Assembly (NCBI GenBank): GCA_001786765.1
Contig: MFTH01000003.1
Coordinates: forward strand, 1-44,509
Source: Candidatus Nomurabacteria bacterium RIFCSPHIGHO2_01_FULL_37_25
GTDB lineage: Bacteria > Patescibacteriota > Minisyncoccia > Phycocordibacterales > UBA9973
Length of the DNA stretch: 44,509 bases
Reading direction: 5' to 3'
The translations under genes and the position numbers were made by a program. This document shows, piece by piece, positions 1-44,509 of the stretch. A model generated the notes under the pieces. That model saw nothing but the letters and a program-made list of their open reading frames with translations. It was not told the origin of the DNA and did not search any database. How positions within the stretch are numbered: position 1 is the stretch's first letter; the number at the start of each line of letters is the position of its first letter.

Positions 1-30
1 TTTAATGCTTTCGGGGGAATTCAATTTTTC

Positions 31-53
31 TTTTTAAGAATTAGCAATATAAA
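31..53 (+). repeat. 23-bp direct repeat, copy 1 (flanks the 79..777 gene)
   Basis: TTTTTAAGAATTAGCAATATAAA, 22/23 identical to 781..803. Confidence 0.85.
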
Positions 54-78
54 ATAAATAATAATATAATAAATTTAT

Positions 79-777
79 ATGTTGGAGCAATTACCGAATA
101 TATTAATATGGGCGACTATTTGGATTGTATCTTGGGGAATTTTTTTTTGGTTCGTACATAAAAAGAATGTTGATTATATAAAATATTTTGTTTTGACTGC
201 TGCATACTTTTTATGTGTTGCAATAATTACTTCTTTGGTTTTTAGAGACCACATCGCTAGAGCCCTACAAAATTTTACAGCTATACCCTTAATCGTTCTT
301 GGACTTGTAATTCTGGTGCATATTATTTTGTATATTTATCTTCCTAAATATCTTCAGGAACCAAAAGATTATTTTGAAAAATATCCCAAAAGACAGTATT
401 TGAAAATTGATCGAAGGCGTTTGTTATCAAAATCAATAGATATTTTATCTCAGCAAGTATTTGTTGTTCTACTTGTGATATTTTTACAAGATGCTGGTCT
501 AGCTCTCAATCAAATAATAATTGCCTTTGCAGTCATTTTTGGTCTTGTTCACACGCCGTTAATTTTAGTTGAGCGTGGGACATGGCCATCTTGGTACTTT
601 ACTGTATTTTCTATTTTATCCGCTATTATTTTCCCTATCTTAATTATCAAAGTTCAATATGGTTTTGTATATAGCTATATTGTTCATTGGGTGTTTTATA
701 CATTCACCGCTATTGGTTTTTGGATTGTTTACGCAAAGCGTAAAGAAAATAAAAATTATGATTTTCCAAAAGCTTAA
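79..777 (+). CDS. Multi-pass membrane protein, possibly CPBP (Abi/CAAX protease)-like
   Basis: 232-aa hydrophobic ORF; DILSQQ, FGLVH and HWVFY segments resemble degenerate CPBP motifs. Confidence 0.55.
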   Translation: MLEQLPNILIWATIWIVSWGIFFWFVHKKNVDYIKYFVLTAAYFLCVAIITSLVFRDHIARALQNFTAIPLIVLGLVILVHIILYIYLPKYLQEPKDYFEKYPKRQYLKIDRRRLLSKSIDILSQQVFVVLLVIFLQDAGLALNQIIIAFAVIFGLVHTPLILVERGTWPSWYFTVFSILSAIIFPILIIKVQYGFVYSYIVHWVFYTFTAIGFWIVYAKRKENKNYDFPKA

Positions 778-780
778 ATT

Positions 781-803
781 TTTTTAAGAATTAACAATAT
801 AAA
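781..803 (+). repeat. 23-bp direct repeat, copy 2 (leader of the recombinase remnant)
   Basis: TTTTTAAGAATTAACAATATAAA, followed by TTTATG at 804-809. Confidence 0.85.
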
Positions 804-806
804 TTT

Positions 807-869
807 ATGAACATCAAAAATTGCGCTATTTATACTCGTGTCTCAACCGATAACCAAGCGGAAGCATAA
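807..869 (+). pseudogene. N-terminal remnant of a serine recombinase (resolvase/large serine integrase family)
   Basis: Translates MNIKNCAIYTRVSTDNQAEA*; the Y-x-R-V-S-T-x-x-Q catalytic-serine motif is intact, then the sequence switches into the att-like repeat. Not in the ORF track. Confidence 0.75.
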
Positions 870-950
870 CTTACGAACGATAAAATGGGAAGAGGTGTTT
901 CCGCATTTCTTTCTGTTTCTTTGCAACAAATCAAGCAACTACTCATTATT
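860..950 (+). repeat. att-like repeat copy 1 (hybrid: recombinase 5' arm plus shared right arm)
   Basis: GGAAGCATAACTTACGAACGATAAAATGGGAAGAGGTGTTTCCGCATTTC...TCTGTTTCTTTGCAACAAAT matches 3921-3990 and 6256-6325. Confidence 0.85.
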
Positions 951-1045
951 ATTTAATTAGGGGCTACACTTACAAGTTAAACTTATGATTAAAAAGCAGG
1001 CATGGAAAAAGTAGAACAAAAAAACCACTTTGACTCAAATACCGT

Positions 1046-2644
1046 TTATTTAAATAATTCCATAAAAGAAGCAAGGACAAGACCAAGTATATTTGTGGTT
1101 GGTATTCGCGAGTGGGGTTGCAATTCAGGAGGAGGTTGCAAATTTTCACCTGATGGTATTTGGTAACTTCCCTCATTAGGCATCAATGTGTCTGAAGTTG
1201 GTGGAGTCATTTCCCATGGTGTACGAAATTCTTCCATTGGTTGCTGAAACTGATGTTGGTATTGTTGATTATATTCTTGCTGATATTGCAGATCGTATTT
1301 TTGATTCAAATCTTTCGGTGGTAGAAATTCCCCGTCTTTAAATTTCATCATTTGGTTTCTCTCAATATTTTCACCACCATTTGCTCCTTCTTCCTTGTTA
1401 CTTTCTCTTTTTAATTCACCTCTATCATCGATATCTATATTCATTTCTCTTTGCGGTGGAGAAAATTTCTGACATTCCTCCATATGATCTTTACAGTAAG
1501 TCATACACTCGTCTGGTCCCTTGCACCCTCCTGGACCGCTAAAATCCTCTCTGTCTCCTCGGCTTTCTGTATTTTCTTTATCCCTTTGTTCGCCGGCATT
1601 AAAATCACCACCCATTTGAGTCATAAAACCTTCAAAGCATGTATGCATTTTTTCTCCCATTGCTTCTCCGCCAAAAAACTCTCCGGACTGCATTTTCTCC
1701 AATCCTCCCGGACCAAGCGCTTCTTCGAGACACGCGATTACCTCGGGTGGAGCGTCTTCAAAAACTTTTTCTATTTGTTTTCGACCTTCTTCCATACGAC
1801 GCAGATCATCTTCTTTTAAAACTCCGTTTTCTTTGGCCCATTCGAAACATACTTGCTGGTTGCCGGCTTGTTCACAAAAAGCTTGGCATTGTCGGCCCTT
1901 ACACCCTCCCGGACCCCGTCCGCCTGCTTTTTTAAAAGCTTCAATGTGTTTTCTTTCTTCTTCATGTATCATGCCGTGTTTTTCGGCAAATGAAATACAT
2001 TCGTCAAAGTGTTCATCTGACTCACAGTAAGCTTCGCATTCGTCTTTGGACTTACATCCACCGGGAGTTTCTCCACTCTTCATTAATGGCATAAATTTTT
2101 TTGCTTGTTCAAGTTCTTCTGGAGGTAAGAACCCGCTTTCTTCGGCAAAGGCTAGACATTCTTCCATGTGATCTGGATTTTGACAATAATTCTCGCAGGC
2201 ATTTTTATTACGACAATCACCCGGCATTTTTTTACCACTTTGTATTATGGCGCGCACTTTTTTGGCTTCTTCTAAATCCTTGCCTTTCATTAAGCCATTC
2301 TCTTCTGCAAAAGCAACACATGTTTCAATATTGGCTACGTCGTCACAATAATTTTCGCAAGAAGCTTTAGAATTACACCCCCCTGGCCCACCCTTAACCC
2401 CGAGCACTTTTTCTGAAATACGAATTTCTTCCTCTGGTAGAAGCTGGTATTTTTTGGCGAAAGCCAAACACTGCGTTGCATTTTCATCAAGTTCGCAATA
2501 GGCGAAACACTCCGCCTTGTCGCTACATCCACCGAGTTCCATCACAGGAAAAACAATTTCCGACGCTTCATTCTGAGCTAACACAAAAGAAACAGAAAAT
2601 ATTCCCAAAGAGATAAGTAAAATTGTAAAAAGTTTCTGTTTCAT
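1046..2644 (-). CDS. Secreted/membrane-anchored protein with six Cys-rich repeats (PGGC-x5-C-x3-C-x8-C)
   Basis: 532 aa; signal peptide-like N-terminus, repeats such as GPGGCNSKASCENYC, Q/P-rich tail, C-terminal hydrophobic segment. Confidence 0.85.
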   Translation of the reverse strand: MKQKLFTILLISLGIFSVSFVLAQNEASEIVFPVMELGGCSDKAECFAYCELDENATQCLAFAKKYQLLPEEEIRISEKVLGVKGGPGGCNSKASCENYCDDVANIETCVAFAEENGLMKGKDLEEAKKVRAIIQSGKKMPGDCRNKNACENYCQNPDHMEECLAFAEESGFLPPEELEQAKKFMPLMKSGETPGGCKSKDECEAYCESDEHFDECISFAEKHGMIHEEERKHIEAFKKAGGRGPGGCKGRQCQAFCEQAGNQQVCFEWAKENGVLKEDDLRRMEEGRKQIEKVFEDAPPEVIACLEEALGPGGLEKMQSGEFFGGEAMGEKMHTCFEGFMTQMGGDFNAGEQRDKENTESRGDREDFSGPGGCKGPDECMTYCKDHMEECQKFSPPQREMNIDIDDRGELKRESNKEEGANGGENIERNQMMKFKDGEFLPPKDLNQKYDLQYQQEYNQQYQHQFQQPMEEFRTPWEMTPPTSDTLMPNEGSYQIPSGENLQPPPELQPHSRIPTTNILGLVLASFMELFK

Positions 2645-2961
2645 TCAAAAGGATTTTTTGTTTTAAAGGGATTAATTTTTTCTGTTGGACTAAGATCCGG
2701 CACATTCTTTACCGGGTTTGTCTCTACCTGCACTTTAGGTGGCTGACTTAACACTTCTACTGCTTCTTCGATAGTTTTCACACTAGTATCTTTTTCTTCG
2801 ATATCTCTTCCTATAAAATACCAATAAAACCCCACAGTAATTATAATAATTGCTGTAATCACTCCGACTAAAACATTTTTATTTATACTATTTGTATTGT
2901 CCACTAGATTTAAGTATACACCTAAGTTAATTGTCAAACAATATATTGTATAGATACTCAC
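2641..2961 (-). CDS. Small single-TM hypothetical protein (true start may be GTG at 2904)
   Basis: ORF between co-oriented genes, one TM helix VLVGVITAIIIITVGFYWYF. Confidence 0.7.
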   Translation of the reverse strand: MSIYTIYCLTINLGVYLNLVDNTNSINKNVLVGVITAIIIITVGFYWYFIGRDIEEKDTSVKTIEEAVEVLSQPPKVQVETNPVKNVPDLSPTEKINPFKTKNPFE

Positions 2962-3881
2962 CCGTCAATTAAATCTAGGGTTAAACAACCAGGAATGCTG
3001 GTTGACTCTTCGTAAAGTGATTGATCGCCGACGTATTCTTCCCAGGATTTAAAAAGAGAAACAATCTTCTTTTCTGTTTCTTGCTTGATGCTCGGATCAA
3101 GATAAAGAAACGGGCAAACATGTTGCGGAGCGCTTCCTCCCTTCAAAATCCCGATTTCTACAGCGCCGAATCCAGCAGGCGCTCCTCGATCAAAATTGCT
3201 TACCTCTCCGAGAATTTGACCCGCTTTTACTTTATCACCGACTTTAACCCTAGGATTCAGTATGTGCTCTGTTTCATAAATCCATTTTTCTAATTTACCG
3301 TTGGCAGTTACTTGAATAGAATAATCACCACTCCAGAGGGTAGGCATACTAACTACTACTCCGTCTACTAAAGAATGTACCGGAGTGCCTAGAGGCAGAA
3401 TGAAAGTAGGTTGCGGGTTATATTTATCAGGGGACGCGCTACTCGAGGGTATAAAAAAACCATAAGGCATAAATAAGCGATTAAAAGATAATTTTTGTTT
3501 TGTAAAAACAAAATCGCCTGCTGTATTTGACCCCGGATCATAATAACCCAAATTTACGCCAATACTTTTGAGAAGTAATGGTGGGACATCGTTGATATTT
3601 TCCTGAACAACTAGAACTGGAGGTTGAGCTGGTGGATTATTTTTAATTGTGACAGAAGAAGTGGATTCGGGTTTTACGATTTCTAGTTTTTTGATTTTCG
3701 ATGTATTTGCAATTCTAGTTTCAGAAGCTGGCAATTGATCAGTTTTATCTAAGATTATATCTGCGTCAGGTATTCCAATAGATGGATCCTTTTTGAAGGA
3801 ATAATAGACAAGACTGAGCAATATGGTAACTGCTACTACTATGTTTACCACATAGAAATTCAAAAAACCTTTTTTATTCAT
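2958..3881 (-). CDS. Membrane-anchored M23/LytM-like fold protein lacking the zinc motifs
   Basis: GTPVHSLVDGVVV and VKVGDKVKAGQILG are M23-type segments; HxxxD and HxH not seen. Confidence 0.65.
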   Translation of the reverse strand: MNKKGFLNFYVVNIVVAVTILLSLVYYSFKKDPSIGIPDADIILDKTDQLPASETRIANTSKIKKLEIVKPESTSSVTIKNNPPAQPPVLVVQENINDVPPLLLKSIGVNLGYYDPGSNTAGDFVFTKQKLSFNRLFMPYGFFIPSSSASPDKYNPQPTFILPLGTPVHSLVDGVVVSMPTLWSGDYSIQVTANGKLEKWIYETEHILNPRVKVGDKVKAGQILGEVSNFDRGAPAGFGAVEIGILKGGSAPQHVCPFLYLDPSIKQETEKKIVSLFKSWEEYVGDQSLYEESTSIPGCLTLDLIDG

Positions 3882-3912
3882 AAAATTATTTTACCATAGA
3901 TTACCCTGACTG

Positions 3913-3990
3913 GCTCGCTTGGAAGTATAGCTTACGAACGATAAAATGGGAGGTGTTTCCGCATTTCCTTCTGTTTCTTTGCAACAAATT
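3913..3990 (+). repeat. att-like repeat copy 2
   Basis: GCTCGCTTGGAAGTATAGCTTACGAACGATAAAATGGGAGGTGTTTCCGCATTTCCTTCTGTTTCTTTGCAACAAAT. Confidence 0.85.
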
Positions 3991-4057
3991 CGTAAATTAG
4001 TTTCCATTGTTAAAAATGATTAATAGTTATTCTTTTACCCCCACCCCTAAAAGTATA

Positions 4058-4990
4058 TTATACCTCCCAAACTTTATCACCGGGAGCAAAATCAACCTGG
4101 TATTCTGGAATACCTAATTTAAGACCGTATTTTTTAGCATCTTTATAAAGTATAGGGTTTTTCAAATCCACTTTAAATATTTTCCCTTGATAAACTATAA
4201 AATGGTAATGTTTATTTTTAAAATCAGCATACCAATTGTGTTTTTTGTCTAAGTTTTGACTTAATTGTTCAGCAATTTTATCTGCATTTTCTTCTTTAAT
4301 TTCAACAGTATGTAAAGTCCATTGTTTTTCCCAAGGTGTTTTATGTTTTTCTTTGATAGGTTCTATATTAGTTTTTAAGATTTTTATACCTTTCAGAATA
4401 TCTTTATTTTCTAAACTTTCTTCTATTACTACACCTCTATAGTAGAACTTTTGAAACTTAACCATATCAATATTGGAAAATACTCTAGGTATTGAAGACT
4501 CTTTTATCATTCCAAGTGAAGGACTTGAACCAAATCCTATATATTCAAGACTTTTCTTTTTTGCCTTACAAACATATTTAATAGCTGGAATAAGGTCAGT
4601 GTCTGAACTTATCACAATTGCTGTATCGTATAGATTGTCTGTTGCGCCTATTACTAAATCTACTGCTAGTTTTATATCTACACCCTTCTCTCTAATATTA
4701 CCATCATCATACATTATTCTTCCGTGTTTTACTTCAAATCCTTCTGCTTTTAAGCTATTCAAAAATGTCTGCTGATTTTTTACCATCTTTTCTGCTTTTT
4801 CTGAACCATCAACATTTCTCACTATTCCTATGTAGTATCTTTTTGATACCAATACTCTTTCTCCAACTAGATGTTCTATAAAAGCAGAATAATCAATCCT
4901 TGCCAATTTTTCTGGTATTCCTAAATCTTTCAATCTTCTGTAGGTATTACCCCCATCAATATATACAGCGACCCTTTCTTTTTTATCCAT
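4058..4990 (-). CDS. NYN (LabA/DUF88, PIN-like) ribonuclease fused to an uncharacterised C-terminal domain
   Basis: VYIDGGN, EKGVDIKLAVD and SSDTDLIPA acidic motifs in aa 1-180; ~130 extra aa follow. Confidence 0.85.
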   Translation of the reverse strand: MDKKERVAVYIDGGNTYRRLKDLGIPEKLARIDYSAFIEHLVGERVLVSKRYYIGIVRNVDGSEKAEKMVKNQQTFLNSLKAEGFEVKHGRIMYDDGNIREKGVDIKLAVDLVIGATDNLYDTAIVISSDTDLIPAIKYVCKAKKKSLEYIGFGSSPSLGMIKESSIPRVFSNIDMVKFQKFYYRGVVIEESLENKDILKGIKILKTNIEPIKEKHKTPWEKQWTLHTVEIKEENADKIAEQLSQNLDKKHNWYADFKNKHYHFIVYQGKIFKVDLKNPILYKDAKKYGLKLGIPEYQVDFAPGDKVWEV

Positions 4991-5020
4991 AATGCGAGTT
5001 TAGCATATTATTTAGACCAT

Positions 5021-5057
5021 AACAAAAACCGCCTCTGTCCTTGCGGACAGAGGCGGT
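5021..5057 (-). terminator. Intrinsic terminator upstream of the NYN gene
   Basis: Perfect 13-bp stem 5028-5040/5045-5057, GCAA loop on the minus strand, followed by TTTTTGTT. Confidence 0.8.
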
Positions 5058-5072
5058 GGTGTTAGTTAGCCC

Positions 5073-5101
5073 ATTATATACCTGTATTACAAAAAAATCA
5101 A
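5073..5101 (-). promoter_or_regulatory. sigma70-type promoter driving a short RNA
   Basis: TTGATT-17 bp-TATAAT on the minus strand. Confidence 0.7.
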
Positions 5102-5131
5102 TAGACTGTGGAAAACTAAAATTAGCTATAT

Positions 5132-5401
5132 TTAAGCAGTGGATAAGTTCATTTTTTCAAGAAAACCTTTTGACATAAGTTTAAGGGTTTTTTTATCTAA
5201 ATTTTGTAAATTTTCCCATAGCTGAAATGTTTTGTAATTTTTATCCATTTCAATAATTTTCCATTCATTTGGCTCAATTTCTACAAAATCATCATCTTCG
5301 GGTGTATATTCTTTATTCATTACCAAAAACGGGAAATAAAAATCTTTATGCCCATCCAAATATTGCAAAATTTTTATAGCCAATTCTCTACTTATATCCA
5401 T
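5132..5401 (-). CDS. Hypothetical protein
   Basis: 89-aa ORF co-oriented with its neighbours; no motif recognised. Confidence 0.6.
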   Translation of the reverse strand: MDISRELAIKILQYLDGHKDFYFPFLVMNKEYTPEDDDFVEIEPNEWKIIEMDKNYKTFQLWENLQNLDKKTLKLMSKGFLEKMNLSTA

Positions 5402-5435
5402 ATATGATTTTTGATCAAATACAAATAAAAGTCAA

Positions 5436-6224
5436 CTATCGAAGTTTGTATTTACCTTGTCCAACGAAATCAAGATACTGTTTATCACGTGGGAATTGTA
5501 ATTGCTGGCGGATTTTGTCTTTAATATGTTTATTTTCCGGATGAATAACTTTTAAATCAGGTTCAAAATTATAAACATCTTGCAGATAAAATTCCTTTTT
5601 ATTCAAAGAATCAATACAATTCATAATATCCAAAATCCAACCTTTTGCATCTGCTTTCTTAACTTCTTTGAGAAAAATTGTTTTCTGCCATTTGTCTAAA
5701 ACTTGTTTTTTTGAAATTTCTTTTCCGTCTTCAATATAAAATATCTGACCTGCTTTCGGTATCTTTGAAAACAAAATATTAGAACCAACCCAACCTGCTC
5801 TGCGTGCAGTTTTTTAAAGTGGTTTCCTTTTTTCAATAATTTCAGAAATAAAAAAGTGTTTAGGCACAACAAAAAAGTCATTTACATAAAAAGACTCTAA
5901 ATAACCCACAAAGAAGAAATTGGGTTTTGTAGTAGAATTTATTCTTTCAATCATTTTTGAATAAGCTCCCGCAGGCACAGTTTTACCAATTTTTCCTTTT
6001 TTAGATTTTAACTCAAAATCTTCATTACATTTTTTGCAATAGAAATCAGCAACTGGTTTATTATTTTCATATTCATAAATTTTTACCGCTCCACAATTTG
6101 GACAATATATTTGATTTAAAACCCAATCTTCGCTTAAAACACGAATTTTTTGGGAAGCACTTATGTAGTTATCTGTAATATTTTCTGCAAAAGATACATT
6201 GATTTTTCGTTCGGCTACTACCAT
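5436..6224 (-). pseudogene. DpnI/Dam-replacing-family methyl-directed endonuclease with one in-frame TAA
   Basis: SQKIRVLSEDW, YCPNCG, NNKPVADFYC, ELKSKK, then RKPL*KTARRAGW and KDKIRQQLQ; the two track ORFs are in the same frame (stop at 5814-5816). Confidence 0.9.
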
Positions 6225-6247
6225 CTTTATATGATAGCAAATTCTCT

Positions 6248-6350
6248 GCTCGCTTGGAAGTATAACTTACGAACGATTAAATGGGAAGAGGTGTTCTCTT
6301 ATCCGTCTGTTTCTTTACAACAAATGAGGCAATTACTGGCGATTTTTTAG
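6248..6350 (+). repeat. att-like repeat copy 3
   Basis: GCTCGCTTGGAAGTATAACTTACGAACGATTAAATGGGAAGAGG...; open frame reads LLAWKYNLRTIKWEEVFSYPSVSLQQMRQLLAIF*. Confidence 0.85.
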
Positions 6351-6446
6351 TAATTATCTTGGACGGGGGCAGGGTTGTCGTGTCTGCGTATAATGTGTAT
6401 ATATCTTTAGGCATCCCCGCACAGATTGGATTTTAACCAAATTATC

Positions 6447-6818
6447 ATGGAAGAAGAAAAAATAAAAGAAAAAAATAAATTACCCAAAACCAATCATAGG
6501 GTCTTTAAATACTTTAAAGCTCTTAAACAAGGCAAGACAAAAACTGAGGCTTCTATTATAGCTGGTTATCCTGATCCAAACCATACGACAAGAATTGAGA
6601 AGACAAAAGGTTTTCAAGTCCTTGAAAGATATTATAAGCATGAGCTATTAAACCAGATTTCTTTACAGGAAATAGCTGAAGTGAATGCTAGGAATATACG
6701 ACAGGAAAGAGACATTGGAGGGTCTAATACTGCCATCAAGCTGGCTTTGGAGAAAATAGAGCCAGATCAGATAAGAGAAGACGATTTTGATAAGGTAATT
6801 GTAGTTTTGAGCAAGTAA
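6447..6818 (+). CDS. Putative phage terminase small subunit-like / HTH protein
   Basis: KTEASIIAGY followed by IEKTKGFQ resembles TerS N-termini; ATG at 6447 preferred over TTG at 6426. Confidence 0.45.
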   Translation: MEEEKIKEKNKLPKTNHRVFKYFKALKQGKTKTEASIIAGYPDPNHTTRIEKTKGFQVLERYYKHELLNQISLQEIAEVNARNIRQERDIGGSNTAIKLALEKIEPDQIREDDFDKVIVVLSK

Positions 6819-6832
6819 TGGGTTAAAAAAGG

Positions 6833-7273
6833 TTAAACTTTCCCACACACAGACCAGAAACAACCTATCTTGTAGATTATTATTAGAGCAATAATGCTTA
6901 GTATAAATAAAACTATGTCTGGTAAATAACCCATGACCTTTTCCCATTTTGTAGATTCTACATTGGTTTTACCAAGTAATTGGTCAATGGATTTTCTAGA
7001 AGCAATTTCCCAGCTTTTTAATTGATGATTATACAACCATAAGGTTAAGGGGATAAGAAGAACTAGTGTACATATTAAAATACGGACTGTGCTGTCTAGG
7101 GGTAGAATTTTTTCATTGAAAGTAGCAATCACAAGAAAAGTAGCTAATATGCCTGTGGTTGTCGGTACTATCCCTAGTCTTGTACCAATAGCCTCTTTTA
7201 CCATGTTCAAATAGAAGCTTATGATGGGAAATTTTTGATCTTGGGAGAGTTTTTCAAAATCTTCTTTTTCCAT
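6833..7273 (-). CDS. Hypothetical membrane protein
   Basis: 146 aa with about 3 hydrophobic helices. Confidence 0.7.
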   Translation of the reverse strand: MEKEDFEKLSQDQKFPIISFYLNMVKEAIGTRLGIVPTTTGILATFLVIATFNEKILPLDSTVRILICTLVLLIPLTLWLYNHQLKSWEIASRKSIDQLLGKTNVESTKWEKVMGYLPDIVLFILSIIALIIIYKIGCFWSVCGKV

Positions 7274-7337
7274 ATCTAACTATGATACATGTAGTATTCA
7301 ATAATTCCTATTCCTAGTAGTATCGCTAACCAGTCAA

Positions 7338-7637
7338 TCATTTTTCTTTATCATCCATTTTTACTTTTGAGTTGAGTAAAATAATCAAGGACACCCATGG
7401 CATAAAAGGAACCAATGTAGATAAACCAAGTCCCCATGATACAGCCGTTTTCATTTTAAGTTTTAAAGCATACCAAATTGTTAATGCTATTAGTCCGATT
7501 TTTGTAATGATTGTAAGTAATTGTGATAATTCTTCAGATAATAGGATATTCCCAGACATTACTCCTATGCGGACAAGAATAGGTGGCACTATAAGAACCA
7601 CGAACCAAATAATGTATGTCTTTTTATTAGTTTTCAT
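7338..7637 (-). CDS. Small hypothetical membrane protein
   Basis: 99 aa with 3 hydrophobic segments. Confidence 0.65.
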   Translation of the reverse strand: MKTNKKTYIIWFVVLIVPPILVRIGVMSGNILLSEELSQLLTIITKIGLIALTIWYALKLKMKTAVSWGLGLSTLVPFMPWVSLIILLNSKVKMDDKEK

Positions 7638-7842
7638 ATTTTCTAAGTAAATAAAGAATAAGAACAGCTGAAAAGAAATATATAAAAGTTAGGGTTAGAG
7701 AATATTCACAATTACCTCCTAAGCTAAGAATATTATCACAGGCACGACCAATAGAATTGTGACGAAGAAACATTCCGTGAACAGCCCAAACAACAACTCC
7801 TATTTCAGCAATTACTAATAAAATCTTGGTATATCTTTTCAT
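7627..7842 (-). CDS. Small hypothetical membrane protein
   Basis: 71 aa, two TM segments with a Cys pair between them; overlaps the next gene by 11 nt. Confidence 0.55.
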   Translation of the reverse strand: MKRYTKILLVIAEIGVVVWAVHGMFLRHNSIGRACDNILSLGGNCEYSLTLTFIYFFSAVLILYLLRKYEN

Positions 7843-7861
7843 ATAATTTTATTACTACCAA

Positions 7862-8476
7862 TTACCAAGGAAGTAAATACGCAGTAAATGATGTACACTC
7901 ATCTACAGTTCGTAAGTCCATACGGTATTTAGAACCAAGTACAAAATAATCTTGCGGTGTTGTTGTACTGGTAAATAAAGGACCCTGATCATGCCAATTA
8001 ACACCATCATTCGAATAGTGTAAGGCATAAGTAGCTGAAGCTTGATTACTATGAATAGAAATTCTTGAATACTCAGTTGTATCCATTATTTGAGAATATT
8101 CGCCCACCCAACCACCACATTTATTAACGAAAAGAGTTACTTTTTTAGCTTGCGGACCCAACTCTTCAAGATTTCCTGAATCACCCTTATCACCTTTTAA
8201 TCCTTGTGGACCTGTTTCTCCGATTGGACCTCGAGGACCAACATCGCCAGTATCGCCCTTGTCGCCTTTATCACCCTTTATACCAACAACATTCCAAGTT
8301 AATAATTGATCATTTTTTTTACAATCAGCTCTCCTGAAACCATCACCAATAACATAAACCAAGCCACTCTTTTTGGCACAGATAGTAATTTCATTACCAG
8401 TTGCTTGCGAATAAGACCAAATACCAAGAACCAGAGCGAGACTAAAAATTCCAACACCTATAATCTTCATTTTCAT
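7862..8476 (-). CDS. Secreted collagen-like protein
   Basis: Signal peptide plus 13 consecutive Gly-X-Y triplets (GIKGDK...GDSGNL). Confidence 0.8.
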   Translation of the reverse strand: MKMKIIGVGIFSLALVLGIWSYSQATGNEITICAKKSGLVYVIGDGFRRADCKKNDQLLTWNVVGIKGDKGDKGDTGDVGPRGPIGETGPQGLKGDKGDSGNLEELGPQAKKVTLFVNKCGGWVGEYSQIMDTTEYSRISIHSNQASATYALHYSNDGVNWHDQGPLFTSTTTPQDYFVLGSKYRMDLRTVDECTSFTAYLLPW

Positions 8477-8515
8477 ATAATATATTTCAACCTTAATCTA
8501 ATAATAAAATGGTAG

Positions 8516-8660
8516 CAAAAAGCCCACCACAGGTAGAGACCGAAGTCTCTCGCACAGGTTTCCCTGTACGGCAGATCGTGCAACCCCATGATGGGTTTTT
8601 TATTCACGATCTGACTTTTAACCATACCTTAAACTTTGAAATTCAAGGGTTAGGTCTCTA
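8516..8660 (-). ncRNA. Structured cis-regulatory/antisense RNA with c4-like architecture
   Basis: Minus strand has hairpins GTACAGG-GAAA-CCTGTGC and GAGAC-TTCG-GTCTC, closing stem CCCATCAT/GTGGTGGG plus U-tract, and nested complements TAGAGACC/GGTCTCTA and CAGATCGTG/CACGATCTG. Confidence 0.6.
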
Positions 8661-8804
8661 TTAAGTTTTATAATTTAATGCTATCACGGAACTGGCTAAA
8701 AATGAAGTTTTTTCGGTTTCAGACCTTGTAAAATCAGTAAAAAAGTGATATTATGTATATCACCTATACAAAAGAGTGATTTTGAATCAACCAATTCTAT
8801 CCTG

Positions 8805-8876
8805 CTCCGGGGGTAGGGATCGAACCTACGACCAATCGCTTAACAGGCGATCGCTCTACCACTGAGCTACCCCGGA
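8805..8876 (-). tRNA. tRNA-Asn(GTT)
   Basis: 72-nt cloverleaf TCCGGGG...CCCCGGAG; anticodon arm ATCGC-CTGTTAA-GCGAT; T-loop GGTTCGAT; full CCA not encoded. Confidence 0.97.
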
Positions 8877-9119
8877 ATATTTATTTTTTAATTTTTCTTT
8901 ACCATATCCTGATTTCCAATATTTTTCTCTGCTTCTCGCATAAGTTCTATTTGTCCCAGTTTTTTCAAAAAATATCTGAACCCAAGGACGAAAACCTTTT
9001 GTAGAAAAAACTTTTCCATTATTATGTTCCAACAATCTTTTTCCTGGGTTTTGGCTCATACCTACATAAATTCTATCGTCCTTTGTGCTTTTAATAGCAT
9101 AAACAAAAAATTCTTTCAT
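8856..9119 (-). CDS. Stand-alone GIY-YIG nuclease
   Basis: FVYAIKS...IYVGMS...RLLEHN...AR-REKYWK motifs; the last codons (SGVAQW*) lie inside the tRNA 5' end. Confidence 0.9.
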   Translation of the reverse strand: MKEFFVYAIKSTKDDRIYVGMSQNPGKRLLEHNNGKVFSTKGFRPWVQIFFEKTGTNRTYARSREKYWKSGYGKEKLKNKYSGVAQW

Positions 9120-9133
9120 AATTTTATGATATC

Positions 9134-9187
9134 ACAGGCGATCGCTCCCTGCCTGCCGGCAGGCAGGTACCACTGAGCTACCCCGGA
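9134..9187 (-). pseudogene. Duplicated 5' half of tRNA-Asn interrupted by a 20-bp palindrome
   Basis: Identical to the tRNA 5' half up to ...GCCTGT of the anticodon loop once 9148-9167 is removed. Confidence 0.9.
9148..9167. repeat. Perfect 20-bp palindromic element
   Basis: CCTGCCTGCC|GGCAGGCAGG. Confidence 0.9.
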
Positions 9188-9203
9188 ATATTATTTATAA
9201 TAC

Positions 9204-9250
9204 AAACTGAGAGCTGACGTTTCAGTCAGTTTCCCGACCTTGCGTCGGGA
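9204..9250. repeat. Composite hairpin element
   Basis: AAACTGA...TCAGTTT plus TCCCGAC-CTTGC-GTCGGGA, followed by a tRNA-end-like CTACCCCCGGAAT. Confidence 0.65.
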
Positions 9251-9363
9251 CTACCCCCGGAATGTATTTTAATTTATAAAGAACCTAGATTATATTAGCA
9301 GAAATTATCAAAAAAACAAAATAAAGATGGAAACTTTATGAGTTTATGCTAATATGTTTTTAT

Positions 9364-10899
9364 ATGAAGAAAAAAATAAATTTTCAAGAAATCAAATCTT
9401 TTTTATTAAAAAACAAGAAAATATCTATTCCTGTTTTTATCGCAATTATTGTTATCGTTTTTTTTGTTTTTCGCGCTTCGGAATCAGATGTTGCGAGTAT
9501 AGAATCCGTAAAATTCACTGATTTAAAGAAATCTGTGCGCGCGACCGGTCAGGTAGTTTCAGAAACTGACATAAGCCTTTCCTTCAACAAGGCAAGCGTA
9601 GTCAGATCTGTAAGAGCAAAGGTAGGGGACAAAGTTAATTCTGGGATGATTCTAGCGACACTTGACCAAGGACAAGCGTTTGCGACGCTAACAGAAGCCA
9701 AAGGCAAGTTACTAGGAGCAGAAGCAAAATACAATAAAATTTTAGAAGGGTATTCAAATGAAGAAATAATTTTAGCTGAAGTTGCCTTTAAAAATGCGCA
9801 GACAGATTTGGTAAATAAAAAAAATAATCAAATCACAGTCGTAGCGAACGCCTATCAAACATTACTCAATTCATCTATTGCGGCTTTTTCTATTTCCACA
9901 GGAGATACTCAAATCGCTCCGACTATTACTGGCACATATGTTCTAGAGAAAGAAGGAGATATAAGAATTTCCACCTATCAAGGGGGCAGTTGGTATTTCG
10001 ATGGTTTTGGTTTGGTAAATGCTTTTGGAGTTGTGAGTAGTACTACGCCTCAGCCTATTGGAGAATCCGGTTTGTATATACAATTTCCAACCACTTTTAC
10101 TCAAGGTAACTGGATTATTTCTATTCCAAATAAAAAAGCGACAAATTATTTAACAAATTACAATGCATACAAGAGCGCCATTGAAGACCAGACTATCATC
10201 GTCGCAACTGCGCAATCTCTTGTTGACCAAAGACAAGCAGAACTTAACCTTAAAAAAGCAGTTGCTAGAAATACTGATGTGGATATTGCCAAAGCAGAAG
10301 TCTTGTCAGCCGAAGGCGCTTTACAATCCGCGCAGTCTTTGTATGAAGATACTATTATCCGCGCTGGGACTTCTGGCACAATCACCAAAGTTGATATAAA
10401 ATACGGCGAACTTTCTGAGATAGGCAAGCCAGTGATTACTTTAGAGGATGTGGGCAATTTATATATTGAAGCTCTGATTAACGAAGCTAACATCGCTTAT
10501 TTAAAAATGGGTCAAAGCGTCAGTATTACTTTTGACGCTTTTGGTAAGGATAAGAATTTTACTGGAGTAATAGCTCATATAGACCCATCAGCAGAGACAA
10601 ATAATGGCGTTGTTAATTATAAAATTAAAGTTTCTTTGAATGAAAAGGATGAAACTATTCGTCCCGGGATGAATGCTAATATTGATATCTTGGCGGGGCA
10701 AGTATCTAATGTTTTGGCAATACCATATATTGCTATAAATAAAAAAGACGGGAAATATTTCGTGGATTTTATTACTAATGAAAAAAATAAAAAATACGAA
10801 GATAGGGAAGTCCAAATTGGTTTCTTGGGGGACAATAATTTGGTTGAAATAACTTCAGGCTTGAAGGCTGATGATAAAGTAGCTCTTAGAAAAGATTAA
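9364..10899 (+). CDS. HlyD/MacA-family periplasmic adaptor subunit
   Basis: N-terminal TM, VRAKVGDKVNSG lipoyl half, long coiled coil, IRPGMNANIDI and LVEITSGL; start moved to MKKK at 9364. Confidence 0.9.
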   Translation: MKKKINFQEIKSFLLKNKKISIPVFIAIIVIVFFVFRASESDVASIESVKFTDLKKSVRATGQVVSETDISLSFNKASVVRSVRAKVGDKVNSGMILATLDQGQAFATLTEAKGKLLGAEAKYNKILEGYSNEEIILAEVAFKNAQTDLVNKKNNQITVVANAYQTLLNSSIAAFSISTGDTQIAPTITGTYVLEKEGDIRISTYQGGSWYFDGFGLVNAFGVVSSTTPQPIGESGLYIQFPTTFTQGNWIISIPNKKATNYLTNYNAYKSAIEDQTIIVATAQSLVDQRQAELNLKKAVARNTDVDIAKAEVLSAEGALQSAQSLYEDTIIRAGTSGTITKVDIKYGELSEIGKPVITLEDVGNLYIEALINEANIAYLKMGQSVSITFDAFGKDKNFTGVIAHIDPSAETNNGVVNYKIKVSLNEKDETIRPGMNANIDILAGQVSNVLAIPYIAINKKDGKYFVDFITNEKNKKYEDREVQIGFLGDNNLVEITSGLKADDKVALRKD

Positions 10900-12179
10900 T
10901 GGATGAAAAAATAATAAAAATAGAAAATTCTTTTTCGCAAAATTTTAGCGTTGGATGGTTTTTAGCATGGCGGGACATAAAGCATGCGAACAAGTGGACG
11001 ACATCTCTTATTGTTTTCGTGATGACTTTAACTTTTCTGAATCTGATAGTTGTTTCTGGTATCTTGATAGGTTTAATCCAAGGTTCCGAAGATGCCGCCA
11101 AGAGATATGCCATCGGTGATGTCGTCATATCTCCTTTTTTGAATCGTTCAGCCATCGAACAGACTCCAAGGGTGGAAGAAATTATCAAAACTATTTCAGG
11201 ATATGAAAAACACACTGTTCGGTATTCTGGTTCAGCGACTGTTTCTTCAAATTATAGAGAAACGATAAAGCCGGGAGACAAGCCTGATAACATAGGAGCA
11301 ATACTAATGGGTATTGACCCGGCGCAAGAAGAAGAATTTTCTGGTATTTCAAAATTTGTTGTTCGTGGTCAATATTTACAAAACACTGACCAAGACAGCG
11401 TCCTAATTGGCAAGAATCTCTTGTATGAATTCACACCGATTGAAGCTCCCGGTTTCCAAACTTTAAAAAATGTAACCATAGGACAGAGAGTAGAAATAAC
11501 TGTCGGTGGTTATGCTAAAGAGTATTTTATTAAAGGCATAATTATGAGTAAGGTAGATGATTTTGATACTTCGATAGTAGCGCTCGCGAGCGAAGTGCGG
11601 AAGCTCACCGGCAGGACGGATTTGAATGCTGGAACAATAGCCATAAAATTGATGCCAGAAGCTGATCCTATTTTAGCGCGAGATTTTCTTTTGAAATCCG
11701 GAGTCGGCGCGTACGCTCGAGTCCAGACAGCGGAAGAAGCTTTTCCAAAGTTTTTGAAAGATATCAAGGCGACTTTCGGTATTCTCGGCACCGCTATCTC
11801 TAGCATTGGTCTTGTCGTAGCTTCGATTACGATATTTATCGTTATCTTTGTGAATGCTATCACTAGTCGCAGGTATATAGGTATTTTGAAAGGTATTGGC
11901 ATAAATCAAAAAGCGATACTTTATTCTTATATGTATCAAGCTTGCATTTACGCTTCCTTTGGAATTATTTTCGGAATGATATTGATTTTCTTTTTTATCA
12001 AACCTTATTTTTACGCTCATCCGATAAACTTTCCTTTTTCTGACGGTATATTGGTTGCTACGATGCCTTCTTCACTTTTACGAGCTGGAGTTTTACTCAT
12101 CACGACAATAATCGCGGGATATATTCCAGCGCGCATTGTTATTAAACAAAATACCTTAAGCGCTATTTTAGGAAGATAA
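10899..12179 (+). CDS. ABC transporter permease (MacB/FtsX family)
   Basis: TM1, large extracellular domain, YIGILKGIG motif, three C-terminal TMs. Confidence 0.9.
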   Translation: MDEKIIKIENSFSQNFSVGWFLAWRDIKHANKWTTSLIVFVMTLTFLNLIVVSGILIGLIQGSEDAAKRYAIGDVVISPFLNRSAIEQTPRVEEIIKTISGYEKHTVRYSGSATVSSNYRETIKPGDKPDNIGAILMGIDPAQEEEFSGISKFVVRGQYLQNTDQDSVLIGKNLLYEFTPIEAPGFQTLKNVTIGQRVEITVGGYAKEYFIKGIIMSKVDDFDTSIVALASEVRKLTGRTDLNAGTIAIKLMPEADPILARDFLLKSGVGAYARVQTAEEAFPKFLKDIKATFGILGTAISSIGLVVASITIFIVIFVNAITSRRYIGILKGIGINQKAILYSYMYQACIYASFGIIFGMILIFFFIKPYFYAHPINFPFSDGILVATMPSSLLRAGVLLITTIIAGYIPARIVIKQNTLSAILGR

Positions 12180-12185
12180 AAATAT

Positions 12186-12875
12186 ATGTTAGAAATAAAA
12201 AATCTTACAAAAATATTCAAGAGTGGAGATGAAAAAATTATTGCAGTTAATAATTTATCTTTTTTTGTTCCGGCTGGTCAATTTTTAACAGTTACCGGCA
12301 GATCCGGTTCAGGCAAATCCACTCTTTTATATCAACTCGGACTGCTTGATATGCCGACTTCGGGGCAAGTCTTGATTGATGGTATAGACTTGGTGGCTAT
12401 TCCTGAAAAAGAACGTACTACGATACGCTTGAATGACCTCGGATATATCTTTCAAGATTATGCTATTCTGCCTTCTCTTTCGGCGTTAGAGAATACTATG
12501 CTTCCGCTTTTAATGCAGGGTTATGATTTTGAAAAAGCGAAATTAAAAGCCCAGAAAGCTATCTCTAAAGTCGGTCTTTCTGATCGTGAGAATAATTTAC
12601 CGAGCCAGCTTTCTGGCGGGCAACAACAGCGTGTTTCTATAGCTCGAGCTATTGCTCATAATCCAAAAATAATTTTCGCAGACGAACCGACAGCCAATTT
12701 GGATTCGGAAACTTCCGAGCAGGTGATGCGGGTATTTTTGGAATTAAACAGAGAAGGGCAGACTATAATAATGGTTACTCACGAAGAAGGTTATGCTCAT
12801 TTGTCACATCGTACTATTACTATGGTTGACGGTTCTATTACCAGCGACATTTTAAATAAAAAAAATATCACTTAA
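12186..12875 (+). CDS. ABC transporter ATP-binding protein (LolD/MacB type)
   Basis: Walker [10 protein letters not shown], signature LSGGQQQR, Walker B IIFADEP, H-loop VTH. Confidence 0.95.
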
Positions 12876-12904
12876 CTTTATTAAATTTGTTGTATAATAT
12901 AAAT

Positions 12905-13441
12905 ATGGAGAAATTAAAATTTTTATTGTTTTCAATTCTTACCTTATCATTGATGGGGTTCGCGGGATATTGGGCTGTCGTTACTTTGCAGTCGGGGACT
13001 GAACATGTGGCAGATCAAAAAATAAAACAATTAGAGAAAGAAAATAAAGATTTAAAAAGTGAAATAGAAAAATATAAAAACGAACTTAGCGTTTTTCAAT
13101 CTAAATTAGGAGAATCTATAAATAGCGTGAAAAAAGAGCCAGAACCGGAGCCAAAACCAGAAGCGGTTATCTATAAATATCAAGATATTATTACTGAGCT
13201 TCAAAAACTAATAAATGATAATGTTTCTCTAAAACAGAAGTCTAGTGGTTCTAGTGTTGGTATTGTGCAGAAATTCCTAAATATTTATAATAATACTTCA
13301 AATAAAGTGGACAATGATTATGGCGCAAGCACAGAGAAAGCTGTGATGGCCTTTCAGAGAAAAGAGGGATTAAATGCGGACGGTGAAGCTGGTCCTAATA
13401 CTTTTAAAAAAATGATAGATTGGCTAAAAAAACAGAAGTAG
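12905..13441 (+). CDS. TM/coiled-coil protein with a C-terminal peptidoglycan-binding domain
   Basis: VGIVQKFL...DNDYGASTEKAVMAFQRKEGLNADGEAGPNT is PG_binding_1-like. Confidence 0.85.
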   Translation: MEKLKFLLFSILTLSLMGFAGYWAVVTLQSGTEHVADQKIKQLEKENKDLKSEIEKYKNELSVFQSKLGESINSVKKEPEPEPKPEAVIYKYQDIITELQKLINDNVSLKQKSSGSSVGIVQKFLNIYNNTSNKVDNDYGASTEKAVMAFQRKEGLNADGEAGPNTFKKMIDWLKKQK

Positions 13442-13493
13442 TTTTTCCTAATGAACATTATACATAAGTTAGTAAATATGCTATACTGACATC

Positions 13494-13619
13494 ATGGCAA
13501 AAAGAAACACTACACTTAGTCCTAGAAATAGATCTAGACATTCTCATAAAACCAAGAAGCGACTTGGAATTAAAAAATTGATGCTAGACAAGAAAGCTCT
13601 ACGCAAGAAATTTAGATAG
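13494..13619 (+). CDS. 41-aa highly basic small protein (not in the ORF track)
   Basis: MAKRNTTLSPRNRSRHSHKTKKRLGIKKLMLDKKALRKKFR*; TGcTATACT lies 6 nt upstream of the ATG. Confidence 0.6.
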   Translation: MAKRNTTLSPRNRSRHSHKTKKRLGIKKLMLDKKALRKKFR

Positions 13620-13640
13620 TTTTATTTTCTATAAGAAAAA

Positions 13641-14003
13641 GTGTTTAAAAATAAATTAACACCAGAAGAAGAAAAGGTAATAATAGACAAAGGTACAGAG
13701 ATGCCTTTTGCGGGGGAGTATTGTAAAAATACTGAAAATGGCTTGTATGTCTGCCGACAGTGCGATGCTCCGCTCTATACTTCCAAACAAAAATTTGAAT
13801 CTACGTGTGGCTGGCCTTCTTTTGATGATGAAATTTCCGGCGCAGTGCATAAGAGTGTGGATGCCGATGGTATGCGTACTGAGATAACTTGCGCAAAATG
13901 TGGCGGGCATCTAGGACATTTATTTACTGGAGAACATTTAACAGAAAAAAATATTAGACACTGCGTGAATTCAATATCAATGAAATTTATTCCGGGAAAA
14001 TAA
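13641..14003 (+). CDS. msrB: Peptide-methionine (R)-S-oxide reductase
   Basis: [34 protein letters not shown]. Confidence 0.95.
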
Positions 14004-14007
14004 AAAT

Positions 14008-14496
14008 ATGACAAAAAAAATCGTACTAGCGGGAGGGTGCTTTTGGGGACTGGAAGATTTAATAAGGAAACAGGTGGGTGTGGTAAACACTACCGTCGGC
14101 TATACGGGTGGGAGTGTTTTAAACCCGACTTATGAGAATCATGAAGGTCATGCGGAGGCGGTGGAGATAGAATATGATAGCGAAAAAACCTCATACCGAA
14201 AATTGCTTGATTTCTTTTTTCAAATTCACAATCCCACTACTTTAAATCAACAGGGTAATGACCGAGGCGCTTCATACCGTTCGGCAATATTCTATGCTAA
14301 TGAAGAAGAAAAAAAAGAAGCTCTGAATTTTATAGATATTGTGAATAAGTCTCTGCGTTGGAAGGATAGAGTAGTCACGACTTTAGAACCTTTAGAAAAA
14401 TTCTATCCTGCGGAAGATTATCATCAGGATTATTTAGAGAAAAACCCGGGCGGATATACTTGTCATGCCATATACTTTGATAGTTATTTAAAATAA
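14008..14496 (+). CDS. msrA: Peptide-methionine (S)-S-oxide reductase
   Basis: [31 protein letters not shown]. Confidence 0.95.
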
Positions 14497-14507
14497 ACGT
14501 ATGGTAT

Positions 14508-14777
14508 TCACTTTTCGGTTTTTTTTGAATATACATCTATAATATCTTTGAGTGTTTTTCTTGCTATGGGTTCAGTGATTACATTTTCATCTAAATATCT
14601 TTGTGCTTCCCTCATGTAAAAATCCCTTATATTGTTTCCTTTTTCATCTTTACATGGCTCCATTATATGTCCACTGATAAATAAAACAATTTGCATATCA
14701 GTTGGTTTTTCAGGTCCAGGATTTTTCTCCATAGATGACATAATTTTAATTATATATGATATGATAAATATATACAA
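14508..14777 (-). CDS. Hypothetical protein (likely start at 14741)
   Basis: ORF fills the intergenic gap; no motif recognised. Confidence 0.55.
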   Translation of the reverse strand: MYIFIISYIIKIMSSMEKNPGPEKPTDMQIVLFISGHIMEPCKDEKGNNIRDFYMREAQRYLDENVITEPIARKTLKDIIDVYSKKTEK

Positions 14778-14826
14778 ATAAATTTATCATGGAATAAATA
14801 GAAAGGTAATATAATGGTTATATATT

Positions 14827-16221
14827 ATGAACAGAAAATCTTTACCTAGAAAATCTAAAAAAAATACTGCTTTCGATTCGACAATTTTTCTCGCGTATGA
14901 TATCCGGGGAATTTATCCAGAGCAGATTAATCCTGAGATAGTTTATAAAATTGCCCAGGCTTATGCCAAGTTTCTAAATCCTAAGACAATAGCTTTAGGT
15001 CGCGACGTTAGACTTTCTGGTCCCGAATTATTGGCAGCGGTAAAACAAGGACTGCTTGATCATGGTGTGGATGTAATTGATATTGGTGTAGTTAGTACCG
15101 AAATGCTTTATTTTGCGGTTGCTGATTTAGGGTTGGATGGTGGGATTACAATTTCGGCTTCACACAACGTTATGGAATATAACGGACTGAAAATTACCCG
15201 AGAAAATGCATTACCCATTTCAGTAAATTCTGGACTTGAGGATATTAAGAGAATTGTTCTTGACAATTATAATTATAACAGTGATGTGAAAGGAATGGAA
15301 ACCAGTAAGGATATCACCAAAGATTATTTGGAGAAATGTCTATCTTTTGTTGATATTAGCAAAATTAAAAAACTGAAAGTCGTAGCTAATGCTATGTTTG
15401 GTCTAGCTCTTCAGAATATTAAAAAAATAAATCTACCAATAGAATTAATCCTCCTAAATGATATTCCAGACGGACATTTTCCAAAAGGTCAACCAAACCC
15501 TCTGCTTCCCGAACAACAGATCGAAATAATTGAAACTATAAAAGCAACTCGTCCAGATTTTGGAGTTGCTTGGGACGGCGACGGGGATAGATTTTTTATT
15601 TTTGATGAAAAAGGTCGCTTTATCCCGCCGTATTATGTATTGGCATTTCTAACACGATATTTCTGCTCCAAATTTTCTAATGCCAAAGTTGTGCATGATT
15701 TGCGGCTGGCTTGGGCTATTGAAGACGAAGCTCGGGCAGTGGGAGCAAAAACTATTCAAAGTAAGGCAGGTTATCCATATGTACGAAAACTCATGCGCGA
15801 CAACGAAGCCTTAATAGGCTGTGAGACTTCAGGACATATGTTTTTTAAAGATTTTTTTTATACAGATAACGGTCTTATACCATTTTTAATAATGCTGGAG
15901 ATTGTGTCAGAATTAGGGGAGAAAACTTCAAAACTATTTGATAAATATTTTGAAAATTACCCGATTTCGGGCGAGATCAATATAAAGATTATGGGTCATA
16001 ACCAAGTTCAACTAATTTTAGAAAGACTAGAGCAACATTTCGTTCAAAATTCTGATATTAGCGTCAATAAAATTGATGGAATAAGTTTTGAGCATCCGAA
16101 ATGGCGGGCGAACATTAGGGGGTCAAATACAGAGCCATTTGTGCGAATGAACGTAGAAGCAAAAACTCAAGAAATTTTAAAACAAAAAACGGAAGAGCTG
16201 CTGGAATTAATAAGAAAGTAA
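14827..16221 (+). CDS. Phosphomannomutase/phosphoglucomutase
   Basis: AYDIRG, SASHN, WDGDGDR, GCETSGH, RGSNTEP. Confidence 0.95.
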   Translation: MNRKSLPRKSKKNTAFDSTIFLAYDIRGIYPEQINPEIVYKIAQAYAKFLNPKTIALGRDVRLSGPELLAAVKQGLLDHGVDVIDIGVVSTEMLYFAVADLGLDGGITISASHNVMEYNGLKITRENALPISVNSGLEDIKRIVLDNYNYNSDVKGMETSKDITKDYLEKCLSFVDISKIKKLKVVANAMFGLALQNIKKINLPIELILLNDIPDGHFPKGQPNPLLPEQQIEIIETIKATRPDFGVAWDGDGDRFFIFDEKGRFIPPYYVLAFLTRYFCSKFSNAKVVHDLRLAWAIEDEARAVGAKTIQSKAGYPYVRKLMRDNEALIGCETSGHMFFKDFFYTDNGLIPFLIMLEIVSELGEKTSKLFDKYFENYPISGEINIKIMGHNQVQLILERLEQHFVQNSDISVNKIDGISFEHPKWRANIRGSNTEPFVRMNVEAKTQEILKQKTEELLELIRK

Positions 16222-16247
16222 AATTTTGGTATAATTATCTTTGATAT

Positions 16248-16649
16248 ATGATTAAAGGATTTACATGTGGAGCGCTCGATTTACTGCATGCGGGACATGT
16301 CTTGATGTTGAAAGAGTGCAGGGCTCAGTGCGATTATTTAATCGTGGGTCTTGAAATCGATCCATCAGTAGATAGATCTTGGAAAAAGAAGCCTATTGAA
16401 ACTCTAGAAGAAAGAAGAATCCGACTAGAGGGTTGTAAATATGTGGATGAAATAATTACATATACTGATGAAGTTGATCTTTATAACCTTTTAAAGAAAC
16501 TAAATCCCGATGTACGCTTTATGGGCGCGGACTGGAAAGACAAGCCGAATTACTCCAGAGATAAATTGCCTGATATGAAAGTTGTTTATAACAGTCGAGA
16601 TCACAAATTCAGCAGTAGTAATTTAAGGGAAAGGATAAAAAACCAATAA
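16248..16649 (+). CDS. HIGH-motif nucleotidyltransferase (TagD/RfaE-C cytidylyl/adenylyltransferase-like)
   Basis: GALDLLHAGH, MGADW, FSSSNLR. Confidence 0.85.
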   Translation: MIKGFTCGALDLLHAGHVLMLKECRAQCDYLIVGLEIDPSVDRSWKKKPIETLEERRIRLEGCKYVDEIITYTDEVDLYNLLKKLNPDVRFMGADWKDKPNYSRDKLPDMKVVYNSRDHKFSSSNLRERIKNQ

Positions 16650-16701
16650 ATAGAAACAGGACGGATTGTTTCTCTGGTTTAAAAATGCTATATTTATTAA
16701 T

Positions 16702-17277
16702 ATGGATAAAGCTTTTGCGGTACGCACACAAGAGGAAATGCTGGATGTTTTGATGACTCCGGAATCTAGCGGACCGGATGTTCACTATTTTATGATTCGG
16801 GGAGGCAGTGAGAAAAAAAATATTACTATCTGGCAAGCCGGATTAGTCGGCGAAGAATATATTAAAACTTACGGGCATTATCATGTTAGTGATTTTATAG
16901 AAACTTACACAGTGCTTGCGGGTGAGGGAATAATTCTTTTACAAAATAGAAAAATAAATGAGAAAGGAATTTTAATTGATGACGAGGTGGAAGAGGCGCG
17001 GGCGATTTTTGTCAAAGCCGGTAGCGTTGTGCAAATACCTAAAAATGCTGGGCATCTTGCTGTAAACACAGGGGAATCATGGCTGGTAACATCAGACGAT
17101 AGTCCAGTTAATTTAAATAAAATGAACGAAGCCGCTTGGCCTGTGCATGCGGATTATGAGCCAGTCAGGAAACTCCACGGTTTTGCTTATTATGTCGTGA
17201 AAAAAAATGGCAAGCCTTTTTTTATTAAAAACGAAAACTATAAAAATGTTCCCGAAATCATTATAGAAAACGCATAA
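16702..17277 (+). CDS. Cupin-type (archaeal-like) glucose-6-phosphate isomerase family protein
   Basis: EYIKTYGHYH...ETYTVLAGEGIILLQ and GHLAVNTG. Confidence 0.8.
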   Translation: MDKAFAVRTQEEMLDVLMTPESSGPDVHYFMIRGGSEKKNITIWQAGLVGEEYIKTYGHYHVSDFIETYTVLAGEGIILLQNRKINEKGILIDDEVEEARAIFVKAGSVVQIPKNAGHLAVNTGESWLVTSDDSPVNLNKMNEAAWPVHADYEPVRKLHGFAYYVVKKNGKPFFIKNENYKNVPEIIIENA

Positions 17278-17395
17278 TCCCGTTAGAAGTCGCGATCGCG
17301 TTTAATTAATATAAATATGAAAGAAGATATAAATAAAATTAATAGCATAATTTATCAGATGCGAAATACGATCGCGATCTGCTTCTAAACGGGAT
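17277..17395. mobile_element. CCCGTTAGA/TCTAACGGG miniature element, copy upstream of glgA
   Basis: TIR ATCCCGTTAGAAG...CTTCTAAACGGGAT overlaps the glgA ATG; internal uORF at 17317..17388. Confidence 0.85.
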
Positions 17396-18896
17396 GAAAA
17401 TATTTTCCTCCAATATCCATAAAAAAATCCGGCCGCTGAAAATTTTATTTGTTGGAAGCGAGATAGCGCCTTTTATAAAAATCGGAGGATTGGGAGAAGT
17501 TTTGCAAGCCTTGCCGAAAGCCCTTTCAGAGCTTGGGCATGATATAAGGACGATGACGCCTAAATATGCGTCAATAGACGAGAAAGAATTTCCTATGACT
17601 GTAATTTTAGACGGGCTTTTGGTTCCAAATTCGGATAGCGAAGATCTAATATGTAATGTGAAAAAATATAAAAATGGCGAGAGCCCAGTAAACTATTTTT
17701 TAGAAAACCAAGAATATTATGAAAAAAGAGGCAGCGTCTATGGCTATGATGACGACCCTGCTCGTTGGGCGCTACTTGCAAAGGGCACTTTGGAATTTAT
17801 AAGGCATAAAATGAATGAATGGAAGCCTGATATAATTGTCGCTAACGATTGGCAAGGGGGATTGATACCAAATTATATGAAATGTGAATACAGCAAAGAC
17901 CCCATAATTTCTAAAATCGCTTCCACTTTTATCATTCACAATATTTATTATCAAGGAATGTTTGACCATAAACATACGAGTGAACTCGACTATGATGATG
18001 GACAGTCCCAAGTTCCTTCCATTACTGATCCAAGGCTACTTAAAATAAATTTTATGCGTCGGGGGATTCGTTATGCGGATGTAATAAATACTGTTTCTCC
18101 AAATTATGCGCGGGAGATTACTACTCCTCAGTACGGAGAAGGTTTAGACCAACTATTGCAAGAAAGGCGAAGCAGACTTTTTGGAATTCTGAATGGTATA
18201 AATTATGAGAATTATAATCCGGAGACAAATCCTTATGTTGAATTCAAATATAACGAGGATAATTTAGACGAACGGATAAAAAATAAAAAAATATTGCAAC
18301 AAAAATTTAATTTACCAGAAAAAAAAGACGCTTTTTTGGTAAGTATAATCGGCCGTCTGGCGGAACAAAAGGGTATTAATTTGGTAGCTGATACAATCGA
18401 GCCTCTGCTTGAGAATTTTGATTTTCAATTCATAATATTAGGAGCGGGAGAATCGCATTTTGCCGATTTTTTTGGCGAGCTTGATAAAAAATACAAAAAT
18501 GTGGCTACGCATCTTTCTTTTGACAATATTTTACCACATAGTATTTACGCTGGAGCCGATGCTATCCTCATTCCTTCTCGATTTGAGCCATGCGGATTGA
18601 CCCAGATGGAATCAATGCGCTACGGAGTCGTGCCGATAGTGCGAAAAACTGGAGGACTCGCTGACAGTGTCAAAGATCATACTTCCAGAGAGGATCCAGG
18701 TACTGGCTTTGTCTTTGAACACTATGATAAATATGCCTTTTTAGGCACTTTTATGCGCGCTTATGAAATATTCAAATACCCAAAAATTTGGCAAGAAATA
18801 CAGAAACGCGCAATGAAGGAGAATTTTTCTTGGGAAAAATCAGCCAAGGAATATGAGAAACTTTTTATGCGAGCCCTTAATCAACTTAATTCCTAA
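17394..18896 (+). CDS. glgA: Glycogen synthase (GT5)
   Basis: KIGGLGEV, ANDWQ, TIHN-like IIHN, VSPNYA, PSRFEPCGLTQM, RKTGGLADSV. Confidence 0.95.
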   Translation: MKIFSSNIHKKIRPLKILFVGSEIAPFIKIGGLGEVLQALPKALSELGHDIRTMTPKYASIDEKEFPMTVILDGLLVPNSDSEDLICNVKKYKNGESPVNYFLENQEYYEKRGSVYGYDDDPARWALLAKGTLEFIRHKMNEWKPDIIVANDWQGGLIPNYMKCEYSKDPIISKIASTFIIHNIYYQGMFDHKHTSELDYDDGQSQVPSITDPRLLKINFMRRGIRYADVINTVSPNYAREITTPQYGEGLDQLLQERRSRLFGILNGINYENYNPETNPYVEFKYNEDNLDERIKNKKILQQKFNLPEKKDAFLVSIIGRLAEQKGINLVADTIEPLLENFDFQFIILGAGESHFADFFGELDKKYKNVATHLSFDNILPHSIYAGADAILIPSRFEPCGLTQMESMRYGVVPIVRKTGGLADSVKDHTSREDPGTGFVFEHYDKYAFLGTFMRAYEIFKYPKIWQEIQKRAMKENFSWEKSAKEYEKLFMRALNQLNS

Positions 18897-18907
18897 AAGT
18901 AAATATG

Positions 18908-19028
18908 ATCCCGTTAGAAGCCACGATCACAATTTATAAAATAAAAATTATGAAAATAAATTTAGATAATATTACTAATTTAACTTATCAGATGCAAAAC
19001 ATGATTGCGATCTGCTTCTAAACGGGAT
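18908..19028. mobile_element. CCCGTTAGA/TCTAACGGG miniature element, copy upstream of GH57
   Basis: Same TIRs; internal uORF at 18950..19021, extendable to ATG 18905. Confidence 0.85.
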
Positions 19029-20514
19029 GAAATGGGCTAACTTTTTACATTTTTACCAACCAGCTGACCAGCAACCAGATATTTTGGAGGCAATCGTTAC
19101 GCAAAGCTATCGGCCGATTATCGAGGGTATAAAAAAAAATAAAAACGTTCATCTGACGATAAATATTAACGGCGCGCTTTTTGAATTGTTGAATAAATTT
19201 GGGCACAAAGACATAATTGAAGATTTGAAAAATTTAGTAAAAGAAGGCCGTATTGAAATAACAGGATCGGCAAAATATCACCCTCTCTTGCCGCTTCTAT
19301 CTGAGGAGGAAATAGAAAGACAAATAACATTAAACACAGAAACGCTAAAAAAATTTTTAGGAGATTACACTCCTAACGGATTTTTTTCTCCAGAAATGGC
19401 CTACGACGACAGAATCGGAAAGATTATAGAAAAACTTGGCTTTAAATGGCTTATTTTAGATGAAATTTCCTGTGGCGGAGAGGTGGGAGGTGTTGATTAC
19501 AATCAAATTTATAAACTAAAAGACACTGATTTTAAAGTTTTTTTTCGTAATCGAAGACTTTCTAATTTAATCATGAGCGCAGTCGTTCGATCTCGTGATA
19601 CTTTATTGGAAGCGATGCAAGACGAACTGAAAAGTGATGATTATATCGTGACTGCTATGGACGCGGAGACTTTTGGGCATCATCGACCAGGACTTGAAAA
19701 AATGCTTTTTGAAGTTTTTGACACTCCAGAATTTGAACTTGTAAAAATTTCCGATATTTCAAAATTTTACAAAGAAAAAAAAGAAATTTCTCCTGCCAAG
19801 GCTACTTGGGCGTCGAGTAAAGAAGATATAGACAATGGCATTCAATTTCTTTCGTGGAATGACCCAGAGAATATGATTCATGGCTGGCAGTGGAAATTTA
19901 CAAAACTCGTTTTGAATGAAGTTTATAGTATGAACAAAAATAATGAGCGTTATGAACTTGTGCGCGAGAAAATGGACAAAGCGCTAGCGTCAGATCATTT
20001 TTGGTGGGCATCCGCCAAACCCTGGTGGAGCCTAGAGATGATCGAAGATGGGTCATTTAATTTGCTTGACACTTTAAGGCATATTCCTGATGTAAAATTG
20101 GAAATCTTGTCTGAAGGAAGGGATTATTATGAGAAAATAATTACAACGGCTTTTAACTGGCAGCGCACTGGCAAAATAAGGATGATGATGCAATCACAAA
20201 GAGACATATTAAGGATTCCATTCAAAGACCGTACTTTGGGCCGTCCGGGGGCGGAAAATGTGTATTATGCTTTTCTAGCAATGATGGAAAAGCTAAAAAA
20301 AGAAGCAGCAAAACGCGGAGAATACGAGCAAGCAATTCTTTGGCGTGATGCGATTTATAAACTTAAACATAAATTGGATATTTATGACACTATGAATGCT
20401 ATCGATTTAGTGCGTGTGAAAATTCCCCACGAGGAGGTTGAGAAAACTATTATTGAATATGAAGAGAAATATCGTCGCATGCGTGGCGGGCAACCCGAGC
20501 AACGCGGAGGGTAA
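19027..20514 (+). CDS. Glycoside hydrolase family 57 protein
   Basis: HFYQP, GSAKYHPLLP, FSPEMA, DAETFGHH, SDHFWW. Confidence 0.9.
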   Translation: MKWANFLHFYQPADQQPDILEAIVTQSYRPIIEGIKKNKNVHLTININGALFELLNKFGHKDIIEDLKNLVKEGRIEITGSAKYHPLLPLLSEEEIERQITLNTETLKKFLGDYTPNGFFSPEMAYDDRIGKIIEKLGFKWLILDEISCGGEVGGVDYNQIYKLKDTDFKVFFRNRRLSNLIMSAVVRSRDTLLEAMQDELKSDDYIVTAMDAETFGHHRPGLEKMLFEVFDTPEFELVKISDISKFYKEKKEISPAKATWASSKEDIDNGIQFLSWNDPENMIHGWQWKFTKLVLNEVYSMNKNNERYELVREKMDKALASDHFWWASAKPWWSLEMIEDGSFNLLDTLRHIPDVKLEILSEGRDYYEKIITTAFNWQRTGKIRMMMQSQRDILRIPFKDRTLGRPGAENVYYAFLAMMEKLKKEAAKRGEYEQAILWRDAIYKLKHKLDIYDTMNAIDLVRVKIPHEEVEKTIIEYEEKYRRMRGGQPEQRGG

Positions 20515-22209
20515 TTGAAGAGAATTTTTATGATACAAGATAAGGAAAACGATTGGTTCACAGAATTTAAAAAAGGCGAAGAATACAAAGCATTCCTAAA
20601 AAATCCAGTCGCTTATTTTTGCGCCGAATATGCGCTTGAGTCCACACTCCCAACTTATGCCGGAGGATTAGGTGTGTTGGCTGGAGATTTAGTTAGAGAA
20701 GTGGCTTTACAAAAATTTCCATTGATATCAGTGGGGCTTTTTTATAAAAAAGGGCAAAATATATTATCCACTGAAAAAATTTTGCCAAAAAATAAATTAA
20801 AACCAGTGCTTGACGAGAGTGGTAAAGAAGTAATTGTTTCTTTACCTATGGAGAATCGGCCGGTTAAGGTCAGAGCATGGCAATGGGAAGACGGTGGGGC
20901 GAGGGTTTATTTGCTGGATACTGATATCCCGGAAAATCGCGCAGAGGATAGAAAAATTACTGAACAGCTTTACAACGAAGATAGAGATATGCGCCTTAGA
21001 CAAGAAATTCTTTTAGGTATTGCTGGGTTTCGTCTGCTCGCGCAATTAGGTTATCATCCTTCGGTTTATCACTTAAACGAAGGACATTCCGCTTTTTTAG
21101 CTCTTGAACTTATTAAACACGAAATGGAACATCAGCAAGTTGACTTTAAAGAGGCCTGCGAATATGCAAAAAAACATATTGTTTTTACCAACCACACCCT
21201 CCTTATGTCCGGGCAAGAAAGATTTTCTTCAGATAAAGTGAAGCTCTTTATAGATCCCTGCGCTAAGGAAATATGTCTTAATCAGAATGAAATCGCCGAA
21301 CTTGGCACTTTAGAAAATAATCCAGATACTTTTTCTATGACAAATTTTTCCTTTAAGCTATCTACTAAGTCAAATGCAGTCAGCAGACTGCATCAAGAGA
21401 AATCCATAGAAATCTGGCCTAATAAAAACATTGAAAATGTAACCAATGGAATTTTTATATCAAGGTGGGATAAAGTAGACGGAGTTTCCGAAAAAAATAT
21501 TTGGGCGACGCATTTAAAAAACAAGAAAAAACTATTGGATTTTATCAGAGAAAAAACTGGAGAAATTTGGAATGAAACAGACTTGATATTTGTATGGGCG
21601 AGAAGGTTGGTTGAATACAAACAGCCGTTATTTTTTCTGGACAATATTGAAAAACTGCTTGAAATTTCAAAAAATTCTCCGATTCCCATCAGAATAGTTT
21701 TCTCGGGACCTATTACTACAGAAGATAACCCTTTTGTTTTGGAAATCAAGAAAATAATTAAAGAGAAATTAAAAGGAATTGTTGTTTTTATTCCTGATTA
21801 TAATACTGACATAGCGGAAATCTTAACATCAGGCGCAGATATTTGGTTGAACACTCCAATGGTTGGTTTTGAGGCTTGTGGAACTAGTGGTATGAAGGCT
21901 GGGTTAAACGGAGTGCTTGCATTATCTACCCAAGACGGCTGGGTATATGAGGTGGAAGAAGAAGATATCGGCTGGGTGATAAATGATTCACAAAATAGTG
22001 AAGAAATCTTTACTTTAGTAAAAGAAAAGATTATTCCAATTTATTATGCTCACTTAAAAAATCTACAAAATTCTATGTGGCTAAAAAAAATGATGCGAGC
22101 AAGAAATTTGATTTTGGAAAATTTTTCAACTTCGCGAGTTCTGAGAGAATATATAGAAAAATTATACATACCAATTATGAAACAAAAACATACCCACAAG
22201 ATCGACTAA
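20515..22209 (+). CDS. glgP: Alpha-glucan phosphorylase (GT35), compact form
   Basis: AYFCAEY, YAGGLGVLAGD, HLNEGH, ARRLVEYKQ, EACGTSGMKA. Confidence 0.9.
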   Translation: MKRIFMIQDKENDWFTEFKKGEEYKAFLKNPVAYFCAEYALESTLPTYAGGLGVLAGDLVREVALQKFPLISVGLFYKKGQNILSTEKILPKNKLKPVLDESGKEVIVSLPMENRPVKVRAWQWEDGGARVYLLDTDIPENRAEDRKITEQLYNEDRDMRLRQEILLGIAGFRLLAQLGYHPSVYHLNEGHSAFLALELIKHEMEHQQVDFKEACEYAKKHIVFTNHTLLMSGQERFSSDKVKLFIDPCAKEICLNQNEIAELGTLENNPDTFSMTNFSFKLSTKSNAVSRLHQEKSIEIWPNKNIENVTNGIFISRWDKVDGVSEKNIWATHLKNKKKLLDFIREKTGEIWNETDLIFVWARRLVEYKQPLFFLDNIEKLLEISKNSPIPIRIVFSGPITTEDNPFVLEIKKIIKEKLKGIVVFIPDYNTDIAEILTSGADIWLNTPMVGFEACGTSGMKAGLNGVLALSTQDGWVYEVEEEDIGWVINDSQNSEEIFTLVKEKIIPIYYAHLKNLQNSMWLKKMMRARNLILENFSTSRVLREYIEKLYIPIMKQKHTHKID

Positions 22210-22232
22210 AAAAGATATGATATAATGAAGTT

Positions 22233-22631
22233 ATGCAAATAAATTTACAAGGCAAAAATATTGAATTAACACAGGCTATAAAAGACTATATTTCAAAGAG
22301 GGTTACTAATTTAGAAAAATTACTCCTAAAGATTGAGCAAGGGCACGGGAAAGTAAGGGTAAATTTTGAAGTAAGTAAATCTACTAATCATCACAAATCA
22401 GGCGAGATTTTTCATGCGGATTGTTTAATCAAAATAGACGGAAAAGAATTTTATGGGAGCGCGGATAAAGAGGATTTATATGCCGCGGTGGATGCGGTAA
22501 AAGACAGTCTTTACAATGAAATAAATAAAAATAAAGATCGCTCGCAGACGCTCTTTAAGCGTGGAGCTTCTAGCGTTAAAAAGATGTTGAAAGGTCTCTC
22601 CAAAAGAAATCCTTTTACTTCGAAATACTAA
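22233..22631 (+). CDS. hpf: Ribosome hibernation factor (HPF/RaiA)
   Basis: NIELTQAIKDYISKR and EDLYAAVDAVKD. Confidence 0.9.
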   Translation: MQINLQGKNIELTQAIKDYISKRVTNLEKLLLKIEQGHGKVRVNFEVSKSTNHHKSGEIFHADCLIKIDGKEFYGSADKEDLYAAVDAVKDSLYNEINKNKDRSQTLFKRGASSVKKMLKGLSKRNPFTSKY

Positions 22632-22714
22632 AATATTAGCAAGTCTAGCGACAGCAGAGCTTATCATTGCTAAAAATAAGAACATGTATAATAGCAACGG
22701 TCGTGTCTATTATG

Positions 22715-23644
22715 TTAGTTTTGTTTCTGGAATTCTGTGTAAGATATTTCTTTTTTGCCTTCCGGTAAGACTTTTTCTATAACGAATTTACTATTTTCTA
22801 ATTTAGCTTTAGTGATTATGATACGCCTAGTTTGAAACCCGCCTTCGCCAAGGCTTCGGCGGGCAAGAAAGAAAGTCCTAGGCCAAACGGCGTATGCTCT
22901 AAATTTGTTGTAATTTAAAATTCCATCGTCATTTAAATTAATAAGTCCCTCTTCTTTTTTTATTTTTTTACAAAACGTTACTTCTTTTTCATCTTGCGGT
23001 ATTGTCTTGATTTTACCTTCAATAAATTCTGGCAGAATTTTTACTAAAAGTTCTCCACCAATTTTTATTAAGCGCTTGCGTAAATCTCCCGCTTTTTCAT
23101 CATTACCTATTTCAATTTTTTCTTGCGCGATGATATCGCCAGCATCCATTTTATATATCATCTTTTGAATAGTTATTCCTGTTTCTGTATCTCCATTCAA
23201 TATAGCGGACTCTACCGGCGAAGCTCCGCGATATTTTGGCAACAGAGAATAATGCGCATTTATTGAACCTAATTTGGGAATATTTAATATATTTTCGGGA
23301 ATTATTTTTCCATACGCGACAACTAAGAAGAAATCTGGAATATTTTGCTCACCACGAAAATTTTTTGCTAAAAATTTTCTCTGTCCGTCGCCGCCCTTCC
23401 TACCAAGGGTTCTCAAAACATTCCAGATTTCTTCTTTCTCTAATTTTTTTGGTTTCAAACAGGTGATATTATTTTGCTCAGCAAAAAGAGCAACGGGTGA
23501 AGCTTCTACGCGCAAACCTCTACCTTTAGGAGCGTTAGGCGAAGTGACAATAAGCGATGGTATAAGCCCATTTTGTTTTAAAATCTCCAAGGTTTCGCTT
23601 GCTACATCCGGCGTTCCCCAAAATATGAAATTTATTTTATTCAT
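22715..23644 (-). CDS. fmt: Methionyl-tRNA formyltransferase with two in-frame palindromic inserts
   Basis: FWGTP, VVAYG, HYSLLPKYRGASP, TGITIQKM..MDAG. Confidence 0.95.
   Translation of the reverse strand: MNKINFIFWGTPDVASETLEILKQNGLIPSLIVTSPNAPKGRGLRVEASPVALFAEQNNITCLKPKKLEKEEIWNVLRTLGRKGGDGQRKFLAKNFRGEQNIPDFFLVVAYGKIIPENILNIPKLGSINAHYSLLPKYRGASPVESAILNGDTETGITIQKMIYKMDAGDIIAQEKIEIGNDEKAGDLRKRLIKIGGELLVKILPEFIEGKIKTIPQDEKEVTFCKKIKKEEGLINLNDDGILNYNKFRAYAVWPRTFFLARRSLGEGGFQTRRIIITKAKLENSKFVIEKVLPEGKKEISYTEFQKQN
22838..22863. repeat. 26-bp in-frame hairpin element in fmt
   Basis: CCCGCC-TTCGCCAAGGCTTC-GGCGGG; encodes ARRSLGEGG. Confidence 0.7.
23331..23430. mobile_element. ~100-bp in-frame MITE-like element in fmt
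   Basis: TIR AAATCTGGAAT/ATTCCAGATTT with inner hairpins GAAAATTTTT-TGCT-AAAAATTTTC and CCCTT..AAGGG. Confidence 0.75.
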
Positions 23645-23662
23645 AAAGCTATAATATATAAG

Positions 23663-24244
23663 CTATTTTCTAGGAATTTCTTCTTTTATATCTTTTGCGT
23701 GGTCGATAAATAATATACCATTCAAATGATCTGTTTCATGTTGGAAAATTTGCGCTAATAATCCAGATGCTCCTCTCTTAAATTTCTCACCATTTTCATC
23801 ATAAGCTGTAATTGTTGCTTTGGTAGACCTAAATGTTTTCCCATAAAGAGGGCGGACTGAAAGGCAACCTTCTGGCATCCATTCTTTCGTACGGGAAAGT
23901 TTCAAAATTTTTGGGTTAATAAAAACTAGGTCTTTTGGGGTAGGGTCTTCCTGCGCGGGGTTGTTTTCTGTGATTATTTTCGTAATGTTATCTTTTTGGC
24001 TGTCGTCTTGCGAGACACTTTGCCTAAGGAATCCTGCATTCAAAACTTTGCCAGAAACTAAAAAAATTCTTAAAGAGTATCCGATTTGAGGCGCTGCTAT
24101 AGCCACACCATCATTTTGGCTTTGAAGCGCGAGAGACATTTCTTTCAGCGCTTTTTTTATTTTTATTGTTTTAATGTCGGAGATAGGTATCTCTTTAGAA
24201 ATTTGGCGTAAAACTTTTTCATTTTTCTGAAGAATTTTCTTCAT
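23663..24244 (-). CDS. def: Peptide deformylase with a ~30-aa insertion
   Basis: GVAIAAPQIG, EGCLSV, QHETDHLNG; start at 24244 supported by TATAAT 6 nt upstream. Confidence 0.95.
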   Translation of the reverse strand: MKKILQKNEKVLRQISKEIPISDIKTIKIKKALKEMSLALQSQNDGVAIAAPQIGYSLRIFLVSGKVLNAGFLRQSVSQDDSQKDNITKIITENNPAQEDPTPKDLVFINPKILKLSRTKEWMPEGCLSVRPLYGKTFRSTKATITAYDENGEKFKRGASGLLAQIFQHETDHLNGILFIDHAKDIKEEIPRK

Positions 24245-24290
24245 GGTTATATTATATTGCTCCAACTCTGAATTCTGAATTCAGAAAGAG

Positions 24291-25598
24291 TTATTTAAGT
24301 TTCTTTAAGTATTCCAAAAGTTTATTTAGTTTTACCGTTTCTTGAGACCTATTGCTCATATCTCGCACTATTACAGTATTATCTAATGCTTCCTTAACTC
24401 CAAAGATAAGGCTATAGGGTATAGCTAGTTTTTCTGCTATGGCTAATTGTGAACCCAAACTATCTTTAGAAAGTGATTGAGCGATAGGGATGTGCGCCTT
24501 GCGCAGTATTTCAATTACATTTAAACTTTTTAATTTTGCTTCAGAGCCAAGCTGGATGAAATAAATTTTTGGTTTTTTCAATATTCGTGGCGCCAATTTC
24601 TTATACCATGGCGACCCTACAACTCTATCTACTCCAACCGAAAAGCCCACCGCTGGAACATCTTTTTTACCTCCTAATTGTCGCGCTAGGTAGTCATAGC
24701 GCCCTCCAGAAGCAATTTGTACTGGCAATCCGCCTTCCTCTTTGTTTTCTGTATATACTTCAAAAACAGTGCGAGTGTAGTAGGAAAGCCCTCGCACTAA
24801 ATTTTTATTTATATTATACCCAATATTCATTTCTTCTAAATATTCTAATACTTCTTTGAAATGCTTCTTGCAAGAAGGGCAGAGAAATGAAACCGAGTCT
24901 GGAGCGTTCTCATTTATTTCTTTTGTTTTTTCTTCTTTGGAATCTAAGATACGAAGCGGATTTATTTTTAAACGTTCTCGATCAACACTTGGAAGTTGGT
25001 TTATATGTTTCCTGTAGTAACTCGTGAGTTCTTTGATGTATCCATTTCGACATTCTTTATCTCCTATTGAATTAATTTCAACAGAAAGATTTTCTGCGCC
25101 AGCTTCTTCTAGAATACTAATGCCAGTTTTTATAACGAGAGCGTCCATTATGCTTTTTTCGTTTCCCAATGAATCCAAATCAAATTGCCAAAACTGTCTG
25201 TAGCGCCCAGCTTGGGGTCTGTCATGTCTAAAGACTGGACCATATTGATATAACATGACTGGCTGAGGTGTGTTTTGCATACCATGTTCAATATAAGCTC
25301 GCATCAAAGGCGCAGTATGTTCTGGTCGTAATGCCAAGTGATCTCCGCCCTTTGTTTTGAGTGTGTACATTTCCTTGTCTATGATGTCGGTGCCTTCGCC
25401 AATAGTGGAAGTAAAAATTTCTTCATATTCCAGTATCGGAGTTTCAATTGGTTTGAAACCATAATACACCGCTACTTCTTGCGCTTTTTCAAAAAATCCT
25501 TGGAAGGAATAATACTCTTCATTCATTATGTCTCTCATTCCTTTGGGTGAAGATATTTCTGCCCCTTTATTTTTGTTTATTTGGGTTGTTTTTTTCAT
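24291..25598 (-). CDS. hisS: Histidine--tRNA ligase
   Basis: KGMRD, LRPEHTA, RPQAGRYRQFWQ, RGLSYY, SGGRYD. Confidence 0.95.
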   Translation of the reverse strand: MKKTTQINKNKGAEISSPKGMRDIMNEEYYSFQGFFEKAQEVAVYYGFKPIETPILEYEEIFTSTIGEGTDIIDKEMYTLKTKGGDHLALRPEHTAPLMRAYIEHGMQNTPQPVMLYQYGPVFRHDRPQAGRYRQFWQFDLDSLGNEKSIMDALVIKTGISILEEAGAENLSVEINSIGDKECRNGYIKELTSYYRKHINQLPSVDRERLKINPLRILDSKEEKTKEINENAPDSVSFLCPSCKKHFKEVLEYLEEMNIGYNINKNLVRGLSYYTRTVFEVYTENKEEGGLPVQIASGGRYDYLARQLGGKKDVPAVGFSVGVDRVVGSPWYKKLAPRILKKPKIYFIQLGSEAKLKSLNVIEILRKAHIPIAQSLSKDSLGSQLAIAEKLAIPYSLIFGVKEALDNTVIVRDMSNRSQETVKLNKLLEYLKKLK

Positions 25599-26179
25599 TG
25601 TGTTTTTAATTCTTGCTTATATTGGCCTGGTAATATACTTATATTATTTATTGGCAGTAAACGTAAAAATACTCTACCTGTAAAAAACTCTTTTTTTACT
25701 GCTCCCCAATATCTGGAATCAGAACTGCCACTTCTATTGTCGCCCATTACAAAATATTCATCATCCTTCAATTTAACATGCATAGTGTTATTTGAAATAT
25801 TTTTTACATAAGGCTCATCAAGTGTAAATCCCAGAGGATATTTTTCATTGATTATGGTCACAACGCTACCTTTTATATCCACAGTTTCATTTGGAAGTCC
25901 TATAACTCTTTTTATAAAGAACTTTGCTGGGTCGTTTGGATATCGAAAGACTGCAATGTCATCTCTTTTTGGGTCATTTAGCTCATAAGATATTTTGTCT
26001 ATTATTAAATAATTGCCGTCTTCAAAAGTAGGAATCATAGAACTTCCTGAAACGACAAATGGTTCCGCTATTAAAACACGAATTGGAATAACGATGGCTA
26101 ATGCTAGTATAGTAAAACGCGCGAGCTCCCAAAATGATTGTTTGAAAGATTGTGGTTGTTTTGATATTTGAATTTGCAT
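25595..26179 (-). CDS. lepB: Signal peptidase I
   Basis: SGSSMIPT, FIKRVIGLP, MGDNRSGSSDSR; start moved to 26179. Confidence 0.93.
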   Translation of the reverse strand: MQIQISKQPQSFKQSFWELARFTILALAIVIPIRVLIAEPFVVSGSSMIPTFEDGNYLIIDKISYELNDPKRDDIAVFRYPNDPAKFFIKRVIGLPNETVDIKGSVVTIINEKYPLGFTLDEPYVKNISNNTMHVKLKDDEYFVMGDNRSGSSDSRYWGAVKKEFFTGRVFLRLLPINNISILPGQYKQELKTQ

Positions 26180-26241
26180 AAACGCAAGTATAACATAAAA
26201 AACTCTTGACATAGTGTTATAATTTGTTTTGTAATAAATTT

Positions 26242-26288
26242 ACCTCACCCTTCGCCCTCTCCGAAGTTCGGAGGGTTGGGGAGAGGTT
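26242..26288. repeat. REP-like hairpin in the lepB/pth divergent region
   Basis: ACCTCACCCTTCGCCCTCTCCGAA-G-TTCGGAGGGTTGGGGAGAGGT imperfect stem. Confidence 0.6.
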
Positions 26289-26310
26289 CCTTTTGTGCTA
26301 TCATATAGAA

Positions 26311-26862
26311 ATGAAAATTGTTGTTGGTTTAGGAAATCCTGGGAGCGAATATGAAAATACCAGACATAATACTGGACGGATTATAGTTGGGATGATACAG
26401 AAAAAATTATCCGCCAAAGGCGGACCCGCCTCTGTCGGGAGTAAAATTAAATTTGTTACGCCGGATAACTATATGAATAATTCCGGGAAGGCTGTGGCTC
26501 CTTTGATAAAAACAAAAAAAGATTTAAAAGACCTCGTCGTTGTTTATGATGATATTGATTTACCACTGGGGAAAATTAAAATTTCTTTTAATCGCTCTTC
26601 AGGTGGTCATAATGGTTTGAATTCTATAATCAAAGCTCTAAAAAGCGAGGAGTTTTTACGTATAAGGGTTGGTATTTCTCCTGCTACTACAAAAGGTATT
26701 GTGAAAAAACCAAAAGGGGAGAAAGCAGTCTTGAGTTTCTTGCTCGGTGAATTTAAAAAACCAGAACTAGAGATAATCAAAAAACTTTCAAAGAAAGTAA
26801 GTGAAGCGGTGGAAACTATTTTTAATGAAGGTAGAGAAAAAGCTATGAGTTTATATAATTAA
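26311..26862 (+). CDS. pth: Peptidyl-tRNA hydrolase
   Basis: VGLGNPG..Y..TRHN, YMNNSG, SGGHNG, RIRVGI; start moved to 26311. Confidence 0.95.
   Translation: MKIVVGLGNPGSEYENTRHNTGRIIVGMIQKKLSAKGGPASVGSKIKFVTPDNYMNNSGKAVAPLIKTKKDLKDLVVVYDDIDLPLGKIKISFNRSSGGHNGLNSIIKALKSEEFLRIRVGISPATTKGIVKKPKGEKAVLSFLLGEFKKPELEIIKKLSKKVSEAVETIFNEGREKAMSLYN
26410..26440. repeat. In-frame double-hairpin element in pth
   Basis: TCCGCC-AAA-GGCGGA followed by CCCGCC-TCT-GTCGGG; encodes SAKGGPASVG. Confidence 0.7.
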
Positions 26863-26883
26863 ATTTATGAATGAAAGTTATCA

Positions 26884-29800
26884 TTAAATTTCTTTTACCG
26901 CTTCAATAATAATACTCTTTTCGCCATTGCGTAAAGATATTTTACCTGAGAAAGCGATACATTTTTCGGGAACGAGTATTTCTATAGATTCTTTGAAAAT
27001 AGATGGAAAAGCTACAACTTCTATTGAATCAGTCAAATCTAAAATTTTCAAGAAGGCCATTCGTTCATTGTTTTTTGTGACGACTTGTCTCGTAGTTTCT
27101 ATTATTCCAGCAATGGTTATTTGCGCTCCGTTACCTAGAGTATTGTTTTTATCTTCTTTTATTTTTTTAATGTTTATATCTCGACTTTCTAATTTCTCGC
27201 GAATACGGTCAAGCGGGTGTCCAGAAATATAAAGTCCCAATAATTCTTTTTCCCAAAGCAGTTTTTCTGTTTGTGTGGCTTCATTTGCATTTTGTAATTT
27301 AAATTTTTGAACTGATATTTCTTCTTTTCCGCCAAAAAGCGAATTTTGATTTTCATTTTGTTTATTTACTTCATGATTATATAAGAGCATAGCTTCTAGA
27401 TTTACGAGCATTACTCCTCTATCACCCCATTCATCCATACATCCTGATTTAATCAACGCTTCCATAGATTTTTTATTTAAGTTTTTATGTTTGATTCTAT
27501 TTAAGAAATCAGAAATTGATTTAAATTTACCATTTAATTTTCGTTCAGCTATTATACTGTCAGCAATATCAGTACCTAAGTTTTTAATTGTGTAAAATCC
27601 AAATCTTATTTTTCCTCGGCTCGCTGTAGCCTCTGGTGTAGGTGGTTCATTTCCATTTTGATGTCCTATTACCGTAAAACCGCCGTAACTTTCATTGATG
27701 TTTGGAGGAAGAACCGGAATATTCATATTTTTACATTCCTTGATTATTTCGGATATTTTTTCAATATCGCCAGATTCAGCTGTGAGTATCGCTGTCATAT
27801 ATTCGACGGGGTAATTTGCTTTCATATAAGCTGTCTGATAAGCGACTTTACCATATGAGGCTGCATGCGCTTTATTAAAACCATATGCTTGGAAAGGTTC
27901 AAAAAGTTTCCAAAGTTTTTCAGCAAACTGAAGAGTTTGTCCATTTGAAACAATTCCCTTAGTAAATTTTTCTCTTTGCGCCGCCATCTCGGCTGGTATT
28001 TTTTTACCCACAGCTTTTCGGAATTTGTCGGCTTCTTCCCAGTTGTAACCAGCTAGCTCAATAGCGGAAAAAAGCAGATCGTCTTGGTAGACAATGAGCC
28101 CATAAGATTCTCCTAAAAATTTTTTCATTCGCGGGTCCAAATATTTTACTAATTTCGGATTATGTTTTCTTTTTATATATTCTGGTATAGATTCCATCGG
28201 ACCTGGACGATACAGGGCAACCATAGCGTTTATGTCGTGGATTGATGTGGGTTTTAATTCTTTTAAATATCTGGTCATCCCAGAGCCATTCAATTGAAAA
28301 AGACCTTCAGTTTGTCCATTTGCTAAAAGTTCAAAAGTTTTTTTATCGTCGAGTGGGATGTTTTCTATGTCTATATTTATATTGTAAAATTTTTTTACTA
28401 AGGCTACCGCATCAGCCAAAATTGATAAATTTCTAATACCTAGGAAATCAAATTTTAAAAGTCCTGCTTCTTCAATAGAGTACATATCATATTGTGTGAT
28501 GATTCTTTTTTCACCTTTTGGATCATACTGGAGCGGAACATATTCTATAAGTGGCAGAGGAGAAATAACAACTCCGGCGGCGTGTACAGAAATGTGCCTC
28601 ACACATCCTTCAAGTTTTTTTGCCAAGTCTATTATTTTTTTTGTATCTTTTTCTGTTTCGCGCGCTTTTTTGAGTTCTGGCACTATTTCCATTGCATAGT
28701 CTATTGTCATCGGCATACCTTGTGAGCCCATAGGAATCATTTTAGAAAGTCTATCGCCTACAGTATATGGATATGATAATGCTCGAGCGACATCGCGGAC
28801 TGCGCCACGCGCCATCATCGTGCCGAAAGTTCCGATTTGAGCCACCTTATCTTCGCCATATTTTTTTTTCACATACTCGATCATTTCATCTCGTCTATTG
28901 TCGGCAAAATCCATATCAATATCAGGTGGTGATGGGCGAAAAGGGTTTAGAAATCTTTCAAAAGGAAGTTTGTATTTTATCGGATCTATAGTAGTAATAC
29001 CGAGCAGATAAGTTACTATTGACCCTGCGACTGAACCTCTAACGGCGGTTAAAATATTATTTTCCTTCGCATATTTTAAAAGGTCGCCGACCACTAGAAA
29101 ATATGGGGCATATCCTTTATTTTTTATAATTTTCAATTCATATTCTATTCGTTCTTTTATTTCTGGTGTTTCTTCTAGTTTAACCCTGTTTAATCCTGCA
29201 TAAGACAGCTCGCGAAGTTTTTCATCATAATTTTTTCCATCCTCAACTTTAAAATCAGGGAAAACCCATTTTCCAAGAGGAAGTTCTAAATCGCACATAT
29301 CTGCTACTAGCATCGTGTTTGCGACTGCTTCTGGAATGTCCTTAAATATTTCCAGAGCTTTTTCTGTATCAAAAAAAGAAAAATCATCATTGGAGAATTC
29401 AAATTTAGCGCCATCTTTCACATCGCCTTGGGTGTTTATCTGAAGCAATGTGTGGTGCGCCTCATGGTCATCACTGCATGGATAGTGCGAATCTTGCGTT
29501 CCGACGATTTTGATATTGTGTTTTTTTGCAAGTTCTACGAGCGCTGTTCGTACGATTTTATCATTTTCAACTTCTGGGTGGTATTGGATTTCTATAAAAT
29601 AATTTTCTTTTCCAAAAATATCTTGGTATTCACGCACAAGCTCGTCTGCTTTATTCATATCGCTCCGCAAGACTGCTTGTGATAATTCTCCGCCTAAACA
29701 TCCGGACAAGGCAATAATTCCCGCAGAATTTTCTCTTAGTATTTCTTTATCCATTCTCGGCTTGTAATAATATCCTTCCAAGTTTGCGAGAGTTACTAAT

Positions 29801-30129
29801 TTAATTAAATTTTTATATCCTTCTAGATTTTTAGCCAGTAAAGTTAAATGGTAATAACGTTTTACACCTCCGGCTTCTGCTATTCTGTCTTTACGATTTC
29901 CAGCTGTTATGTATGCTTCCACTCCGATAATAGGTTTGATTCCTTCTTTTTTAGCAAGTTTATAGAATTCAATCGCGCCATACATATTGCCATGGTCAGT
30001 GAGAGCCATAGCTTTCATATTGAATTTCTTTGCCAACCTCACCAAATCTTCAAGCTTCGAAAGCCCGTCTAGGAGAGAATAGTGTGAATGAGTGTGGAGA
30101 TGTATGAATTTTAATTCTTTTGTTTCCAT
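26884..30129 (-). CDS. dnaE: DNA polymerase III alpha subunit
   Basis: PHP HLHTHS/TDHGN, RGSVAGS, PDIDMDF, KFDFLG, YGFNKAH, C-terminal OB fold; start at METKEL (30129). Confidence 0.97.
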   Translation of the reverse strand: METKELKFIHLHTHSHYSLLDGLSKLEDLVRLAKKFNMKAMALTDHGNMYGAIEFYKLAKKEGIKPIIGVEAYITAGNRKDRIAEAGGVKRYYHLTLLAKNLEGYKNLIKLVTLANLEGYYYKPRMDKEILRENSAGIIALSGCLGGELSQAVLRSDMNKADELVREYQDIFGKENYFIEIQYHPEVENDKIVRTALVELAKKHNIKIVGTQDSHYPCSDDHEAHHTLLQINTQGDVKDGAKFEFSNDDFSFFDTEKALEIFKDIPEAVANTMLVADMCDLELPLGKWVFPDFKVEDGKNYDEKLRELSYAGLNRVKLEETPEIKERIEYELKIIKNKGYAPYFLVVGDLLKYAKENNILTAVRGSVAGSIVTYLLGITTIDPIKYKLPFERFLNPFRPSPPDIDMDFADNRRDEMIEYVKKKYGEDKVAQIGTFGTMMARGAVRDVARALSYPYTVGDRLSKMIPMGSQGMPMTIDYAMEIVPELKKARETEKDTKKIIDLAKKLEGCVRHISVHAAGVVISPLPLIEYVPLQYDPKGEKRIITQYDMYSIEEAGLLKFDFLGIRNLSILADAVALVKKFYNINIDIENIPLDDKKTFELLANGQTEGLFQLNGSGMTRYLKELKPTSIHDINAMVALYRPGPMESIPEYIKRKHNPKLVKYLDPRMKKFLGESYGLIVYQDDLLFSAIELAGYNWEEADKFRKAVGKKIPAEMAAQREKFTKGIVSNGQTLQFAEKLWKLFEPFQAYGFNKAHAASYGKVAYQTAYMKANYPVEYMTAILTAESGDIEKISEIIKECKNMNIPVLPPNINESYGGFTVIGHQNGNEPPTPEATASRGKIRFGFYTIKNLGTDIADSIIAERKLNGKFKSISDFLNRIKHKNLNKKSMEALIKSGCMDEWGDRGVMLVNLEAMLLYNHEVNKQNENQNSLFGGKEEISVQKFKLQNANEATQTEKLLWEKELLGLYISGHPLDRIREKLESRDINIKKIKEDKNNTLGNGAQITIAGIIETTRQVVTKNNERMAFLKILDLTDSIEVVAFPSIFKESIEILVPEKCIAFSGKISLRNGEKSIIIEAVKEI

Positions 30130-30157
30130 TTTTCTTATAATATCATATAATATAGTT

Positions 30158-31198
30158 ATGAAAAAAATTAAAGTTGGGATTAATGGCTTCGGGAGAATTG
30201 GTAGAGCTTTTTTGAAGGTCGCATGGGAGAGACCAGATATAGAAATAATAGCGGTAAATGATTTAGGAAGTGTGGAAAACATGGCATATCTATTAAAATA
30301 CGATACAGTTTATAGAAAGTGGAAACATGAAATAAAAGTAGAAGGTCAGGAAATAATAATTGATGGTAAAAAAATAAAAGTTCTAGCAGAAAAAGAGCCG
30401 AGCAAGCTTCCTTGGAGAGATTTGGGGATTGATGTTGTGGTGGAATCAACTGGACTTTTTGTTACTTATGACAAGGCCAAAATGCATTTGGATGCGGGCG
30501 CAAAGAAAGTAGTTATTTCTGCTCCCGTAAAGGATGGTGATGGCATAGCGCAAGGTGAAACTATTTTGCTCGGCGTAAATGAAAATAAATTTGGCACTTG
30601 CGATATTACTTCAAACGCATCTTGCACCACTAATGCCGCTTCACCACTCATTGCTATTTTAGATGAAACTCTGGGAATTGAAAAAGCGATTTTAAATACT
30701 GTTCACGGGTACACCGCTAGTCAATCAATCGTGGACGGACCCGTGAAAACAAACGGTAAGCAAAAGGATTTTCGAGAGGGAAGAGCTGCGGCGCAAAACA
30801 TCGTGCCGAGTTCCACTGGCGCGGCTATCGCAGTAACCAAAGCGTTTACAAAACTTTCCGGACTTTTTGACGGTATTTCAATGCGGGTGCCTGTGCCGGC
30901 TGGTTCTATCGTGGATATTACTTTTATTTCCAAAAGAAATACCACAGTCGAAGAAGTGAATGCTATTCTTAAAAAAGCGTCAGAAGATAAAAGATGGGAA
31001 AGTATTTTCAATATCACCGAAGAAGAACTCGTTTCCTCTGATATTCTAGGAAGTTCGTATGGGTCTATTGCCGATCTAAATCTTACTCGTGTTGTCGGAG
31101 GGAATTTAATAAAAGTTATGGGTTGGTATGATAACGAAATGGGGTACACATATACATTGGTCGAACACGTAATTAAAACAGGGGAAACTGTAAAATAA
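30158..31198 (+). CDS. gap: Type I glyceraldehyde-3-phosphate dehydrogenase
   Basis: GINGFGRIGR, SNASCTTN, WYDNEMGY; start moved to 30158. Confidence 0.97.
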   Translation: MKKIKVGINGFGRIGRAFLKVAWERPDIEIIAVNDLGSVENMAYLLKYDTVYRKWKHEIKVEGQEIIIDGKKIKVLAEKEPSKLPWRDLGIDVVVESTGLFVTYDKAKMHLDAGAKKVVISAPVKDGDGIAQGETILLGVNENKFGTCDITSNASCTTNAASPLIAILDETLGIEKAILNTVHGYTASQSIVDGPVKTNGKQKDFREGRAAAQNIVPSSTGAAIAVTKAFTKLSGLFDGISMRVPVPAGSIVDITFISKRNTTVEEVNAILKKASEDKRWESIFNITEEELVSSDILGSSYGSIADLNLTRVVGGNLIKVMGWYDNEMGYTYTLVEHVIKTGETVK

Positions 31199-31204
31199 AT
31201 TAAC

Positions 31205-31690
31205 ATGAAAATTTTTATTGGAACAGATCATGCTGGTTATGTGCTCAAAGAGCGTCTTGTGTCTTCACTAAAAGCTCAAGGTTATGAAGTTATAGATAAG
31301 GGCGCTTTTGAATATAATGAGGGTGATGATTATCCTGATTTTGTTGTTCCAGTTGCAGAGGAGGTTTCCAAAGATCCAGACAAAGTTAGAGGTATTATTT
31401 TAGGCGCGACTGGAGAGGGTGAAGCTATCACCGCAAATAAATTCCCTCACGTTCGAGCAGTTGCTTATTATGGAGAATCGAAATGCGTAGTGGATGACCA
31501 CGCGGACATTATCATTCGTTCCAGAGAGCATAATAATACAAATATTTTATCTTTGGGAGCTAGATATCTCACTGAAGAAACAATGATGAATGTGGTTAAA
31601 CTTTGGCTTAATACTGCTTTTAGCGAAGGTGAAAGACATGTTCGTAGGCTGGCAAAGATAGATAAGATAAGTATTAAAAAAAATATTTAG
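31205..31690 (+). CDS. rpiB: Ribose-5-phosphate isomerase B family
   Basis: GTDHAG, DDYPD, REHNNTN, GERHVRRLAKI. Confidence 0.9.
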   Translation: MKIFIGTDHAGYVLKERLVSSLKAQGYEVIDKGAFEYNEGDDYPDFVVPVAEEVSKDPDKVRGIILGATGEGEAITANKFPHVRAVAYYGESKCVVDDHADIIIRSREHNNTNILSLGARYLTEETMMNVVKLWLNTAFSEGERHVRRLAKIDKISIKKNI

Positions 31691-31702
31691 AATATATACG
31701 GA

Positions 31703-32419
31703 ATGCGTTTTATGAATAAAATAGTCCCAGCAATTTTAGAAAAAAATTTTAGCGAAATAAAAAATAAACTTTCAGCTTTGCGCGGGCTCGCGAAGTGCGC
31801 GCATATTGATATTTGTGACGGTGTGGCTGTGCCTAGTCAAAGTTGGCCTTTTGGCTCAGGTCACTTGGGCGGTTTTGATGATTTTGATTTTCAGAAAATT
31901 ATGAACGAGCAAGAGGGGATGCCATTTTGGGAAGAATTTGATTTTGAATTTGATTTGATGGTAGCGGACGCGGTGGAGAATTTTGATTTGTATATGAAGT
32001 TGGGACCCAAGAGATTGATTTTCCATCCCGAAATAAAAGTGGATATAGAAGAATTTAAAAATTTTTTGGAAGGGTTAGATATGTATATACGAGATGTTAT
32101 GGAAATCGGTATTGCTTTTAAGCCGAGTGATGATATGTCAATCGTGTCTCAATTCTCTCATAAAGTTGATTTTCTACATTGTATGGGTTCTGACAGGATT
32201 GGTTTTCAGGGTGAGAATTTTTCAGAAAAAGCTCTGGAAAACATAAAATTTCTTAAAAAAAATCTGCCCGGCGTAATCGTATCAGTGGATATTGGTATCA
32301 ATTTAGAAAATGCGCAGAGTATATTAGAGGCAGGAGCAGATAGACTTATCATAGGTTCTGGTATCTGGAAAAGTTCCGATCCAATTGGCGCGCTCAAAAG
32401 TTTTCAAAATTTGGTATAA
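31703..32419 (+). CDS. rpe: Ribulose-phosphate 3-epimerase-like protein
   Basis: HIDICDG, FDLMV, MG...GFQGE, VSVDIGI, GSGIW; some metal ligands diverge. Confidence 0.8.
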   Translation: MRFMNKIVPAILEKNFSEIKNKLSALRGLAKCAHIDICDGVAVPSQSWPFGSGHLGGFDDFDFQKIMNEQEGMPFWEEFDFEFDLMVADAVENFDLYMKLGPKRLIFHPEIKVDIEEFKNFLEGLDMYIRDVMEIGIAFKPSDDMSIVSQFSHKVDFLHCMGSDRIGFQGENFSEKALENIKFLKKNLPGVIVSVDIGINLENAQSILEAGADRLIIGSGIWKSSDPIGALKSFQNLV

Positions 32420-32426
32420 TTGAGCG

Positions 32427-33299
32427 ATGTTTCTAACTGAAGAAAAAATAAAAGAATTAGAAATAAAAGCGAATGATATCCGCACCAGTATTATTGAAAT
32501 GCTTTTAGAAGCTGGAAGCGGACATACGGCTGGCCCCTTGGGGATGGCTGATATTTTTACGCTTTTTTATTTTCATGTTTTAAAACACGACCCAAAAAAT
32601 CCAGAGTGGGAAGAGCGAGACAGGCTAGTGCTTTCCAATGGCCATATCTGTCCGGTTTTATATGCGACGATGGCGCGCGCTGGATATCTTTCATTAGAAG
32701 AATTAAAAACATTGCGTAAATTTGGCACGAGACTTCAGGGTCATCCGCATCGTGAATATATGCCATGGCTTGAAAATTCTTCTGGTCCACTTGGCTCTGG
32801 TCTTTCGCAAGCAGTCGGTATGGCTATCGCTGACAGAATTGATGGTAAAGACAAAGACAGATTTATTTATTGTTTTATGTCAGATGGCGAACATAATGAA
32901 GGTAACACTTGGGAAGGAGCTATGCTCGCAAGCAAGAATAAACTGCGAAATTTAATCGTGGTTGTTGATAGAAATAATATTCAGATAGATGGTTTTACAG
33001 AAAATGTAATGCCTCTTGAACCATTAGCAGATAAATGGCGAGCTTTTAATTTTCATGTGATAGAAGTGGGAGGGCATGATTTCAAAGCTTTAAATGAGGC
33101 GGTAGGGGAGGCGCAAGCAATTTATGAAAAGCCGACGGTTATCATTGCGCACACTATTCCTGGCAAAGGCGTGCACGAATTTGAGCGGGATTATAGATGG
33201 CATGGTTATGATCCGAATGTTAAAACAACAAAAGAGGATTACAATATGGCTCTGAAAGAATTGCGGACGCTTGGCGGTAAAATTAAAAGTGAGTATTAG
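32427..33299 (+). CDS. Transketolase N-terminal (TPP-binding) subunit
   Basis: GSGH, LSNGH, LQGHP, SDGE...EG..WE, NNIQIDG. Confidence 0.93.
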   Translation: MFLTEEKIKELEIKANDIRTSIIEMLLEAGSGHTAGPLGMADIFTLFYFHVLKHDPKNPEWEERDRLVLSNGHICPVLYATMARAGYLSLEELKTLRKFGTRLQGHPHREYMPWLENSSGPLGSGLSQAVGMAIADRIDGKDKDRFIYCFMSDGEHNEGNTWEGAMLASKNKLRNLIVVVDRNNIQIDGFTENVMPLEPLADKWRAFNFHVIEVGGHDFKALNEAVGEAQAIYEKPTVIIAHTIPGKGVHEFERDYRWHGYDPNVKTTKEDYNMALKELRTLGGKIKSEY

Positions 33300-33329
33300 T
33301 ATTTTATTTCAAAAAATTAATTAATAAAA

Positions 33330-34328
33330 ATGTTAAATCCAAATTTAAAATTAAATCCGAAAATTTTCAATGAGGACGTTGAGCAAGTGCCGATAAGGAA
33401 GGGTTTCGGTCAGGGGTTGCTTATAGCCGGCGAGATAAATAAAAATGTCGTGGCGCTTTGCGCGGATTTGACAGAGTCTACCATGATGAATTTTTTCAAA
33501 GAAAAATTCCCGGAGCGTTTTGTGGAAGTCGGTGTGGCAGAGCAAAATTTAGTTACGGTTGCTTCTGGTATGGCGGCTATGGGGAAAATCCCATTTTGTT
33601 CTTCTTACGCTATGTTTTCTCCGGGCAGGAATTGGGAGCAGATACGGACGACTATAGCTTATAATGACCGACCGGTAAAAATAGTCGGTTCGCACGCAGG
33701 TATTTCTGTCGGGCCAGATGGTGGCACACATCAAGCGCTTGAAGATATTGCTTTGATGCGAGTACTTCCAAATATGGATGTGTTTAGTCCATGCGACAGC
33801 ATAGAAGCCAAAAAAATGACGCTTGTTTTGGCTAAGACTAAGAGACCGGCATATTTGCGTTTAGCTCGTGAAAAGACCCCGGTAATAACAACAGAAGAAA
33901 CTCCTTTCACATTAGGCAAAGCAGAGATTTATTGGATGCCGGATGTGGGGTTGGTGCAAGTGGGGATAATTGTCACAGGAGGCCTGATGCACCGCGCATT
34001 GCTTGCGGCGAAAGAATTAGAAATGGAAGGAATAAAAACAAAAGTGCTAAATTTATCTTCCATTAAGCCGATAGATAAGGACGCCATAATATCTCTAGCA
34101 AAAGAAACTAAAAGAATTGTAACAGTAGAGGAACATCAAGTAGCTGGGGGAATGGGTTCCGCAGTCGCAGAAATTCTAGCTCAAAATTATCCAGCGCCAA
34201 TAGAGTTTATCGGAGTGCAAGATAAATTTGGCCAGAGTGGCACACCAGATGAGCTCGTAGAACATTACGGTATGGGTAAAGATTCTATCAAGAAAGCTGT
34301 GAAGAAAGTGTTAATCAGAAAAATCTAG
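33330..34328 (+). CDS. Transketolase C-terminal subunit
   Basis: GVAEQN, GPDGGTHQ, VEEH..GGMGS. Confidence 0.93.
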   Translation: MLNPNLKLNPKIFNEDVEQVPIRKGFGQGLLIAGEINKNVVALCADLTESTMMNFFKEKFPERFVEVGVAEQNLVTVASGMAAMGKIPFCSSYAMFSPGRNWEQIRTTIAYNDRPVKIVGSHAGISVGPDGGTHQALEDIALMRVLPNMDVFSPCDSIEAKKMTLVLAKTKRPAYLRLAREKTPVITTEETPFTLGKAEIYWMPDVGLVQVGIIVTGGLMHRALLAAKELEMEGIKTKVLNLSSIKPIDKDAIISLAKETKRIVTVEEHQVAGGMGSAVAEILAQNYPAPIEFIGVQDKFGQSGTPDELVEHYGMGKDSIKKAVKKVLIRKI

Positions 34329-34470
34329 AAAATTGAATTTTTTCAACACGCATATTTGCCAGCTGGCAAATTGCTATGCTCGTCGCTCAAGAAAATAATA
34401 AATGGAATACCATTTTTATTTTCTAAGCTTCTGCGCAATGTTTCAAAAACTCAATTTTCTAGATTTTTCT
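34317..34470. mobile_element. 154-bp MITE-like element whose TIRs supply both convergent stop codons
   Basis: Perfect 20-bp TIR AGAAAAATCTAGAAAATTGA (34317-34336 / 34451-34470) with internal hairpins. Confidence 0.85.
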
Positions 34471-35472
34471 AGCCTTATAATCTTCCGGAGCGTTTTTTAG
34501 ATATTCTTCTAATTTTTCTCTAAATAAAAGTCCTTTTTGCGCCCCGATTTCTTGGACAACGGACATAGAATTAATTGGTCCCCAAGTGAATGCTTCAAGG
34601 GGAGATTTACCAAGGGCTAAAGCAGCGGTGAAAGTTGAAGAGAAAGCGTCTCCGGCTCCTGTGCGTTCAAGTGGTGGAGTAATATCAGGGTATATAGGAA
34701 GATACCAAAGTTCTCCGTTGTTATAAAAATATGATCCTTTTGGTCCGTCACTTATTGAAACCATTTTAGGGCCTAAAGCTTGAATACCTTTTGATAATTC
34801 TAAGATATCTTTATTTTCAGTTCTATTTTCTTTTTTCAAAATCATTTCTGCCTCTTCAACATTACAAAAAAATATTTCTGTGCGCGCGTAAATTTCTTTT
34901 AATTTTTCTACGCCAAGTTTTATCTGAAAAGTTCCCGGTTGGAAAGCGAGCTTTGTATCTACATTATTTTTTAAATATTCCAATATTTCTTTATGGTAAG
35001 AAAGAGAATTGTCTGCTAGAGAACTCAAATATATCCAAGACACTTTTTTTAATGATGGAAGTTTATAATCAAAATCAGTGTGTTTAATTAAAATTGTGCG
35101 ATCAATGTCATACCAAAGCACATAATGATAATTTGTAAGTTTGTTTTTTTCTGTCGTGACATAATCAGTGATAACTTTATTACTTTTTAAACTGTCAAGA
35201 CATTCTTTGCCATGTCTATCATCTCCAATATTTGTGACGATAGCAGAATTTAATCCAAGGCGCGCCGCAGAGACAGCGGCATTTGGGCTATTTCCTACTG
35301 CAGGCACTACTGTTACTGATTCGTAAGGAATTTTATCTCCAAAACGCATACATAATTCACAAGCATCAGAATCTATTTTGCAATATACGTGAGCGTCTTT
35401 TAACCTTATAAATGCATCTATAACGATATCCCCAATCGCCAAGAAATCTATTTTATTTTTATTTTCGCTCAT
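34459..35472 (-). CDS. PfkB-family carbohydrate kinase
   Basis: GNSPNAAV, FQPG, CNVEE, DGPKG, ERTGAGDAF; start at 35472 (the track's longer N-terminus is repeat-derived). Confidence 0.9.
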   Translation of the reverse strand: MSENKNKIDFLAIGDIVIDAFIRLKDAHVYCKIDSDACELCMRFGDKIPYESVTVVPAVGNSPNAAVSAARLGLNSAIVTNIGDDRHGKECLDSLKSNKVITDYVTTEKNKLTNYHYVLWYDIDRTILIKHTDFDYKLPSLKKVSWIYLSSLADNSLSYHKEILEYLKNNVDTKLAFQPGTFQIKLGVEKLKEIYARTEIFFCNVEEAEMILKKENRTENKDILELSKGIQALGPKMVSISDGPKGSYFYNNGELWYLPIYPDITPPLERTGAGDAFSSTFTAALALGKSPLEAFTWGPINSMSVVQEIGAQKGLLFREKLEEYLKNAPEDYKARKI

Positions 35473-35515
35473 GATAATATTGTAGCATATATTTTTAAAT
35501 ATAATACTTTGAATT

Positions 35516-35640
35516 ACGAAACTCTTTCTAGGCATGTCTTTTTCTAGGGTACGGATTTTTTTAAGCTTAAAAAATCCTGAAGTTCTCGGCTCGACAGCCT
35601 CGAAACCCCCTAAAAAAGACATGCCTTCGACGAGTTTCGT
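35516..35640. mobile_element. 125-bp nested-hairpin element, copy A
   Basis: TIR ACGAAACTC/GAGTTTCGT flanked by AATT; 124/125 identical to 41014..41138. Confidence 0.9.
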
Positions 35641-35664
35641 AATTCACGATATAATAACAATAAT

Positions 35665-37143
35665 ATGTCTAAAAAAATAATTCTGTTTTTGGTTGGTCTT
35701 GTTTTATTTTCTTCTTATAATTTAGCATACGCTGGTCTTGTCATAAATGAAATCATGTATGATTTAGAGGATGCTGATACTGGTCGCGAATGGGTTGAAA
35801 TTTATAATAATTCTGATACGGCAGTTGATGTATCGGCTTTCAAATTTTTTGAAGCAAATACGAATCATGGACTTACTTTGGTAGAGGGCGATGCGAATAT
35901 AGGAGCTTATGGTTATGCGGTGATTGTTTCTGATAGTGAAAAATTCAAAATTGATTGGCCTAATTTTCCCGGAACTATTTTTGATTCTAGTTTTTCATTA
36001 AGTAACGATGGAGAGGCTTTAGCCATAAAAGACGAAAGTTTGAATATTGTTGATGAATATACTTATAGTTCATCTCAAGGCGCAAACGGGGACGGCAATT
36101 CTTTACAAAAAATATCAGGTTCTTGGAGCGTGGCGACATCGACACCTGGAATAGCAAATGAAACTGTGCTTCCACCTTCACCTCCACCAATTGTACCTAA
36201 TAACAGCGAAGGAAGTAGTGGAGGTGGTGGTTCTTCTCCAAATGTAACAGAGAATAAAACCAAGGCGGAAATACCAAAGATTAAAACTAAAATTATAACT
36301 AAAACGATTGCTTTTGTGGGTGTTCCTGTTTCCTTTGAGGCTTTAGCATTTGGATATAACGGGGAAAAACTTTTTTCAGGAAAATATTTTTGGAATTTTG
36401 GAGATGGCGATTCAGTAGAATTAAAAGGAAGTGATATAAATAATCAAAAATTTACTCACACTTATTTTTATCCGGGTGAATATGTTGTTAATTTAGAATA
36501 TTACACAAATCATTATGGAGATGTGCCTGATGCTTCTGATAAGGTAATAATAAAAGTAGTGTCGGCGGATATTTTGATATCTGGGGTGGGGGATGAAAAA
36601 GATTTTTTCATAGAATTATCAAACAACACTAACTATGACGCTGATATTTCAAAATGGATTCTTTCGAGTGATAAGAAAAGTTTCGTTTTGCCAAAAAATA
36701 CTATTATCGGTTCAAAAAAGAAAATAATTATTTCTCCAAAAATAACTAATTTTTCTATTTTAGATAAAGAAACTTTAAAATTAATGAACTCACAGGGGAA
36801 TAAAATATTTGATTATCAATCTCCCATTGCCCCAGTTGTCACAATTCTTCCAACCAAAACTGCAGATGAAATTATAGTTCAACCAAAGATATCTGCCAGC
36901 GAAAACTCTAAAGTGGTTGAACCGTTGGGAATAGCGCCTGCTCCAGCCGACCAAATTCCTGTTGAAAATTTACCAGCTTTGGCTATCCAAAGTGATATTG
37001 TAAAAAACGAATGGAATGCAACAATAATTGTTTATTTTGTTTCAATTATTTTTATTGGCGCTAGCGCTAGCGCAGTTTATTTTCTTCGCCGAAAGAAAGT
37101 TGTTTCTAATGCTGGAGATGACTTTAATATTTTGGACGAGTGA
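35665..37143 (+). CDS. Secreted lamin-tail-domain (LTD) / PKD surface protein with C-terminal TM
   Basis: INEIMYD..EWVEIYN, FSLSNDGE, WNFGDG..HTY..PGEY, FIELSN, TM near the C-terminus. Confidence 0.85.
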   Translation: MSKKIILFLVGLVLFSSYNLAYAGLVINEIMYDLEDADTGREWVEIYNNSDTAVDVSAFKFFEANTNHGLTLVEGDANIGAYGYAVIVSDSEKFKIDWPNFPGTIFDSSFSLSNDGEALAIKDESLNIVDEYTYSSSQGANGDGNSLQKISGSWSVATSTPGIANETVLPPSPPPIVPNNSEGSSGGGGSSPNVTENKTKAEIPKIKTKIITKTIAFVGVPVSFEALAFGYNGEKLFSGKYFWNFGDGDSVELKGSDINNQKFTHTYFYPGEYVVNLEYYTNHYGDVPDASDKVIIKVVSADILISGVGDEKDFFIELSNNTNYDADISKWILSSDKKSFVLPKNTIIGSKKKIIISPKITNFSILDKETLKLMNSQGNKIFDYQSPIAPVVTILPTKTADEIIVQPKISASENSKVVEPLGIAPAPADQIPVENLPALAIQSDIVKNEWNATIIVYFVSIIFIGASASAVYFLRRKKVVSNAGDDFNILDE

Positions 37144-37202
37144 TATTCATTTTTTAGAATTTTTAAGTTTCTTTTTATCTCTCATTCTGTTATATTCTTT
37201 TT

Positions 37203-38033
37203 ATGTCAAAGCTCAAAATCGGAATTGTTGGTCTGCCGAATGTGGGGAAGTCCACGCTTTTTAACGCGTTGACTAAAAAAAGCGTGCCGGCGGAGAATTA
37301 TCCTTTTTGCACGATTGATCCATCGGTCGGTATCGTTTCCGTTCCAGACGAGCGTTTGATTAATCTTTCAGAAATTTCTAAATCCAAAAAAACAATTCCC
37401 GCAGTAATTGAATTTGTAGATATTGCGGGGTTGGTAAAAGGCGCATCTCTAGGCGCAGGACTTGGCAATAAATTTCTTTCTCATATTCGTGAAGTGGATG
37501 CGATTATTGAGATGGTGCGGATTTTTGAAGATAAAGATATGATCCATGTCCACGATAAAGTTGATCCATTATTTGATATTGAAGTTATAAATTTTGAGCT
37601 TGACCAGGCGGGAATTAAGAAGCCGACGCTATATGTCCTGAATACTTCCGCTGTAGCCGAAAATGTGAAAATAGATTTTGCAGAATTTCTTTTGAAAATT
37701 CCGGGTCCGTATATAGAGGTAGATCCTATTTTTGGCACGGGTTTGGATAATCTAATAAAAGCGAGTTATGACTTACTCAACCTCATTACTTTTTTTACAA
37801 CCGGGGAGGACGAATCCAGAGCTTGGACAACTCTTCGCGGAGCGACTGCGCCATATGCGGGGCGTTCAATTCATACAGATTTCGAGCAGAAATTTATCCG
37901 AGCAGAAGTTGTGTCGTATGGACGATTAGTGGAAGCCGGTTCTTTTGCTAAAGCTCGCGAGAAAGGTTGGGTTCGCACCGAAGGCAAGGAATATATAGTC
38001 AAAGACGGCGATGTTATAGAATTTTTAATATAA
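37203..38033 (+). CDS. ychF: YchF/Ola1 ATPase, short form lacking most of the helical insertion
   Basis: GLPNVGKST, NYPFCTI, DIAGLV, FIRAEV, EGKEYIVKDGD; only 276 aa. Confidence 0.9.
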   Translation: MSKLKIGIVGLPNVGKSTLFNALTKKSVPAENYPFCTIDPSVGIVSVPDERLINLSEISKSKKTIPAVIEFVDIAGLVKGASLGAGLGNKFLSHIREVDAIIEMVRIFEDKDMIHVHDKVDPLFDIEVINFELDQAGIKKPTLYVLNTSAVAENVKIDFAEFLLKIPGPYIEVDPIFGTGLDNLIKASYDLLNLITFFTTGEDESRAWTTLRGATAPYAGRSIHTDFEQKFIRAEVVSYGRLVEAGSFAKAREKGWVRTEGKEYIVKDGDVIEFLI

Positions 38034-38038
38034 ATAAA

Positions 38039-38074
38039 TATCTAAGATTTTCGCATATGCGAAAATCTTAGATA
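38039..38074. repeat. Perfect 36-bp palindrome
   Basis: TATCTAAGATTTTCGCAT|ATGCGAAAATCTTAGATA with no loop. Confidence 0.9.
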
Positions 38075-38083
38075 GACTTCATT

Positions 38084-39040
38084 ATGCAAAATCAAATTAA
38101 AATTTTTTGTTTAAAAGAATGGTCAGCTGATTCTATTCAGGGTAAAAAAGATTATGAACTTTTGGATACCGGAGAAGGGGAGAAGTTAGAGAGATTTGGT
38201 CCGCATATTTTCGCGCGACCGTTTGAAGACGCAGTTTGGCCGAAGGCGCTGACAGAGGAATTGCAGAAAACTTGGGAGAATGCAGATGGTAAATTTTGGA
38301 GTGGAAAGACAGGCGCCAAAGCTGGATGGAAGATGTCAAAGAGACACTTTGACAAGTGGGAGATGGAATACAAAGGCATAAAGTTTTGGGCTATGCCGAC
38401 GCCGTTTAGGCATTTAGGATTTTTCCCGGAACAAGCGAGCCATTGGAATTTTATAGAAGATAAAATTTCCGCCTTGACCAGGTCAAGGCGGACAAAAAAT
38501 TCCTTACCAAACTTGCCCGATAGACCAATAAAGTTTTTAAATCTATTCGGCTATACTGGCGTAGCGAGCCTTTTTGCTTTGCGCGCCGGCGCGGAAGTGA
38601 CGCATGTGGACGCTTCAAAACAAGCTCTCACTTGGGCAAAAGATAATCAGAAATTGTCTAATTTAGAAAAATTACCAATGCGCGTAATCGAAGATGATGT
38701 TCTAAAATTTTTAGAAAGAGAAATAAAAAGAGGCAATAAGTATGATGCCGTTATCATGGATCCGCCCAAGTTCGGCCGAGGACCCAAAGGTGAGACTTGG
38801 AAAATTGAAGAAATGTTGCCGAAACTTCTTTCACTTGTGAAAAAAGTTTTAAATAATAAACCGCTTTTTGTAATTCTGACTTCCTATTCGACAGATTCTT
38901 CTGCGCTTTCTTTAGGATATGCGCTTGCTGAGATAGTAACCGATTATGGTGGAAAAGTAGAGGTGGGTGAGCTTTGCGCGCTAGAAAAGTCTAATAATCG
39001 TTTTATCTCGCTTGCTAATACAGCGGTGTGGGGTGTATAA
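38084..39040 (+). CDS. Class I SAM-dependent methyltransferase (RlmI/RlmK-like)
   Basis: LGFFPEQ, LNLFGYTG, HVDAS, IMDPPKFG. Confidence 0.85.
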   Translation: MQNQIKIFCLKEWSADSIQGKKDYELLDTGEGEKLERFGPHIFARPFEDAVWPKALTEELQKTWENADGKFWSGKTGAKAGWKMSKRHFDKWEMEYKGIKFWAMPTPFRHLGFFPEQASHWNFIEDKISALTRSRRTKNSLPNLPDRPIKFLNLFGYTGVASLFALRAGAEVTHVDASKQALTWAKDNQKLSNLEKLPMRVIEDDVLKFLEREIKRGNKYDAVIMDPPKFGRGPKGETWKIEEMLPKLLSLVKKVLNNKPLFVILTSYSTDSSALSLGYALAEIVTDYGGKVEVGELCALEKSNNRFISLANTAVWGV

Positions 39041-39047
39041 TACAGAT

Positions 39048-39653
39048 ATGAAAGAATTTATAAAAAAGAATTTTGCTATATTATTGGCTTTTGTTTTACC
39101 GATCTTATTAATAGTAATTGTTGCCTTGAATGTATATCTTCCGTCCCTTTTTATTTCTACTAGTTATAATTTTATTTATACATCTTGTATCGATGGGGAA
39201 AATTATTACCGTTCATATAATTGCAATAATTATCTCCAAAAACGCTATTCAGTTGTAGATAATAAATTGCTTGCCAATAATATAGACCCAACTTTAGATT
39301 CAGATAATGACAAGATACCTGATATTAACGAAAATTATACTGCCCGTATTTTTTTGCATGATACAGAAAAGAACGAAAGTAAAGAAATCACACTTGAAGA
39401 TGCGCAGAAACTCACACTTAATAGTCTTTTAACATCGCCTGAAGGTGTCACAGTTTCTAGTAATTACAGTTATCGCGGAGGTGATTTTTTCTTTCTTCCT
39501 TTTGGAGGCAGTTCTTCTTCTTATGGTTACTATTTAACGAAAGGAAAAAGTAAAACTAAACTCAATCTTATAAATGACAACGATCGATATTATTACCAAA
39601 ATAATTTCCAATTTATTGGCTGGGTTTTACCCGGTAGAGATGAAGCGAAATAA
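39048..39653 (+). CDS. Hypothetical membrane-anchored protein
   Basis: N-terminal TM; start at 39048 with TATAAT 6 nt upstream. Confidence 0.75.
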   Translation: MKEFIKKNFAILLAFVLPILLIVIVALNVYLPSLFISTSYNFIYTSCIDGENYYRSYNCNNYLQKRYSVVDNKLLANNIDPTLDSDNDKIPDINENYTARIFLHDTEKNESKEITLEDAQKLTLNSLLTSPEGVTVSSNYSYRGGDFFFLPFGGSSSSYGYYLTKGKSKTKLNLINDNDRYYYQNNFQFIGWVLPGRDEAK

Positions 39654-39679
39654 ATATAATTTATCATTAAATATTTTTT

Positions 39680-41029
39680 ATGACTAAAGAAGAATTATTA
39701 CAAGAGCTTTCTATTAAAATAAATAGTGGAGAAATAAGTAAAGGAGAGGTATTAGGTCGTTTAAACTTATCCACAATAGCTTCGTCCATAGAAGCAAAAT
39801 TAAGAATTCCTTCTAGCTTTTCTGTCACTAAACTTTTATACGTTTTAGGAGCTATTATCGCAATAGCGGGAATGTTTCTTTTTTCTTATCAAATTTGGAA
39901 TGATATAGGCTCTATCGGTAGAATTTCCATCACTTTGGGTCTAGGTTTGATGCTTACGGCTATTGGGTCAGTATTATCCAGAAATAAAACAGAAGAGGAG
40001 GGAGACACTATCGGAACAATTTTTCATTTTATGGGTGGATTGCTCATTCCTGGTGGATCTTTGGTTGCTCTCTTTGAATTTAGCACAGGCATGGATCCTT
40101 CATGGCCACTCGCACTTACATTTGGAACTATCTTTTTGTTTTATTTATTAATAAACTACATACACAAAAATGCTGTCTTAACTTTCTTCACCATAGCAAA
40201 TGGCACAGCCTTTATCTATCTTCTAGTTGAAGCAATTACCGGTGGTTTATTTTATGATTATGTTAACTTATATGCTTACCTCACTATGGTAATAGGGGCA
40301 TGTTATATTTTACTCGCACATTCTTTTCGCGATAGTTGGAATAGCAAACTCGTTCCAGTACTATACTTCTTTGGTTTTATTGGCGTAGAGTCTGCCGTAT
40401 TTGTTCAATATAACAATGTTACTTCTTGGGGAAGTCAGCATTCTATGTGGCCGGTTGTATTTTCTTTAGGGTTAATATTTATATTTTATTTGTTTTTGAA
40501 CTTCTCTCTTAAAAATGTTTTTCTGACACTTCTGACTATTATGAATGGCACAGCGTTCATTTATGTATTGGTGGAGGCATTAATAGGTGGTTCGTATTCT
40601 TTTGACACAGATATATATATGTATTTAACCATGGTTATAGGCTTGGTTTACATGTTATTATCTTATTCATTCCGTGATGGTCCAAATAGTAAGTTGGTTG
40701 AAATTCTAAATTTTTTCGGCATTACCGGTTTGCTTGGAGCAGCGTTCTCTCAGATTTATGGATCACTGCCTTGGCAGTTGTCCTTCCTTGTTTTAGTCAT
40801 AGGAGGATTTGTTTTTTCTATATACGCTAAAAGTCGCGCCATATTGGTAATTAGCACTCTTTTTCTTTTAGCTCATGTTTCTTATATTACTAGTGAGTAC
40901 TTTGCCGACTCGCTTGGTTGGCCTATCTCTCTTGTGATTCTCGGTTTTATATTTATAGGGCTTGGTTATCTCTCAATTAATATAAATAAGAAATATATTA
41001 AAGATCGTGAATTACAAAACTCTTTCTAG
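39680..41029 (+). CDS. Polytopic membrane protein (DUF2157-like) with an internal duplication
   Basis: More than 12 TM segments; the NGTAFIY...YLTMVIG...SFRD..NSKLV block occurs twice. Confidence 0.75.
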   Translation: MTKEELLQELSIKINSGEISKGEVLGRLNLSTIASSIEAKLRIPSSFSVTKLLYVLGAIIAIAGMFLFSYQIWNDIGSIGRISITLGLGLMLTAIGSVLSRNKTEEEGDTIGTIFHFMGGLLIPGGSLVALFEFSTGMDPSWPLALTFGTIFLFYLLINYIHKNAVLTFFTIANGTAFIYLLVEAITGGLFYDYVNLYAYLTMVIGACYILLAHSFRDSWNSKLVPVLYFFGFIGVESAVFVQYNNVTSWGSQHSMWPVVFSLGLIFIFYLFLNFSLKNVFLTLLTIMNGTAFIYVLVEALIGGSYSFDTDIYMYLTMVIGLVYMLLSYSFRDGPNSKLVEILNFFGITGLLGAAFSQIYGSLPWQLSFLVLVIGGFVFSIYAKSRAILVISTLFLLAHVSYITSEYFADSLGWPISLVILGFIFIGLGYLSININKKYIKDRELQNSF

Positions 41030-41138
41030 GCATGTCTTTTTCTAGGGTACGGATTTTTTTAAGCTTAAAAAATCCTGAAGTTCTCGGCTCGACAGCCTCG
41101 AAACCCCCTAAAAAAGACATGCCTTCGACGAGTTTCGT
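41014..41138. mobile_element. 125-bp nested-hairpin element, copy B
   Basis: Same internal orientation as 35516..35640, one mismatch at 41016; provides the TAG of the upstream gene. Confidence 0.9.
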
Positions 41139-41182
41139 AATTCAAAGTTAAAGAATAATTAAAAAATAATAAAAAATCACTT

Positions 41183-41211
41183 TTGCAAAAAAGTGGTTTT
41201 TTATGTATTAT
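41183..41211 (+). promoter_or_regulatory. sigma70 promoter for leuS, embedded in a hairpin at 41171-41202
   Basis: TTGCAA-17 bp-TATTAT, then 6 nt to ATG 41218. Confidence 0.7.
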
Positions 41212-41221
41212 AAAAGAATGA

Positions 41222-41304
41222 ATCCCGTTAGAAGCCGCGGTCGCAATAATTATAAGGTTGAATTAAGTAGTCACGGTATGACCGCGACCTGCTTCTAACG
41301 GGAT
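41222..41304. mobile_element. CCCGTTAGA/TCTAACGGG miniature element at the leuS start
   Basis: TIR ATCCCGTTAGAAG/CTTCTAACGGGAT; ATGAA direct repeat at 41218-41222 and 41303-41307. Confidence 0.9.
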
Positions 41305-44300
41305 GAAAGAATACGACCATAAAAAATTAGAGAAGAAATGGCAATCTATTTGGGAAAAAAAGAAAATATATCAAGCTCAAAACTCTTTTAAAAAACCCAA
41401 GTATTATAGTCTAATCGAGTTTCCTTATCCTTCTGGTGATGGGCTTCATGTCGGTCATCCGCGACCTTATATTGGGATGGATGTTATTTCTAGAAAAAGA
41501 AGGATGGAAGGTTTTAATGTCCTTTATCCTATAGGTTGGGATGCTTTTGGTTTGCCGACGGAAAATTATGCTATCAAGACAGGCAAGGACCCGCGAGTTG
41601 TCACTAAAGAAAATACTGATACTTTTCGTGGGCAAATAAAATCACTTGGCATTTCTTTTGATTGGTCGCGGGAGATAAATACGACTGACCCAAAATATTA
41701 CAAATGGACGCAGTGGATATTCTTGCAATTTTTAAAAAAAGGTTTGGCGTATAAAGCCAAAATGACGATCAATTGGTGTCCGAAATGTAAAATTGGTCTT
41801 GCTAATGAAGAGGTTGTCAATAATTCTTGCGAGCGTTGCGGAACGACAGTGGAGAAACGCAAAAAAGAACAATGGATGCTCGCCATTACTAAATACGCAG
41901 ATAGATTAGATAAAGATTTAGATGATGTAGATTATCTTCCTCAAATCAAACTAGGACAAAGGAATTGGATAGGACGGAGCGAAGGGGCAGAGATAGAATT
42001 TAAGATTACTGTGAAACAAAAAAATAATTTTGGCGCCTTCGCCCTCGGAGGCAAAGGACAGGGAACCCACGACGCTCAAAATCATTCTTTTGTTTCGCAG
42101 TCTGTAAAAGTTTTCACCACTCGACCTGATACTATTTTTGGAGTCACATTTATTGCTTTAGCGCCTGAAATCGCGAAAAAACTCACAGGTAAAGATTTTG
42201 GTATTAAGTCAGATGTTGATAGGGAAAATAAACAAAAAATAGGAGTGGATACCGGGCTTGAAGCAAAAAATCCCGCAAATGGCGAAATGATACCTGTTTT
42301 TGCGGTCAATTATGTATCAGCGGAATATGGCACCGGAGCTATTATGGGTGTGCCAGCGCATGACGAGAGAGATTTTGAATTTGCCAAGAAATATAATTTA
42401 CCGATTAAGGAAGTTATTGAACCGGTATTTGTTGATACTGAAGGTATTGACGCGGTGCAAAAAGATAAACCTATGGTAGAACGAGAAGCAATATTGGCTA
42501 TTGTTAAACATTGGTCGGAAGATAAATATCTGGGTCTAAAATGGAAAAAAGTTAATTGGGGAACTTTTATTAGTGGTGGAGTAGAAAAAGGTCAGACATC
42601 TGAACAAGCGGCTAGAGCCGAAATAGAAGAGGAAACAGGCTATTTTAATTTGAAATTAATTAAAACTCTTGGTCGTTATCATAGTAAATTTTTTCATACA
42701 CCAAAAAATGAAAATCGTTTTGGTCATTTTAACACTTTCTATTTTGAGTTAGAAAATGGGAAACAAAATGAAATATCTAAAGAAGAAAAAGAGAAACACG
42801 AAATATTGTGGCTTAGTCCCAAAGAGATAGAGAAATTTTTAACAACAGAAAGTTTGCGTTATAGGTGGAATATTTTACAGGGTTATAAAAAAATATATAC
42901 TGGCAGAGGAATTCTCGTCAATTCAGGTAAATTCTCTGGTATGGATTCGGAGAAAGCAAAGAAAGAAATTATAAAATTTGTTGGCGGGAAAGAAAAAACA
43001 ACTTTCAAACTTCGCGATTGGATTTTTTCAAGGCAAAGGTACTGGGGAGAACCGATACCGGTGATTTATTGTGAAAATTGCCGAGTCGGAAGCCTTGCTT
43101 CCGACAAACGGAAGCAAGGCTTCCGACTGGAAAATGCTGGCTGGATTCCAGTGCCGGAAAAAGATTTACCAGTAGAACTTCCAAAAGTTAAAAATTATCA
43201 GCCGACGGATAGCGGAGAATCACCGCTTGCGAATATTCCAAAATGGGTGAATGTAAAATGTCCGCAGTGTAAAGGTAAAGCTAAAAGAGAAACAGACACA
43301 ATGCCGAATTGGGCAGGTTCTAGCTGGTATTATCTTCGTTATACTGATGATAAAAACAAAAAAGAATTCGCTTCACAGAAAAATCTACGCTATTGGTTAG
43401 GGGTTGACCCCGTTAGAGAAAGGTCGCCCCAAGGTGACCGAAGCACTGCCTCTGGCAGGGCGTTCTCTAACGAGGTTGACCCCGTTAGAGAAAGGTCGCC
43501 CCAAGGTGACCGAAGCACTGCCTCTGGCAGGGCGTTCTCTAACGGGGTGGATTGGTACAATGGGGGAAATGAGCATACGACACTGCATCTTCTATATTCT
43601 CGTTTTTGGCATAAATTTCTTTTTGATTTAAAACTAGTCCCTACTAATGAGCCATATATGAAAAGAACTTCGCACGGACTTATTTTAGCCGAAGGCGGGG
43701 AAAAAATGTCTAAATCCAAGGGCAATGTTATTAATCCGAATGATATTGTGAAAATATATGGAGCAGATACGCTTAGATTGTATGAAATGTTTATGGGTCC
43801 GTTTGATCAGGCGATAGCTTGGAGCGAAGAAGCAATCATTGGCCCGAGGAGATTTTTGGAAAAAGTTTGGAGAATAGGAATGTCAAAGTGTCTCTTTGAC
43901 AAAAAATCACCAATGTCAAAGAGACACTTTGACATTACGAGACTTCTTCATAAAACCATCAAAAAAGTATCCGAAGATATAGAAGAAATGCGTTTTAATA
44001 CAGCAATTTCCGCGCTGATGATACTTGCAACAGAAATGGAAAAAGCTGAAAAGCTAACACCTGAAAGCTATAAGCTATTCCTGCAAATTCTTGCGCCATT
44101 TGCGCCACACATTGCAGAAGAGCTTTGGCAGAATCTGGCTCCCCAAGGTCTCGCCTTTGGCTTTCTTAAAGCGAGACCTTCTTCCTCCAGTATTCATTCC
44201 TCAGCTTGGCCGAAGTGGGATGAGAATTTAATAAAAGATGAAGAAATAAAAATTATAATTCAGATAAATGGAAAAGTTAGAACGGAGATTGTTATACAGG

Positions 44301-44434
44301 CTGATGATAAAGAAGAAGATGTAAAGAAGCAAGCTCTTGCCAATGAAGTTGTTTTGAGACACACAGAAGGCAAAGAAATCAAAAAGACTATTTATGTAAA
44401 AGATAGACTTATTAACATTGTTTTATCAAATTAA
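41303..44434 (+). CDS. leuS: Leucine--tRNA ligase with a Nudix domain insert and several in-frame palindromic inserts
   Basis: FPYPSG, LHVGH, GWDAFGLP, FTTRPDT, RQRYWGEPIP, KMSKS. Confidence 0.97.
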   Translation: MKEYDHKKLEKKWQSIWEKKKIYQAQNSFKKPKYYSLIEFPYPSGDGLHVGHPRPYIGMDVISRKRRMEGFNVLYPIGWDAFGLPTENYAIKTGKDPRVVTKENTDTFRGQIKSLGISFDWSREINTTDPKYYKWTQWIFLQFLKKGLAYKAKMTINWCPKCKIGLANEEVVNNSCERCGTTVEKRKKEQWMLAITKYADRLDKDLDDVDYLPQIKLGQRNWIGRSEGAEIEFKITVKQKNNFGAFALGGKGQGTHDAQNHSFVSQSVKVFTTRPDTIFGVTFIALAPEIAKKLTGKDFGIKSDVDRENKQKIGVDTGLEAKNPANGEMIPVFAVNYVSAEYGTGAIMGVPAHDERDFEFAKKYNLPIKEVIEPVFVDTEGIDAVQKDKPMVEREAILAIVKHWSEDKYLGLKWKKVNWGTFISGGVEKGQTSEQAARAEIEEETGYFNLKLIKTLGRYHSKFFHTPKNENRFGHFNTFYFELENGKQNEISKEEKEKHEILWLSPKEIEKFLTTESLRYRWNILQGYKKIYTGRGILVNSGKFSGMDSEKAKKEIIKFVGGKEKTTFKLRDWIFSRQRYWGEPIPVIYCENCRVGSLASDKRKQGFRLENAGWIPVPEKDLPVELPKVKNYQPTDSGESPLANIPKWVNVKCPQCKGKAKRETDTMPNWAGSSWYYLRYTDDKNKKEFASQKNLRYWLGVDPVRERSPQGDRSTASGRAFSNEVDPVRERSPQGDRSTASGRAFSNGVDWYNGGNEHTTLHLLYSRFWHKFLFDLKLVPTNEPYMKRTSHGLILAEGGEKMSKSKGNVINPNDIVKIYGADTLRLYEMFMGPFDQAIAWSEEAIIGPRRFLEKVWRIGMSKCLFDKKSPMSKRHFDITRLLHKTIKKVSEDIEEMRFNTAISALMILATEMEKAEKLTPESYKLFLQILAPFAPHIAEELWQNLAPQGLAFGFLKARPSSSSIHSSAWPKWDENLIKDEEIKIIIQINGKVRTEIVIQADDKEEDVKKQALANEVVLRHTEGKEIKKTIYVKDRLINIVLSN
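42008..42101. mobile_element. 94-bp in-frame MITE-like insert in leuS
   Basis: Long terminal stem ACTGTGAAACAAAA/TTTTGTTTCGCAGT with inner hairpins. Confidence 0.8.
43084..43128. repeat. 45-bp in-frame hairpin insert in leuS
   Basis: Perfect 20-bp arms AGTCGGAAGCCTTGCTTCCG with an ACAAA loop. Confidence 0.9.
43405..43548. mobile_element. Tandem 2 x 72-bp CCCGTTAGA/TCTAACGGG element in frame in leuS
   Basis: Encodes (DPVRERSPQGDRSTASGRAFSNE/GV)x2; the two units differ by very few bases. Confidence 0.92.
43879..43936. repeat. 58-bp in-frame inverted repeat in leuS
   Basis: Perfect 23-bp arms AATGTCAAAGTGTCTCTTTGACA with a 12-nt loop; the 22-mer also occurs at 38333-38354. Confidence 0.9.
44145..44180. 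repeat. 36-bp in-frame hairpin insert in leuS
   Basis: AAGGTCTCGC...GCGAGACCTT; encodes QGLAFGFLKARP. Confidence 0.8.
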
Positions 44435-44509
44435 TTTTTAATTATGTTATGATATTTATGGTTCACAAAGAAGAATATGCTTAGGCAATTTATTGTAAAA
44501 AAAATTATT

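Follow-up and report, generated by a model that had tools for sequence, protein, structure and literature searches.

A probable composite island at a tRNA-Asn gene of a CPR bacterium, with displaced tails of large serine recombinases as its repeat units

Organization of the locus

The window, by which we mean the whole 44.5-kb stretch of DNA that was analysed, comes from a CPR (Paceibacteria-like) genome. A unit of ~105 nt occurs in it three times in direct orientation (repeat search, families D1 and D2); the units are separated by blocks of genes, and a tRNA-Asn gene lies to the right of the last block. The features of the region, some of them assigned by the comparisons described below, are as follows (LSR, large serine recombinase).

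1-30, plus strand: inner end of a GC-rich inverted repeat (IR-L), found ahead of the LSR gene in related loci
31-75, plus strand: first copy of the LSR promoter/5' leader with its ATG, now ahead of the 232-aa ORF
79-777, plus strand: ORF for a 232-aa membrane protein, an insertion at the start codon of the LSR, between the two copies of a ~42-nt duplication
781-806, plus strand: second copy of the LSR promoter/5' leader
807-869, plus strand: remnant of the resident LSR, 19 native codons followed by Ala and a stop
860-956, plus strand: unit 1, assigned as LSR P' arm and tail; first ~10 nt missing, frameshifted, joined to the remnant at GGAAG (860-864)
1046-3881, minus strand: block A cargo, encoding a 532-aa Cys-rich secreted repeat protein, a 106-aa TM protein and a 307-aa M23 peptidase
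3882-3910, plus strand: probable short P-arm remnant before unit 2, reading FTIDYPDW in the frame of the unit and ending CCCTGACTGG
3911-4023, plus strand: unit 2, assigned as P' arm and tail; frameshifted by the 2-nt insertion also seen in unit 1, with a 3-nt deletion
4058-6224, minus strand: block B cargo, comprising a 310-aa NYN-domain protein, an 89-aa ORF and a DpnI-family endonuclease gene
6246-6350, plus strand: unit 3, assigned as an intact P' arm and tail ORF, LLAWKYNLRTIKWEEVFSYPSVSLQQMRQLLAIF and stop (tail HMM, E = 1e-22)
6426-8656: block C, from unit 3 to the tRNA, with a 130-aa ORF (plus), ORFs of 146, 99, 71 and 204 aa (minus) and a LOOT RNA
8535-8656, minus strand: the LOOT RNA within block C
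8804-8876, minus strand: tRNA-Asn(GTT), B' side of the attachment site

The left end is best described by reference to the related locus L024, in which the order is inverted repeat, LSR, inverted repeat, tRNA-Asn, GIY-YIG gene and MFP gene, a gene order shared with the window. Positions 1-75 of the window align to L024 1342-1414, and positions 1-20 also match the inverted copy (L024 2656-2637); the inverted repeats themselves are confirmed in L024. The direct repeats D9/D13 (31-59 and 781-809) belong to two leader copies that both align to L024 1373-1414. The second leader together with the first 19 codons is 90% identical in nucleotide sequence to L024 1373-1455, and the upstream region is 84% identical. 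The 232-aa ORF is missing between the same flanks in L021, L023, L024 and L028.

The blocks between copies are self-contained, with all genes on the minus strand, as the initial annotation had described them. The first gene starts 29 nt from the unit in block A and 21 nt from it in block B, where the DpnI-family gene has one in-frame stop (5814-5816). The further claim that the first gene of each block has its own -10 box was not confirmed: near block B the sole promoter-like match lies inside unit 3 (minus strand 6287-6259, 9/12), and the region as a whole is not enriched in such matches.

The remnant of a resident recombinase

In the first copy of the unit, the left arm is replaced by ATG plus 19 codons, MNIKNCAIYTRVSTDNQAE (807-863). 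This peptide contains YTRVSTDNQ, which matches the LSR catalytic motif Y-x-R-V-S-T-x-x-Q; in LSRs the serine of this motif lies about 10-13 residues from the protein start. By tblastn, 18 of the 19 residues are identical in the L024 LSR, and a 75-aa ortholog matches phrog_95 positions 87-156 (E = 3e-21). The reading frame is not maintained at the join (GGAAG, 860-864), and a stop follows at 867-869. The window keeps these 19 codons only: the L024 LSR found no LSR body anywhere in the 44.5 kb by tblastn, and no ORF in the window carries Recombinase and zinc-ribbon domains after a catalytic domain.

These data support the proposal that the first copy is what is left of a recombinase gene without its body. 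The proposed route to it, self-excision between two sites, is not supported. The junction lies 10 nt inside the unit, away from the crossover mapped below, its two sides share only the 5-nt microhomology GGAAG, and the same gene is broken at many different points in other lineages. The resident recombinase probably read into unit 1 at one time; an internal deletion at this microhomology would then have taken out its sequence from codon 20 onwards, ending 10 nt into the unit.

The repeat units

Refined boundaries place the units at 860-956, 3911-4023 and 6246-6350. Two independent 20-22-mers each match the 44.5 kb three times, always within the units, where shuffled sequence would give 0.00-0.01 matches; this agrees with the repeat search in confirming three copies in the same orientation. 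Copies 2 and 3 have in common the left arm GCTCGCTTGGAAG, which reads (W/L)LAWKY(S/N)LRTIKWE. A single open frame runs through the whole unit in unit 3 only; units 1 and 2 have a 2-nt insertion in common, and unit 2 has in addition a 3-nt deletion.

The unit is coding sequence. Third-codon positions are the most variable among its copies, and the differing codon pairs comprise 264 synonymous and 276 non-synonymous cases. Nine intact copies, independent of one another and found in metagenomes or in the genomes of other CPR bacteria, keep the peptide (L/M/W)LAWK(Y/D)(N/S)LRTIKWEE(V/M)FP(Y/F)PSVSLQQ..QLLA(I/L)V, followed by a stop.

The dyad centred on ATA, to which the initial annotation had drawn attention, is weak: it pairs at 8/11 positions in unit 3, a score reached by 12% of unit shuffles, and at 2-7/11 in relatives. 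A second motif, TACGAAC, stands at +18 to +24 from the CT core in the units, including four of the five unit types that were found without a DNA pattern. The T-arm of the tRNA has (A/T)TCGAAC at +13 to +19, an offset of 5 nt relative to the motif of the units.

The stretch before unit 2 (3882-3910) is probably a short P-arm remnant, although the evidence is only suggestive. Its FTIDYPDW fits the pattern F-x3-(N/H/D/Y)-P-x-(W/L/M) that precedes the tail in the database proteins P0101, P0103 and P0109, and it resembles the P arm of L042, TCCTGTCTGG. The P-arm remnants before units 2 and 3 are short and weakly similar to known P arms.

The unit as the 3' end of large serine recombinase genes

Sequence comparison identifies the unit as the 3'-terminal ~34 codons of LSR genes of the phrog_95 type (Pfam Resolvase, Recombinase and Zn_ribbon_recom). 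The tail is present in 15 database proteins (P0099-P0113), at the C-terminus in 14 of them; in the other, P0110, the called ORF extends beyond it. In four of the 15, the tail is found on LSR C-terminal regions. Residues 13-153 of P0109 match positions 438-585 of the phrog_95 'integrase' profile just upstream of the tail, the upstream parts of P0102, P0103, P0105 and P0109 are mutually homologous, and 133 LSR C-terminal codons are contiguous with the tail on the DNA of L035 (P0105). The L024 LSR matches phrog_95 positions 87-447. It should be noted that LSR pieces with the tail are either partial ORFs or lie on short contigs, and that the search recovered no full-length ORF in which the MNIKNC... 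N-terminus and the tail occur together.

Near full-length orthologs of the window remnant, with Recombinase and zinc-ribbon domains but each frameshifted, are present in L024, L028 and L029. The LSR ORF runs into the same tRNA-Asn gene as that of the window in L024 and L028, and abuts tRNA-Gln in L029, where the tail would begin. In L024 it enters the tRNA ~40 residues past the last conserved LSR block; in L028 the peptide before the junction, RKFASYSL, resembles GRFASVHPMW of P0101, which directly precedes a tail. Tail-bearing ORFs continue at the very point where integrated LSR copies are fused to a tRNA. Together with the crossover mapped in the next section, these lines of evidence support the proposal that the repeat, besides being the 3' end of an LSR gene, forms one side of the site at which the LSR acts.

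Position of the crossover

Variants within a population show where the crossover lies. Over 256 nt, as far as TGGCTC, L043 and L044 match L042 and L045 with 100% identity; thereafter the former pair has tRNA-Asn, whereas the latter has a new, diverged unit. The switch between arms thus occurs at one fixed position, as had been predicted, but at the 5' edge of the unit and not at the ATA dyad, whose role as the crossover is not supported. L042 has no tRNA on its contig, and this variant may reflect another rearrangement at the same core.

The core shared by the unit and its tRNA target is about 4-6 nt long and contains CT; the 3' end of the tRNA-Asn gene, GCTCCGG, shares it with the start of the unit. 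Canonical LSR reactions between attP and attB use a 2-bp staggered cut and half-sites of P and B type; the CT in the core and the 5-nt offset of TACGAAC would be sequence hints of such a geometry. The left flanks of single units are mutually unrelated and are often bidirectional terminators, as would be expected of DNA that formerly lay downstream of a tRNA gene.

Assembly of the island

The crossover, the tail and the tRNA evidence lead us to regard 781-6350 as probably the left part of a composite island stacked at tRNA-Asn, in which the units are displaced LSR tails. The comparisons show what the unit is, where the crossover lies, which tRNA is the target and that arrays recur; the order of events and the activity of the enzyme are deduced, as would be any role of the tail, and we envisage them as follows. 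The elements would use phrog_95-type LSRs with an attP crossover inside the recombinase ORF, ~34 codons before its stop. Integration at the extreme 3' end of the tRNA gene (core TGGCTC/GCTC) would join the recombinase body to the tRNA and place the P' arm, with the 34-codon tail, at the far end of the element; it follows that each ~105-nt unit would be a displaced integrase tail, with the crossover as its sharp 5' edge. The next element would join at the P/tRNA junction, to give P/P' junctions and direct arrays of units. In the window, the three units would head three blocks that lost, or never had, a recombinase.

A complete element of this kind can be recognized in L041, which has a terminator/unit junction, 8.5 kb of cargo, an HTH_17 gene and a 552-aa LSR whose C-terminal region resembles P0109. 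The unit (10067-10171) and the LSR (from 18692) are both on the plus strand, with the displaced fragment at the opposite end of the element. L046 is a counter-example, in which unit and LSR have opposite orientations. Arrays recur elsewhere: L039 has two units, no LSR and an end at tRNA-Gln, L042 has three units, and L013 has a unit, one gene and then tRNA-Asn. Distant genomes differ from the window in their cargo.

The addition of one new unit in L042 relative to L043, exactly at the P/tRNA junction, has a mechanistic corollary. By the textbook rule, attP and attR are not partners for a large serine integrase, and accretion at a P/tRNA junction therefore requires that the B-arm requirement be relaxed. 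From the unrelated left flanks and the comparison of L042 with L043, we infer that such a relaxation may have occurred.

Alternative explanations

A different use of the same parts would be an integron-like platform, in which cassettes without an LSR carry a minimal site (short P arm plus P' tail) and are moved in trans, a single resident LSR, placed first in the array, capturing and excising them while taking its own C-terminal tail from the first cassette. We consider this unlikely, although much in the data suits it. Arrays of LSR-less blocks are real and recurrent (L039 and L042), and those of L039 and L013 contain no LSR at all. A pyrimidine-rich ..CTG(G) closes each of the window's blocks, directly against the next core (3901-3910, 6238-6247 and 8795-8804), and FTIDYPDW before unit 2 fits the pre-tail pattern. 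L042 contains what could be a cargo-free 'cassette' (tail, a 110-nt hairpin and P arm, then the next unit), and in both L015 and L042 a hairpin, 13-21 nt and TGG precede a unit with no LSR. The remnant LSR heads the window array and reads into unit 1, and fusion of the L024 P arm with a unit at the core keeps the frame open (...SSFL/LAWK). Such a platform would also account for coding constraint on units that are mostly untranslated, and for the joining of a new unit exactly at a P/tRNA junction.

The arrays and this joining, however, are equally well explained if integrative elements that target tRNA genes accreted in the ordinary way and then lost their integrases, and the coding signal may be a legacy of source genes that were functional. 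Neither excised circles nor empty sites were seen, nor any reshuffling between strains, and all 17 contigs of the window's population have the same array. The LSR 3' remnants upstream of units are 167, ~15, ~9, ~8 and 0 codons long, a continuous range that fits random 5' deletions with ascertainment on the tail. In the window, the sole recombinase of the array is destroyed and units 1 and 2 are frameshifted, and the defining features of integrons are absent. Were it nevertheless correct, which we likewise doubt, CPR bacteria would have an LSR gene-capture platform in which the P' halves of cassettes encode interchangeable C-terminal tails for the recombinase. Whichever cassette stood first at the tRNA would supply the missing end of the enzyme by which cassettes are moved, and might also tune or switch that enzyme; the integron would thereby have an analogue built on a serine recombinase, in which the state of the array is coupled to the structure of the recombinase.

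Two readings that dispense with displaced tails are far less probable. Segmental duplication or homologous recombination of a gene fragment, with a chance junction at copy 1 and no site-specific recombination, is suggested by the 2-nt insertion common to units 1 and 2 (copying or gene conversion) and by the microhomology junction away from the crossover; it is very hard to reconcile with the recurrence of the same 5' boundary in more than 12 unrelated loci whose left flanks have nothing in common, the exact tRNA/unit switch at TGGCTC, and the association of units with tRNA-Asn or tRNA-Gln and LSR genes. That the unit is a free-standing element (a gene for a ~35-aa protein, a structured RNA or a regulatory leader) can scarcely be credited: the codon before LAW is often TTG, CTG or ATG, P0104 is called as a 34-aa ORF and unit 3 contains the weak promoter-like match, but other copies have TGG, GGG, GAG, CGC or AAT there, the sequence upstream of the units shows no conserved ribosome-binding site or promoter, the units have no match in Rfam and fold no better than shuffles (z = -0.5 to -1.5), and the tail is contiguous with LSR C-terminal domains.

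Comparison with known systems

The closest parallel to the composite island is with the SSV-type integrases of archaeal viruses and plasmids, in which attP lies inside the integrase ORF and integration into a tRNA gene splits the integrase gene, so that the element, once integrated, has at one end an integrase fragment without a start; when elements integrate in tandem, pieces that differ in origin can be reassembled into hybrid integrase genes, and trapped elements accumulate at tRNA genes (PMC7253208; PMC8371274). By analogy, the present elements would be the bacterial, serine-recombinase counterpart of these archaeal 'suicidal' integrases, with which they share attP in an ORF, a tRNA target and a displaced fragment at the end of the element. 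The archaeal enzymes are tyrosine recombinases, whereas here the enzyme is an LSR of CPR bacteria and belongs to the serine recombinase family. Integration cuts the catalytic protein into two inactive halves there but removes only the last ~34 residues here, and the shared core is ~4-6 nt in place of a long stretch identical to the tRNA.

[quoted passage not shown] Composite SCC islands include ccr-less pseudo-SCC elements (doi 10.1101/336396). Tandem stacking, short direct repeats between elements and the many members without a recombinase of their own are common to both. In SCC, however, it is the target gene rlmH whose 3' end is repeated, and not the recombinase gene itself; here the target is a tRNA gene, and the organisms and cargo are unrelated.

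In Streptococcus, integrative and cis-mobilizable elements (ICEs and CIMEs) reportedly accrete at tRNA genes or gene 3' ends. CIMEs likewise form tandem arrays bounded by att-derived repeats, with module-less members possibly moved by the enzyme of a neighbour, but their integrases are of the tyrosine type and their att repeats are copies of the end of the target gene and not pieces of integrase. With integrons the island shares a direct array of blocks with related recombination sites and a hybrid first junction beside a recombinase gene. It differs in having only a serine recombinase remnant, with neither an IntI tyrosine recombinase nor attI found here; in place of attC sites, which fold as single strands and are imperfect palindromes conserved in structure rather than sequence, there are units conserved in sequence and coding frame, in which the dyad is not conserved. 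Each block holds several genes, encoded on the strand opposite to the units and presumably served by promoters of their own, and no cassette shuffling was observed.

Broussard et al. in 2013 are said to have described, for integration-dependent immunity in mycobacteriophages, an attP inside a coding sequence, so that integration removes a C-terminal peptide with a hydrophobic end. That peptide is a degradation tag. Loss of a C-terminal peptide ending in hydrophobic residues, from an attP inside a coding sequence, is common to both cases, although the phage gene encodes a repressor and the phage integrase is of the tyrosine type. That the ...QLLAIV tail might be a degron is, on this analogy, only a guess.

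An attachment site within an integrase ORF and the stacking of elements at tRNA genes are thus known from other systems. What is different here is that the enzyme is an LSR, that the hosts are CPR bacteria, and that the recombinase gene supplies the repeat through its own 3' end.

The three units and the blocks between them

A repeat in three direct copies had been reported in the initial annotation, and this is borne out by repeat detection in the window, where two separate 20–22-mers of the repeat match only the three unit sites (shuffled sequences lead one to expect 0.00–0.01). The boundaries of the units (u1–u3), and of the gene groups (blocks A–C) that each heads to its right, were set by alignment and six-frame translation.

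Units of the array and contents of the blocks
u1, 860–956: left arm replaced by a leader, ATG and 19 codons
Block A, minus strand: 532-aa Cys-rich secreted protein, 106-aa TM protein, M23 peptidase
u2, 3911–4023: frameshifted
Block B, minus strand: NYN-domain protein, 89-aa ORF, DpnI-family gene with one in-frame stop
u3, 6246–6350: the sole unit with one open frame throughout, LLAWKYNLRTIKWEEVFSYPSVSLQQMRQLLAIF and stop

The left arm (T)GCTCGCTTGGAAG is common to u2 and u3; u1 and u2 have in common a 2-nt insertion, and u2 carries a further 3-nt deletion. No further diverged units were found in the window or upstream. The array is identical in all 17 contigs of the window's population (17/17), and the M23 peptidase is the only cargo with homology between arrays, its relatives lying in L034–L037 (L numbers denote the loci and contigs compared). 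The 532-aa secreted protein (1046–2644, minus strand) is built of ~53-aa repeats (repeat family D3, period ~159 nt) in which cysteines are paired, and has no Pfam match. The gene for the DpnI-family (methyl-directed) endonuclease (5436–6224, minus strand) has its single in-frame stop at 5814–5816; the two ORFs on either side share a frame, and every contig of the population carries the break.

The unit as the tail of a recombinase gene

Scans with a 21-mer located the unit once each in two CPR genomes (L011, Saccharibacteria, and L012, Nomurabacteria) and in eight metagenome contigs; no copy was found in IMG/VR viral contigs. The 5' start nucleotide of the unit is the same at every one of these loci, while the DNA to its left is unrelated from locus to locus and is frequently a bidirectional terminator. 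Outside the stretch fixed by the search pattern, third-codon positions are the most variable, and synonymous codon differences (264) are about as frequent as non-synonymous ones (276), from which it follows that the unit is coding sequence. There is no conserved start or ribosome-binding site across the copies.

An exhaustive HMMER search with u3 found the sequence in 15 proteins, in 14 of which it forms the protein end. One of these database proteins, P0109, matches phrog_95 ('integrase') with residues 13–153, at profile positions 438–585, just before the tail; the large serine recombinases (LSRs) in loci L024 and L001 align to this profile too, further upstream. The pre-tail portions of P0102, P0103, P0105 and P0109 are mutually homologous, and in the DNA of L035 133 LSR C-terminal codons lead without a break into the tail. 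We conclude from these matches that the unit is the last ~34 codons of an LSR gene family. A word-index protein search had returned nothing for the tail and two short ORFs only for a chimeric query of N-terminus plus tail; as a 49-aa N-terminal query returned only proteins of 29–86 aa, the method appears to return query-sized proteins only, and these negatives are uninformative on full-length proteins.

Other identities for the unit were considered. An ordinary tRNA-derived att repeat, or a tRNA fragment, was rejected because only 4–6 nt are common to the unit and the tRNA end. A structured RNA was rejected as well: Rfam has no family at any unit, and neither strand, folded as a single sequence, does better than shuffles. 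DGR template/variable repeats, IS200/IS605 ends or PATE-like elements and a tmRNA-like tag, all weighed from anatomy, were abandoned after the tail was seen on LSR C-termini.

Where the crossover lies

ARAGORN and Rfam find a sole tRNA in the window, tRNA-Asn at 8804–8876. The LSR ORFs of L024 and L028 enter tRNA-Asn, passing from LSR-like sequence into the tRNA ~40 residues beyond the last conserved block, at the position where the tail begins in P0103. The pre-junction peptide of L028, RKFASYSL, resembles GRFASVHPMW, which adjoins the tail in P0101. A tail HMM does not match the L024 LSR as it stands; the tail would be absent because the gene there is in the integrated state. In L029, an LSR 77% identical adjoins tRNA-Gln.

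The deciding case for the crossover position is the comparison of L043/L044 with L042/L045, which belong to one population. The 256 nt over which they are identical comprise unit 1, a hairpin-bearing spacer of 110 nt and then CTCTCCTGTCTGGCTC; beyond this, L043/L044 continue into tRNA-Asn and L042/L045 into a new diverged unit, W followed by LALRDDFLKLDWVEIYKYPTVTIKQMRELL. As the two pairs diverge there, the arm switch maps to TGGCTC, where the unit has its 5' edge and the tRNA its 3' end, and because the new unit is joined at the junction of the P arm (the left attP arm) with the tRNA, the comparison also argues for accretion. The proposal that the 3' end of the recombinase gene doubles as its attachment site was thus right, given the tail on LSR C-termini and the arm switch at the unit's 5' edge.

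The core common to the unit (GCTCGC) and the tRNA (GCTCCGG or GCTGCGG) is 4–6 nt. In the units, TACGAAC occupies +18 to +24; the T-arm motif of the tRNA is at +13 to +19, and a 5-nt shift of this kind resembles that between the attP and attB half-sites of serine integrases. GTTCGTA is found at −20 to −14 in the L024 P arm, against TACGAAC at +18 to +24 in the P' arm, so that the spacing is unequal. The crossover had earlier been placed at a dyad centred on ATA, which we consider misplaced: the dyad pairs at 8/11 positions in u3, is equalled by 12% of shuffles and decays in relatives, and is therefore neither significant nor conserved.

The recombinase remnant and its orthologs

The left side of u1 (807–863) is an ATG plus 19 codons, MNIKNCAIYTRVSTDNQAE, with the catalytic motif of serine recombinases. 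It joins u1 out of frame at GGAAG (860–864), with a stop at 867–869, and no LSR body was found within the window. P0001 and P0002 (loci L021–L023) have the N-terminus of the remnant, together with upstream DNA matching window positions 1–55; L024–L028 were reached via P0003. Gene order is common to L024 and the window (tRNA-Asn and a GIY-YIG gene, both on the minus strand, a duplicated tRNA fragment and an MFP gene). The MFP genes are only 32% identical, compared with 90% nucleotide identity over the LSR leader and first 19 codons and 84% in the upstream region, which argues that the recombinase region is horizontally mobile.

At ~460 codons the L024 LSR is close to complete, save for a single +1 shift within an A-run. 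The extra A, in GAAAAAAGAAAAAAAT at L024 1611–1626 and also in L025–L028, splits the recombinase into 75 aa and 309 aa. Since 15 contigs from several samples share it, either the gene is a fixed pseudogene or the run is prone to slippage. The gene is flanked by inverted repeats of ~130–170 nt, 90–96% identical (1188–1361 and 2637–2787). Both outer ends read ...GTTCGTATCTAGTTTCTTGGCTCC, so the left one is an inverted copy of the P-arm–tRNA junction; an inversion or a palindromic site are possible origins.

Compared with L024, codon 20 and all that follows it, up to and including the P arm, have been lost from the window. The family gene is broken elsewhere too, at codon 22 in L021, by frameshifts at about codons 27, 56 and 75, and in other cases. 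In 11 independent protein clusters (P0003–P0097) the product stops just after ...KSQNN, where relatives carry Trp; a nonsense mutation may have recurred here, or some hosts may read TGA as Trp. In L021 (188–930), which is from another strain, only 22 codons at the start of the recombinase and the last ~45 are retained, and an NYN-domain gene has replaced what lay between; the ATG of this gene overlaps the stop of the 40-aa leader ORF (ATGA), which puts expression of the cargo under the recombinase promoter.

A 232-aa membrane-protein ORF (79–777) is a separate insertion, exactly at the LSR start codon, and is absent in the relatives L021, L023, L024 and L028. It is flanked on both sides by the recombinase leader and ATG, duplicated over ~42 nt (31–75 and 781–822), and therefore appears to use the recombinase promoter and start. 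A second, different LSR, intact and of 524 aa, lies about 3.6–5.2 kb upstream of the window start (4695–6280 of L001, the locus that extends upstream). Its 3' end reads through into tRNA-Ala(TGC) on the opposite strand, so the window's genome has another integrase whose ORF crosses the attachment junction.

Whole elements and other arrays

Layout of unit-bearing loci
L041: terminator joined to a unit, 8.5 kb of cargo, HTH_17 gene, 552-aa LSR, all in one orientation
L039: two units without an LSR; cargo including NYN and DUF3800 genes; array ends at tRNA-Gln
L042: three units
L013: truncated unit, one gene, then tRNA-Asn
L046: orientation counter-example

L041, whose LSR has a P0109-like C-terminal region, shows the layout predicted for an intact integrated element.

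Two RNAs were seen in unit-bearing loci. L018 contains a group I intron (RF00028, 76 bits) at 4334–4625 on the minus strand, not adjoining the unit. LOOT RNA (RF03000) occurs in four independent loci, on the opposite strand 1.6–5.5 kb to the right of the unit (window 8535–8656, minus strand; L016 1719–1840; L014 1328–1453; L011 1785–1902). In each its end is a terminator-like hairpin, directly after which comes a gene for a small secreted or membrane protein; its appearance is that of a cis-acting leader and not of a free sRNA.

At the end of the window's array, the GIY-YIG endonuclease gene (8856–9119, minus strand) has tRNA-Asn on one side and, on the other, a second, partial copy of the tRNA 5' half (about 9126–9186), which is split by the GC-rich palindrome CCTGCCTGCCGGCAGGCAGG; another ...CCCCGGAAT end is found near 9250, beyond this copy. 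The arrangement (8804–9260), also present in L024, suggests a putative homing-endonuclease cassette nested at tRNA-Asn.

History of the window's array

In place of the part lost relative to L024, 7.9 kb lie between the remnant and tRNA-Asn; they contain, in order, u1, block A, u2, block B, u3 and block C. We read u2 and u3, which head blocks B and C, as junctions of P–P' or B–P' type (B being the left attB arm). A pyrimidine-rich ...CTG(G) ends the sequences before u2, before u3 and before the tRNA, and the pre-u2 sequence FTIDYPDW fits the pre-tail pattern; the case for short P arms is suggestive but weak.

Unit 1 and the 19 codons would derive from an LSR gene that formerly ran into unit 1 and later underwent an internal deletion. 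Copy 1 had previously been attributed to self-excision, which is unsupported: the remnant meets u1 at a 5-nt microhomology 10 nt into the unit, and not at the mapped crossover. This position, and the breakage of the gene at many points in other lineages, are the reasons why self-excision is not accepted. The reciprocal junction (left arm plus recombinase body) was found neither in the window, nor in the 10 kb upstream, nor in any of the loci. Blocks A–C either lost integrases of their own or are recombinase-less cassettes moved in trans.

Relation to known systems

The closest architecture to that of the window's LSR family is the SSV-type 'suicidal' integrase of archaea, in which attP lies within the ORF and the gene is split on integration into a tRNA gene, tandem integration yielding hybrid integrase genes (PMC7253208, PMC8371274). 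SSV-type integrases are tyrosine recombinases, whereas the present family are serine recombinases. Amongst serine-recombinase systems the closest is the SCC composite island, although its repeats derive from the target gene and those of the window from the recombinase gene (doi 10.1101/336396). An integron analogy is possible for the array, which does not qualify as an integron, and it is not the leading reading. In the literature searched, no report was found of an attP within the integrase's own ORF for serine integrases or CPR bacteria, an absence that is not proof of novelty.

If confirmed, the ~105-nt tail unit at tRNA-Asn or tRNA-Gln would be a signature by which integrated elements and their cargo can be delimited in genomes that are hard to annotate. 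Serine integrases are much-used genome-engineering tools, to which this family, its target a compact tRNA end and its tail detachable, would be a candidate addition. The family would also provide a natural example of a serine integrase whose integrated and free forms differ at the C-terminus, a difference that could act as a simple directionality or stability switch. Finally, it would explain why tRNA genes in very small genomes carry stacked small blocks in which nuclease genes and other genes of unknown role abound.

Follow-up and report, generated by a model that had tools for sequence, protein, structure and literature searches.

A LOOT RNA copy with a conserved, putative pseudoknot-type terminator helix, probably the leader of a collagen-like protein gene in a candidate-phyla-radiation bacterium

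The window, by which we mean the whole 44,509-nt stretch of DNA analysed, carries on its minus strand a standard copy of the LOOT RNA, a catalogued family without an assigned function from ultra-small bacteria of the candidate phyla radiation (CPR). This copy probably acts in cis as a promoter-proximal, terminator-type leader of a gene encoding a collagen-like secreted protein. Such a leader is the best-supported reading, drawing on the same-strand open reading frames (ORFs) that follow 65 of 68 copies, a set gap between RNA and gene, homology limited to a compact module, copies of an RNA strand at the start codon, and covariation of a long-range helix between two segments here called X and tail. 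LOOT being a known family, the result is mostly corrective: the hairpin cluster flagged in the initial annotation is not a new c4-like system. LOOT is nonetheless a widespread orphan RNA of CPR bacteria, of which, to our knowledge, hardly any are in culture and about whose gene regulation almost nothing is known. Its leader position before accessory, surface and defence-type genes, together with a conserved pseudoknot-type helix, probably a terminator, that is left out of the database model, turns an "sRNA of unknown function" into a hypothesis that can be tested in vitro.

Scanning the whole window against Rfam (cmscan, gathering threshold) returned two matches only, a tRNA and the LOOT RNA (RF03000), the latter covering positions 8535–8656 of the minus strand at full length (model positions 1–121 of 121) with 83.2 bits against a cut-off of 46.4 (E = 2.7e-16). 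The hairpin cluster folds with a z-score of −6.6 relative to 200 shuffles, and these two values together place the whole element far beyond chance. Rfam types the family as an sRNA gene, and the motif comes from the ZWD alignments of Weinberg and Breaker. LOOT has been shown as a metagenome-based RNA (PMC7779021) and described with about 43 bp in six helices (PMC7657543), and the main text of PMC5737381 makes no mention of it. The window's copy shares with the family the four hairpins, the CCUAA...AUGG and GAAA features and an origin in uncultured CPR bacteria from groundwater-type metagenomes, and no difference in the core was seen. The core and its hairpins are as follows:

8535–8656, minus strand: LOOT RNA core with four hairpins, from the Rfam RF03000 model match
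8620–8656, minus strand: hairpin 1, whose helices 1 and 2 covary in relatives
8605–8613, minus strand: hairpin 2, 5′ arm CAGAUCGUG (word a1 of the initial annotation), pairing with 8580–8572
8572–8580, minus strand: hairpin 2, 3′ arm CACGAUCUG (word a′ of the initial annotation), from fold and covariation
8551–8570, minus strand: hairpin 3 with a GAAA tetraloop at 8562–8559, its helix 5 paired in 96.2%
8535–8550, minus strand: hairpin 4 with a UUCG tetraloop at 8544–8541, its 3′ arm being word b′ of the initial annotation, from the Rfam model and fold

To follow the structure across the family, 69 LOOT loci were collected from the window's genome and its relatives, oriented and aligned over the core plus 28 nt, with pair counts made on 67 sequences. 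The whole LOOT structure, in which the X:tail helix was scored as a pseudoknot, is paired in 88.7% of cells, with double changes in 42 of 44 pairs, a level reached by none of 500 shuffles. All nine pairs of the hairpin-2 stem (helix 3) have changed on both sides among relatives, and the loop of hairpin 4 is most often GCAA (22 copies), GAAA (20) or UUCG (12). Compensatory changes in homologues, whose absence would have counted against the initial annotation, are present in the hairpins as well as in the closing stem. Three features outside the Rfam model come from our analysis: the X:tail helix and the U-run behind it, the placement of LOOT as a leader, and its association with mobile accessory genes. 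The segments involved in the long-range pairing are listed below:

8596–8604, minus strand: A-rich stretch AAUAAAAAA at the hairpin-2 tip, complementary to the U-run, where duplex prediction extends the X:tail helix into A:U pairs and the consensus across the family reads AUAAAnAAC
8588–8595, minus strand: X strand CCCAUCAU, which supplies the 5′ side of the long-range terminator/pseudoknot helix, from covariation of helix 4
8523–8530, minus strand: tail GUGGUGGG, the 3′ strand of the X helix, lying outside the Rfam model, from duplex prediction, covariation and hold-out
8516–8522, minus strand: U-run CUUUUUG directly after the tail, the expected 3′ end of the transcript, where terminator-like sites were called
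8509–8515, minus strand: CUACCAU, with which the tail (GUGGUGG) can form a weak alternative pairing, then UUUAUUAUU; together a 7-bp stem over 8530–8509 with a duplex energy of −10.2 kcal/mol

The X:tail helix (helix 4, alignment columns 86–93 with 176–183) is the best-supported helix of the LOOT element, being paired in 96.6% of cells with all eight pairs double-changed among the 67 sequences; one of its pairs, for example, occurs as CG 22, AU 18, GC 13, GU 5, UG 4 and UA 3 times, and shifting the partners by one to three columns lowers pairing to about 34–45%. Independently of the alignment, the hairpin-2 tip binds the tail of its own locus with a mean of −24.3 kcal/mol, against −13.5 for tails of foreign loci and −9.3 for shuffled ones. 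A hold-out set reproduced this result: 33 further loci from named metagenome-assembled genomes (MAGs) were fetched after the ideas had been formed, and the 24 non-redundant and new ones, all from named CPR MAGs, averaged −25.7 kcal/mol for own and −16.7 kcal/mol for foreign partners. Immediately behind the tail, 56 of the 67 copies have a U-run in one of five recurrent forms (UUUUUGU, UUUUUGC, UUUGUGU, UUUUUUG and UUUUGUG). In the window, the helix consists of 8 bp (6 G-C or G-U rich) followed by CUUUUUG, with an A-tract at 8604–8596 complementary to the U-run; it is a long-range helix, not a simple hairpin. The closing stem and U-tract proposed in the initial annotation are thereby confirmed as real and conserved, CCCATCAT lying at 8595–8588 and GTGGTGGG at 8530–8523, followed by CTTTTTG at 8522–8516. 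Because the Rfam model stops at hairpin 4 and the published description counts six helices and about 43 bp (PMC7657543), X:tail appears to lie outside the catalogued LOOT structure. Just past the U-run, a second partner for the tail at −12 kcal/mol or lower occurs in 33 of 65 loci, compared with 9% of shuffles. On the plus strand, the hairpin-2 tip and A-tract (8582–8597) form a terminator-like hairpin followed by TTTTATT, so LOOT could also stop antisense transcription.

X also takes part in a small apical hairpin at the tip of hairpin 2, where it pairs with 8586–8582 as drawn in the Rfam model. The two pairings have 3 nt or more in common in 66 of 67 loci (median 7), and because X is common to both, X:tail and the local hairpin are mutually exclusive. 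For the window, the Rfam fold has a computed energy of −50.1 kcal/mol and the same fold without the local hairpin −44.3 kcal/mol, to which X:tail would contribute a further −10.5 to −13.7 kcal/mol, a pseudoknot penalty not being included; by these calculations the two states of X are predicted to be close in energy. Across the family, X:tail averages −24.5 kcal/mol against −4.9 kcal/mol for the local hairpin, a difference large enough that termination could simply be constitutive. The arrangement resembles terminator-type riboswitches and attenuators in having a promoter-proximal structured leader, exclusive pairings on one strand and a U-run ahead of the gene. It differs from them in that the 5′ strand of the LOOT terminator sits inside the loop of another hairpin, creating a pseudoknot, while the genes behind LOOT are unrelated to each other and no ligand is known.

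A tertiary contact may help the two distant strands to meet. Hairpin 3 carries a GAAA loop in 67 of 67 copies, and hairpin 1 contains an internal loop that in the window places CCUAAC (8654–8649) opposite UAUGG (8626–8622) and across the family reads CCUAA[A/C] in 62 of 67 copies and [C/U]AUGG in 58 of 67. This loop resembles CCUAAG/UAUGG, which we take to be the core of the 11-nt GAAA-tetraloop receptor. By analogy, hairpins 1 and 3 would dock through the GAAA loop and the receptor-like loop, and docking would compact the RNA, so that it could bring X near the tail and help a helix with a "loop" of about 65 nt to form in time. The M-box Mg2+ riboswitch is an example in which tertiary compaction favours the terminator. 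The GAAA tetraloop/receptor motif has been discussed elsewhere (PMC10243134), and LOOT likewise combines an invariant GAAA with a CCUAA/UAUGG loop, as in the tetraloop/11-nt receptor pair of the group I intron P4-P6 domain and other RNAs (PMC10243134). What sets the two apart is the sixth and seventh receptor positions, where LOOT has either C with U or A with C in place of the G.U pair.

Taken as a mechanism, these elements would work as follows. X:tail and the U-run would constitute a pseudoknot intrinsic terminator 39 nt before the start codon, with termination expected at 8516–8522. Docking of the GAAA loop in the hairpin-1 receptor would hold X near the emerging tail, read-through would be favoured when X sits in the local hairpin, and downstream expression would be set by how often the terminator forms or is read through. 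The window's copy would operate without the additional start-codon masking strand of about 30% of LOOT copies.

The initial annotation had interpreted the same segment differently, as an antisense RNA resembling c4 or CI in which termination is governed by exposed strands a′ and b′ binding the targets a1 and b1 that precede them; we regard this as highly improbable. Its four complementary words are indeed all present on the minus strand (TAGAGACC at 8660–8653, CAGATCGTG at 8613–8605, CACGATCTG at 8580–8572 and GGTCTCTA at 8541–8534), and the multi-hairpin RNA with GAAA (8562–8559) and UUCG (8544–8541) loops was found as described. The kinship with c4, however, fails: a permissive Rfam rescan of 8400–8900 found no c4-type family at E ≤ 10, in a release that includes c4-2 (PMC11701678), and membership in c4, c4-2 or c4-a1b1 was therefore rejected in favour of the full-length LOOT match. 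Between them, the supposed target a1 and antisense loop a′ make up LOOT hairpin 2, as opposite arms of a single conserved and covarying stem; b′ belongs to the UUCG-capped hairpin 4, whose 3′ arm it forms, and b1 overlaps the first bases of hairpin 1. Both a′ and b′ are thus 3′ arms, base-paired in the conserved fold rather than exposed in loops.

The b1:b′ pairing was rejected as a conserved feature by a cross-locus control, in which each leader was paired with the hairpin-4 arms of the other 67 loci. The own partner averaged −3.07 kcal/mol against −2.58 kcal/mol for foreign ones, and a median of 46% of foreign arms bound as well as the own arm; among shuffles of a 157-nt sequence with the same composition, moreover, 12% contain a perfect 8-nt inverted pair. 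Since own and foreign energies are so similar and the shuffle rate so high, b1:b′ is at chance level and peculiar to the window's copy; a1:a′ is a plain stem. Compared with the c4 RNA of P1/P7 (Rfam C4, c4-2, c4-a1b1) and the P4 CI RNA, LOOT is alike in being a small structured RNA in the leader of genes that it possibly controls, but it shares no sequence or structure homology with them, and its complementary strands are arms of helices instead of exposed loops. The window also lacks a target of the a2/b2 type at the ribosome-binding region, and a phage-immunity gene context. What favours a c4-like logic, namely a strand able to pair with the start region of the gene that follows, is found in about 30% of other LOOT copies and is absent from the window, whose start region has no such target. 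The proposal of an attenuator for the surface-protein operon consequently survives in part: position and orientation fit a terminator-type leader, while the c4 homology and the built-in targets do not stand.

The gene that follows the element and the nearest RNA gene on its other side are:

7862–8476, minus strand: ORF of 204 amino acids with a hydrophobic, signal-like N-terminus and collagen Gly-X-Y repeats (Pfam Collagen, 28.3 bits)
8804–8876, minus strand: tRNA-Asn(GTT), about 150 nt upstream of the element, from the Rfam scan and given as context only

The ATG of the collagen-like gene lies at 8476, 39 nt past the U-run, in agreement with the distance of about 40 nt originally given. Across the family, the main downstream ORF is on the same strand as LOOT in 65 of 68 loci and starts a median of 55 nt past the end of the core, while upstream ORFs are divided between the same (29) and the opposite strand (34). 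The window and locus L002, from the same genus, share homology only from about −47 to about +66 around the core, ending at the start-codon region; their flanks and cargo are unrelated, and L002 lacks the tRNA. This restriction of homology to a unit of about 240 nt indicates a module that travels and is placed directly before a gene. These observations bear on whether LOOT is, as its Rfam typing would have it, a free-standing gene for a trans-acting sRNA, transcribed from a promoter of its own and efficiently terminated, its adjacency to the collagen-like gene being incidental or a product of shared mobility. The strong terminator helix with its U-run agrees with such a gene, as do the short metatranscriptome contigs in which relatives are detectable, the presence of several copies in some genomes and a second terminator before the gene in some loci. 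We nevertheless consider it unlikely, as almost all LOOT copies point towards the gene that follows, with little variation in spacing, whereas upstream orientation is random, the conserved module homology reaches the start codon, about 30% of copies match the start region of their own adjacent gene, and the 39-nt gap in the window leaves scant space for a separate promoter. The second terminator, an ordinary hairpin followed by U residues, was observed downstream of the LOOT U-run but still ahead of the start codon in L005, L027 and L060, and is hard to square with simple read-through control.

A copy of the hairpin-2 5′ arm (at least 9 nt, exact) occurs in 20 of 68 LOOT copies, located 37–58 nt past the core and 0–7 nt before the ATG of a long ORF, compared with a cross-locus control rate of 0.6%; measured by energy, 18 of 67 copies show specificity for their own start region. 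For part of the family, this three-way match at the start codon shows that LOOT is coupled in cis to its neighbouring gene. In the window, a start-codon masking strand of this kind was sought and rejected: the longest word shared between its start region and the arm is 4 nt, and the duplex energy is −5.3 kcal/mol versus −4.7 kcal/mol. The strand is likewise missing from the window's closest relatives, L002, L025 and L030.

LOOT is distributed unevenly. The window's genome (726 kb) contains one copy, 22 of 61 relatives carry LOOT with 0–7 copies per genome, and within the class it was found in 90 of 401 genomes (22%), as opposed to 0 of 14 control genomes. Matches in named MAGs belong to Saccharibacteria, Paceibacterota, Minisyncoccia, Parcubacteria and similar groups, and the window's DNA was detected in groundwater and soil metagenomes. 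An exact-word search for the window's hairpin 2 in named genomes, a set from which the window's own genome was left out, gave no match. Four LOOT-pattern matches (L071, L072, L076 and L091) lie on contigs binned to Gammaproteobacteria, Gastranaerophilales, Methanoregula and Burkholderiaceae, which are probably mis-binned CPR or mobile-element DNA. The cargo genes behind LOOT encode an N-terminal hydrophobic segment in 39 of 68 cases, and their Pfam matches include DNA methylases (5), Mrr-type and staphylococcal nucleases, superinfection-immunity proteins, trypsin-like peptidases and collagen repeats (2); the Pfam survey revealed no common pathway among them. A collagen-like homologue stands behind LOOT in a distant genome of a different family as well (38% identity over 87 amino acids, E = 2e-18).

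No universal partner protein was found beside LOOT, only mobile-element genes in subsets of loci. A large serine recombinase (Resolvase, Recombinase and Zn_ribbon_recom domains) is encoded directly upstream, mostly divergently, in nine loci (L003, L005, L010, L022, L033, L040, L050, L051 and L063), a ParB-N/DNA-methylase fusion upstream in five others, and an HTH_Tnp_1_2 protein in four, neighbours that point to mobile elements. In one genome with seven copies, four of them (L023 and L032–L034) lie within about 46 kb (G019:C6, 159.8–205.6 kb), which suggests an accessory-gene region where each cassette has its own LOOT leader.

This context raises the alternative of a portable CPR mobile-element cassette that senses nothing, supplying a promoter, a very stable, structured 5′ end to shield the mRNA and a terminator with some leakage, which would fix a low output or insulate the cargo gene. 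The common module of about 240 nt at unrelated loci with different cargo, the diversity of the accessory genes, the recombinase and ParB-methylase neighbours and the patchy spread would all suit a cassette of this type, and beyond the tetraloop-receptor pair and the A-tract no conserved single-stranded core resembling a ligand pocket is evident. Two mutually exclusive pairings of X are kept in 66 of 67 copies, however, and about 30% carry the three-way matched start-codon strand; both are hard to explain without switching, and we judge the non-sensing cassette fairly unlikely. A broader interpretation, offered tentatively and with a fairly low probability, is that LOOT is not an sRNA gene but a CPR-wide switchable leader on mobile accessory-gene cassettes. 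It would combine a receptor-folded core, a pseudoknot terminator, a pairing of X chosen by a signal and, in a subset, a hypervariable start-codon "address" strand, the window representing a terminator-only form that gates a collagen-like surface protein. Candidate signals for such a switch would be ionic conditions, a metabolite, or a protein encoded by the host or the element.

For the cis-acting leader that we favour, transcription would begin shortly upstream of the core, where one candidate element can be placed:

8678–8686, minus strand: putative extended −10 element TGATAGCAT, proposed from family position only

It lies 27 nt before the core, the family mode for −10-like hexamers being −26, and the L002 module homology begins about 47 nt upstream of the core. 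A generic sigma-70 scan called no promoter for LOOT on the minus strand. In one peat metatranscriptome, LOOT relatives were represented by five short contigs, and along 20 kb of the window no feature was better covered than the tRNA and LOOT, LOOT accounting for four of the eight longest pieces. For the relative L067, no RNA run was found. These data are assembled contigs of relatives with possible DNA carry-over, showing presence and not transcript ends: one of the five contigs ends at 8520, recorded as immediately ahead of the U-run, while the other four extend further. Within the collagen repeats (8206–8262), a relative's metatranscriptome contig lacks 55 nt and differs in 10 other letters, which is consistent with variation in repeat length between relatives. 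Tail-fibre PHROG matches of the collagen-like protein were set aside because they were driven by the Gly-X-Y repeats only.

In the remaining neighbourhood, neither a direct repeat of the tRNA-Asn 3′ end, which would mark an integrated island, nor a recombinase was found within the window. The 3′ end of an ORF for a GIY-YIG nuclease (8856–9119, minus strand) enters the 5′ part of tRNA-Asn (8804–8876, minus strand) by about 20 nt; either its true stop or start differs, or the overlap is genuine. Farther downstream on the same strand are genes for an NYN-domain protein (4058–4990), an M23 peptidase (2958–3881) and a 532-amino-acid ORF (1046–2644) without any Pfam or PHROG match. Between these and the collagen-like gene, a DpnI-like restriction endonuclease of the Dam-replacing family (5436–6224, minus strand) is split into two adjacent ORFs, one encoding the catalytic part (5814–6224) and the other the remainder with the DpnI_C helix-turn-helix domain (5436–5774), and looks like a frameshifted or decaying gene.

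Follow-up and report, generated by a model that had tools for sequence, protein, structure and literature searches.

A resident, probably selfish GIY-YIG nuclease cassette with a replacement tRNA 5' part in the tRNA-Asn gene of a Nomurabacteria genome

Introduction

How can a tRNA gene be interrupted within its anticodon and still be present in intact form a few hundred nucleotides away? This question is raised by a locus in Candidatus Nomurabacteria bacterium RIFCSPHIGHO2_01_FULL_37_25, an ultra-small bacterium, where an intact tRNA-Asn gene follows a small GIY-YIG nuclease gene, and the nuclease gene follows an orphan copy of the tRNA 5' part. The locus lies in the window, by which we mean the whole stretch of 44,509 nucleotides analysed here. 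An integrase island at a tRNA gene is kilobases long, encodes an integrase of the tyrosine or serine type and, as a rule, duplicates the gene's 3' part. Anticodon loops of bacterial tRNA genes can also harbour group I introns that carry genes for homing endonucleases (reviewed in PMC3984707). In the searchable literature we found neither a description of tRNA-embedded GIY-YIG cassettes nor any paper containing the 20-mer palindrome of this locus.

In this study, we describe the locus as an integrase-free, probably selfish resident cassette of ~0.33 kb, composed of a palindrome, a spacer/promoter, a nuclease gene and a replacement tRNA 5' part. We give this reading slightly better than even odds (roughly 0.55) and weigh it against its rivals where the evidence bears on them.

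Results

A first-pass annotation of the locus had named an intact tRNA, an 87-aa gene, an orphan tRNA half, a palindrome and a third tRNA fragment, and all of these are present at the positions it gave. The features are, from the intact tRNA outwards:

8804..8876, minus strand: intact tRNA-Asn(GTT) (ARAGORN; Rfam RF00005, 73 bits)
8856..9119, minus strand: GIY-YIG nuclease gene, 87 aa (ORF list; PF01541)
9120..9133, minus strand: 14-nt spacer (sequence)
9134..9147, minus strand: inner orphan, tRNA-Asn nt 21-34, GAGCGATCGCCTGT (sequence comparison)
9148..9167, no strand: perfect 20-bp palindrome CCTGCCTGCCGGCAGGCAGG, called PAL (sequence)
9168..9187, minus strand: inner orphan, tRNA-Asn nt 1-20 (sequence comparison)
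9188..9205, minus strand: AT-rich spacer/leader of 18 nt, ttgtattataaataatat, between older insertion and inner orphan (sequence)
9206..9211, minus strand: older orphan piece CTCAGT, equal to tRNA-Asn nt 11-16 (sequence)
9214..9250, minus strand: double GC hairpin of an older ORF-less cassette (sequence; fold z = -4.2)
9251..9261, minus strand: native tRNA-Asn 5' end, now orphaned, TCCGGGGGTAG, nt 1-10 plus one extra G (leader match to empty alleles)
9262..9340, minus strand: native tRNA-Asn leader and promoter-like region, tttctgctaatataat..gttcttt..aaatacat (kept in congeners)

Among the 36 tRNAs that ARAGORN, run sequence by sequence, reports for the 726-kb genome, this tRNA-Asn gene is the only one of its kind. 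The nuclease ORF runs into it: the last 7 codons and the TAG stop are tRNA-Asn nt 1-21. The inner orphan agrees with nt 1-34 of the intact tRNA at 34/34 positions and stops at ..GCCTGT within the anticodon. The cassette site is anticodon position 35|36 of the single tRNA-Asn gene. PAL stands upstream of the nuclease gene and on one side of it only, 28 nt from PAL end to ATG. T9134 and the spacer together form an extended -10-like motif (TGaTATCAT, 6 nt, ATG at 9134..9117, minus strand), and TATAAT-like motifs occupy the matching place in lineage relatives of the window cassette; a generic promoter scan missed TGaTATCAT, and its matches in total were no more numerous than the shuffled expectation. 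The neighbour genes encode a HlyD/FtsX/ABC transporter set, a collagen-like protein, a NYN-domain protein and an M23 peptidase, with no integrase or recombinase among them. The annotation's picture of an integrase-free ~0.3-kb cassette, with a displaced tRNA 5' part upstream and the intact tRNA downstream, is borne out. Across the genome, exact 9-mers of tRNA 5' ends recur upstream of 4/36 tRNAs and downstream of 0/36, which exceeds chance.

The source sample is a complex metagenome from which many foreign tRNA contigs map in part to the stretch, so that tRNA-like repeats of a mixed community might have been joined in assembly. Public runs of 2015-2016 were compared as assembled Logan contigs. 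In four independent groundwater and soil runs, unitigs match 8522-8831, 8831-9171 and 9153-9700 with zero differences at an even depth of ~20x, spanning every junction, and dozens of independent assemblies show matching architecture. We therefore regard an artefact as hardly conceivable. The assembled contigs of these runs showed neither an excision product or circle nor an empty allele of the same strain; mapping 'skips' come from foreign tRNA genes that match both tRNA copies and have no bearing on excision.

The third fragment had been proposed as a possible further tRNA piece split by a hairpin element. It exists and is hairpin-split, but its identity proved to be another one: it is the native 5' end of tRNA-Asn, standing beside the native promoter. 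The two hairpins that split it are tcccgac-gcaag-gtcggga (9250..9232, minus strand) and ctgac-tgaaac-gtcag (9229..9214, minus strand), and the 76-nt stretch that holds fragment and hairpins gives the fold z of -4.2 listed above. The native leader is kept before tRNA-Asn in six congener loci (L230, L232, L234, L237, L238, L243); within it the generic scan, whose matches overall do not exceed the shuffled expectation, places a promoter-like match at 9333..9304. Empty alleles, which the annotation had proposed to look for, were found in congeners and have the native promoter directly before tRNA-Asn. Since 9251..9261 is the native 5' end next to the native promoter, the locus has undergone two serial insertions, and the window cassette is nested within an older ORF-less hairpin insertion in the D loop.

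Two simpler origins of the repeated tRNA segments were considered and rejected. A simple tandem duplication is contradicted by the leader of the inner copies, which is unlike the native one, and by the ORF between the copies. A target-site duplication by staggered cuts is contradicted by the palindrome, which stands within the repeated segment and not beside it.

The inner junction coincides with an intron insertion site. In ~11/41 congeners a group I intron (RF00028, 59-69 bits) interrupts tRNA-Asn exactly after ..GCCTGT, and one metagenomic locus (L262) has cassette and intron at one site of one tRNA-Asn gene. The Asn lineage might have arisen from, or exploit, the tRNA-Asn group I intron system, either installed at a 35|36 break by the HNH-like endonuclease of the intron or having replaced the intron while keeping its leader/promoter design. 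The longer introns' ORF does have an HNH-like motif (..ELHH..CANCH..), and TGgTATAAT followed by 6-7 nt precedes its ATG, a design like that of the cassette spacer; the intron ORF itself has no Pfam match. Against such an origin, a search of 8400-9500 with Rfam Intron_gpI, admitting E values of up to 10, gives no match, so that no ribozyme remnant is seen in the window, and in cassettes of other tRNAs the break falls in the D arm, a region not known to hold introns. The coincidence of sites could be chance (roughly 1 in 10), because the distance from palindrome to junction in the window, 14 nt, falls within the 5-16 nt measured from palindrome or hairpin foot to junction across cassettes. We consider descent from, or exploitation of, the intron system very unlikely, even though the shared phosphodiester means that the anticodon position may owe something to it.

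The 87-aa protein matches PF01541 (GIY-YIG) over residues 4-76 with E 1.1e-13. Y7, Y18, R28, H32/N33 and E65 align with conserved SLX1 positions and are invariant in 7 lineage members; of the solved structures, SLX1 (E 7e-4) and EF2693, a UPF0213 protein (E 0.018), match best. PF01541 is the sole domain found; there is no DNA-binding domain, and the C-terminal DNA-binding module of Seg-like or I-TevI-like enzymes is absent. TIGR01453 matches residues 5-36 only, at E 0.007, far under its cut-off. Comparison with 6 relatives gives dN/dS of 0.10-0.29 with dS of 0.7-2.1; by this measure the protein is under purifying selection.

Its closest metagenomic relatives (P0002-P0016) share about 68-79% identity with the window nuclease, and 11/16 of the closest metagenomic proteins examined end in translated tRNA-Asn nt 1-18. 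All seven metagenomic loci fetched (L262-L269), whose nucleases are about 68-78% identical to that of the window, lie in tRNA-Asn; their palindrome stands at nt 20|21 and their junction follows CCTGT. The break after ..CCTGT of tRNA-Asn is thus shared by the window and 7/7 relatives, and within this nuclease lineage the breakpoint is fixed, whereas random breakpoints would have spoken against the annotation.

Such regularity would also suit a classical free-standing homing endonuclease, as the annotation had proposed. The protein would recognise and cut the cassette-free tRNA-Asn anticodon loop, and double-strand-break repair would copy the ORF together with the spare 5' half from a filled allele, with the palindrome co-converted. 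Besides the identical junction, this reading has a parallel in phage T4, whose free-standing GIY-YIG homing enzyme SegB acts in a cluster of tRNA genes (PMC2330249). Presence is sporadic at one conserved site, as in homing endonucleases: a GIY cassette at tRNA-Asn occurs in only 2/41 congeners, and that of the window lineage in the window genome only. In two of the loci (L268, L269) the orphan piece beside the junction is unlike the host's intact tRNA, which resembles a co-conversion tract. What tells against homing is, in part, the protein itself, which is an ~80-aa catalytic domain alone. A DNA-binding domain is, to our knowledge, used by all characterised GIY-YIG homing enzymes. Moreover, the intact tRNA next to the ORF would stay a target, and the palindrome is given no role, yet its conservation goes far beyond neutrality. 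We rate homing of this kind as unlikely.

The annotation had described the orphan half as split by the palindrome. The palindrome is not a secondary event: PAL travels with the cassette lineage. The identical 20-mer stands in the cassettes of 4 other genomes, and each of 5 lineage relatives with an uninterrupted copy has 0-1 mismatch, in sum 4 changes in 100 nt against a synonymous difference (pS) of ~0.55. On this comparison the palindrome is strongly conserved, far beyond neutral expectation.

PAL is also dispersed on its own. The 20-mer is present in >120 genomes of many phyla, and a GIY-YIG gene lies within 700 nt of only ~6/125 PAL copies of other genomes; as most copies have no adjoining GIY-YIG gene, PAL may be propagated by something else. 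In the window genome PAL is present in 9 copies; there are also at least 25 hairpins of CCCGAC type and at least 12 TCCCGAC..GTCGGGA hairpins, and the GIY-YIG genes on contigs C8 and C5 of this genome have ATCCCGTTAGAGAT inverted repeats on both sides. The nuclease tree matches hairpin type only in part, the four closest relatives sharing the identical palindrome. We do not claim strict co-evolution of nuclease and palindrome, since other PAL carriers are scattered and a tree of 80-aa proteins is weak.

The annotation would have failed on its own terms if GIY-YIG homologues had shown no tie to tRNA genes. In 61 related genomes, a same-strand tRNA gene adjoins 35/111 small GIY-YIG genes, against 0.46 expected (P ~3e-55), covering 21 anticodon species, and in most of these cases a hairpin-split copy of the tRNA 5' part lies upstream. 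The cassette type is widespread. Within the window genome, tRNA-Phe (contig C16) has a cassette with ORF and tRNA-Ile(GAT) (contig C10) an ORF-less version, both with a layout like that of the older insertion at tRNA-Asn. ORF-less hairpin fragments occur at tRNA-Ile and tRNA-Lys of the window genome, at tRNA-Asn in L233, L236, L240 and L242, and in L107, L110, L121 and L136. Junctions across the wider family are lineage-specific, at nt ~9-43 and mostly in the D arm; as they differ by lineage, homing to anticodon loops, which the annotation had put forward as a general rule, does not hold.

These surveys also bear on a non-mobile explanation, by which a host GIY-YIG gene tends to be co-transcribed with tRNAs and the orphans are by-products, left where MITE-like hairpins insert independently and local duplications occur at tRNA genes with high transcription. 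ORF-less hairpin fragments are indeed common, PAL mostly occurs alone, the protein is under purifying selection, and one GIY-YIG clade keeps a conserved position downstream of tRNA-Gln without hairpins. A resident host gene fits poorly with the restriction of the window lineage's cassette to one genome among 41 congeners, with close nuclease relatives at differing tRNAs in differing genomes and with Bacteroidota homologues of up to ~60% identity, in another phylum. Nor does it sit well with nested insertions and with an ORF that always lies exactly between orphan and intact copy. We judge the non-mobile explanation improbable.

Discussion

From the anatomy of these loci we infer how the cassette might move. 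Four parts are proposed: the 20-bp palindrome; a short spacer which would bear a -10-like promoter of its own; an intact nuclease gene, whose 87-aa product is a single GIY-YIG domain, apparently of Slx1/UPF0213/Ssn type; and a replacement tRNA leader with a copy of tRNA nt 1-34. A tRNA gene would meet an element bearing that tRNA's 5' part, and one reciprocal crossover, or break-repair copying, would yield the order orphan(1..y), cassette, intact tRNA. Because the element's tRNA copy would be split by the palindrome, the tRNA would stay intact only if the crossover fell 5' of the palindrome. If only such crossovers are viable, this would account for the observation that the palindrome always lies in the orphan and that the piece after it is short (5-16 nt). 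By analogy with Ssn, we think that the most likely substrate of the nuclease is its own palindrome, folded into a hairpin of single-stranded DNA. It would leave a recombinogenic nick beside the orphan, and the tRNA sequence itself would not be read. Transcription from the cassette promoter would enter the tRNA, so that the host would depend on the 5' half supplied by the cassette. The crossover model gives no account of how a cassette gains the 5' part of a new tRNA, and L269, in which orphan and intact tRNA are differing alleles, is not predicted by a simple single crossover.

A bolder version of the resident cassette can be entertained only tentatively. The locus would then belong to a new class of mobile element, autonomous, free of any integrase and ~0.3 kb long, whose sole protein is an Ssn-type, hairpin-guided single-strand nuclease. 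Such an element would carry a tRNA leader and 5' part split by the palindrome, be nicked beside the hairpin and integrate in Campbell fashion or by break-repair copying. Viable exchanges, lying only 5' of the palindrome, would produce the invariant order of orphan with palindrome, ORF and intact tRNA. Gene-less palindromes and ORF-less fragments across at least 10 phyla would be its non-autonomous relatives.

If mobile, the cassette would rank with the smallest known mobile elements that encode a protein. It would then stand for a third way of living in an essential RNA gene with no lethal effect on the host, with a spare 5' half in place of splicing or an integrase. Mobility would also suggest a natural role for the minimal GIY-YIG proteins (Ssn/UPF0213-like), which form a very large orphan family, and for the GC-rich palindromes littering the genomes of Patescibacteria and Bacteroidota. 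Annotation pipelines mishandle the pseudo-tRNA fragments of such loci and ORFs with a stop codon inside a tRNA. Palindrome-nuclease pairs of differing specificity could serve as tools for single-stranded DNA, a use also proposed for Ssn.

Among known systems, Ssn, studied by Chenal et al. (2025, Nat Commun), is a GIY-YIG enzyme of 94 aa with a single domain. It binds hairpin repeats as ssDNA only, cutting at a distance of a few nt. Ssn genes have NTS/SRM hairpin repeats on their flanks, and the IS-like gene architecture was remarked by the authors (PMC11893778). The window nuclease resembles it in being a single GIY-YIG domain of ~90 aa (87 aa here) and in the position of its gene beside a GC-rich hairpin repeat dispersed in the genome, PAL being on one side only. 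Moreover, the CCCGAC-type hairpins of the window genome resemble the TTCCCGCG..CGCGGGAA core of the Ssn repeats. The distance of 5-16 nt between hairpin foot and junction in the cassettes may hint, indirectly, at cutting near the hairpin. Unlike in Ssn, the window hairpin is single-sided and lies within an orphan tRNA piece; for Ssn no duplication of a host gene end is described, and the word tRNA has 0 occurrences in the paper (PMC11893778).

SegB of phages T4/T6 (PMC2330249; PMC13096335) is likewise an intron-free GIY-YIG gene among tRNA genes, behaving selfishly and spreading with flanking tRNA sequence. It is, however, a full-length enzyme with a DNA-binding part that cuts dsDNA, it is phage-borne whereas the cassette resides in a cellular genome, and it has neither an orphan tRNA fragment nor a palindrome.

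With the tRNA-Asn group I intron the cassette shares the identical insertion phosphodiester and a small nuclease ORF after a TATAAT-like motif just past the exon 1 sequence. It differs in having no ribozyme and in keeping tRNA function by duplication, not splicing. Integrase islands and prophages also restore the tRNA by a partial copy carried on the element and leave the displaced part behind, a Campbell-type product; in contrast to these, the cassette has no integrase, duplicates the 5' part and measures ~0.33 kb.

A further parallel comes from the mitochondrial atp6 gene of Allomyces macrogynus, in which Paquin, Laforest and Lang reportedly described, in 1994, a mobile ORF for an endonuclease accompanied by a replacement end of the gene. 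There too, a nuclease ORF in an essential gene would bring a substitute end and leave the old end as a pseudo-fragment, but the gene is mitochondrial and protein-coding, it is the 3' end that is replaced, and no palindrome is involved.

Organisation of the tRNA-Asn locus

The host genome (726 kb in 17 contigs, 36% G+C, Patescibacteria type) carries 36 tRNAs, among which tRNA-Asn(GTT) is the sole Asn species. A GIY-YIG nuclease ORF lies directly upstream of this gene, and displaced pieces of the tRNA 5' part lie further out.

Features of the tRNA-Asn locus, in the order in which they lie upstream of the intact gene
8876..8804, minus strand: intact tRNA-Asn(GTT) (ARAGORN; Rfam 73 bits)
9119..8856, minus strand: GIY-YIG ORF of 87 codons (PF01541, E 1.1e-13)
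9147..9134, minus strand: orphan tRNA nt 21-34, 14 bases upstream of the ATG
9167..9148: perfect palindrome CCTGCCTGCCGGCAGGCAGG, between the two orphan pieces
9187..9168, minus strand: orphan tRNA nt 1-20, by sequence identity
9211..9206, minus strand: outer fragment, tRNA nt 11-16 (CTCAGT)
9261..9251, minus strand: outer fragment, tRNA nt 1-10 (TCCGGGGGTAG)

tRNA nt 1-21 double as the last seven codons and TAG stop of the ORF, and a domain search gave nothing notable besides PF01541. Without the palindrome, the orphan half is identical to the tRNA-Asn gene (34/34) and ends with ..GCCTGT inside the anticodon. The motif TGaTATCAT, 6 nt and the ATG of the nuclease ORF follow. The outer pieces are parted by two GC hairpins (fold z = -4.2). 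Unitigs of four independent runs match every junction at uniform depth. The features noted in the first-pass annotation (intact tRNA, ORF, split orphan half, outer fragment and motif) are thus all confirmed. Its statement that no integrase is involved also holds for the neighbouring genes, which include a HlyD/FtsX/ABC transporter set, a collagen-like protein, a NYN-domain protein and an M23 peptidase. Downstream of tRNA-Asn, at a distance of 148 nt, the LOOT RNA motif (RF03000) is matched over its full length (8535-8656, minus strand; 83 bits vs a gathering score of 46), and terminator-like hairpins follow.

A nuclease lineage with a fixed junction

The closest relatives of the nuclease are metagenomic proteins with about 68-79% identity (P0002-P0018; protein search); Bacteroidota homologues reach about 60%. 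In 11 of the 16 closest relatives inspected, the C-terminus ..(Y/H)S(G/P/V)VAQ(R/W) is translated tRNA-Asn nt 1-18. Seven loci of this lineage were fetched (L262-L269). All seven lie at tRNA-Asn, have the palindrome at orphan nt 20|21 and have an orphan ending with ..CCTGT, after which a 10-15-nt spacer, usually with a TATAAT-like motif, leads to the ATG. The palindrome is uninterrupted with 0-1 mismatch in five of them and carries an insertion in its middle in L266/L267. As the junction follows ..CCTGT in all seven loci, it is evidently a fixed property of this nuclease lineage, and the refuting outcome named in the first-pass annotation (homologues without tRNA association, or random breakpoints) did not occur. 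Pairwise dN/dS between the seven genes is 0.10-0.29 at dS 0.7-2.1, which indicates that the protein has been kept by selection over a long time. Across that same divergence the palindrome shows 4 changes in 100 nt in the five relatives with an uninterrupted copy vs synonymous sites that are about 55% different; it is a functional part of the unit and not a later accident.

Three side observations concern these loci. In L268 the intact gene is followed by a second tRNA-Asn copy, nearly full length (nt 8-76) and split by the palindrome. The intact gene after the ORF of L269 is an allele (acceptor TCCGGTG, anticodon stem CCTCC) clearly different from that of the orphan, which is the genus-type tRNA-Asn. 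In L266/L267 a large serine recombinase gene (1473-2649, minus strand; Resolvase, Recombinase and Zn_ribbon_recom) adjoins the 3' side of the cassette-bearing tRNA-Asn; it probably belongs to an unrelated integrative element on the same tRNA.

Native gene end and the group I intron site

Among 41 congeners this cassette lineage is found in the window genome only. The GIY cassette that congener G002 has at tRNA-Asn is unrelated and has other break points, and several other congeners have tRNA-Asn insertions without an ORF. Empty alleles, which the first-pass annotation had proposed to look for, exist: in congeners L230, L232, L234, L237, L238 and L243 the gene is uninterrupted, and a conserved promoter/leader (tttctgctaa.at...gttcttt...aaa.acat) stands immediately before it. 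The window has this promoter/leader before the outermost fragment, from 9262 outward. Judged by this adjacency, 9261..9251 is the original, native 5' end of the tRNA-Asn gene, and 9250 down to 8877 is DNA inserted in two steps: first a double-hairpin insertion into the D loop, now without an ORF, and then the palindrome/GIY-YIG cassette within the regenerated gene.

A group I intron of 257-590 nt (RF00028, 59-69 bits) interrupts tRNA-Asn exactly behind ..GCCTGT in about 11/41 congeners (L246, L247, L248, L249, L250, L251, L252, L254 and L256 among them), and such split genes go uncalled by ARAGORN. The longer introns contain a 104-aa ORF with an HNH-like motif (..ELHH..LLCANCHRE..) and no Pfam match. 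The intron site is the same phosphodiester at which the orphan half in the window ends. Ahead of the intron ORF stand TGgTATAAT and 6-7 nt, a design shared with the cassette spacer, and in L262 cassette and intron occupy the same site of one gene. The Asn lineage might therefore have used a break made by the intron endonuclease, or descend from an intron-bearing allele. The match may however be coincidental, since the 14-nt distance between palindrome and junction falls in the 5-16 nt range seen elsewhere, and we regard an intron origin as very unlikely as an explanation on its own.

Related cassettes at other tRNA genes

The same genome has a second full cassette at tRNA-Phe (C16:18855-19250, plus strand), with nt 1-10, two hairpins (agccgac..gtcggct, then tcccgac..gtcggga), nt 11-15, a GIY-YIG gene of 86 aa with its stop 3 nt ahead of the tRNA, and intact tRNA-Phe. 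Two further sites are without an ORF. At tRNA-Ile(GAT) (C10:70158-70240, minus strand) a double CCCGAC-type hairpin lies between nt 1-10 and nt 11-17, and at tRNA-Lys(CTT) (C1:13768-13846, plus strand) two tandem 38-nt units, each with nt 1-12 and without a hairpin, precede the tRNA. Upstream 9-mer copies of the tRNA 5' end occur at 4/36 tRNAs; the downstream control gave 0.

The search was extended to 60 relatives, of which 36 belong to the same genus and 24 to other families of the order; with the own genome this makes 61. ARAGORN on multi-record FASTA misses most of the tRNAs found record by record, and multi-record tallies would be too low; the counts given here are from records run singly. 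Small GIY-YIG ORFs numbered 111, spread over 50/61 genomes. For 35 of them a same-strand tRNA starts -109 to +16 nt from the ORF stop vs 0.46 expected (binomial P about 3e-55), which bears out the predicted tRNA association. These 35 represent 21 anticodon species, and in 9 cases the ORF stop is the tRNA's own U8-A9-G10. Most share one arrangement. A leader with tRNA nt 1..x is followed by a GC-rich palindrome and then by nt x+1..y (5-16 nt); after a short spacer the ORF begins with its ATG, and a leader with the intact tRNA completes the unit. Across the family the end point y falls between about 9 and 43, in most cases within the D arm. Breakpoints are constant within the tRNA-Asn lineage but vary across the family, and the proposal of homing to anticodon loops does not hold for the whole family.

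About two thirds of the small GIY-YIG ORFs lie away from tRNAs; one such type, on contigs C8 and C5 of the same genome, is flanked by ATCCCGTTAGAGAT inverted repeats. These two 84-aa genes (C8:59382-59612, plus strand; C5:2343-2573, minus strand) are about 85% identical. The inverted repeat GGATCCCGTTAGAGAT / ATCTCTAACGGGAT encloses each of them and also flanks relatives of other genomes (L006, L009 and L031). A mirror image was seen in L053 (G006:C15, same genus), where intact tRNA-Phe precedes a 100-aa GIY-YIG ORF and 38 nt of the tRNA 3' part are repeated exactly, directly behind the stop codon of the ORF.

The palindrome outside the cassette

In other genomes the exact 20-mer splits the orphans of cassettes at four more tRNAs: tRNA-Thr(GGT), tRNA-Leu(CAA), tRNA-Leu(GAG) and tRNA-Ser(GCT). 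Two of these genomes belong to other families. In L002 (G015:C1) the identical palindrome interrupts the orphans of two adjacent tRNA-Thr genes, GGT and CGT, at GGTA|GAGC; the nuclease ORF is at the first only, and the second has a 13-nt spacer instead. With one genome per species scanned, the 20-mer was found on at least 120 contigs vs about one expected by chance. The carriers listed belong to Patescibacteria, Bacteroidota (cultured isolates too), Omnitrophota, Planctomycetota, Proteobacteria and others. Among the matches listed, only about 6/125 copies are within 700 nt of a GIY-YIG gene; many are found away from tRNAs, frequently with a short direct repeat on either side, and several are inside orphan tRNA fragments without an ORF. 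The palindrome thus behaves as a tiny mobile unit itself, and its link to the nuclease is strong in cassettes and not exclusive.

The host genome has nine copies, three of which lie at the exact centre of MITE-like imperfect palindromes of 170-200 nt (C8:677, C10:70325 and C10:109588), where one arm has an extra hairpin. A one-mismatch copy at C10:36488 lies in an apparent zinc-ribbon coding region (..CPICKT..).

Proposed mechanism of insertion

The unit recurs at many tRNAs with lineage-specific junctions, has empty alleles and a patchy distribution, and is under selection in both protein and palindrome. From its layout, the most likely mechanism is that an element carrying a tRNA leader and 5' part meets a tRNA gene and undergoes one crossover or break-repair copying; orphan (1..y), cassette and intact tRNA are the exact product of such an exchange. 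An exchange 3' of the palindrome would place the palindrome in the complete gene, and the cell's only tRNA-Asn would be lost. An exchange 5' of it would be the sole survivable kind, which would account both for the constant presence of the palindrome in the orphan and for the shortness of the piece behind it.

Since the Ssn enzymes are the closest biochemical precedent, we favour the view that the nuclease works on the hairpin of its own palindrome, making a recombinogenic nick, and does not read the tRNA gene. Classical homing, in which the tRNA gene is cut by the cassette's own enzyme, seems unlikely. Against certainty we count that neither an excised nor a circular form was seen in the assembled contigs of the runs, that most of the palindrome copies listed stand alone without a GIY-YIG gene, that orphan and intact tRNA are different alleles in L269, and that the model gives no route for gaining the 5' part of a new tRNA.

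Comparison with known systems

Full-text literature searches found neither this cassette nor the 20-mer described. Ssn enzymes are 94-aa single-domain GIY-YIG proteins that bind a hairpin repeat as single-stranded DNA only and cut a few nucleotides from it, and their genes are flanked by hairpin repeats in an IS-like manner (PMC11893778). The Ssn/SRM system is alike in protein type and hairpin partnership; it differs in that tRNA embedding and gene-end duplication are not described, tRNA being unmentioned in the Ssn paper (PMC11893778). Phage SegB is likewise a selfish GIY-YIG gene among tRNA genes, but it includes a DNA-binding part, produces no orphan and lacks a palindrome. Integrase islands leave the same Campbell-type product, whereas the cassette has no integrase, duplicates the 5' part and measures about 0.33 kb. 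Group I introns of tRNAs share the tRNA-Asn insertion site, but the window is without a ribozyme. The mobile ORF of Allomyces atp6 reportedly also brings a replacement gene end; it is mitochondrial, replaces the 3' end and has no palindrome. New here are the selection measurements on protein and palindrome, the constancy of junction and palindrome position throughout a dated lineage, the demonstration that the outer fragment is the native gene end, and the exact coincidence with the intron site.

Follow-up and report, generated by a model that had tools for sequence, protein, structure and literature searches.

The closest known analogue of the elements described here is the mycobacterial MIRU. 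According to the summaries in PMC12548453 and PMC3184786, the MIRUs of Supply et al. (1997) are small, apparently mobile repeats of 40-100 bp that sit at start codons within operons, have tetranucleotide direct repeats at their flanks, G-C-rich internal repeats and empty sites in related species, and serve as copy-number genotyping markers. In the same summaries, the short MIRU ORF is co-directional with the flanking genes, overlaps the gene that follows at a spacing of -4 nt and is coupled to it, an arrangement believed to keep the effect of an insertion small. Correia/NEMIS of Neisseria, Nezha of cyanobacteria and ERIC, as outlined in PMC3184786, resemble the present elements in their terminal inverted repeats (TIRs), flanking direct repeats, lack of a transposase, many copies, long RNA hairpins and empty as well as filled orthologous sites. 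The same outline places Neisseria REP2 and related Borrelia upstream repeats immediately before genes, to which they supply the ATG and a 5' leader, and in this the present elements are like them; REP2 is without TIRs and carries a promoter and a ribosome-binding site. Rickettsia palindromic elements (RPE) are described there as palindromic repeats lying in frame in protein-coding genes (PMC3184786). Leader-peptide and uORF coupling, as in rpmI-rplT, MS2 coat-lysis and bicistronic design, is fixed, locus-specific and conserved among orthologues. Correia/NEMIS, Nezha and ERIC lie mostly in intergenic DNA at targets such as TA, and we know of no MITE of these types at start codons with ATG regeneration and a frame-conserved relay ORF.

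The window, the whole stretch of 44,509 nt analysed here, comes from Candidatus Nomurabacteria bacterium RIFCSPHIGHO2_01_FULL_37_25 and holds three copies of a palindromic element, at the start codons of glgA, of a GH57 glycoside hydrolase gene and of leuS (Table 1). The plan of the element is a 13-bp TIR (ATCCCGTTAGAAG / CTTCTAACGGGAT), an inner stem of 7-8 bp and an A/T-rich loop. The exact TIR 13-mer occurs four times in the window, where about one match would be expected even with two mismatches allowed. Copies 1 and 2 are 82% identical over 87 nt, and their predicted RNA folds pair the terminal repeats, with MFEs of -34.1 and -29.2 kcal/mol and z = -3.3 and -4.6 against dinucleotide shuffles, respectively. 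An earlier note on this DNA had described these two copies as having TIRs that include the AT of the downstream ATG, an inner stem, and a 23-codon uORF with its stop 5 nt before the main ATG. All of these features are present at the coordinates given there, though the inner stem of copy 2 (CACGATCA/TGATTGCG) has decayed to six Watson-Crick pairs, one G-U and one A-C. The two peptides do end alike, as the note had also observed, because their common ending, IAICF followed by the stop, is the translation of conserved stem and repeat nucleotides.

Table 1. Positions of the elements, their parts and the associated genes in the window
Feature	Position	Strand	Remarks
Element copy 1	17277..17395	+	119 nt; ends with the AT of the glgA ATG
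Copy 1 5' TIR, ATCCCGTTAGAAG	17277-17289	+	
Copy 1 inner stem, CGCGATCG paired with CGATCGCG	17291-17298 and 17369-17376		
Copy 1 short ORF, MKEDINKINSIIYQMRNTIAICF	17317..17388	+	23 codons + TAA
Copy 1 3' TIR, CTTCTAAACGGGAT	17382-17395	+	One-base bulge; final AT is the AT of the glgA ATG (17394)
glgA, glycogen/starch synthase	17394..18896	+	500 aa; ATG regenerated by the copy 1 3' TIR
Element copy 2	18908..19028	+	121 nt; its end is the AT of the GH57 ATG
Copy 2 terminal repeats	18908-18920 and 19015-19028	+	Same as those of copy 1
ORF across the whole of copy 2	18905..19021	+	38 codons to the TIR TAA; begins at the ancestral GH57 ATG
Copy 2 short ORF	18950-19021	+	23 codons; 5 nt before the GH57 ATG (19027)
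GH57 glycoside hydrolase gene	19027..20514	+	495 aa
Element copy 3, leuS start	41222..41304	+	83 nt; short loop
Copy 3 ORF from the duplicated upstream ATG, MNPVRSRGRNNYKVELSSHGMTATCF	41218..41298	+	26 codons to the TIR TAA
leuS, leucyl-tRNA synthetase	41303..44434	+	1043 aa
Two tandem GC-rich palindromic units, termini CCCGTTAGAG / CTCTAACGG	43402..43545	+	72 nt each; within leuS

Each copy has its own distinctive features. Copy 1 shares its first base with the last A of the stop codon TAA (17275-17277) of the upstream GPI gene, and its short ORF starts in the A-rich loop and stops within the 3' TIR, with the glgA ATG 5 nt on. The uORF of copy 2 is the in-frame 3' portion of the 38-codon ORF; the ATG at 18905, 8 nt past the glgA stop, is the ancestral GH57 start codon (in the relative L134, TAA AAATAAAC ATG; in the window, TAA AAGTAAAT ATG). 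Copy 3 has no long uORF when the ATG is sought in the loop, and its 26-codon ORF ends 4 nt short of the leuS ATG. Neither the longer frame of copy 2 nor copy 3 had figured in the earlier note. The flanks also differ: copy 3 has perfect ATGA...ATGA repeats (41218-41221 and 41303-41306), copy 2 is one A short, and copy 1 has lost the upstream repeat.

The twin elements and the leuS copy belong to a MITE-like palindromic repeat family that is widespread in Patescibacteria (CPR) and apparently undescribed; a literature search found no paper with the repeat sequence in a relevant context, nor any on MITEs in CPR/Patescibacteria. At least 119 stretches were recovered in a scan of species-representative genomes, where almost all of those possessing an inverted partner are from Patescibacteria, and 120 further ones in a scan of metagenomes. 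The TIR pair that bounds the three window copies bounds 239 elements elsewhere, a count of physical elements that is a minimum (at least 239), of which 174 (171 unique sequences) adjoin an ATG opening a long ORF. These start-codon copies, about 170, are spread over 152 different contigs from many Patescibacteria lineages, and the terminal repeat is nearly invariant across Paceibacteria, Saccharimonadia and Microgenomatia. At the inner stem, one pair covaries, being A-T in 40 elements and G-C in 32, and pairing is preserved in this way. Where enough upstream sequence was available, 85 of 145 elements lie directly behind a co-directional gene.

The target is the start codon itself. Its logo reads ATG-R-A, with ATGR left duplicated on either side, and an ATNN...ATNN flank repeat is found in 118 of 171 elements (ATGA in 84, ATGG in 29 and ATGT in 5), the length of the duplicated flank being compatible with 2, 4 or 5 nt. 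The ATG of the gene is rebuilt by the AT that closes the 3' repeat, so that the gene is left intact with its start codon inside a stem of about -30 kcal/mol. In the one asymmetric subfamily checked, 74 elements run forward and one in reverse relative to the gene, a bias that could come from a directional insertion mechanism instead of selection. In about 250 loci, no two repeats lying 0.3-4 kb apart had a gene between them, and two patterns searched in viral contigs gave no matches that would point to phage carriage. [quoted passage not shown]

The empty sites are seen in the GPI-glgA-GH57-phosphorylase operons of four relatives (L130, L132, L134 and L136), whose glgA genes are 81-86% identical. 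The genes flanking the elements are housekeeping genes in conserved synteny. The two junctions measure 116 and 130 nt in the window and 4-20 nt and 1-8 nt in the relatives; because the orthologous gaps are so short, the window copies are lineage-specific insertions. Neither junction carries an element in L130, L132 or L134. In L136 the glgA junction is likewise empty, and the GH57 start has a different member of 71 nt with an ATGA duplication. Conservation of the uORF at orthologous loci, which had been set beforehand as the check, was therefore not observed, since the loci are empty, and the presence at orthologous loci that marks a conserved cis-regulatory leader of glycogen genes, be it a riboswitch, an attenuator or a leader peptide, is lacking in the relatives' operons. 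The earlier note had proposed that the pair is a translational control domesticated for two consecutive glycogen genes, and the placing of two similar copies before adjacent genes of one pathway does speak for it. This proposal is not supported and is barely credible, in view of the orthologous operons without the window elements, the third copy at leuS and the roughly 170 copies at start codons of other genes on 152 contigs. In addition, both glycogen-operon elements are identical in 10 of 10 contigs of the species, which is uninformative on within-species variation and gives no sign of locus-specific tuning.

Across the family as a whole, the short ORF stands out as a statistically strong feature tied to one orientation. 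In 72 of 170 elements, a sense-strand frame that opens with ATG runs for at least 19 codons to the TIR TAA, with a mode of 23 codons, while the remaining sense frames have 3 and 13 such ORFs and each antisense frame has 6-7. When the loops were shuffled, 6.5±2.3 ORFs were expected and 71 of 158 were observed, an approximately eleven-fold excess; on the antisense strand the same test gave 7 observed and 6.9 expected. An ORF reads through the 3' arm in 63% of elements, compared with 21% on the antisense strand. A frame co-oriented with the gene occurs in 42-63% of elements; it terminates 4-5 nt before the ATG (148 and 22 cases), and an ATGA overlap with the gene occurs in only 10-15 elements. 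The start context of the ORF is A-rich and without a Shine-Dalgarno (SD) sequence, like that of the real genes of the host, and the uORF is only modestly more frequent within operons (52% against 38%, as raw percentages). About 37% of the copies at start codons lack an ATG-initiated frame through the 3' arm, which makes the ORF an optional part of the element.

These counts bear on the view that the element is a purely selfish MITE, tolerated at start codons only because the ATG is restored by its 3' repeat. In that case the ORF and the orientation bias would be by-products of its origin or of directional insertion with no role in expression. The absence of the elements in close relatives, the 37% of copies that lack a read-through ORF, the high variability of the ORF peptides and the lack of a clear difference in hairpin stability between elements with and without an ORF are all what such a view would lead one to expect. 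Against it, the excess of ORFs (71 against 6.5 by shuffle) is confined to one sense frame and is spread over 46 of 101 sequence clusters, even though the ORF-bearing loops are otherwise near-random in similarity, with a median pairwise identity of just 0.57. Common ancestry alone would not hold A/T-rich loops free of stops through such divergence, and we consider the selfish view unlikely.

A functional micropeptide encoded by the ORF is a different matter, and a very improbable one. In the window subfamily (MK.N..KINN..YQ.R..IAICF) changes fall 199/213/306 by codon position and 127 of 529 codon changes among close copies are synonymous, but the somewhat enriched third position can arise from stop-codon avoidance alone, and the pairs compared are not independent. 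The differences between copies 1 and 2, counted by eye, fall 5/6/4 by codon position, and across subfamilies the only common residues are the C-terminal ones dictated by stem and repeat nucleotides.

The reading we favour, with moderate confidence, is that the element is MITE-like and that the ORF it contains restores coupled translation in an SD-less genome. Shine-Dalgarno motifs are absent from this genome and its operon genes lie 1-20 nt apart, and for this reason a 120-nt intergenic hairpin would break translational coupling. The family would compensate with its sense-oriented relay ORF of 19-26 codons, which would begin at a loop ATG in an A-rich and unstructured setting, or else at the upstream ATG of the duplication, and end at the TAA of the 3' repeat with the ATG of the gene 4-5 nt further. 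Ribosomes moving along the relay ORF would open the 3' arm and finish beside this ATG, after which they may start again at it, or another ribosome may take the cleared site. Coupling through the unfolding of RNA, or through scanning by ribosomes, is established and, in the account given in PMC12548453, has been ascribed to MIRUs. From the sequence we infer that the ORF is translated and that coupling is its function; the element-borne ORF probably hands ribosomes on to the gene. The earlier suggestion that uORF translation melts the stem and licenses re-initiation is thus still plausible, and the family-wide ORF, the position of its stop and the paired ATG fit it, with the qualification that about 37% of copies are without a read-through ORF.

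The predicted mean unpaired probability is 0.36 for the loop ATG and 0.29 for the main ATG, little gain in accessibility. Read-through from the duplicated upstream ATG does not hold as a general mechanism, since 39 of 52 such frames stop early and 11 reach the 3' repeat. The early stops of the upstream-ATG frame are mildly clustered near the loop ATG, with 12 of 42 within -6..+1, a suggestive figure from cases that are not independent.

A role of the hairpin at the RNA level, with the ORF secondary, has also to be weighed. The hairpin might be processed by RNase III, as Correia/NEMIS is in Neisseria, so that the cistrons come apart and the 3' arm is released; it might stabilise the mRNA; or a conserved protein might bind it. 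Its long stems (13 + 7 bp) are conserved and covarying, and a TIR that is near-invariant in very distant Patescibacteria lineages suggests recognition by a conserved factor. If the RNA fold alone were selected, however, a bias towards G-U over A-C mismatches would be expected at the covarying pair, and the counts are 3 and 3. The frame-specific enrichment of the ORF would also be left unexplained. No Rfam family was matched on the elements at gathering or relaxed thresholds, the only matches being LOOT RNA and tRNA elsewhere, and a promoter and terminator scan of 14400-22800 placed no sites in the elements, its counts not being clearly above those of shuffles. We consider an RNA-level role quite improbable. 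A -10-like signal before the loop ATG was tried as well and is unsupported by the position logo.

Two other identities were rejected. Integron attC sites have an inverse core RYYYAAC at the 5' end and a core GTTRRRY at the 3' end, and lie at cassette boundaries near an integrase. Here the order of the motifs is reversed on both strands (5' ..GTTAGAAG ... CTTCTAAC.. 3') and the flanks are housekeeping genes in conserved synteny. REP/RAYT does not fit the context.

The two tandem units within leuS form an in-frame 48-aa insert in the catalytic core of LeuRS. Their termini are related to those of the start-codon elements, and the units are short in-frame members of the same superfamily as the start-codon hairpins. 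Short GC-rich relatives of this kind are 46-76 nt long; all six have a length divisible by three when the 2-nt flank repeat is counted in, and all six are in frame inside coding sequence, whereas the three start-codon copies in the window are not inside genes. The short relatives, including the LeuRS insert, are in this respect like RPE, while the start-codon copies are not, and both the sequence and the host phylum are other than those of RPE.

With the family laid out in this way, its likeness to MIRUs extends to insertion at start codons, often in operons, with tetranucleotide flanks, empty sites and a co-oriented ORF. The mycobacterial repeats owe their genotyping use to tandem arrays; the Patescibacteria elements are single hairpins of about 120 nt with an A/T-rich loop and a conserved 13-bp TIR that pairs the start codon. 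Their ORF stops 4-5 nt upstream of the ATG, in contrast to the -4 nt overlap of the MIRU ORF, and the hosts differ in phylum and base composition. No parent insertion sequence was found for them in about 250 loci. They differ from REP2 in having neither promoter nor SD signal and in restoring the ATG that the gene already had instead of supplying another, and from rpmI-rplT-type leaders in that the module is portable, being brought by a mobile repeat.

For annotation, the elements mean that gene callers can be expected to pick wrong starts, spurious small ORFs or N-terminal extensions at element sites, and that short in-frame relatives inflate essential proteins such as LeuRS. For population genetics, a repeat so sharply conserved offers a simple presence/absence marker at the strain level. 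A much bolder extension, which we think improbable, is that the 13-bp terminal stem, besides serving a transposase for recognition, is also bound by a conserved host factor, and that the dozens of start-codon hairpins per genome reached by extrapolation make up a translational regulon spanning the genome. Many genes, leuS and the glycogen genes among them, would then have been brought by a mobile element under a single trans-acting switch, and the relay ORF would set the basal level. If the coupling account is true, Patescibacteria, with their small genomes and largely uncultured, harbour a mobile element that persists by inserting precisely at start codons and brings its own ribosome hand-over module. 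This would be a second, independent case of a strategy that has until now been described for mycobacterial MIRUs alone, here with the architecture of a hairpin that sequesters the start codon, and it would amount to a natural repeated experiment on translation start and coupling in SD-less organisms.

Copies 1 and 2, the twin hairpin elements before glgA and the GH57 gene, begin with ATCCCGTTAGAAG and end with CTTCTAAACGGGAT in the sequence read over 17100-19200, the latter being the reverse complement of the former with one bulged A. The inner stem of copy 1 has 8 bp (CGCGATCG/CGATCGCG), while that of copy 2 is decayed, with six Watson-Crick pairs, one G-U and one A-C. The terminal repeats are paired in the predicted RNA folds, which have energies of -34.1 and -29.2 kcal/mol and z-scores against shuffles of -3.3 and -4.6 for copies 1 and 2, respectively. 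The window contains the terminal 13-mer four times, against roughly one occurrence expected even allowing two mismatches; two of the four are the ends of copy 3, a shorter element at leuS with one ATGA immediately before it and a second at its end. The earlier note had described twin hairpins whose ends include the AT of the downstream ATG, with 23-codon ORFs stopping 5 nt before each main ATG, and both descriptions are confirmed by the sequence and the ORF reading. The copy 2 frame is open further upstream to ATG 18905, giving 38 codons.

Coordinates of the elements, their short ORFs and other repeats and features
Feature	Position	Description
Element copy 1	17277-17395	Hairpin, read from sequence; last AT is that of the glgA ATG (17394)
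Copy 1 short ORF	17317-17388	23 codons; TAA 5 nt before glgA ATG
Element copy 2	18908-19028	Hairpin, read from sequence; last AT is that of the GH57 hydrolase ATG (19027)
Copy 2 short ORF	18950-19021	23 codons; TAA 5 nt before GH57 ATG
Element copy 3	41222-41304	83 nt; same ...ACGGGATGAAA end; gives AT of leuS start
Copy 3 ORF	from upstream ATG 41218	26 codons through the element to 3'-repeat TAA, 4 nt before leuS ATG
L136 element	4501-4571 (GCA_030691205.1)	71 nt; ATCCCGTTAGAAAT...ATTTCTAATGGGAT
leuS tandem units	43402-43545	Two 72-nt GC-rich palindromic units; family-related termini (CCCGTTAGAG / CTCTAACGG)
leuS palindrome	43077-43135	Near-perfect, in frame; 19-aa insert (RVGSLASDKRKQGFRLENA)
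leuS palindrome	43879-43936	Near-perfect, in frame; arm ATGTCAAAGAGACACTTTGACA found again at 38333-38354
152-nt hairpin repeat	35510-35661	Between divergent genes; overlaps called start of minus-strand ORF 34459-35622
152-nt hairpin repeat	41008-41159	At the 3' end of ORF 39680-41029, shortly before element copy 3
Long inverted repeat	34317-34470	Between ends of two convergent ORFs; 32-nt arms, 91% complementary, 90-nt spacer
LOOT RNA (Rfam RF03000) and adjoining tRNA gene	8535-8656 (-) and 8805-8876 (-)	LOOT match full length, 83 bits
Direct repeat, ~90 nt	860-953, 3921-4011, 6256-6347	Three copies, 70-95% identical, with ATGGGAAGAGGTGTTTCCGCATTTC...

The glgA protein is present on Rifle-type groundwater Patescibacteria contigs, including GCA_001786035.1 and GCA_001785715.1, and the elements are identical in all ten contigs examined with it. 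Homologues that are 81-86% identical lie in the same operon order, GPI-glgA-GH57-phosphorylase. The GPI to glgA junction is 4-20 nt in these relatives and 116 nt in the window, and the glgA to GH57 junction is 1-8 nt (77 nt in the relative L136) and 130 nt, respectively. The second junction reads TAA AAATAAAC ATGAAATGGGC in the relative L134 and TAA AAGTAAAT ATG[A]TCCCG...CGGG ATGAAATGGGC at copy 2; based on this alignment, ATG 18905 is the ancestral GH57 start codon. Copy 2 lies directly behind it, and the GH57 ATG is rebuilt from the final two bases of the element. In copy 1 the upstream duplicate is lost, and the last A of the GPI stop TAA is common to the element. L136 carries a different member of the family at the same GH57 start codon as copy 2, with a clean, intact ATGA duplication. 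Either this target was hit a second time independently, or the insertion is an old one, once shared, that three other relatives have lost precisely. The window elements inserted recently and belong to a mobile family whose target is start codons in general; they are not the domesticated regulator of glycogen genes that the earlier note had proposed. The note's interpretation is supported in part: its idea of a hairpin, a uORF and re-initiation gains family-wide statistical support.

A scan of one genome per species gave at least 119 stretches matching ATCCCGTTAGAAGNC; our own estimate puts the number of chance matches in 596 Gb at about 4,400. Matches in non-CPR genomes are without an inverted partner, whereas those in Patescibacteria have one 46-204 nt downstream. 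The lineages include Nomura-, Kaiser-, Yanofsky-, Jorgensen-, Zambryski-, Lipton-, Moran-, Sungii- and Levyibacteria and many Saccharibacteria. A two-ended pattern found 120 additional stretches in metagenome contigs and no match in viral contigs. The pooled scans comprise 239 physical elements, 174 of which (171 unique) lie directly against the ATG of a long ORF; most of the others have the same atgaATCCC...GGGATgaa flanks but are on short contigs. The flanks repeat as ATNN...(AT)NN in 118 of the 171 (ATGA in 84, ATGG in 29 and ATGT in 5), and the target-site logo is ATG-R-A, with A at 93%. Lengths are concentrated at 113-127 nt. The 7-bp inner stem covaries, with A-T in 40 elements and G-C in 32, and an internally asymmetric subfamily (5' CCGCGRTC, 3' GAYCGCGAYCTG) is oriented 74:1 relative to the gene. 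Two reading frames meet a stop at the 5' boundary, one through the TGA of ATGA and the other through the TAG in CCCGTTAGAAG, and upstream genes often terminate at exactly this point. The structure is that of a MITE, except that no parent element was found; no repeat pair in the loci examined encloses a transposase. Short GC-rich relatives of 46-76 nt also occur inside genes, where the added length is divisible by three in six of six cases and the translation reads DPVRS...SNGI; in behaviour they resemble Rickettsia palindromic elements.

The window also contains other repeats. In leuS, the tandem palindromic units lengthen LeuRS in frame by 48 aa, placed between its conserved ...WLGVD and VDWYNGGNEH motifs, where the T. 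thermophilus enzyme has a single VD and no insert; the 19-aa insert is also missing from that enzyme. The window LeuRS is 1043 aa long; bacterial enzymes with solved structures have about 880 aa. The two copies of the 152-nt hairpin repeat are 95% identical, with 34-44-nt arms. The long inverted repeat may be a bidirectional terminator or a further MITE-like element, and the direct repeats of about 90 nt may represent a shared leader or the conserved beginnings of small paralogous genes.

The short ORF with its stop in the 3' repeat just before the gene's ATG, the relay ORF, is a property of the whole family. Counting ATG ORFs of at least 19 codons, the sense frame ending at the 3'-repeat TAA is open in 72 of 170 elements (mode 23, range 19-30 codons), compared with 3 and 13 in the other two sense frames and 6-7 in each antisense frame. 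Against loop shuffles, 71 of 158 are observed in sense where 6.5±2.3 are expected (maximum 13 in 200 shuffles), and 7 in antisense where 6.9 are expected. ORF-bearing elements have a median pairwise loop identity of 0.57 and occur in 46 of 101 clusters at a 70% threshold, and their peptides are unrelated except for the C-terminal residues encoded by the stem and repeat; the relay ORFs are not a single inherited ORF. In the window subfamily (for example MKINIDKINNLIYQTRELIAICF* in the Nomurabacteria copy L093), a modest third-position excess (199/213/306 across codon positions) fits translation and stop avoidance better than a conserved peptide. The start context is A-rich, without a Shine-Dalgarno motif, as it is for almost every gene in the window. 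Some ATG ORF reads through the 3' arm in 63% of elements, compared with 21% in antisense; it may stop at the TAA, stop at a TGA that overlaps the ATG, or fuse in frame.

No Rfam family matches the elements, and a literature search found no paper on the repeat or on MITEs in CPR bacteria; as far as these searches show, the family is undescribed. Its closest analogue is the mycobacterial MIRU, which is flanked by tetranucleotide direct repeats, with sites in M. leprae that are empty (PMC3184786), and which carries a short co-oriented ORF coupled to the downstream gene, an arrangement that likely minimises the impact of insertion (PMC12548453). The two serve the same purpose but are built differently. 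In the Patescibacteria, a different host phylum, each element is one hairpin around an A/T-rich loop; the start codon is sequestered by the 13-bp terminal repeat, which is sharply conserved, and the ORF stops 4-5 nt upstream of the ATG instead of overlapping the gene as in MIRU.

Among the starts of the 45 window ORFs checked (e.g. 16248, 22233, 32427 and 35665), Shine-Dalgarno-like motifs are almost absent, and several starts have TATAAT only 6-12 nt before the ATG, a proximity that suggests leaderless or very short-leader mRNAs. In a genome that lacks Shine-Dalgarno sites and has operon genes 1-20 nt apart, downstream genes would presumably need termination-reinitiation or an unstructured start region, and a 120-nt hairpin pairing the start codon would disrupt both. 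Three observations argue against an obligatory relay ORF: 37% of copies have no 3'-arm read-through ORF, most ORFs that begin at the duplicated ATG meet an early stop, and neither predicted accessibility nor stem stability distinguishes ORF-bearing from ORF-less elements. Where a relay ORF is present, a ribosome would start at the former start codon in copies 2 and 3 and at the loop ATG in copy 1, melt the 3' arm and terminate 4-5 nt from the gene's ATG, where it may re-initiate or leave the site open. Both coupling routes, re-initiation and an opened start site, are established (PMC12548453), and the relay ORF is plausibly a rescue of the coupling that the hairpin would break.

Follow-up and report, generated by a model that had tools for sequence, protein, structure and literature searches.

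The window, the whole stretch of 44,509 nt analysed here, belongs to a Candidatus Nomurabacteria population of the Rifle aquifer and carries two 125-bp direct repeats, at 35516–35640 and 41014–41138, with one difference between them (G at 35518, A at 41016). Copy A is placed between pfkB (minus strand, true start at approximately 35472) and a gene with an LTD domain (start 35665). Copy B interrupts a DUF2157 gene (39680–41029) two codons ahead of its stop, so that the C-terminus ...KE* becomes ...KDRELQNSF*. Sequence comparison bore out the original prediction that AATT stands on both sides of each repeat, and that the outer hexamers of A (ACTTTG/CACGAT) are exactly reverse-complementary to those of B (ATCGTG/CAAAGT). 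Both repeats represent copies of a non-coding, non-autonomous 143-bp foldback transposon (MITE) of this population, laid out as follows.

35500–35506, no strand: left target-site duplication of copy A, TATAATA, identical to 35650–35656
35507–35649, plus strand: copy A, 143-bp foldback MITE, isomer X-core(+)-Y
35507–35509: copy A tip CTT
35510–35524: copy A left outer arm TGAATTACGAAACTC
35525–35529: copy A bubble TTTCT
35530–35543: copy A left inner arm
35544–35612: copy A T-shaped core
35613–35626: copy A right inner arm
35627–35631: copy A bubble TCGAC
35632–35646: copy A right outer arm
35647–35649: copy A tip CGA
35650–35656, no strand: right target-site duplication of copy A, TATAATA, which also supplies the -10-like hexamer in the best-scoring promoter-like match
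40998–41004, no strand: left target-site duplication of copy B, TTAAAGA, identical to 41148–41154
41005–41147, plus strand: copy B, 143-bp foldback MITE, isomer Y-core(+)-X
41005–41007: copy B tip TCG
41008–41022: copy B left outer arm (A at 41016)
41023–41027: copy B bubble TTTCT
41028–41041: copy B left inner arm
41042–41110: copy B T-shaped core
41111–41124: copy B right inner arm
41125–41129: copy B bubble TCGAC
41130–41144: copy B right outer arm
41145–41147: copy B tip AAG
41148–41154, no strand: right target-site duplication of copy B, TTAAAGA

Both window copies are bounded by perfect 7-bp target-site duplications, against a chance of 4.5 × 10−4 that two 7-mers so spaced in the window are identical. 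These duplications overlap the outermost base of the hexamers, while the TG/CA of the hexamers is part of the hairpin stem. Homology had been said to end beyond the hexamers; that holds between the copies, but each has its own 7-bp direct repeat there. Contig L019, from a 99.5%-identical strain, has none of the 143+7 bp at site B and is colinear after their removal. Thus, what had been taken for a 16-bp target is the outermost part of the terminal inverted repeat plus the 3-nt tip, i.e. the element's own tips and the palindromic TGAATT/AATTCA starts of its arms. Integration of a 125-bp element at such a site is contradicted by the same empty allele, which lacks the 16 bp as well, and by the position of the duplications outside it. 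Empty ACTTTGAATTCACGAT sites were found neither in the window, with up to 3 mismatches allowed, nor in approximately 460 kb of related loci, and TGAATTCA-type sites in all loci were chance EcoRI-like sites without tips or duplications. In-silico removal of the 143+7 bp at B gives a C-terminus of ...NKKYIKE*, the related empty allele in L019 reading ...NKRYIKNN*; the terminus KDREFKVKE* proposed earlier had come from wrong excision boundaries. A composite transposon running from A to B was ruled out, as the outer duplications differ (TATAATA v TTAAAGA) and L019 lacks B only.

Perfect 7/7 duplications abut the tips at seven independent sites (window A, window B, L027/36, L032, L025/33/37, L047a and L047b), and near-perfect ones (5–7 bp, or shifted) at five more. 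At three sites the duplication is absent (L024, L026 and L043), L026 matching over 4 bp only. By chance, approximately 0.007 perfect duplications would be expected in 15 sites (4.5 × 10−4 each). Insertion duplicates 7 bp of AT-rich target. The element has the properties of a MITE: small size, no transposase coding capacity (open reading frames through the 143-bp hairpin are short and spurious), terminal inverted repeats, a duplication of fixed length, dispersed copies and presence/absence polymorphism.

From the outside inwards, the unit has a 3-nt tip, followed by an outer arm of 15 perfectly paired bp, a mismatch bubble of 5 nt (TTTCT opposite GTCGA) and an inner arm of 14 bp. These enclose a 69-nt core, which forms two small hairpins and so gives a T-shaped three-way junction. 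The nested stems of the original prediction were confirmed, a 145-nt stretch folding strongly on both strands (−61.6 and −66.7 kcal/mol; z = −9.4 and −10.4). The element ends are CTTTGAATTAC and TCGTGAATTAC. Their tips, X (5'-CTT) and Y (5'-TCG), differ, and the element therefore has a distinct left and right end, an asymmetry confined to these 3 nt. TCA-TGA is palindromic, but TCA is a minority tip variant.

We took a census of copies at 15 independent metagenomic sites (family 1, subfamily 1), with diverged copies considered in addition. One X and one Y tip were present in 14 of the 15 copies. The 137-bp interior was arranged as X-core(+)-Y at eight sites, Y-core(+)-X at six and X-X at one. 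Everything inside the tips (bubble, inner arms and core) is inverted relative to the tips between isomers, and the bubble always moves with the core. The family thus exists as two isomers, copy A being one and copy B the other. The proposal of an element of approximately 145 bp whose core inverts between its terminal inverted repeats was essentially right, though its boundaries are now those of a 143-bp unit with a 7-bp duplication. In the other copies the same terminal bases recur, but the 7-bp duplications beyond them are unrelated, which also speaks against a sequence-specific 16-bp target. The X-X copy (L043-45), which has no duplication, and L026, with its 4-bp match, need extra explanation, either inter-copy exchange or chimeric assembly. 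We also considered on paper whether the tips could be donor flank, circle-junction spacer or P-nucleotides from hairpin opening; none of these predicts conserved tips with a flipped interior.

That the arrangement is an artefact of assembly around a repeated hairpin is extremely improbable. Many contigs end within the element, the 137-bp interior is identical in the copies, so that joining left to right flanks needs long k-mers or read pairs, and the X-X copy could be a chimera. However, flank and bubble lie only approximately 25 nt apart, so a single read or k-mer links tip, arm and bubble, and matching 7-bp duplications independently pair the flanks at seven or more sites. The window arrangement, which the original prediction had allowed might be a misassembly, recurs in 19–20 contigs from four assembly sources that agree (JGI, NCBI, ENA and Logan).

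Our preferred explanation, to which we give a probability of roughly 70% as a whole, is a 143-bp MITE with a 7-bp duplication, existing as two isomers whose interior is flipped by exchange between its arms. The exchange would be intramolecular, between the two perfect 15-bp arm segments, and could proceed, either in place or as a new copy is made, by recombination between inverted repeats or by replication template-switching across the hairpin. Each copy would thereby retain an X and a Y tip as well as its target duplication. Mobility is assumed to depend on a DDE-type transposase encoded elsewhere and acting in trans.

The flip has probably taken place repeatedly, as each internal haplotype and each of the two subfamilies includes both isomers. 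The hairpin-1 haplotype TT..A is carried by three copies of the first isomer and three of the second, and haplotype CG..G by three and two, respectively. The rare tip variant TCA occurs in one copy per isomer (L049 and L047b), and both arrangements are present in subfamily 2, which is approximately 10% diverged. The markers are mutually four-gamete incompatible, so the copies are mosaic. Against repeated flipping, the common markers are of kinds that could arise repeatedly, CpG-type transitions or changes in hairpin loops. On these grounds a single ancient inversion might have founded two master lineages that co-amplify, flipping being over and the shared polymorphisms reflecting recurrent mutation or gene conversion. 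The mosaicism among copies and the lack of any locus seen in both states fit such a history. It would, however, need many parallel events to explain why the two main haplotypes, the TCA tip and the diverged subfamily each include both isomers, and we regard it as unlikely.

At contig level, site A was in one state in 20 of 20 contigs and site B in 19 of 19. Orthologous copies share the same state even at approximately 10% flank divergence (L029 and L039), but the comparisons are only a handful, and even if flipping in place were fast their joint probability would be approximately 0.2. No opposite-state tails were present in protein clusters of the DUF2157 and pfkB fusion products, and peptide searches with both element reading frames for alternative-state alleles returned further sites only.

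Pairing within the element has been maintained by compensatory change. Arms and small hairpins keep their complementarity, with double changes in 15 of 31 consensus pairs, and in L020b the inner arm has been rewritten with complementarity kept. We count this compensatory pairing in favour of arm-to-arm exchange; a point against is that a perfect arm of 15 bp is short for RecA-dependent recombination.

Flipped interiors could also arise by nested insertion, in which an inner unit of 125–137 bp is itself mobile and enters, in either orientation, the AATT/GAATTC palindromic centre of a short resident or co-mobile shell. This is the first alternative of the original prediction in the strongest version that can be given to it. 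The architecture is indeed modular: one outer arm is found with two different inner arms (family 1 v L044), one inner arm in two outer arms (L044 v L031:6390-6500), and one T-shaped core in at least five arm contexts, while other small palindromes sit inside element hairpin loops (L021/35, L022/42, L047a and L020a). We nevertheless consider this unlikely. An empty shell was not found in the window or in approximately 460 kb of loci, the empty allele in L019 lacks shell and interior alike, and every 7-bp duplication bounds the 143-bp unit. The AATT lies inside the perfect arm, where a separate duplication for the inner unit cannot be demonstrated.

The core itself, 62–70 nt across families, has invariant junction bases and co-varying stems and is present inside at least five unrelated outer stems. 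A covariance model built on it detected no additional diverged copies, either in the window or in the loci. The core may itself be what is selected or mobilised, as a DNA three-way junction passing into unrelated palindromic shells by copying or capture, its orientation randomised at each copying by hairpin transfer or template switching, although we think the odds are well against it. If true, this would make a chromosomal counterpart to the flip/flop that parvoviral terminal hairpins show, and would cover the near 1:1 isomer ratio among copies that are nearly identical, the stable state at orthologous loci and the occurrence of one core in five arm contexts. In AAV terminal hairpins and poxvirus telomeres, a T-shaped imperfect palindrome occurs, against a fixed outer sequence, in two inverted-complement forms at approximately 1:1. 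These forms result from hairpin transfer at linear replicon ends, in which a nicking protein is used. The likeness is one of analogy, with no membership claimed: the Nomurabacteria element is chromosome-internal and has target-site duplications, and no such nicking protein was identified.

We judge it very improbable that the core functions as a structured RNA, be it a small RNA or a cis-regulator, with the long arms as its closing helix. The invariant junction bases and the stems that co-vary across families would suit an RNA, but templated correction without selection also yields compensatory changes in palindromes, the fold is equally good on both strands, and the core can point either way with respect to the neighbouring or host gene (window B v L031:6390-6500). 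An Rfam search at gathering score returned only LOOT and a tRNA, and a search with the element at E ≤ 10 only noise; the best hit, to a plant miRNA hairpin model, scored 21.9 bits where the gathering score is 117. By eye, a hammerhead ribozyme was suggested by CUGAAG and GAAA, but C3 and the A15.1-U16.1 pair misfit and ribozyme models were unmatched, and the idea was rejected.

The original prediction held that inversion of copy A could act as a switch between divergent promoters. Such a programmed switch (phase variation), with a site-specific recombinase and copy A controlling the pfkB and LTD genes, is a formal possibility because the asymmetric 5-nt bubble, the sole asymmetric feature of the arms, occupies the -35 position if the duplicated TATAAT is taken as the -10. 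TCGACG-17-TATAAT, the best promoter-like match, scores 10/12 towards the LTD gene, TAGAAA-18-TATTAT scores 9/12 towards pfkB, and Correia elements carry promoters and are reported to invert. However, the -10 is an accident of site A, where the target happens to be TATAATA, and most copies are located elsewhere, including inside the 3' end of a gene. With no recombinase found in the 44.5-kb window and no locus in both states (a single state in 20 contigs at A and 19 at B), a regulatory switch is unsupported, and we hold it to be highly improbable. Invertible DNA switches such as fimS and hin are alike in having a segment bounded by inverted repeats in two orientations, but they require a dedicated recombinase, whose gene is usually adjacent, and both states occur at one locus, neither of which applies to the Nomurabacteria element.

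No transposase or recombinase genes or domains were detected in the 44.5-kb window. No autonomous element with these ends was among the exact-pattern matches in GTDB representatives, JGI metagenomes and IMG/VR, a search over a genome collection that lacks the source genome, and one that diverged ends would escape. Every arm match in the GTDB-representative and JGI metagenome scans belonged to a short element, and the IMG/VR scan gave 0 matches. L028, where a single arm lies beside an open reading frame, was rejected as an autonomous partner: the frame encodes a Fic motif (HPFxxGNGR) and no transposase, and the element is truncated.

Correia MITEs of Neisseria have been reported to invert (review PMC10969869). 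These elements (CREE/NEMIS) are the closest precedent: approximately 100–155 bp, non-coding and multi-copy, with terminal inverted repeats and long hairpins, near or inside genes; they can supply promoter hexamers and have alternative end versions as well as the reported inversion. The Nomurabacteria element is analogous to them, not a member. Its sequence is unrelated, it belongs to another phylum, and its ends do not match the Correia 26-bp repeat (TATAGTGGATTAA...); its inversion is deduced from paralogous copies only, and its end asymmetry is limited to 3 nt. Correia elements duplicate TA, whereas the Nomurabacteria element duplicates 7 bp. ERIC/IRU, RUP and the Rickettsia palindromic elements are likewise small imperfect palindromes, intergenic and sometimes in coding regions with the frame kept, and they insert into one another; copy B alters only the last residues of its protein. 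They share no sequence similarity with our element, and we know of no description among them of a two-hairpin T-shaped core common to families with different arms.

The element represents a new MITE family in Patescibacteria, and the literature searched contained no account of elements of this kind. With it, an active family of MITEs is documented in Candidatus Nomurabacteria, whose tiny genomes are usually considered poor in mobile DNA. It also corrects a tempting misreading, since ends that differ in their last 3 nt, together with a flippable interior, mimic one element at one target in two orientations. Were flipping tied to copying, or the T-shaped core mobile or protein-bound, the family would offer a simple natural system for studies of palindrome-driven rearrangement. 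In practice, the elements break short-read assemblies of these Patescibacteria. Since copies occupy a promoter region and the final codons of a gene, they alter gene ends and may alter expression. Upstream of the DUF2157 gene, L013/L005 show a 113-bp difference; considered as a candidate element, this proved to be a local duplication of the preceding gene's end.

The two 125-bp direct repeats, at 35516-35640 and 41014-41138, differ at a single position (G at 35518, A at 41016). As originally predicted, AATT stands on both sides of each, and the adjoining hexamers, ACTTTG/CACGAT for copy A and ATCGTG/CAAAGT for copy B, are exact reverse complements. Folding of both strands gave a single long hairpin enclosing two small hairpins, with energies of −61.6 and −66.7 kcal/mol (z = −9.4 and −10.4 against shuffled sequences). 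The stem begins at TGAATT, so four of the six bases per side previously counted as flank (TG and CA plus AATT) belong to the inverted repeat. This arrangement of the two copies recurs in 19–20 contigs assembled by JGI, NCBI, ENA and Logan; many of the contigs end within the element, as expected because it is a repeat.

Three bases beyond the TG...CA of the stem, a perfect direct repeat of 7 bp, different for each copy, marks both sides; 4.5 × 10−4 of window positions have identical 7-mers at this spacing.

35507-35649: copy A, between the divergent pfkB and LTD-domain genes; TATAATA|CTT-TG...CA-CGA|TATAATA
41005-41147: copy B, at the 3' end of the DUF2157 gene; TTAAAGA|TCG-TG...CA-AAG|TTAAAGA

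In L019, a contig from a 99.5%-identical strain, the DUF2157 gene lacks copy B, and the contig is colinear with the window after removal of 143 + 7 bp. The 7-bp repeats and this empty allele thus define a 143-bp insertion unit that duplicates 7 bp of its target site. The predicted repeat was real, but its description as 125 bp within a 16-bp site was wrong. With these boundaries the DUF2157 C-terminus was ...KKYIKE* before insertion and is ...KKYIKDRELQNSF* after it. Its terminal inverted repeats, its 7-bp duplications and its presence in one strain but absence from another mark it as a foldback element.

Further copies were sought by one arm-pattern scan each of GTDB species representatives and JGI metagenomes, supplemented by look-ups of ORFs called through the element. 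This yielded a young subfamily at 15 independent insertion sites (identity at least 93%, mostly at least 97%), together with a diverged subfamily and related families. Perfect 7/7 duplications were present at seven of the 15 sites (TATAATA, TTAAAGA, TATGGAA, TGTAAAA, AAAATAT, GTTTTGA and TTGTATA) and imperfect ones, with 5–7 matching bases or an offset of one or two bases, at five; at three (L024, L026/31a/40 and L043-45; L numbers denote related loci or contigs, mostly metagenomic, joined when they are the same site or copy) none was found. Flanks outside the duplications are unrelated between copies, and an empty shell of tips plus TGAATTCA occurred neither in the window nor in ~460 kb of loci. 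The hypothesis of site-specific integration at 16 bp is thereby refuted; what looked like a common target is formed by the ends of the element itself. At L049:2007-2160 the duplication TGATAAA directly abuts the right-hand CA, and a Y-type tip (TGA) coincides with its first three bases; either one TGA was lost from a TGATGA tandem or the tip is missing.

We used the core to orient all copies, placing the TTTCT bubble to the left, and then typed the outermost 3 nt as X (5'-CTT; variants CTC, TTT) or Y (5'-TCG; variants TCA, TTG). One X and one Y tip were present in 14 of the 15 copies, in two arrangements.

Isomers of the young subfamily
X-core(+)-Y, eight copies: window A, L027/36, L030, L026/31a/40, L022/42, L024, L047a, L049
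Y-core(+)-X, six copies: window B, L025/33/37, L032, L031b, L046, L047b

The 5-nt bubble accompanies the core without exception. Thus, the 137-bp interior is inverted relative to the 3-nt tips in about half of the copies, the break falling within the perfect 15-bp arm TGAATTACGAAACTC. Tabulating flanks against core orientation, as had been proposed, therefore bears out the second original alternative, a core inverting between inverted repeats, once the boundaries are corrected. Because only ~25 nt hold tip, arm and bubble together, and each duplication links the two flanks, the isomers cannot be assembly artefacts. The remaining copy, L043:3077-3242 (also in L044 and L045), carries X tips on both sides and lacks a target-site duplication. 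Two copies exchanging arms would produce this outcome, and a chromosomal inversion would then be implied; chimeric assembly would produce it as well.

Both isomers occur within the two main hairpin-1 haplotypes, TT..A (three copies each) and CG..G (three and two), with the rare TCA tip (one each) and in the ~10%-diverged subfamily 2. Repeated flipping is the simplest reading of this distribution. The haplotype markers are CpG-type transitions or loop changes, able to recur, and are mutually four-gamete incompatible, so that the copies are mosaics. Every locus covered by several contigs shows a single isomer state, even L029 and L039, with flanks only ~90% identical, and L001 and L006 (97.5%). 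This agreement is a hint that flips take place during copying and not during residence; over these few comparisons, however, fast in-place flipping would still yield such agreement with a joint probability of ~0.2.

The flip probably results when the two 15-bp arm segments exchange within one molecule, either through recombination or through a template switch at the hairpin; this would leave the X tip, the Y tip and the duplication intact, in agreement with what is seen. Communication between arms is supported by pervasive compensatory change (double substitutions in 15 of 31 consensus pairs) and by the inner arm of copy L020b, rewritten yet complementary. Mobilisation would presumably depend on a DDE-type transposase acting in trans. 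No transposase or recombinase domain was found in the window, and arm matches in the GTDB and JGI scans all belong to short elements. A single-arm case, L028, was rejected as an autonomous partner; its neighbouring gene is Fic.

The original prediction also proposed that inversion acts as a switch at copy A. The asymmetric bubble coincides exactly with the −35 position if the duplicated TATAAT is taken as the −10 hexamer, with promoter-like matches towards the LTD gene (TCGACG-17-TATAAT, 10/12) and pfkB (TAGAAA-18-TATTAT, 9/12), so a flip would swap the two −35 hexamers. However, the −10 hexamer hinges on the chance that the target was TATAATA, no recombinase is close by, and a single state is seen throughout the 20 contigs. 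A programmed regulatory switch is thus unsupported and unlikely.

The core of 62–70 nt (GGTAC - hairpin 1 - TGAAG - hairpin 2 - AACCCC) is T-shaped, with nearly invariant junction bases and two co-varying small stems. It is also enclosed by four or more further outer stems that are unrelated to one another.

L044:4425-4560 (= L045:1-140): T-core; outer arm of the 143-bp element, different inner arm
L031:6390-6500: T-core; inner arm of L044:4425-4560, different outer arm
L050:139-274: T-core in a third stem
L051:1264-1399: T-core in a stem of only 9 bp

Ordinary MITE families share their ends and vary in the interior, whereas here the interior is the constant part. With respect to host transcripts the T-core is found either way round, which speaks against its being a conventional RNA, and a covariance-model search found no further copies in the window or loci. 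The T-core or copy-coupled flipping, if real, would raise the significance of the family. Individual copies also carry other small G+C-rich palindromes in the loops of hairpin 1 or 2 (L021:3908-4060 (= L035), L022/L042, L047:9532-9700 (L047a) and L020:2392-2565 (L020a)), for example CCCCGCCATGGCGGGG, CCTGCCTGCCGGCAGGCAGG and CCCCTCCCCACTTTT...AAAAGTGGGGAGGGG; such loops appear to be preferred landing sites for small palindromes.

The Correia element of Neisseria offers the closest precedent: this hairpin MITE has promoters, its ends come in alternative versions, and it is reported to invert (review PMC10969869; description PMC9778887). The present element works like it but is not a member, being unrelated in sequence and having a 7-bp duplication; parvoviral hairpin flip/flop is an analogy only. 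Rfam families gave no match, and the literature searched held no description of MITEs in Patescibacteria/CPR. This non-coding element with asymmetric tips and two isomers is a new MITE family, with isomerism of a known kind in an unusual host.

Other features were observed in the window.

43402-43545: two tandem, in-frame copies, within the leucyl-tRNA synthetase gene, of a 72-bp unit that has inverted ends of its own (CCCGTTAGAGAA...TTCTCTAACGG)
17277-17396, 18905-19032 and 41220-41305: second palindromic family, ATCCCGTTAGAAG..GCGATCGC ... CTTCTAAACGGGAT
8535-8656 (minus strand) and 8805-8876 (minus strand): LOOT RNA (RF03000, 83 bits) adjoining a tRNA gene
8857 and 9168: repeated 25-nt tRNA fragment
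860-931, 3921-3989 and 6256-6325: ~70-bp upstream region, GGAAGYATARCTTACGAACGAT...TTTCTTTGCAACAAAT

The tandem unit encodes VDPVRERSPQGDRSTASGRAFSN twice, in a gene that also has a NUDIX domain insertion (gene table). The second palindromic family lies directly upstream of the glycogen synthase, GH57 enzyme and LeuRS genes, with the start codon within its right arm (ACGGGATGAAA) in the two cases read; it could form a 5'-leader structure, or be a further MITE providing the start region. Each ~70-bp copy lies beside the upstream (5') end of a minus-strand ORF; an M23 peptidase-like protein and a DpnI-like fragment are among the three products. The copies may be a shared promoter or leader.

Follow-up and report, generated by a model that had tools for sequence, protein, structure and literature searches.

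Comparison with related genomes confirms, at the level of sequence, that the palindrome preceding leuS in a Patescibacteria (CPR) contig is a genuine insertion of a tiny non-coding mobile element. Very probably, this feature is a non-autonomous DNA transposon (MITE) with inverted repeats TCCCGTTAGAAGC...GCTTCTAACGGGA that inserted in the first bases of leuS; this assessment covers the entire explanation developed below, including the inferred upkeep of leuS expression. The element represents a family of MITE-type elements that is spread across Patescibacteria and of which no description was found in the literature searched by sequence strings and by concept. The window referred to below is the whole stretch of DNA analyzed, 44,509 nucleotides.

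An element at the first codon of leuS

The leuS promoter ends 6 nt upstream of ATG 41218, which is the geometry of a leaderless gene (Table 1); the TTGCAA-17-TATTAT arrangement described in an earlier, sequence-only reading of this DNA was verified in the sequence, as was the presence of ATGAA on both sides of the element. The terminal A of the element and the TG of the right duplication together form a new ATG that heads an intact leuS ORF, that is, the start codon has been regenerated, as that reading proposed. When the N-terminus of LeuRS (MKEYDHKK) was aligned with 31 homologues, the N-termini met at the junction methionine. The identical LeuRS protein is encoded on 8 contigs, and the element is present in all 5 of those that were retrieved.

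The core of the leuS element is a 79-nt palindrome, which places it in a short subfamily (79-nt core) of the elements denoted here type 1 (nhmmer match, E = 3e-15); a near relative of this short form is present in one other genome (L020). The inverted repeats ATCCCGTTAGAAGC and GCTTCTAACGGGAT are 14 nt long, more than the earlier reading had stated, and 100% complementary. The predicted RNA fold has an energy of -36.5 kcal/mol (z = -5.4), and 0 of 200 shuffled sequences fold as well. The two arms are made asymmetric by a 4-nt bulge that is conserved across the family, with the sequence ATCT in 56 copies and ACCT in 51. The right repeat contains TAA in one frame and, in a second, a TGA (GGA TGA) that overlaps the ATG; the third frame (S-N-G-M) has no stop.

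Table 1. Coordinates of the elements and associated features in the window
Feature	Position	Strand	Description
Type-1 copy A, glgA	17278..17394	+	117 nt with T...A ends, between the GPI stop and the glgA ATG (17394)
Type-1 copy B, GH57	18909..19027	+	119 nt with T...A ends, before the GH57 ATG (19027)
leuS promoter, sigma-70-type	41183..41211	+	TTGCAA 41183-41188, 17-nt spacer, TATTAT 41206-41211
Original leuS start and left target duplication	41218..41222	+	ATGAA (5 bp), or TGAA 41219-41222 (4 bp)
26-codon upstream ORF	41218..41298	+	MNPVRSRGRNNYKVELSSHGMTATCF followed by a stop; opened by the old ATG, reads through the hairpin, closes with the arm TAA at 41296-41298
Left terminal inverted repeat	41222..41235	+	ATCCCGTTAGAAGC; P-V-R-S in the old-ATG frame
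Miniature element	41223..41303	+	81 nt, T...A ends; core CCCG...CGGG 41224-41302
Conserved 4-nt bulge	41285..41288	+	ACCT in the leuS copy; ATCT or ACCT family-wide
Right terminal inverted repeat	41291..41304	+	GCTTCTAACGGGAT
Regenerated leuS start	41303..41307	+	element A plus TG of the right duplication (TGAA 41304-41307)
leuS (LeuRS, 1043 aa), host gene	41303..44434	+	Pfam
Type-2 (C...G-ended) unit 1, in frame in leuS	43408..43475	+	encodes PVRERSPQGDRSTASGRAFSNE; TTGA at 43404-43407 and 43476-43479
Type-2 unit 2, tandem copy in leuS	43480..43547	+	99% identical to unit 1; then TGGA 43548-43551

Empty sites provide the evidence of insertion. In L126, a syntenic relative, the TTGCAA-17-TATTAT promoter and ATGAAgGAATACGACCAT are retained, but exactly 85 nt are missing, the element plus one repeat, which is the loss that the sequence-only reading had predicted; a search of metagenomes for the predicted empty allele of the exact leuS site produced 0 matches. 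Two further type-1 copies of the window, those ahead of glgA and the GH57 gene, are missing from three syntenic relatives (L131, L133, and L134), where the position of the glgA copy is occupied by only 4–20 nt and that of the GH57 copy by only 1–6 nt, after which ATGAAATGGGC follows directly.

As the earlier reading counted, the window contains five units, namely, three of type 1 and two in-frame 72-nt units within leuS. The three type-1 copies were recovered both by a two-ended pattern search (0 expected by chance) and by nhmmer, which detected exactly these three. Copy A encompasses an internal 23-codon uORF (17317-17388) ending at the arm TAA, and its left duplication is not intact (left flank GCATAA-T). 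Copy B is flanked by ATGA-T (18905-18909) on the left and ATGAA on the right, in agreement with the earlier reading, and its uORF (18905-19021) also ends at the arm TAA. Both of these copies are internal to an operon.

The two units inside leuS belong to a second type, and their flanks read GTTGA, GTTGA, and GTGGA, again as previously noted. Unit 1 is predicted to adopt a Y-shaped fold (-41.8 kcal/mol) and is missing from most LeuRS homologues; a strain variant (P0001/L135) contains a single unit with flanks GTTGA and GTGGA, and P0018 and P0077 carry other elements at this LeuRS site. Each of the two units adds a peptide of 24 codons to the protein, in frame. Survivors within genes have an open frame and a length divisible by 3, and those in LeuRS homologues have decayed to ordinary in-frame linkers (LGNDPRHGGVD and others), which implies that in-gene copies are translated.

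Two classes of elements in Patescibacteria

The arm motif was detected in at least 119 loci from genomes of CPR species and at least 120 metagenome loci, with 0 matches in viral contigs. The elements are 60–166 nt long, and their ends follow the pattern (T/C)CCCGTTAGA...TCTAACGGG(A/G). Arms of about 23 nt are conserved across 108 copies and are almost invariant across deep CPR lineages, whereas the interiors diverge; in 33 elements, the interiors are unrelated and yet the ends and flanks are common. In the inner stem, pair 5 is A-T in 49 of the 108 copies, G-C in 38, and mismatched in about 17, so that the covariation between copies noted in the sequence-only reading extends to the family. Copies located at different genes of one genome are up to 95% identical, suggesting recent mobility. 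Altogether, the family shows the hallmarks of MITEs: terminal inverted repeats, flanking direct duplications, small size, no transposase, many dispersed copies, and orthologous empty sites.

Comparison of the ends and flanks points to two classes. The class with T...A ends, to which the leuS element belongs, is found essentially only at A/TGNN start codons (slashes set off the flanking bases), with the flank pattern ATGNN-T-[CCCG...CGGG]-ATGNN. The end of the element abuts an ATG in 128 of the 137 elements checked, and the bulged arm adjoins the gene in 122 of 124 matches, with 0 reversed. Many of the left ATGs across the family have mutated away; of the 85 elements that still have one, 78 show identical 5-mers on both sides, compared with about 32% expected by chance. 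Copies at start sites are 109 to 126 nt long and follow no frame rule. The sister class with C...G ends duplicates 4-bp TNNA in R/TNNA/Y surroundings (identical duplications in 75 of 132 elements) and survives elsewhere, including inside genes, frequently in frame, for example, in LeuRS and prepilin leaders. Its target spectrum is symmetric (TTTA 25, TAAA 11, TTCA 8, TGAA 8, TTGA 6, TCAA 6), with TG in only about a quarter of the sites; C...G elements occur at ATGAA as well, where they give rise to GTG starts.

These observations revise the 5-bp RTGRA-like target that had been proposed for the family. Because the C...G class duplicates 4-bp TNNA with variable flanking bases, the duplication at leuS is most simply a 4-bp one, TGAA, which reads as ATGAA because the last base of the element is A.

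The mobilizing enzyme would act in trans. No transposase domain was detected in any ORF of the window, consistent with the earlier reading. A search for a transposase or a longer element with the same ends (a parent IS) in the window, in 1.75 Mb of related loci, and in viral contigs found none; likewise, the transposase or HUH gene bounded by these ends, which the sequence-only reading had suggested looking for, did not turn up in the window or the related loci. Insertions of DUF559 / PF18741 endonucleases in LeuRS homologues were considered as the autonomous form and dismissed, for lack of PVR...SNG arm peptides on either side; the GIY-YIG, DpnI, and NYN genes of the window were set aside as well, with nothing tying them to the element ends.

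Proposed upkeep of expression and association with start codons

Shine-Dalgarno sequences are missing from the genes of the window, and in many of them a -10 box precedes the ATG by 6–9 nt. Ancestral leuS would have been such a leaderless gene, with the -10 box, 6 nt, and then ATGAAAGAATAC. Integration would have duplicated TGAA, leaving the old ATG behind the promoter and the new one at the head of the intact leuS ORF. Transcription would still start at the old ATG, and ribosomes translating the 26-codon ORF would thereby open the hairpin; on reaching the arm TAA, which lies 4 nt short of the rebuilt ATG, they would terminate and then initiate anew. The extent of this ORF, from ATG 41218 to a TAA 4 nt ahead of ATG 41303, agrees with the earlier reading; from its layout we infer translation and coupling to leuS, the latter being plausible at this locus but not universal in the family.

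Indeed, uORF coupling cannot be the general route by which expression is kept, because the ORF opened by the old ATG reaches the arm TAA in only 16 of the 87 copies with an intact left ATG, and ATG-started ORFs of at least 15 codons ending at this TAA are present in only 57–61 of 108 copies, leaving about 44% in which no obvious uORF terminates at this codon. The uORF frame is open for at least 15 codons in 79 of 108 copies, compared with 21–31 in the other frames, and ATG-started uORFs were found in 57 of 108 sense copies vs 8 of 106 antisense ones. With stops in two frames beside the ATG and the third frame open, any upstream translation either ends near leuS or fuses to it; read-through in the third (S-N-G-M) frame is exemplified by P0111/L136 (MNPVR...SNGMKE). 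A conserved micropeptide (MKxNxxKINNL..RELIAICF) was rejected as the function; the uORF that encodes it is confined to one subfamily, and its best-conserved stretch, AAATTAAT...CAGR, is also present in copies without the ORF, so that the conservation may be at the nucleotide level.

Two alternatives operate at the RNA level. In one, which we consider unlikely, the arms are kept by the host as a cis-regulatory device, an RNA hairpin in which the A and U of the AUG are paired and which serves as an operator or coupler of translation, a thermometer, a stabilizer of the 5' end, or a protein-binding site, with mobility as a mere means of spread. The near invariance of the arms next to diverging interiors, the compensatory changes in the inner stem, the strict orientation (122 to 0), the enrichment of the uORF frame, and the context of genomes without Shine-Dalgarno sites are all compatible with this possibility. 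However, recognition by a transposase would conserve the arms equally well, covariation in a DNA inverted repeat is no proof of an RNA role, and the target duplications and empty sites are those of a selfish insertion. Furthermore, the host genes are functionally unrelated, and the same genes are expressed in close relatives that lack the element. Rfam searches yielded no gathering-level match on the elements and none at E up to 1 for positions 41000-43700; for positions 17150-19150, the only matches were to precursor hairpins of plant miRNAs, and these fell below threshold. In the other alternative, the element is spliced from the mRNA or hopped by ribosomes, with the direct repeats as take-off and landing sites. 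The repeats do flank a hairpin, and taking out the core alone would bring the old ATG into the leuS frame (ATG AAT / ATG AAA), but the decay of in-gene copies to translated linkers, the lack of a frame rule among start-site copies, the loss of many left ATGs, and the lack of any ribozyme or intron match render this scenario highly improbable.

The earlier reading held that the element targets start codons, and the first part of this claim, the association, stands at the genome scale for the T...A class: the junction ATG opens an ORF of at least 60 codons in 121 of 128 cases, against a background of 22% for random ATGs. The downstream genes are diverse housekeeping genes; the elements rebuild the ATG that they split, and so even essential genes tolerate them. 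The second part, the cause, is a different matter: the exclusive use of ATG by the T...A class cannot be assigned to transposase targeting over survivorship because the C...G class uses TG at only about one-fourth of its sites, and the shared insertion machinery, as that class indicates, need not require an ATG.

Under survivorship, which might well be correct although we stop short of calling it probable, shared machinery inserts loosely at R/TNNA/Y, and the AT-rich, stop-filled T...A elements persist only at harmless A/TGNN first codons, where their last base, A, restores the ATG; insertions elsewhere in a very compact genome would be lethal or soon deleted. This explanation fits the symmetric TNNA spectrum and R...Y flanks of the C...G class, the C...G elements at ATGAA that yield GTG starts, the open frames and divisible lengths of in-gene survivors, and the intergenic gaps of only 1–20 nt in empty relatives. 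It does not readily account for the strength of the association: about 95% of the elements are at gene starts, whereas about 23% would be expected for neutral hits on ATGRA sites outside genes (under a crude neutral model), and all 16 unbiased T...A copies are at A/TGNN, compared with about 24% expected from the C...G spectrum (P ~1e-10). Also at odds with survivorship, near-identical copies of one genome are all at ATGs, two different elements are stacked on a single start codon in each of two loci (L008 and L032), and there are no T...A copies just after stop codons, a place expected to be harmless. The opposite possibility, to which we give tentative consideration while leaning against it, is that the T...A class is a lineage specialized for translation starts, actively directed to A/TGRA where genuine genes begin and bearing arms that make up an expression-preserving cassette: an A that rebuilds the ATG, stops in two frames, an open third frame, and, often, a uORF of its own. 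That the elements enter leaderless genes through their open promoter complexes is possible but not required; a TAnnnT box is present 5–9 nt upstream of 45% of the element-bearing starts vs 30% of control starts, and copies A and B are operon-internal.

Relationship to known elements and implications

The Correia elements (CREE/NEMIS) of Neisseria are MITEs of about 100–150 bp that end in inverted repeats and duplicate a short target; they are located near the 5' ends of genes, form hairpins, are co-transcribed, and alter the expression of neighboring genes. They duplicate TA at a variable distance upstream of the gene and provide promoters as well as IHF and RNase III sites. To our knowledge, they neither split nor regenerate the start codon and adopt no single orientation or position. 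The CPR family resembles them in being MITEs with inverted repeats, short duplications, hairpins, and a location near gene 5' ends, but the T...A class differs in splitting and regenerating the start codon in one orientation and position. In bacterial operons, termination-reinitiation, or translational coupling, involves a stop 4–5 nt before the next ATG or overlapping it, and, in genes 38 and 25 of phage T4, initiation is bridged by a stable hairpin directly upstream of the initiation codon. Those arrangements are native to the genes, whereas in CPR an analogous one appears to be brought ready-made by a mobile element.

According to PMC10969869, the short palindromic mobile repeats of reduced genomes known as Rickettsia palindromic elements (RPEs), described by Ogata et al. 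(2000, 2002), persist in frame within ORFs, essential ones included, and contribute a segment of peptide. The CPR elements similarly appear to persist in frame in genes, adding peptide (the leuS type-2 units, L137, L252, and prepilin leaders), but the likeness is only an analogy, given the difference in sequence and in host phylum (Patescibacteria vs Rickettsia). RPEs are not reported to occupy or rebuild start codons, whereas the T...A class of CPR is only at ATGs; clear 4-bp duplications and a dedicated T...A-ended class also set the CPR family apart from RPEs. REP/REPIN are abundant, hairpin-forming, non-autonomous repeats with conserved arms and variable loops that are mobilized in trans by RAYT (HUH/Y1) transposases; REPs, which are headed by GTAG or CGTC, reside outside genes, usually on the 3' side, and produce no target duplication (PMC3733652). 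The CPR elements are likewise hairpin-forming and non-autonomous, with the enzyme elsewhere, conserved arms, and variable loops, but they have (T/C)CCCGTTAGA ends and target duplications; the 4-bp duplication and the lack of a GTAG/CGTC head fit a DDE-type staggered cut better. They also differ from integron attC sites (5'-RYYYAAC ... GTTRRRY-3', with recombination at G/TT) in that the arms, 5'-GTTAGAA ... TTCTAAC-3', are in the inverse order and target duplications are present.

Some consequences are practical. Gene callers produce spurious N-terminal extensions (e.g., MNPVR...SNGM or MKISNGM), and conserved proteins, such as LeuRS and pilins, acquire extra peptides; the conserved arms offer a convenient handle for tracking strains through metagenomes. 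About 3–7% of the CPR gene starts sampled carry one such element. CPR organisms largely lack Shine-Dalgarno sites, and the elements are natural experiments in which a stable hairpin and a short ORF are set against the AUG, which makes the CPR mode of initiation (leaderless, coupling, structure tolerance) directly testable. A mobile element that occupies the first codon of genes would exploit a niche not described before, with a sequence design that makes the insertions harmless. If the T...A class is indeed a lineage specialized for translation starts, these elements would lodge before essential genes of streamlined, Shine-Dalgarno-poor genomes, be lost only by precise excision, and might already be influencing how translation begins throughout Patescibacteria.

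The leuS element and its empty sites

The host genome, a metagenome-assembled Patescibacteria (CPR) genome, is AT-rich, Shine-Dalgarno sequences are almost absent from the genes of the window, and many of these genes carry a TATAAT-like box 6–9 nt upstream of the start, that is, a leaderless geometry; in the related loci, the box-to-start spacing likewise peaks at 6 nt. The leuS promoter is as the sequence-only reading described it, with all coordinates correct: TTGCAA (41183–41188), 17 nt, TATTAT (41206–41211) and, after 6 nt, an ATG (41218) opening a 26-codon ORF that ends at TAA (41296–41298) and is followed by CGGG and the leuS ATG (41303), with ATGAA on either side of the element. The inverted repeat is longer than that reading gave (ATCCCGTTAGAAGC / GCTTCTAACGGGAT) and complementary at 14 of 14 positions, so that it includes the first two bases (A, T) of the leuS ATG. 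The RNA fold of the element reaches −36.5 kcal/mol (z −5.4), and folds of the other window copies are comparable. The identical LeuRS protein is also encoded on contig MFUR01000013.1 (GCA_001785715.1) and on several aquifer metagenome contigs.

In a syntenic relative that shares the upstream genes and whose LeuRS is 66% identical, the leuS promoter is retained almost base for base and is followed by ggatagatATGAAGGAATACGACCAT; the window site has 85 additional nt, the element plus one repeat. The GPI-glgA-GH57-phosphorylase operon is common to the window and three relatives with 83–86% identical GlgA, in which the gaps at the two copy sites measure 4–20 and 1–6 nt, compared with 116 and 130 nt in the window, and ATGAAATGGGC directly follows the spacer. 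Metagenomes searched for the exact empty form of the leuS site gave no match. By these comparisons, the leuS feature is an insertion, and the core of the sequence-only reading, which had staked itself on empty alleles and on enrichment at start codons, holds on both counts. The five units that it counted in the window are three T...A-ended (type-1) copies with the core CCCG...CGGG and two of a C...G-ended sister class (type-2).

Elements, other repeats and selected genes of the window
Feature	Location	Coordinates	Remarks
Type-1 copy	in front of glgA	17278–17394	
Type-1 copy	in front of GH57 gene	18909–19027	
Type-1 copy	in front of leuS	41223–41303	
Type-2 units, two	in frame inside leuS		72-nt tandem, 99% identical
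Second MITE-like family, two 137-nt copies		35512–35650; 41008–41144	same orientation, ~99% identical
Third long palindrome	between convergent ends of transketolase C-terminal and PfkB genes	34317–34470	32-nt arms, 91% complementary, 90 nt apart
Near-perfect 27-nt hairpin	inside leuS (residues ~592–611)	43077–43135	
Perfect 23-nt inverted repeat	inside leuS	43879–43936	length-variable protein segment
NUDIX domain	LeuRS residues 416–511	42548–42835	
LOOT RNA (Rfam RF03000)	minus strand, adjoins tRNA-Asn	8535–8656	full-length; 83 bits, gathering score 46
tRNA-Asn	minus strand	8804–8876	
Exact copies of tRNA-Asn 5′ part	~300 nt from the tRNA gene	9134–9147 (14 nt); 9168–9192 (25 nt)	
GIY-YIG ORF	bracketed by the tRNA-Asn repeats	8856–9119	87 aa
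DpnI-like restriction enzyme gene	minus strand	5436–6224	two ORFs, 39-nt gap

The window holds further repeats. The second MITE-like family has ~34-nt inverted arms, TGAATTACGAAACTC...GAGTTTCGTAATTCA, containing GGCATGTC; one copy lies just upstream of the leuS promoter, overlapping the 3′ end of the DUF2157 gene, and the second extends over the 5′ end of the PfkB ORF as annotated. The tRNA-Asn region (8804–9192) resembles a small mobile cassette that has entered at the tRNA gene. The DpnI-like ORFs cover DpnI profile positions 2–131 and 147–182 plus DpnI_C, possibly a frameshift or a pseudogene.

A Patescibacterial family at start codons

One-genome-per-species bacterial and archaeal contigs were scanned for the right-arm motif ATCCCG(N)TTAGAAGCAGRTC (opposite strand), which matched at least 119 stretches. 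The hosts among the matches listed are Patescibacteria, apart from a few automatically labelled MAGs; the named lineages are Nomura-, Levy-, Kaiser-, Sung-, Doudna-, Moran-, Lipton-, Buchanan-, Terry-, Jorgensen-, Taylor-, Harrison- and Kerfeldbacteria, and Paceibacterota. The search pattern went no further than ...GGGAT, yet all listed matches except two continue with G. The 940 kb of matched loci and the window together contain 137 small elements whose ends read CCCG(N)TTAGA...TCTAA(N)CGGG, 128 of them directly adjoined by ATG, in the layout ATGNN-T-core-ATGNN; the flanking 5-mers are identical in 78 of the 85 copies that retain the left ATG (~32% expected from 5-mer frequencies). The proposed enrichment at start codons is borne out: of the 128 junction ATGs, 121 open an ORF of at least 60 codons, compared with 22% of random ATGs. 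The genes that follow are housekeeping genes unrelated to one another (NrdR, PilC, a class I aminoacyl-tRNA synthetase, DnaB, aldolase, MurD, SecDF, MurG, LysRS). Another 33 elements, outside the pattern selection, have unrelated interiors and only 9–11-nt ends in common, with the same flanks.

Copies in front of different genes of the same genome are up to 95% identical, whereas only 0.3% of between-genome pairs reach 80%, a sign of recent transposition. The bulged arm lies on the gene side in 122 cases and on the far side in none, although the scan would have caught ~73% of reversed copies. At two loci (L008:7673-7895 and L032:6503-6720), two different members are stacked on a single start codon, with three consecutive ATGAA copies. 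Across phyla, the arms (~23 nt) hardly vary, but the interiors can scarcely be aligned. Pair 5 of the inner stem is A-T in 49 copies, G-C in 38 and seldom mismatched, and the 4-nt bulge changes with it between ATCT and ACCT. This combination of arm conservation and compensating change would fit recognition by a trans-acting protein and an RNA role alike.

No transposase was found within the window, no longer element with family ends in 1.75 Mb of loci, no family copy in viral contigs and no Rfam match for the elements. A literature search returned no paper containing the element sequences or describing MITEs at start codons or in CPR, and a 2024 review of prokaryotic MITEs is silent on both. 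The leuS feature is a member of a large Patescibacterial MITE superfamily, apparently undescribed so far.

Target duplication and in-gene copies

In the leuS type-2 units, the core is preceded by C rather than T and followed by G. A search of metagenomes with the pattern CCCCGTTAGA...TCTAACGGGG identified at least 120 C...G-ended loci (GC 30 to 62%), flanked by identical TNNA 4-mers (TTTA 25, TAAA 11, TTCA 8, TGAA 8, TTGA 6, TCAA 6), each about as frequent as its reverse complement, with a purine favoured before and a pyrimidine after. Under the simplest reading, the elements probably end (T/C)CCCG...CGGG(A/G) and duplicate 4 bp; the leuS duplication would then be TGAA, with the terminal A of the element making the right copy ATGAA. 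Of the 5-bp RTGRA-like target proposed from the sequence, the link to start codons stands, and the 5 bp give way to a 4-bp duplication plus a terminal A, the sister class duplicating a less strict TNNA.

Members of the T...A-ended class sit on start codons and restore them, either owing to a targeting step or by pure survivorship, elements persisting only where the ATG is rebuilt; the two carry roughly comparable weight. The two classes differ sharply: among copies with intact duplications outside the pattern selection, the duplication is TGNN with a preceding A in 16 of 16 T...A elements vs 2 of 9 C...G elements. With crude gene calls, 332 ATGRA sites lie at predicted starts, 1130 in non-coding and 3910 in coding sequence, and neutral insertion with loss of coding hits predicts ~23% of elements at starts, compared with the observed ~95%. 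The second codon, directly after the junction ATG, begins with AA in 52% (29% background) and GA in 20% (13%), and TT, AT and TC are nearly absent.

Within genes, both arms are open only in the frames PVR...SNG or PLE...LTG, the remaining frames meeting TAG (left arm) or TAA (right arm), so that surviving in-gene copies are in frame. The LeuRS insertion site, between YWT and PVDWYNGG in most homologues, holds two units in the window. A strain variant with 98% identity has a single unit there, with GTTGA and GTGGA flanks, and homologue P0018 has another element, 69 nt long and set between exact GTGGA repeats (P0077 is similar); other homologues retain short in-frame remnants, such as LGNDPRHGGVD. 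The inserts are therefore translated and, as they decay, persist as peptide linkers. Within type IV prepilin leaders, C...G elements lie in frame exactly between G and FTLIEL (L195:1543-1603, L161:303-363, L182:4019-4085); there the arm ends in ...ACG GGG TTT, which restores the Gly-Phe motif, so that cleavage can take place as before and the leader alone is longer. One more C...G element is in frame within another small protein, and a 60-nt element is in frame on the leuS ATG of another lineage (MNPVR...SNGMKE).

LeuRS varies in other ways as well. The inserted NUDIX domain is present in nearly all of the 120 closest homologues and is thus a lineage-wide fusion. Nine homologues (P0003, P0037, P0042, P0058, P0066, P0080, P0033, P0051, P0104) are 100–300 aa longer; the longer Patescibacterial LeuRS carry DUF559/Vsr-like (PF04480) and PF18741 endonuclease-type domains, or alpha/beta-hydrolase domains, and element arm peptides were not found flanking these domains. 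The 27-nt hairpin corresponds to an in-frame ~18-aa insertion (RVGSLASDKRKQGFRLENA) within the CxxC...G zinc-motif region that is absent from most homologues, with a different insert at that spot in P0016, and appears to be another in-gene palindrome family.

A probable route of expression through the element

The right arm, ...C TGC TTC TAA CGGG ATG, stops one frame 4–5 nt upstream of the ATG; with A as the fourth base, the second frame ends at a stop (GGA TGA) that overlaps the ATG, and the third (TCT AAC GGG ATG) continues into the gene. From the old leaderless ATG, the reading frame runs uninterrupted to the arm TAA in two related copies, the one at leuS and a 79-nt copy in L020: at leuS, a ribosome translating from this ATG would unwind the hairpin, terminate at the TAA and reinitiate at the leuS ATG. 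Across the family, the TAA frame is open for at least 15 codons in 79 of 108 copies, vs 21–31 in the other frames, and ATG-started upstream ORFs (uORFs) end at the TAA in 57 of 108 sense but 8 of 106 antisense copies. At leuS such coupling is plausible, yet it cannot serve the whole family, because the old-ATG ORF reaches the TAA in only 16 of 87 copies and ~44% of copies have no uORF ending there.

Gene callers stretch N-termini through the elements (MKISNGMKKEY..., MNPVR...SNGMKE in LeuRS homologues P0025 and P0111), and such element-driven extensions are a systematic annotation artefact to be expected in CPR genomes.
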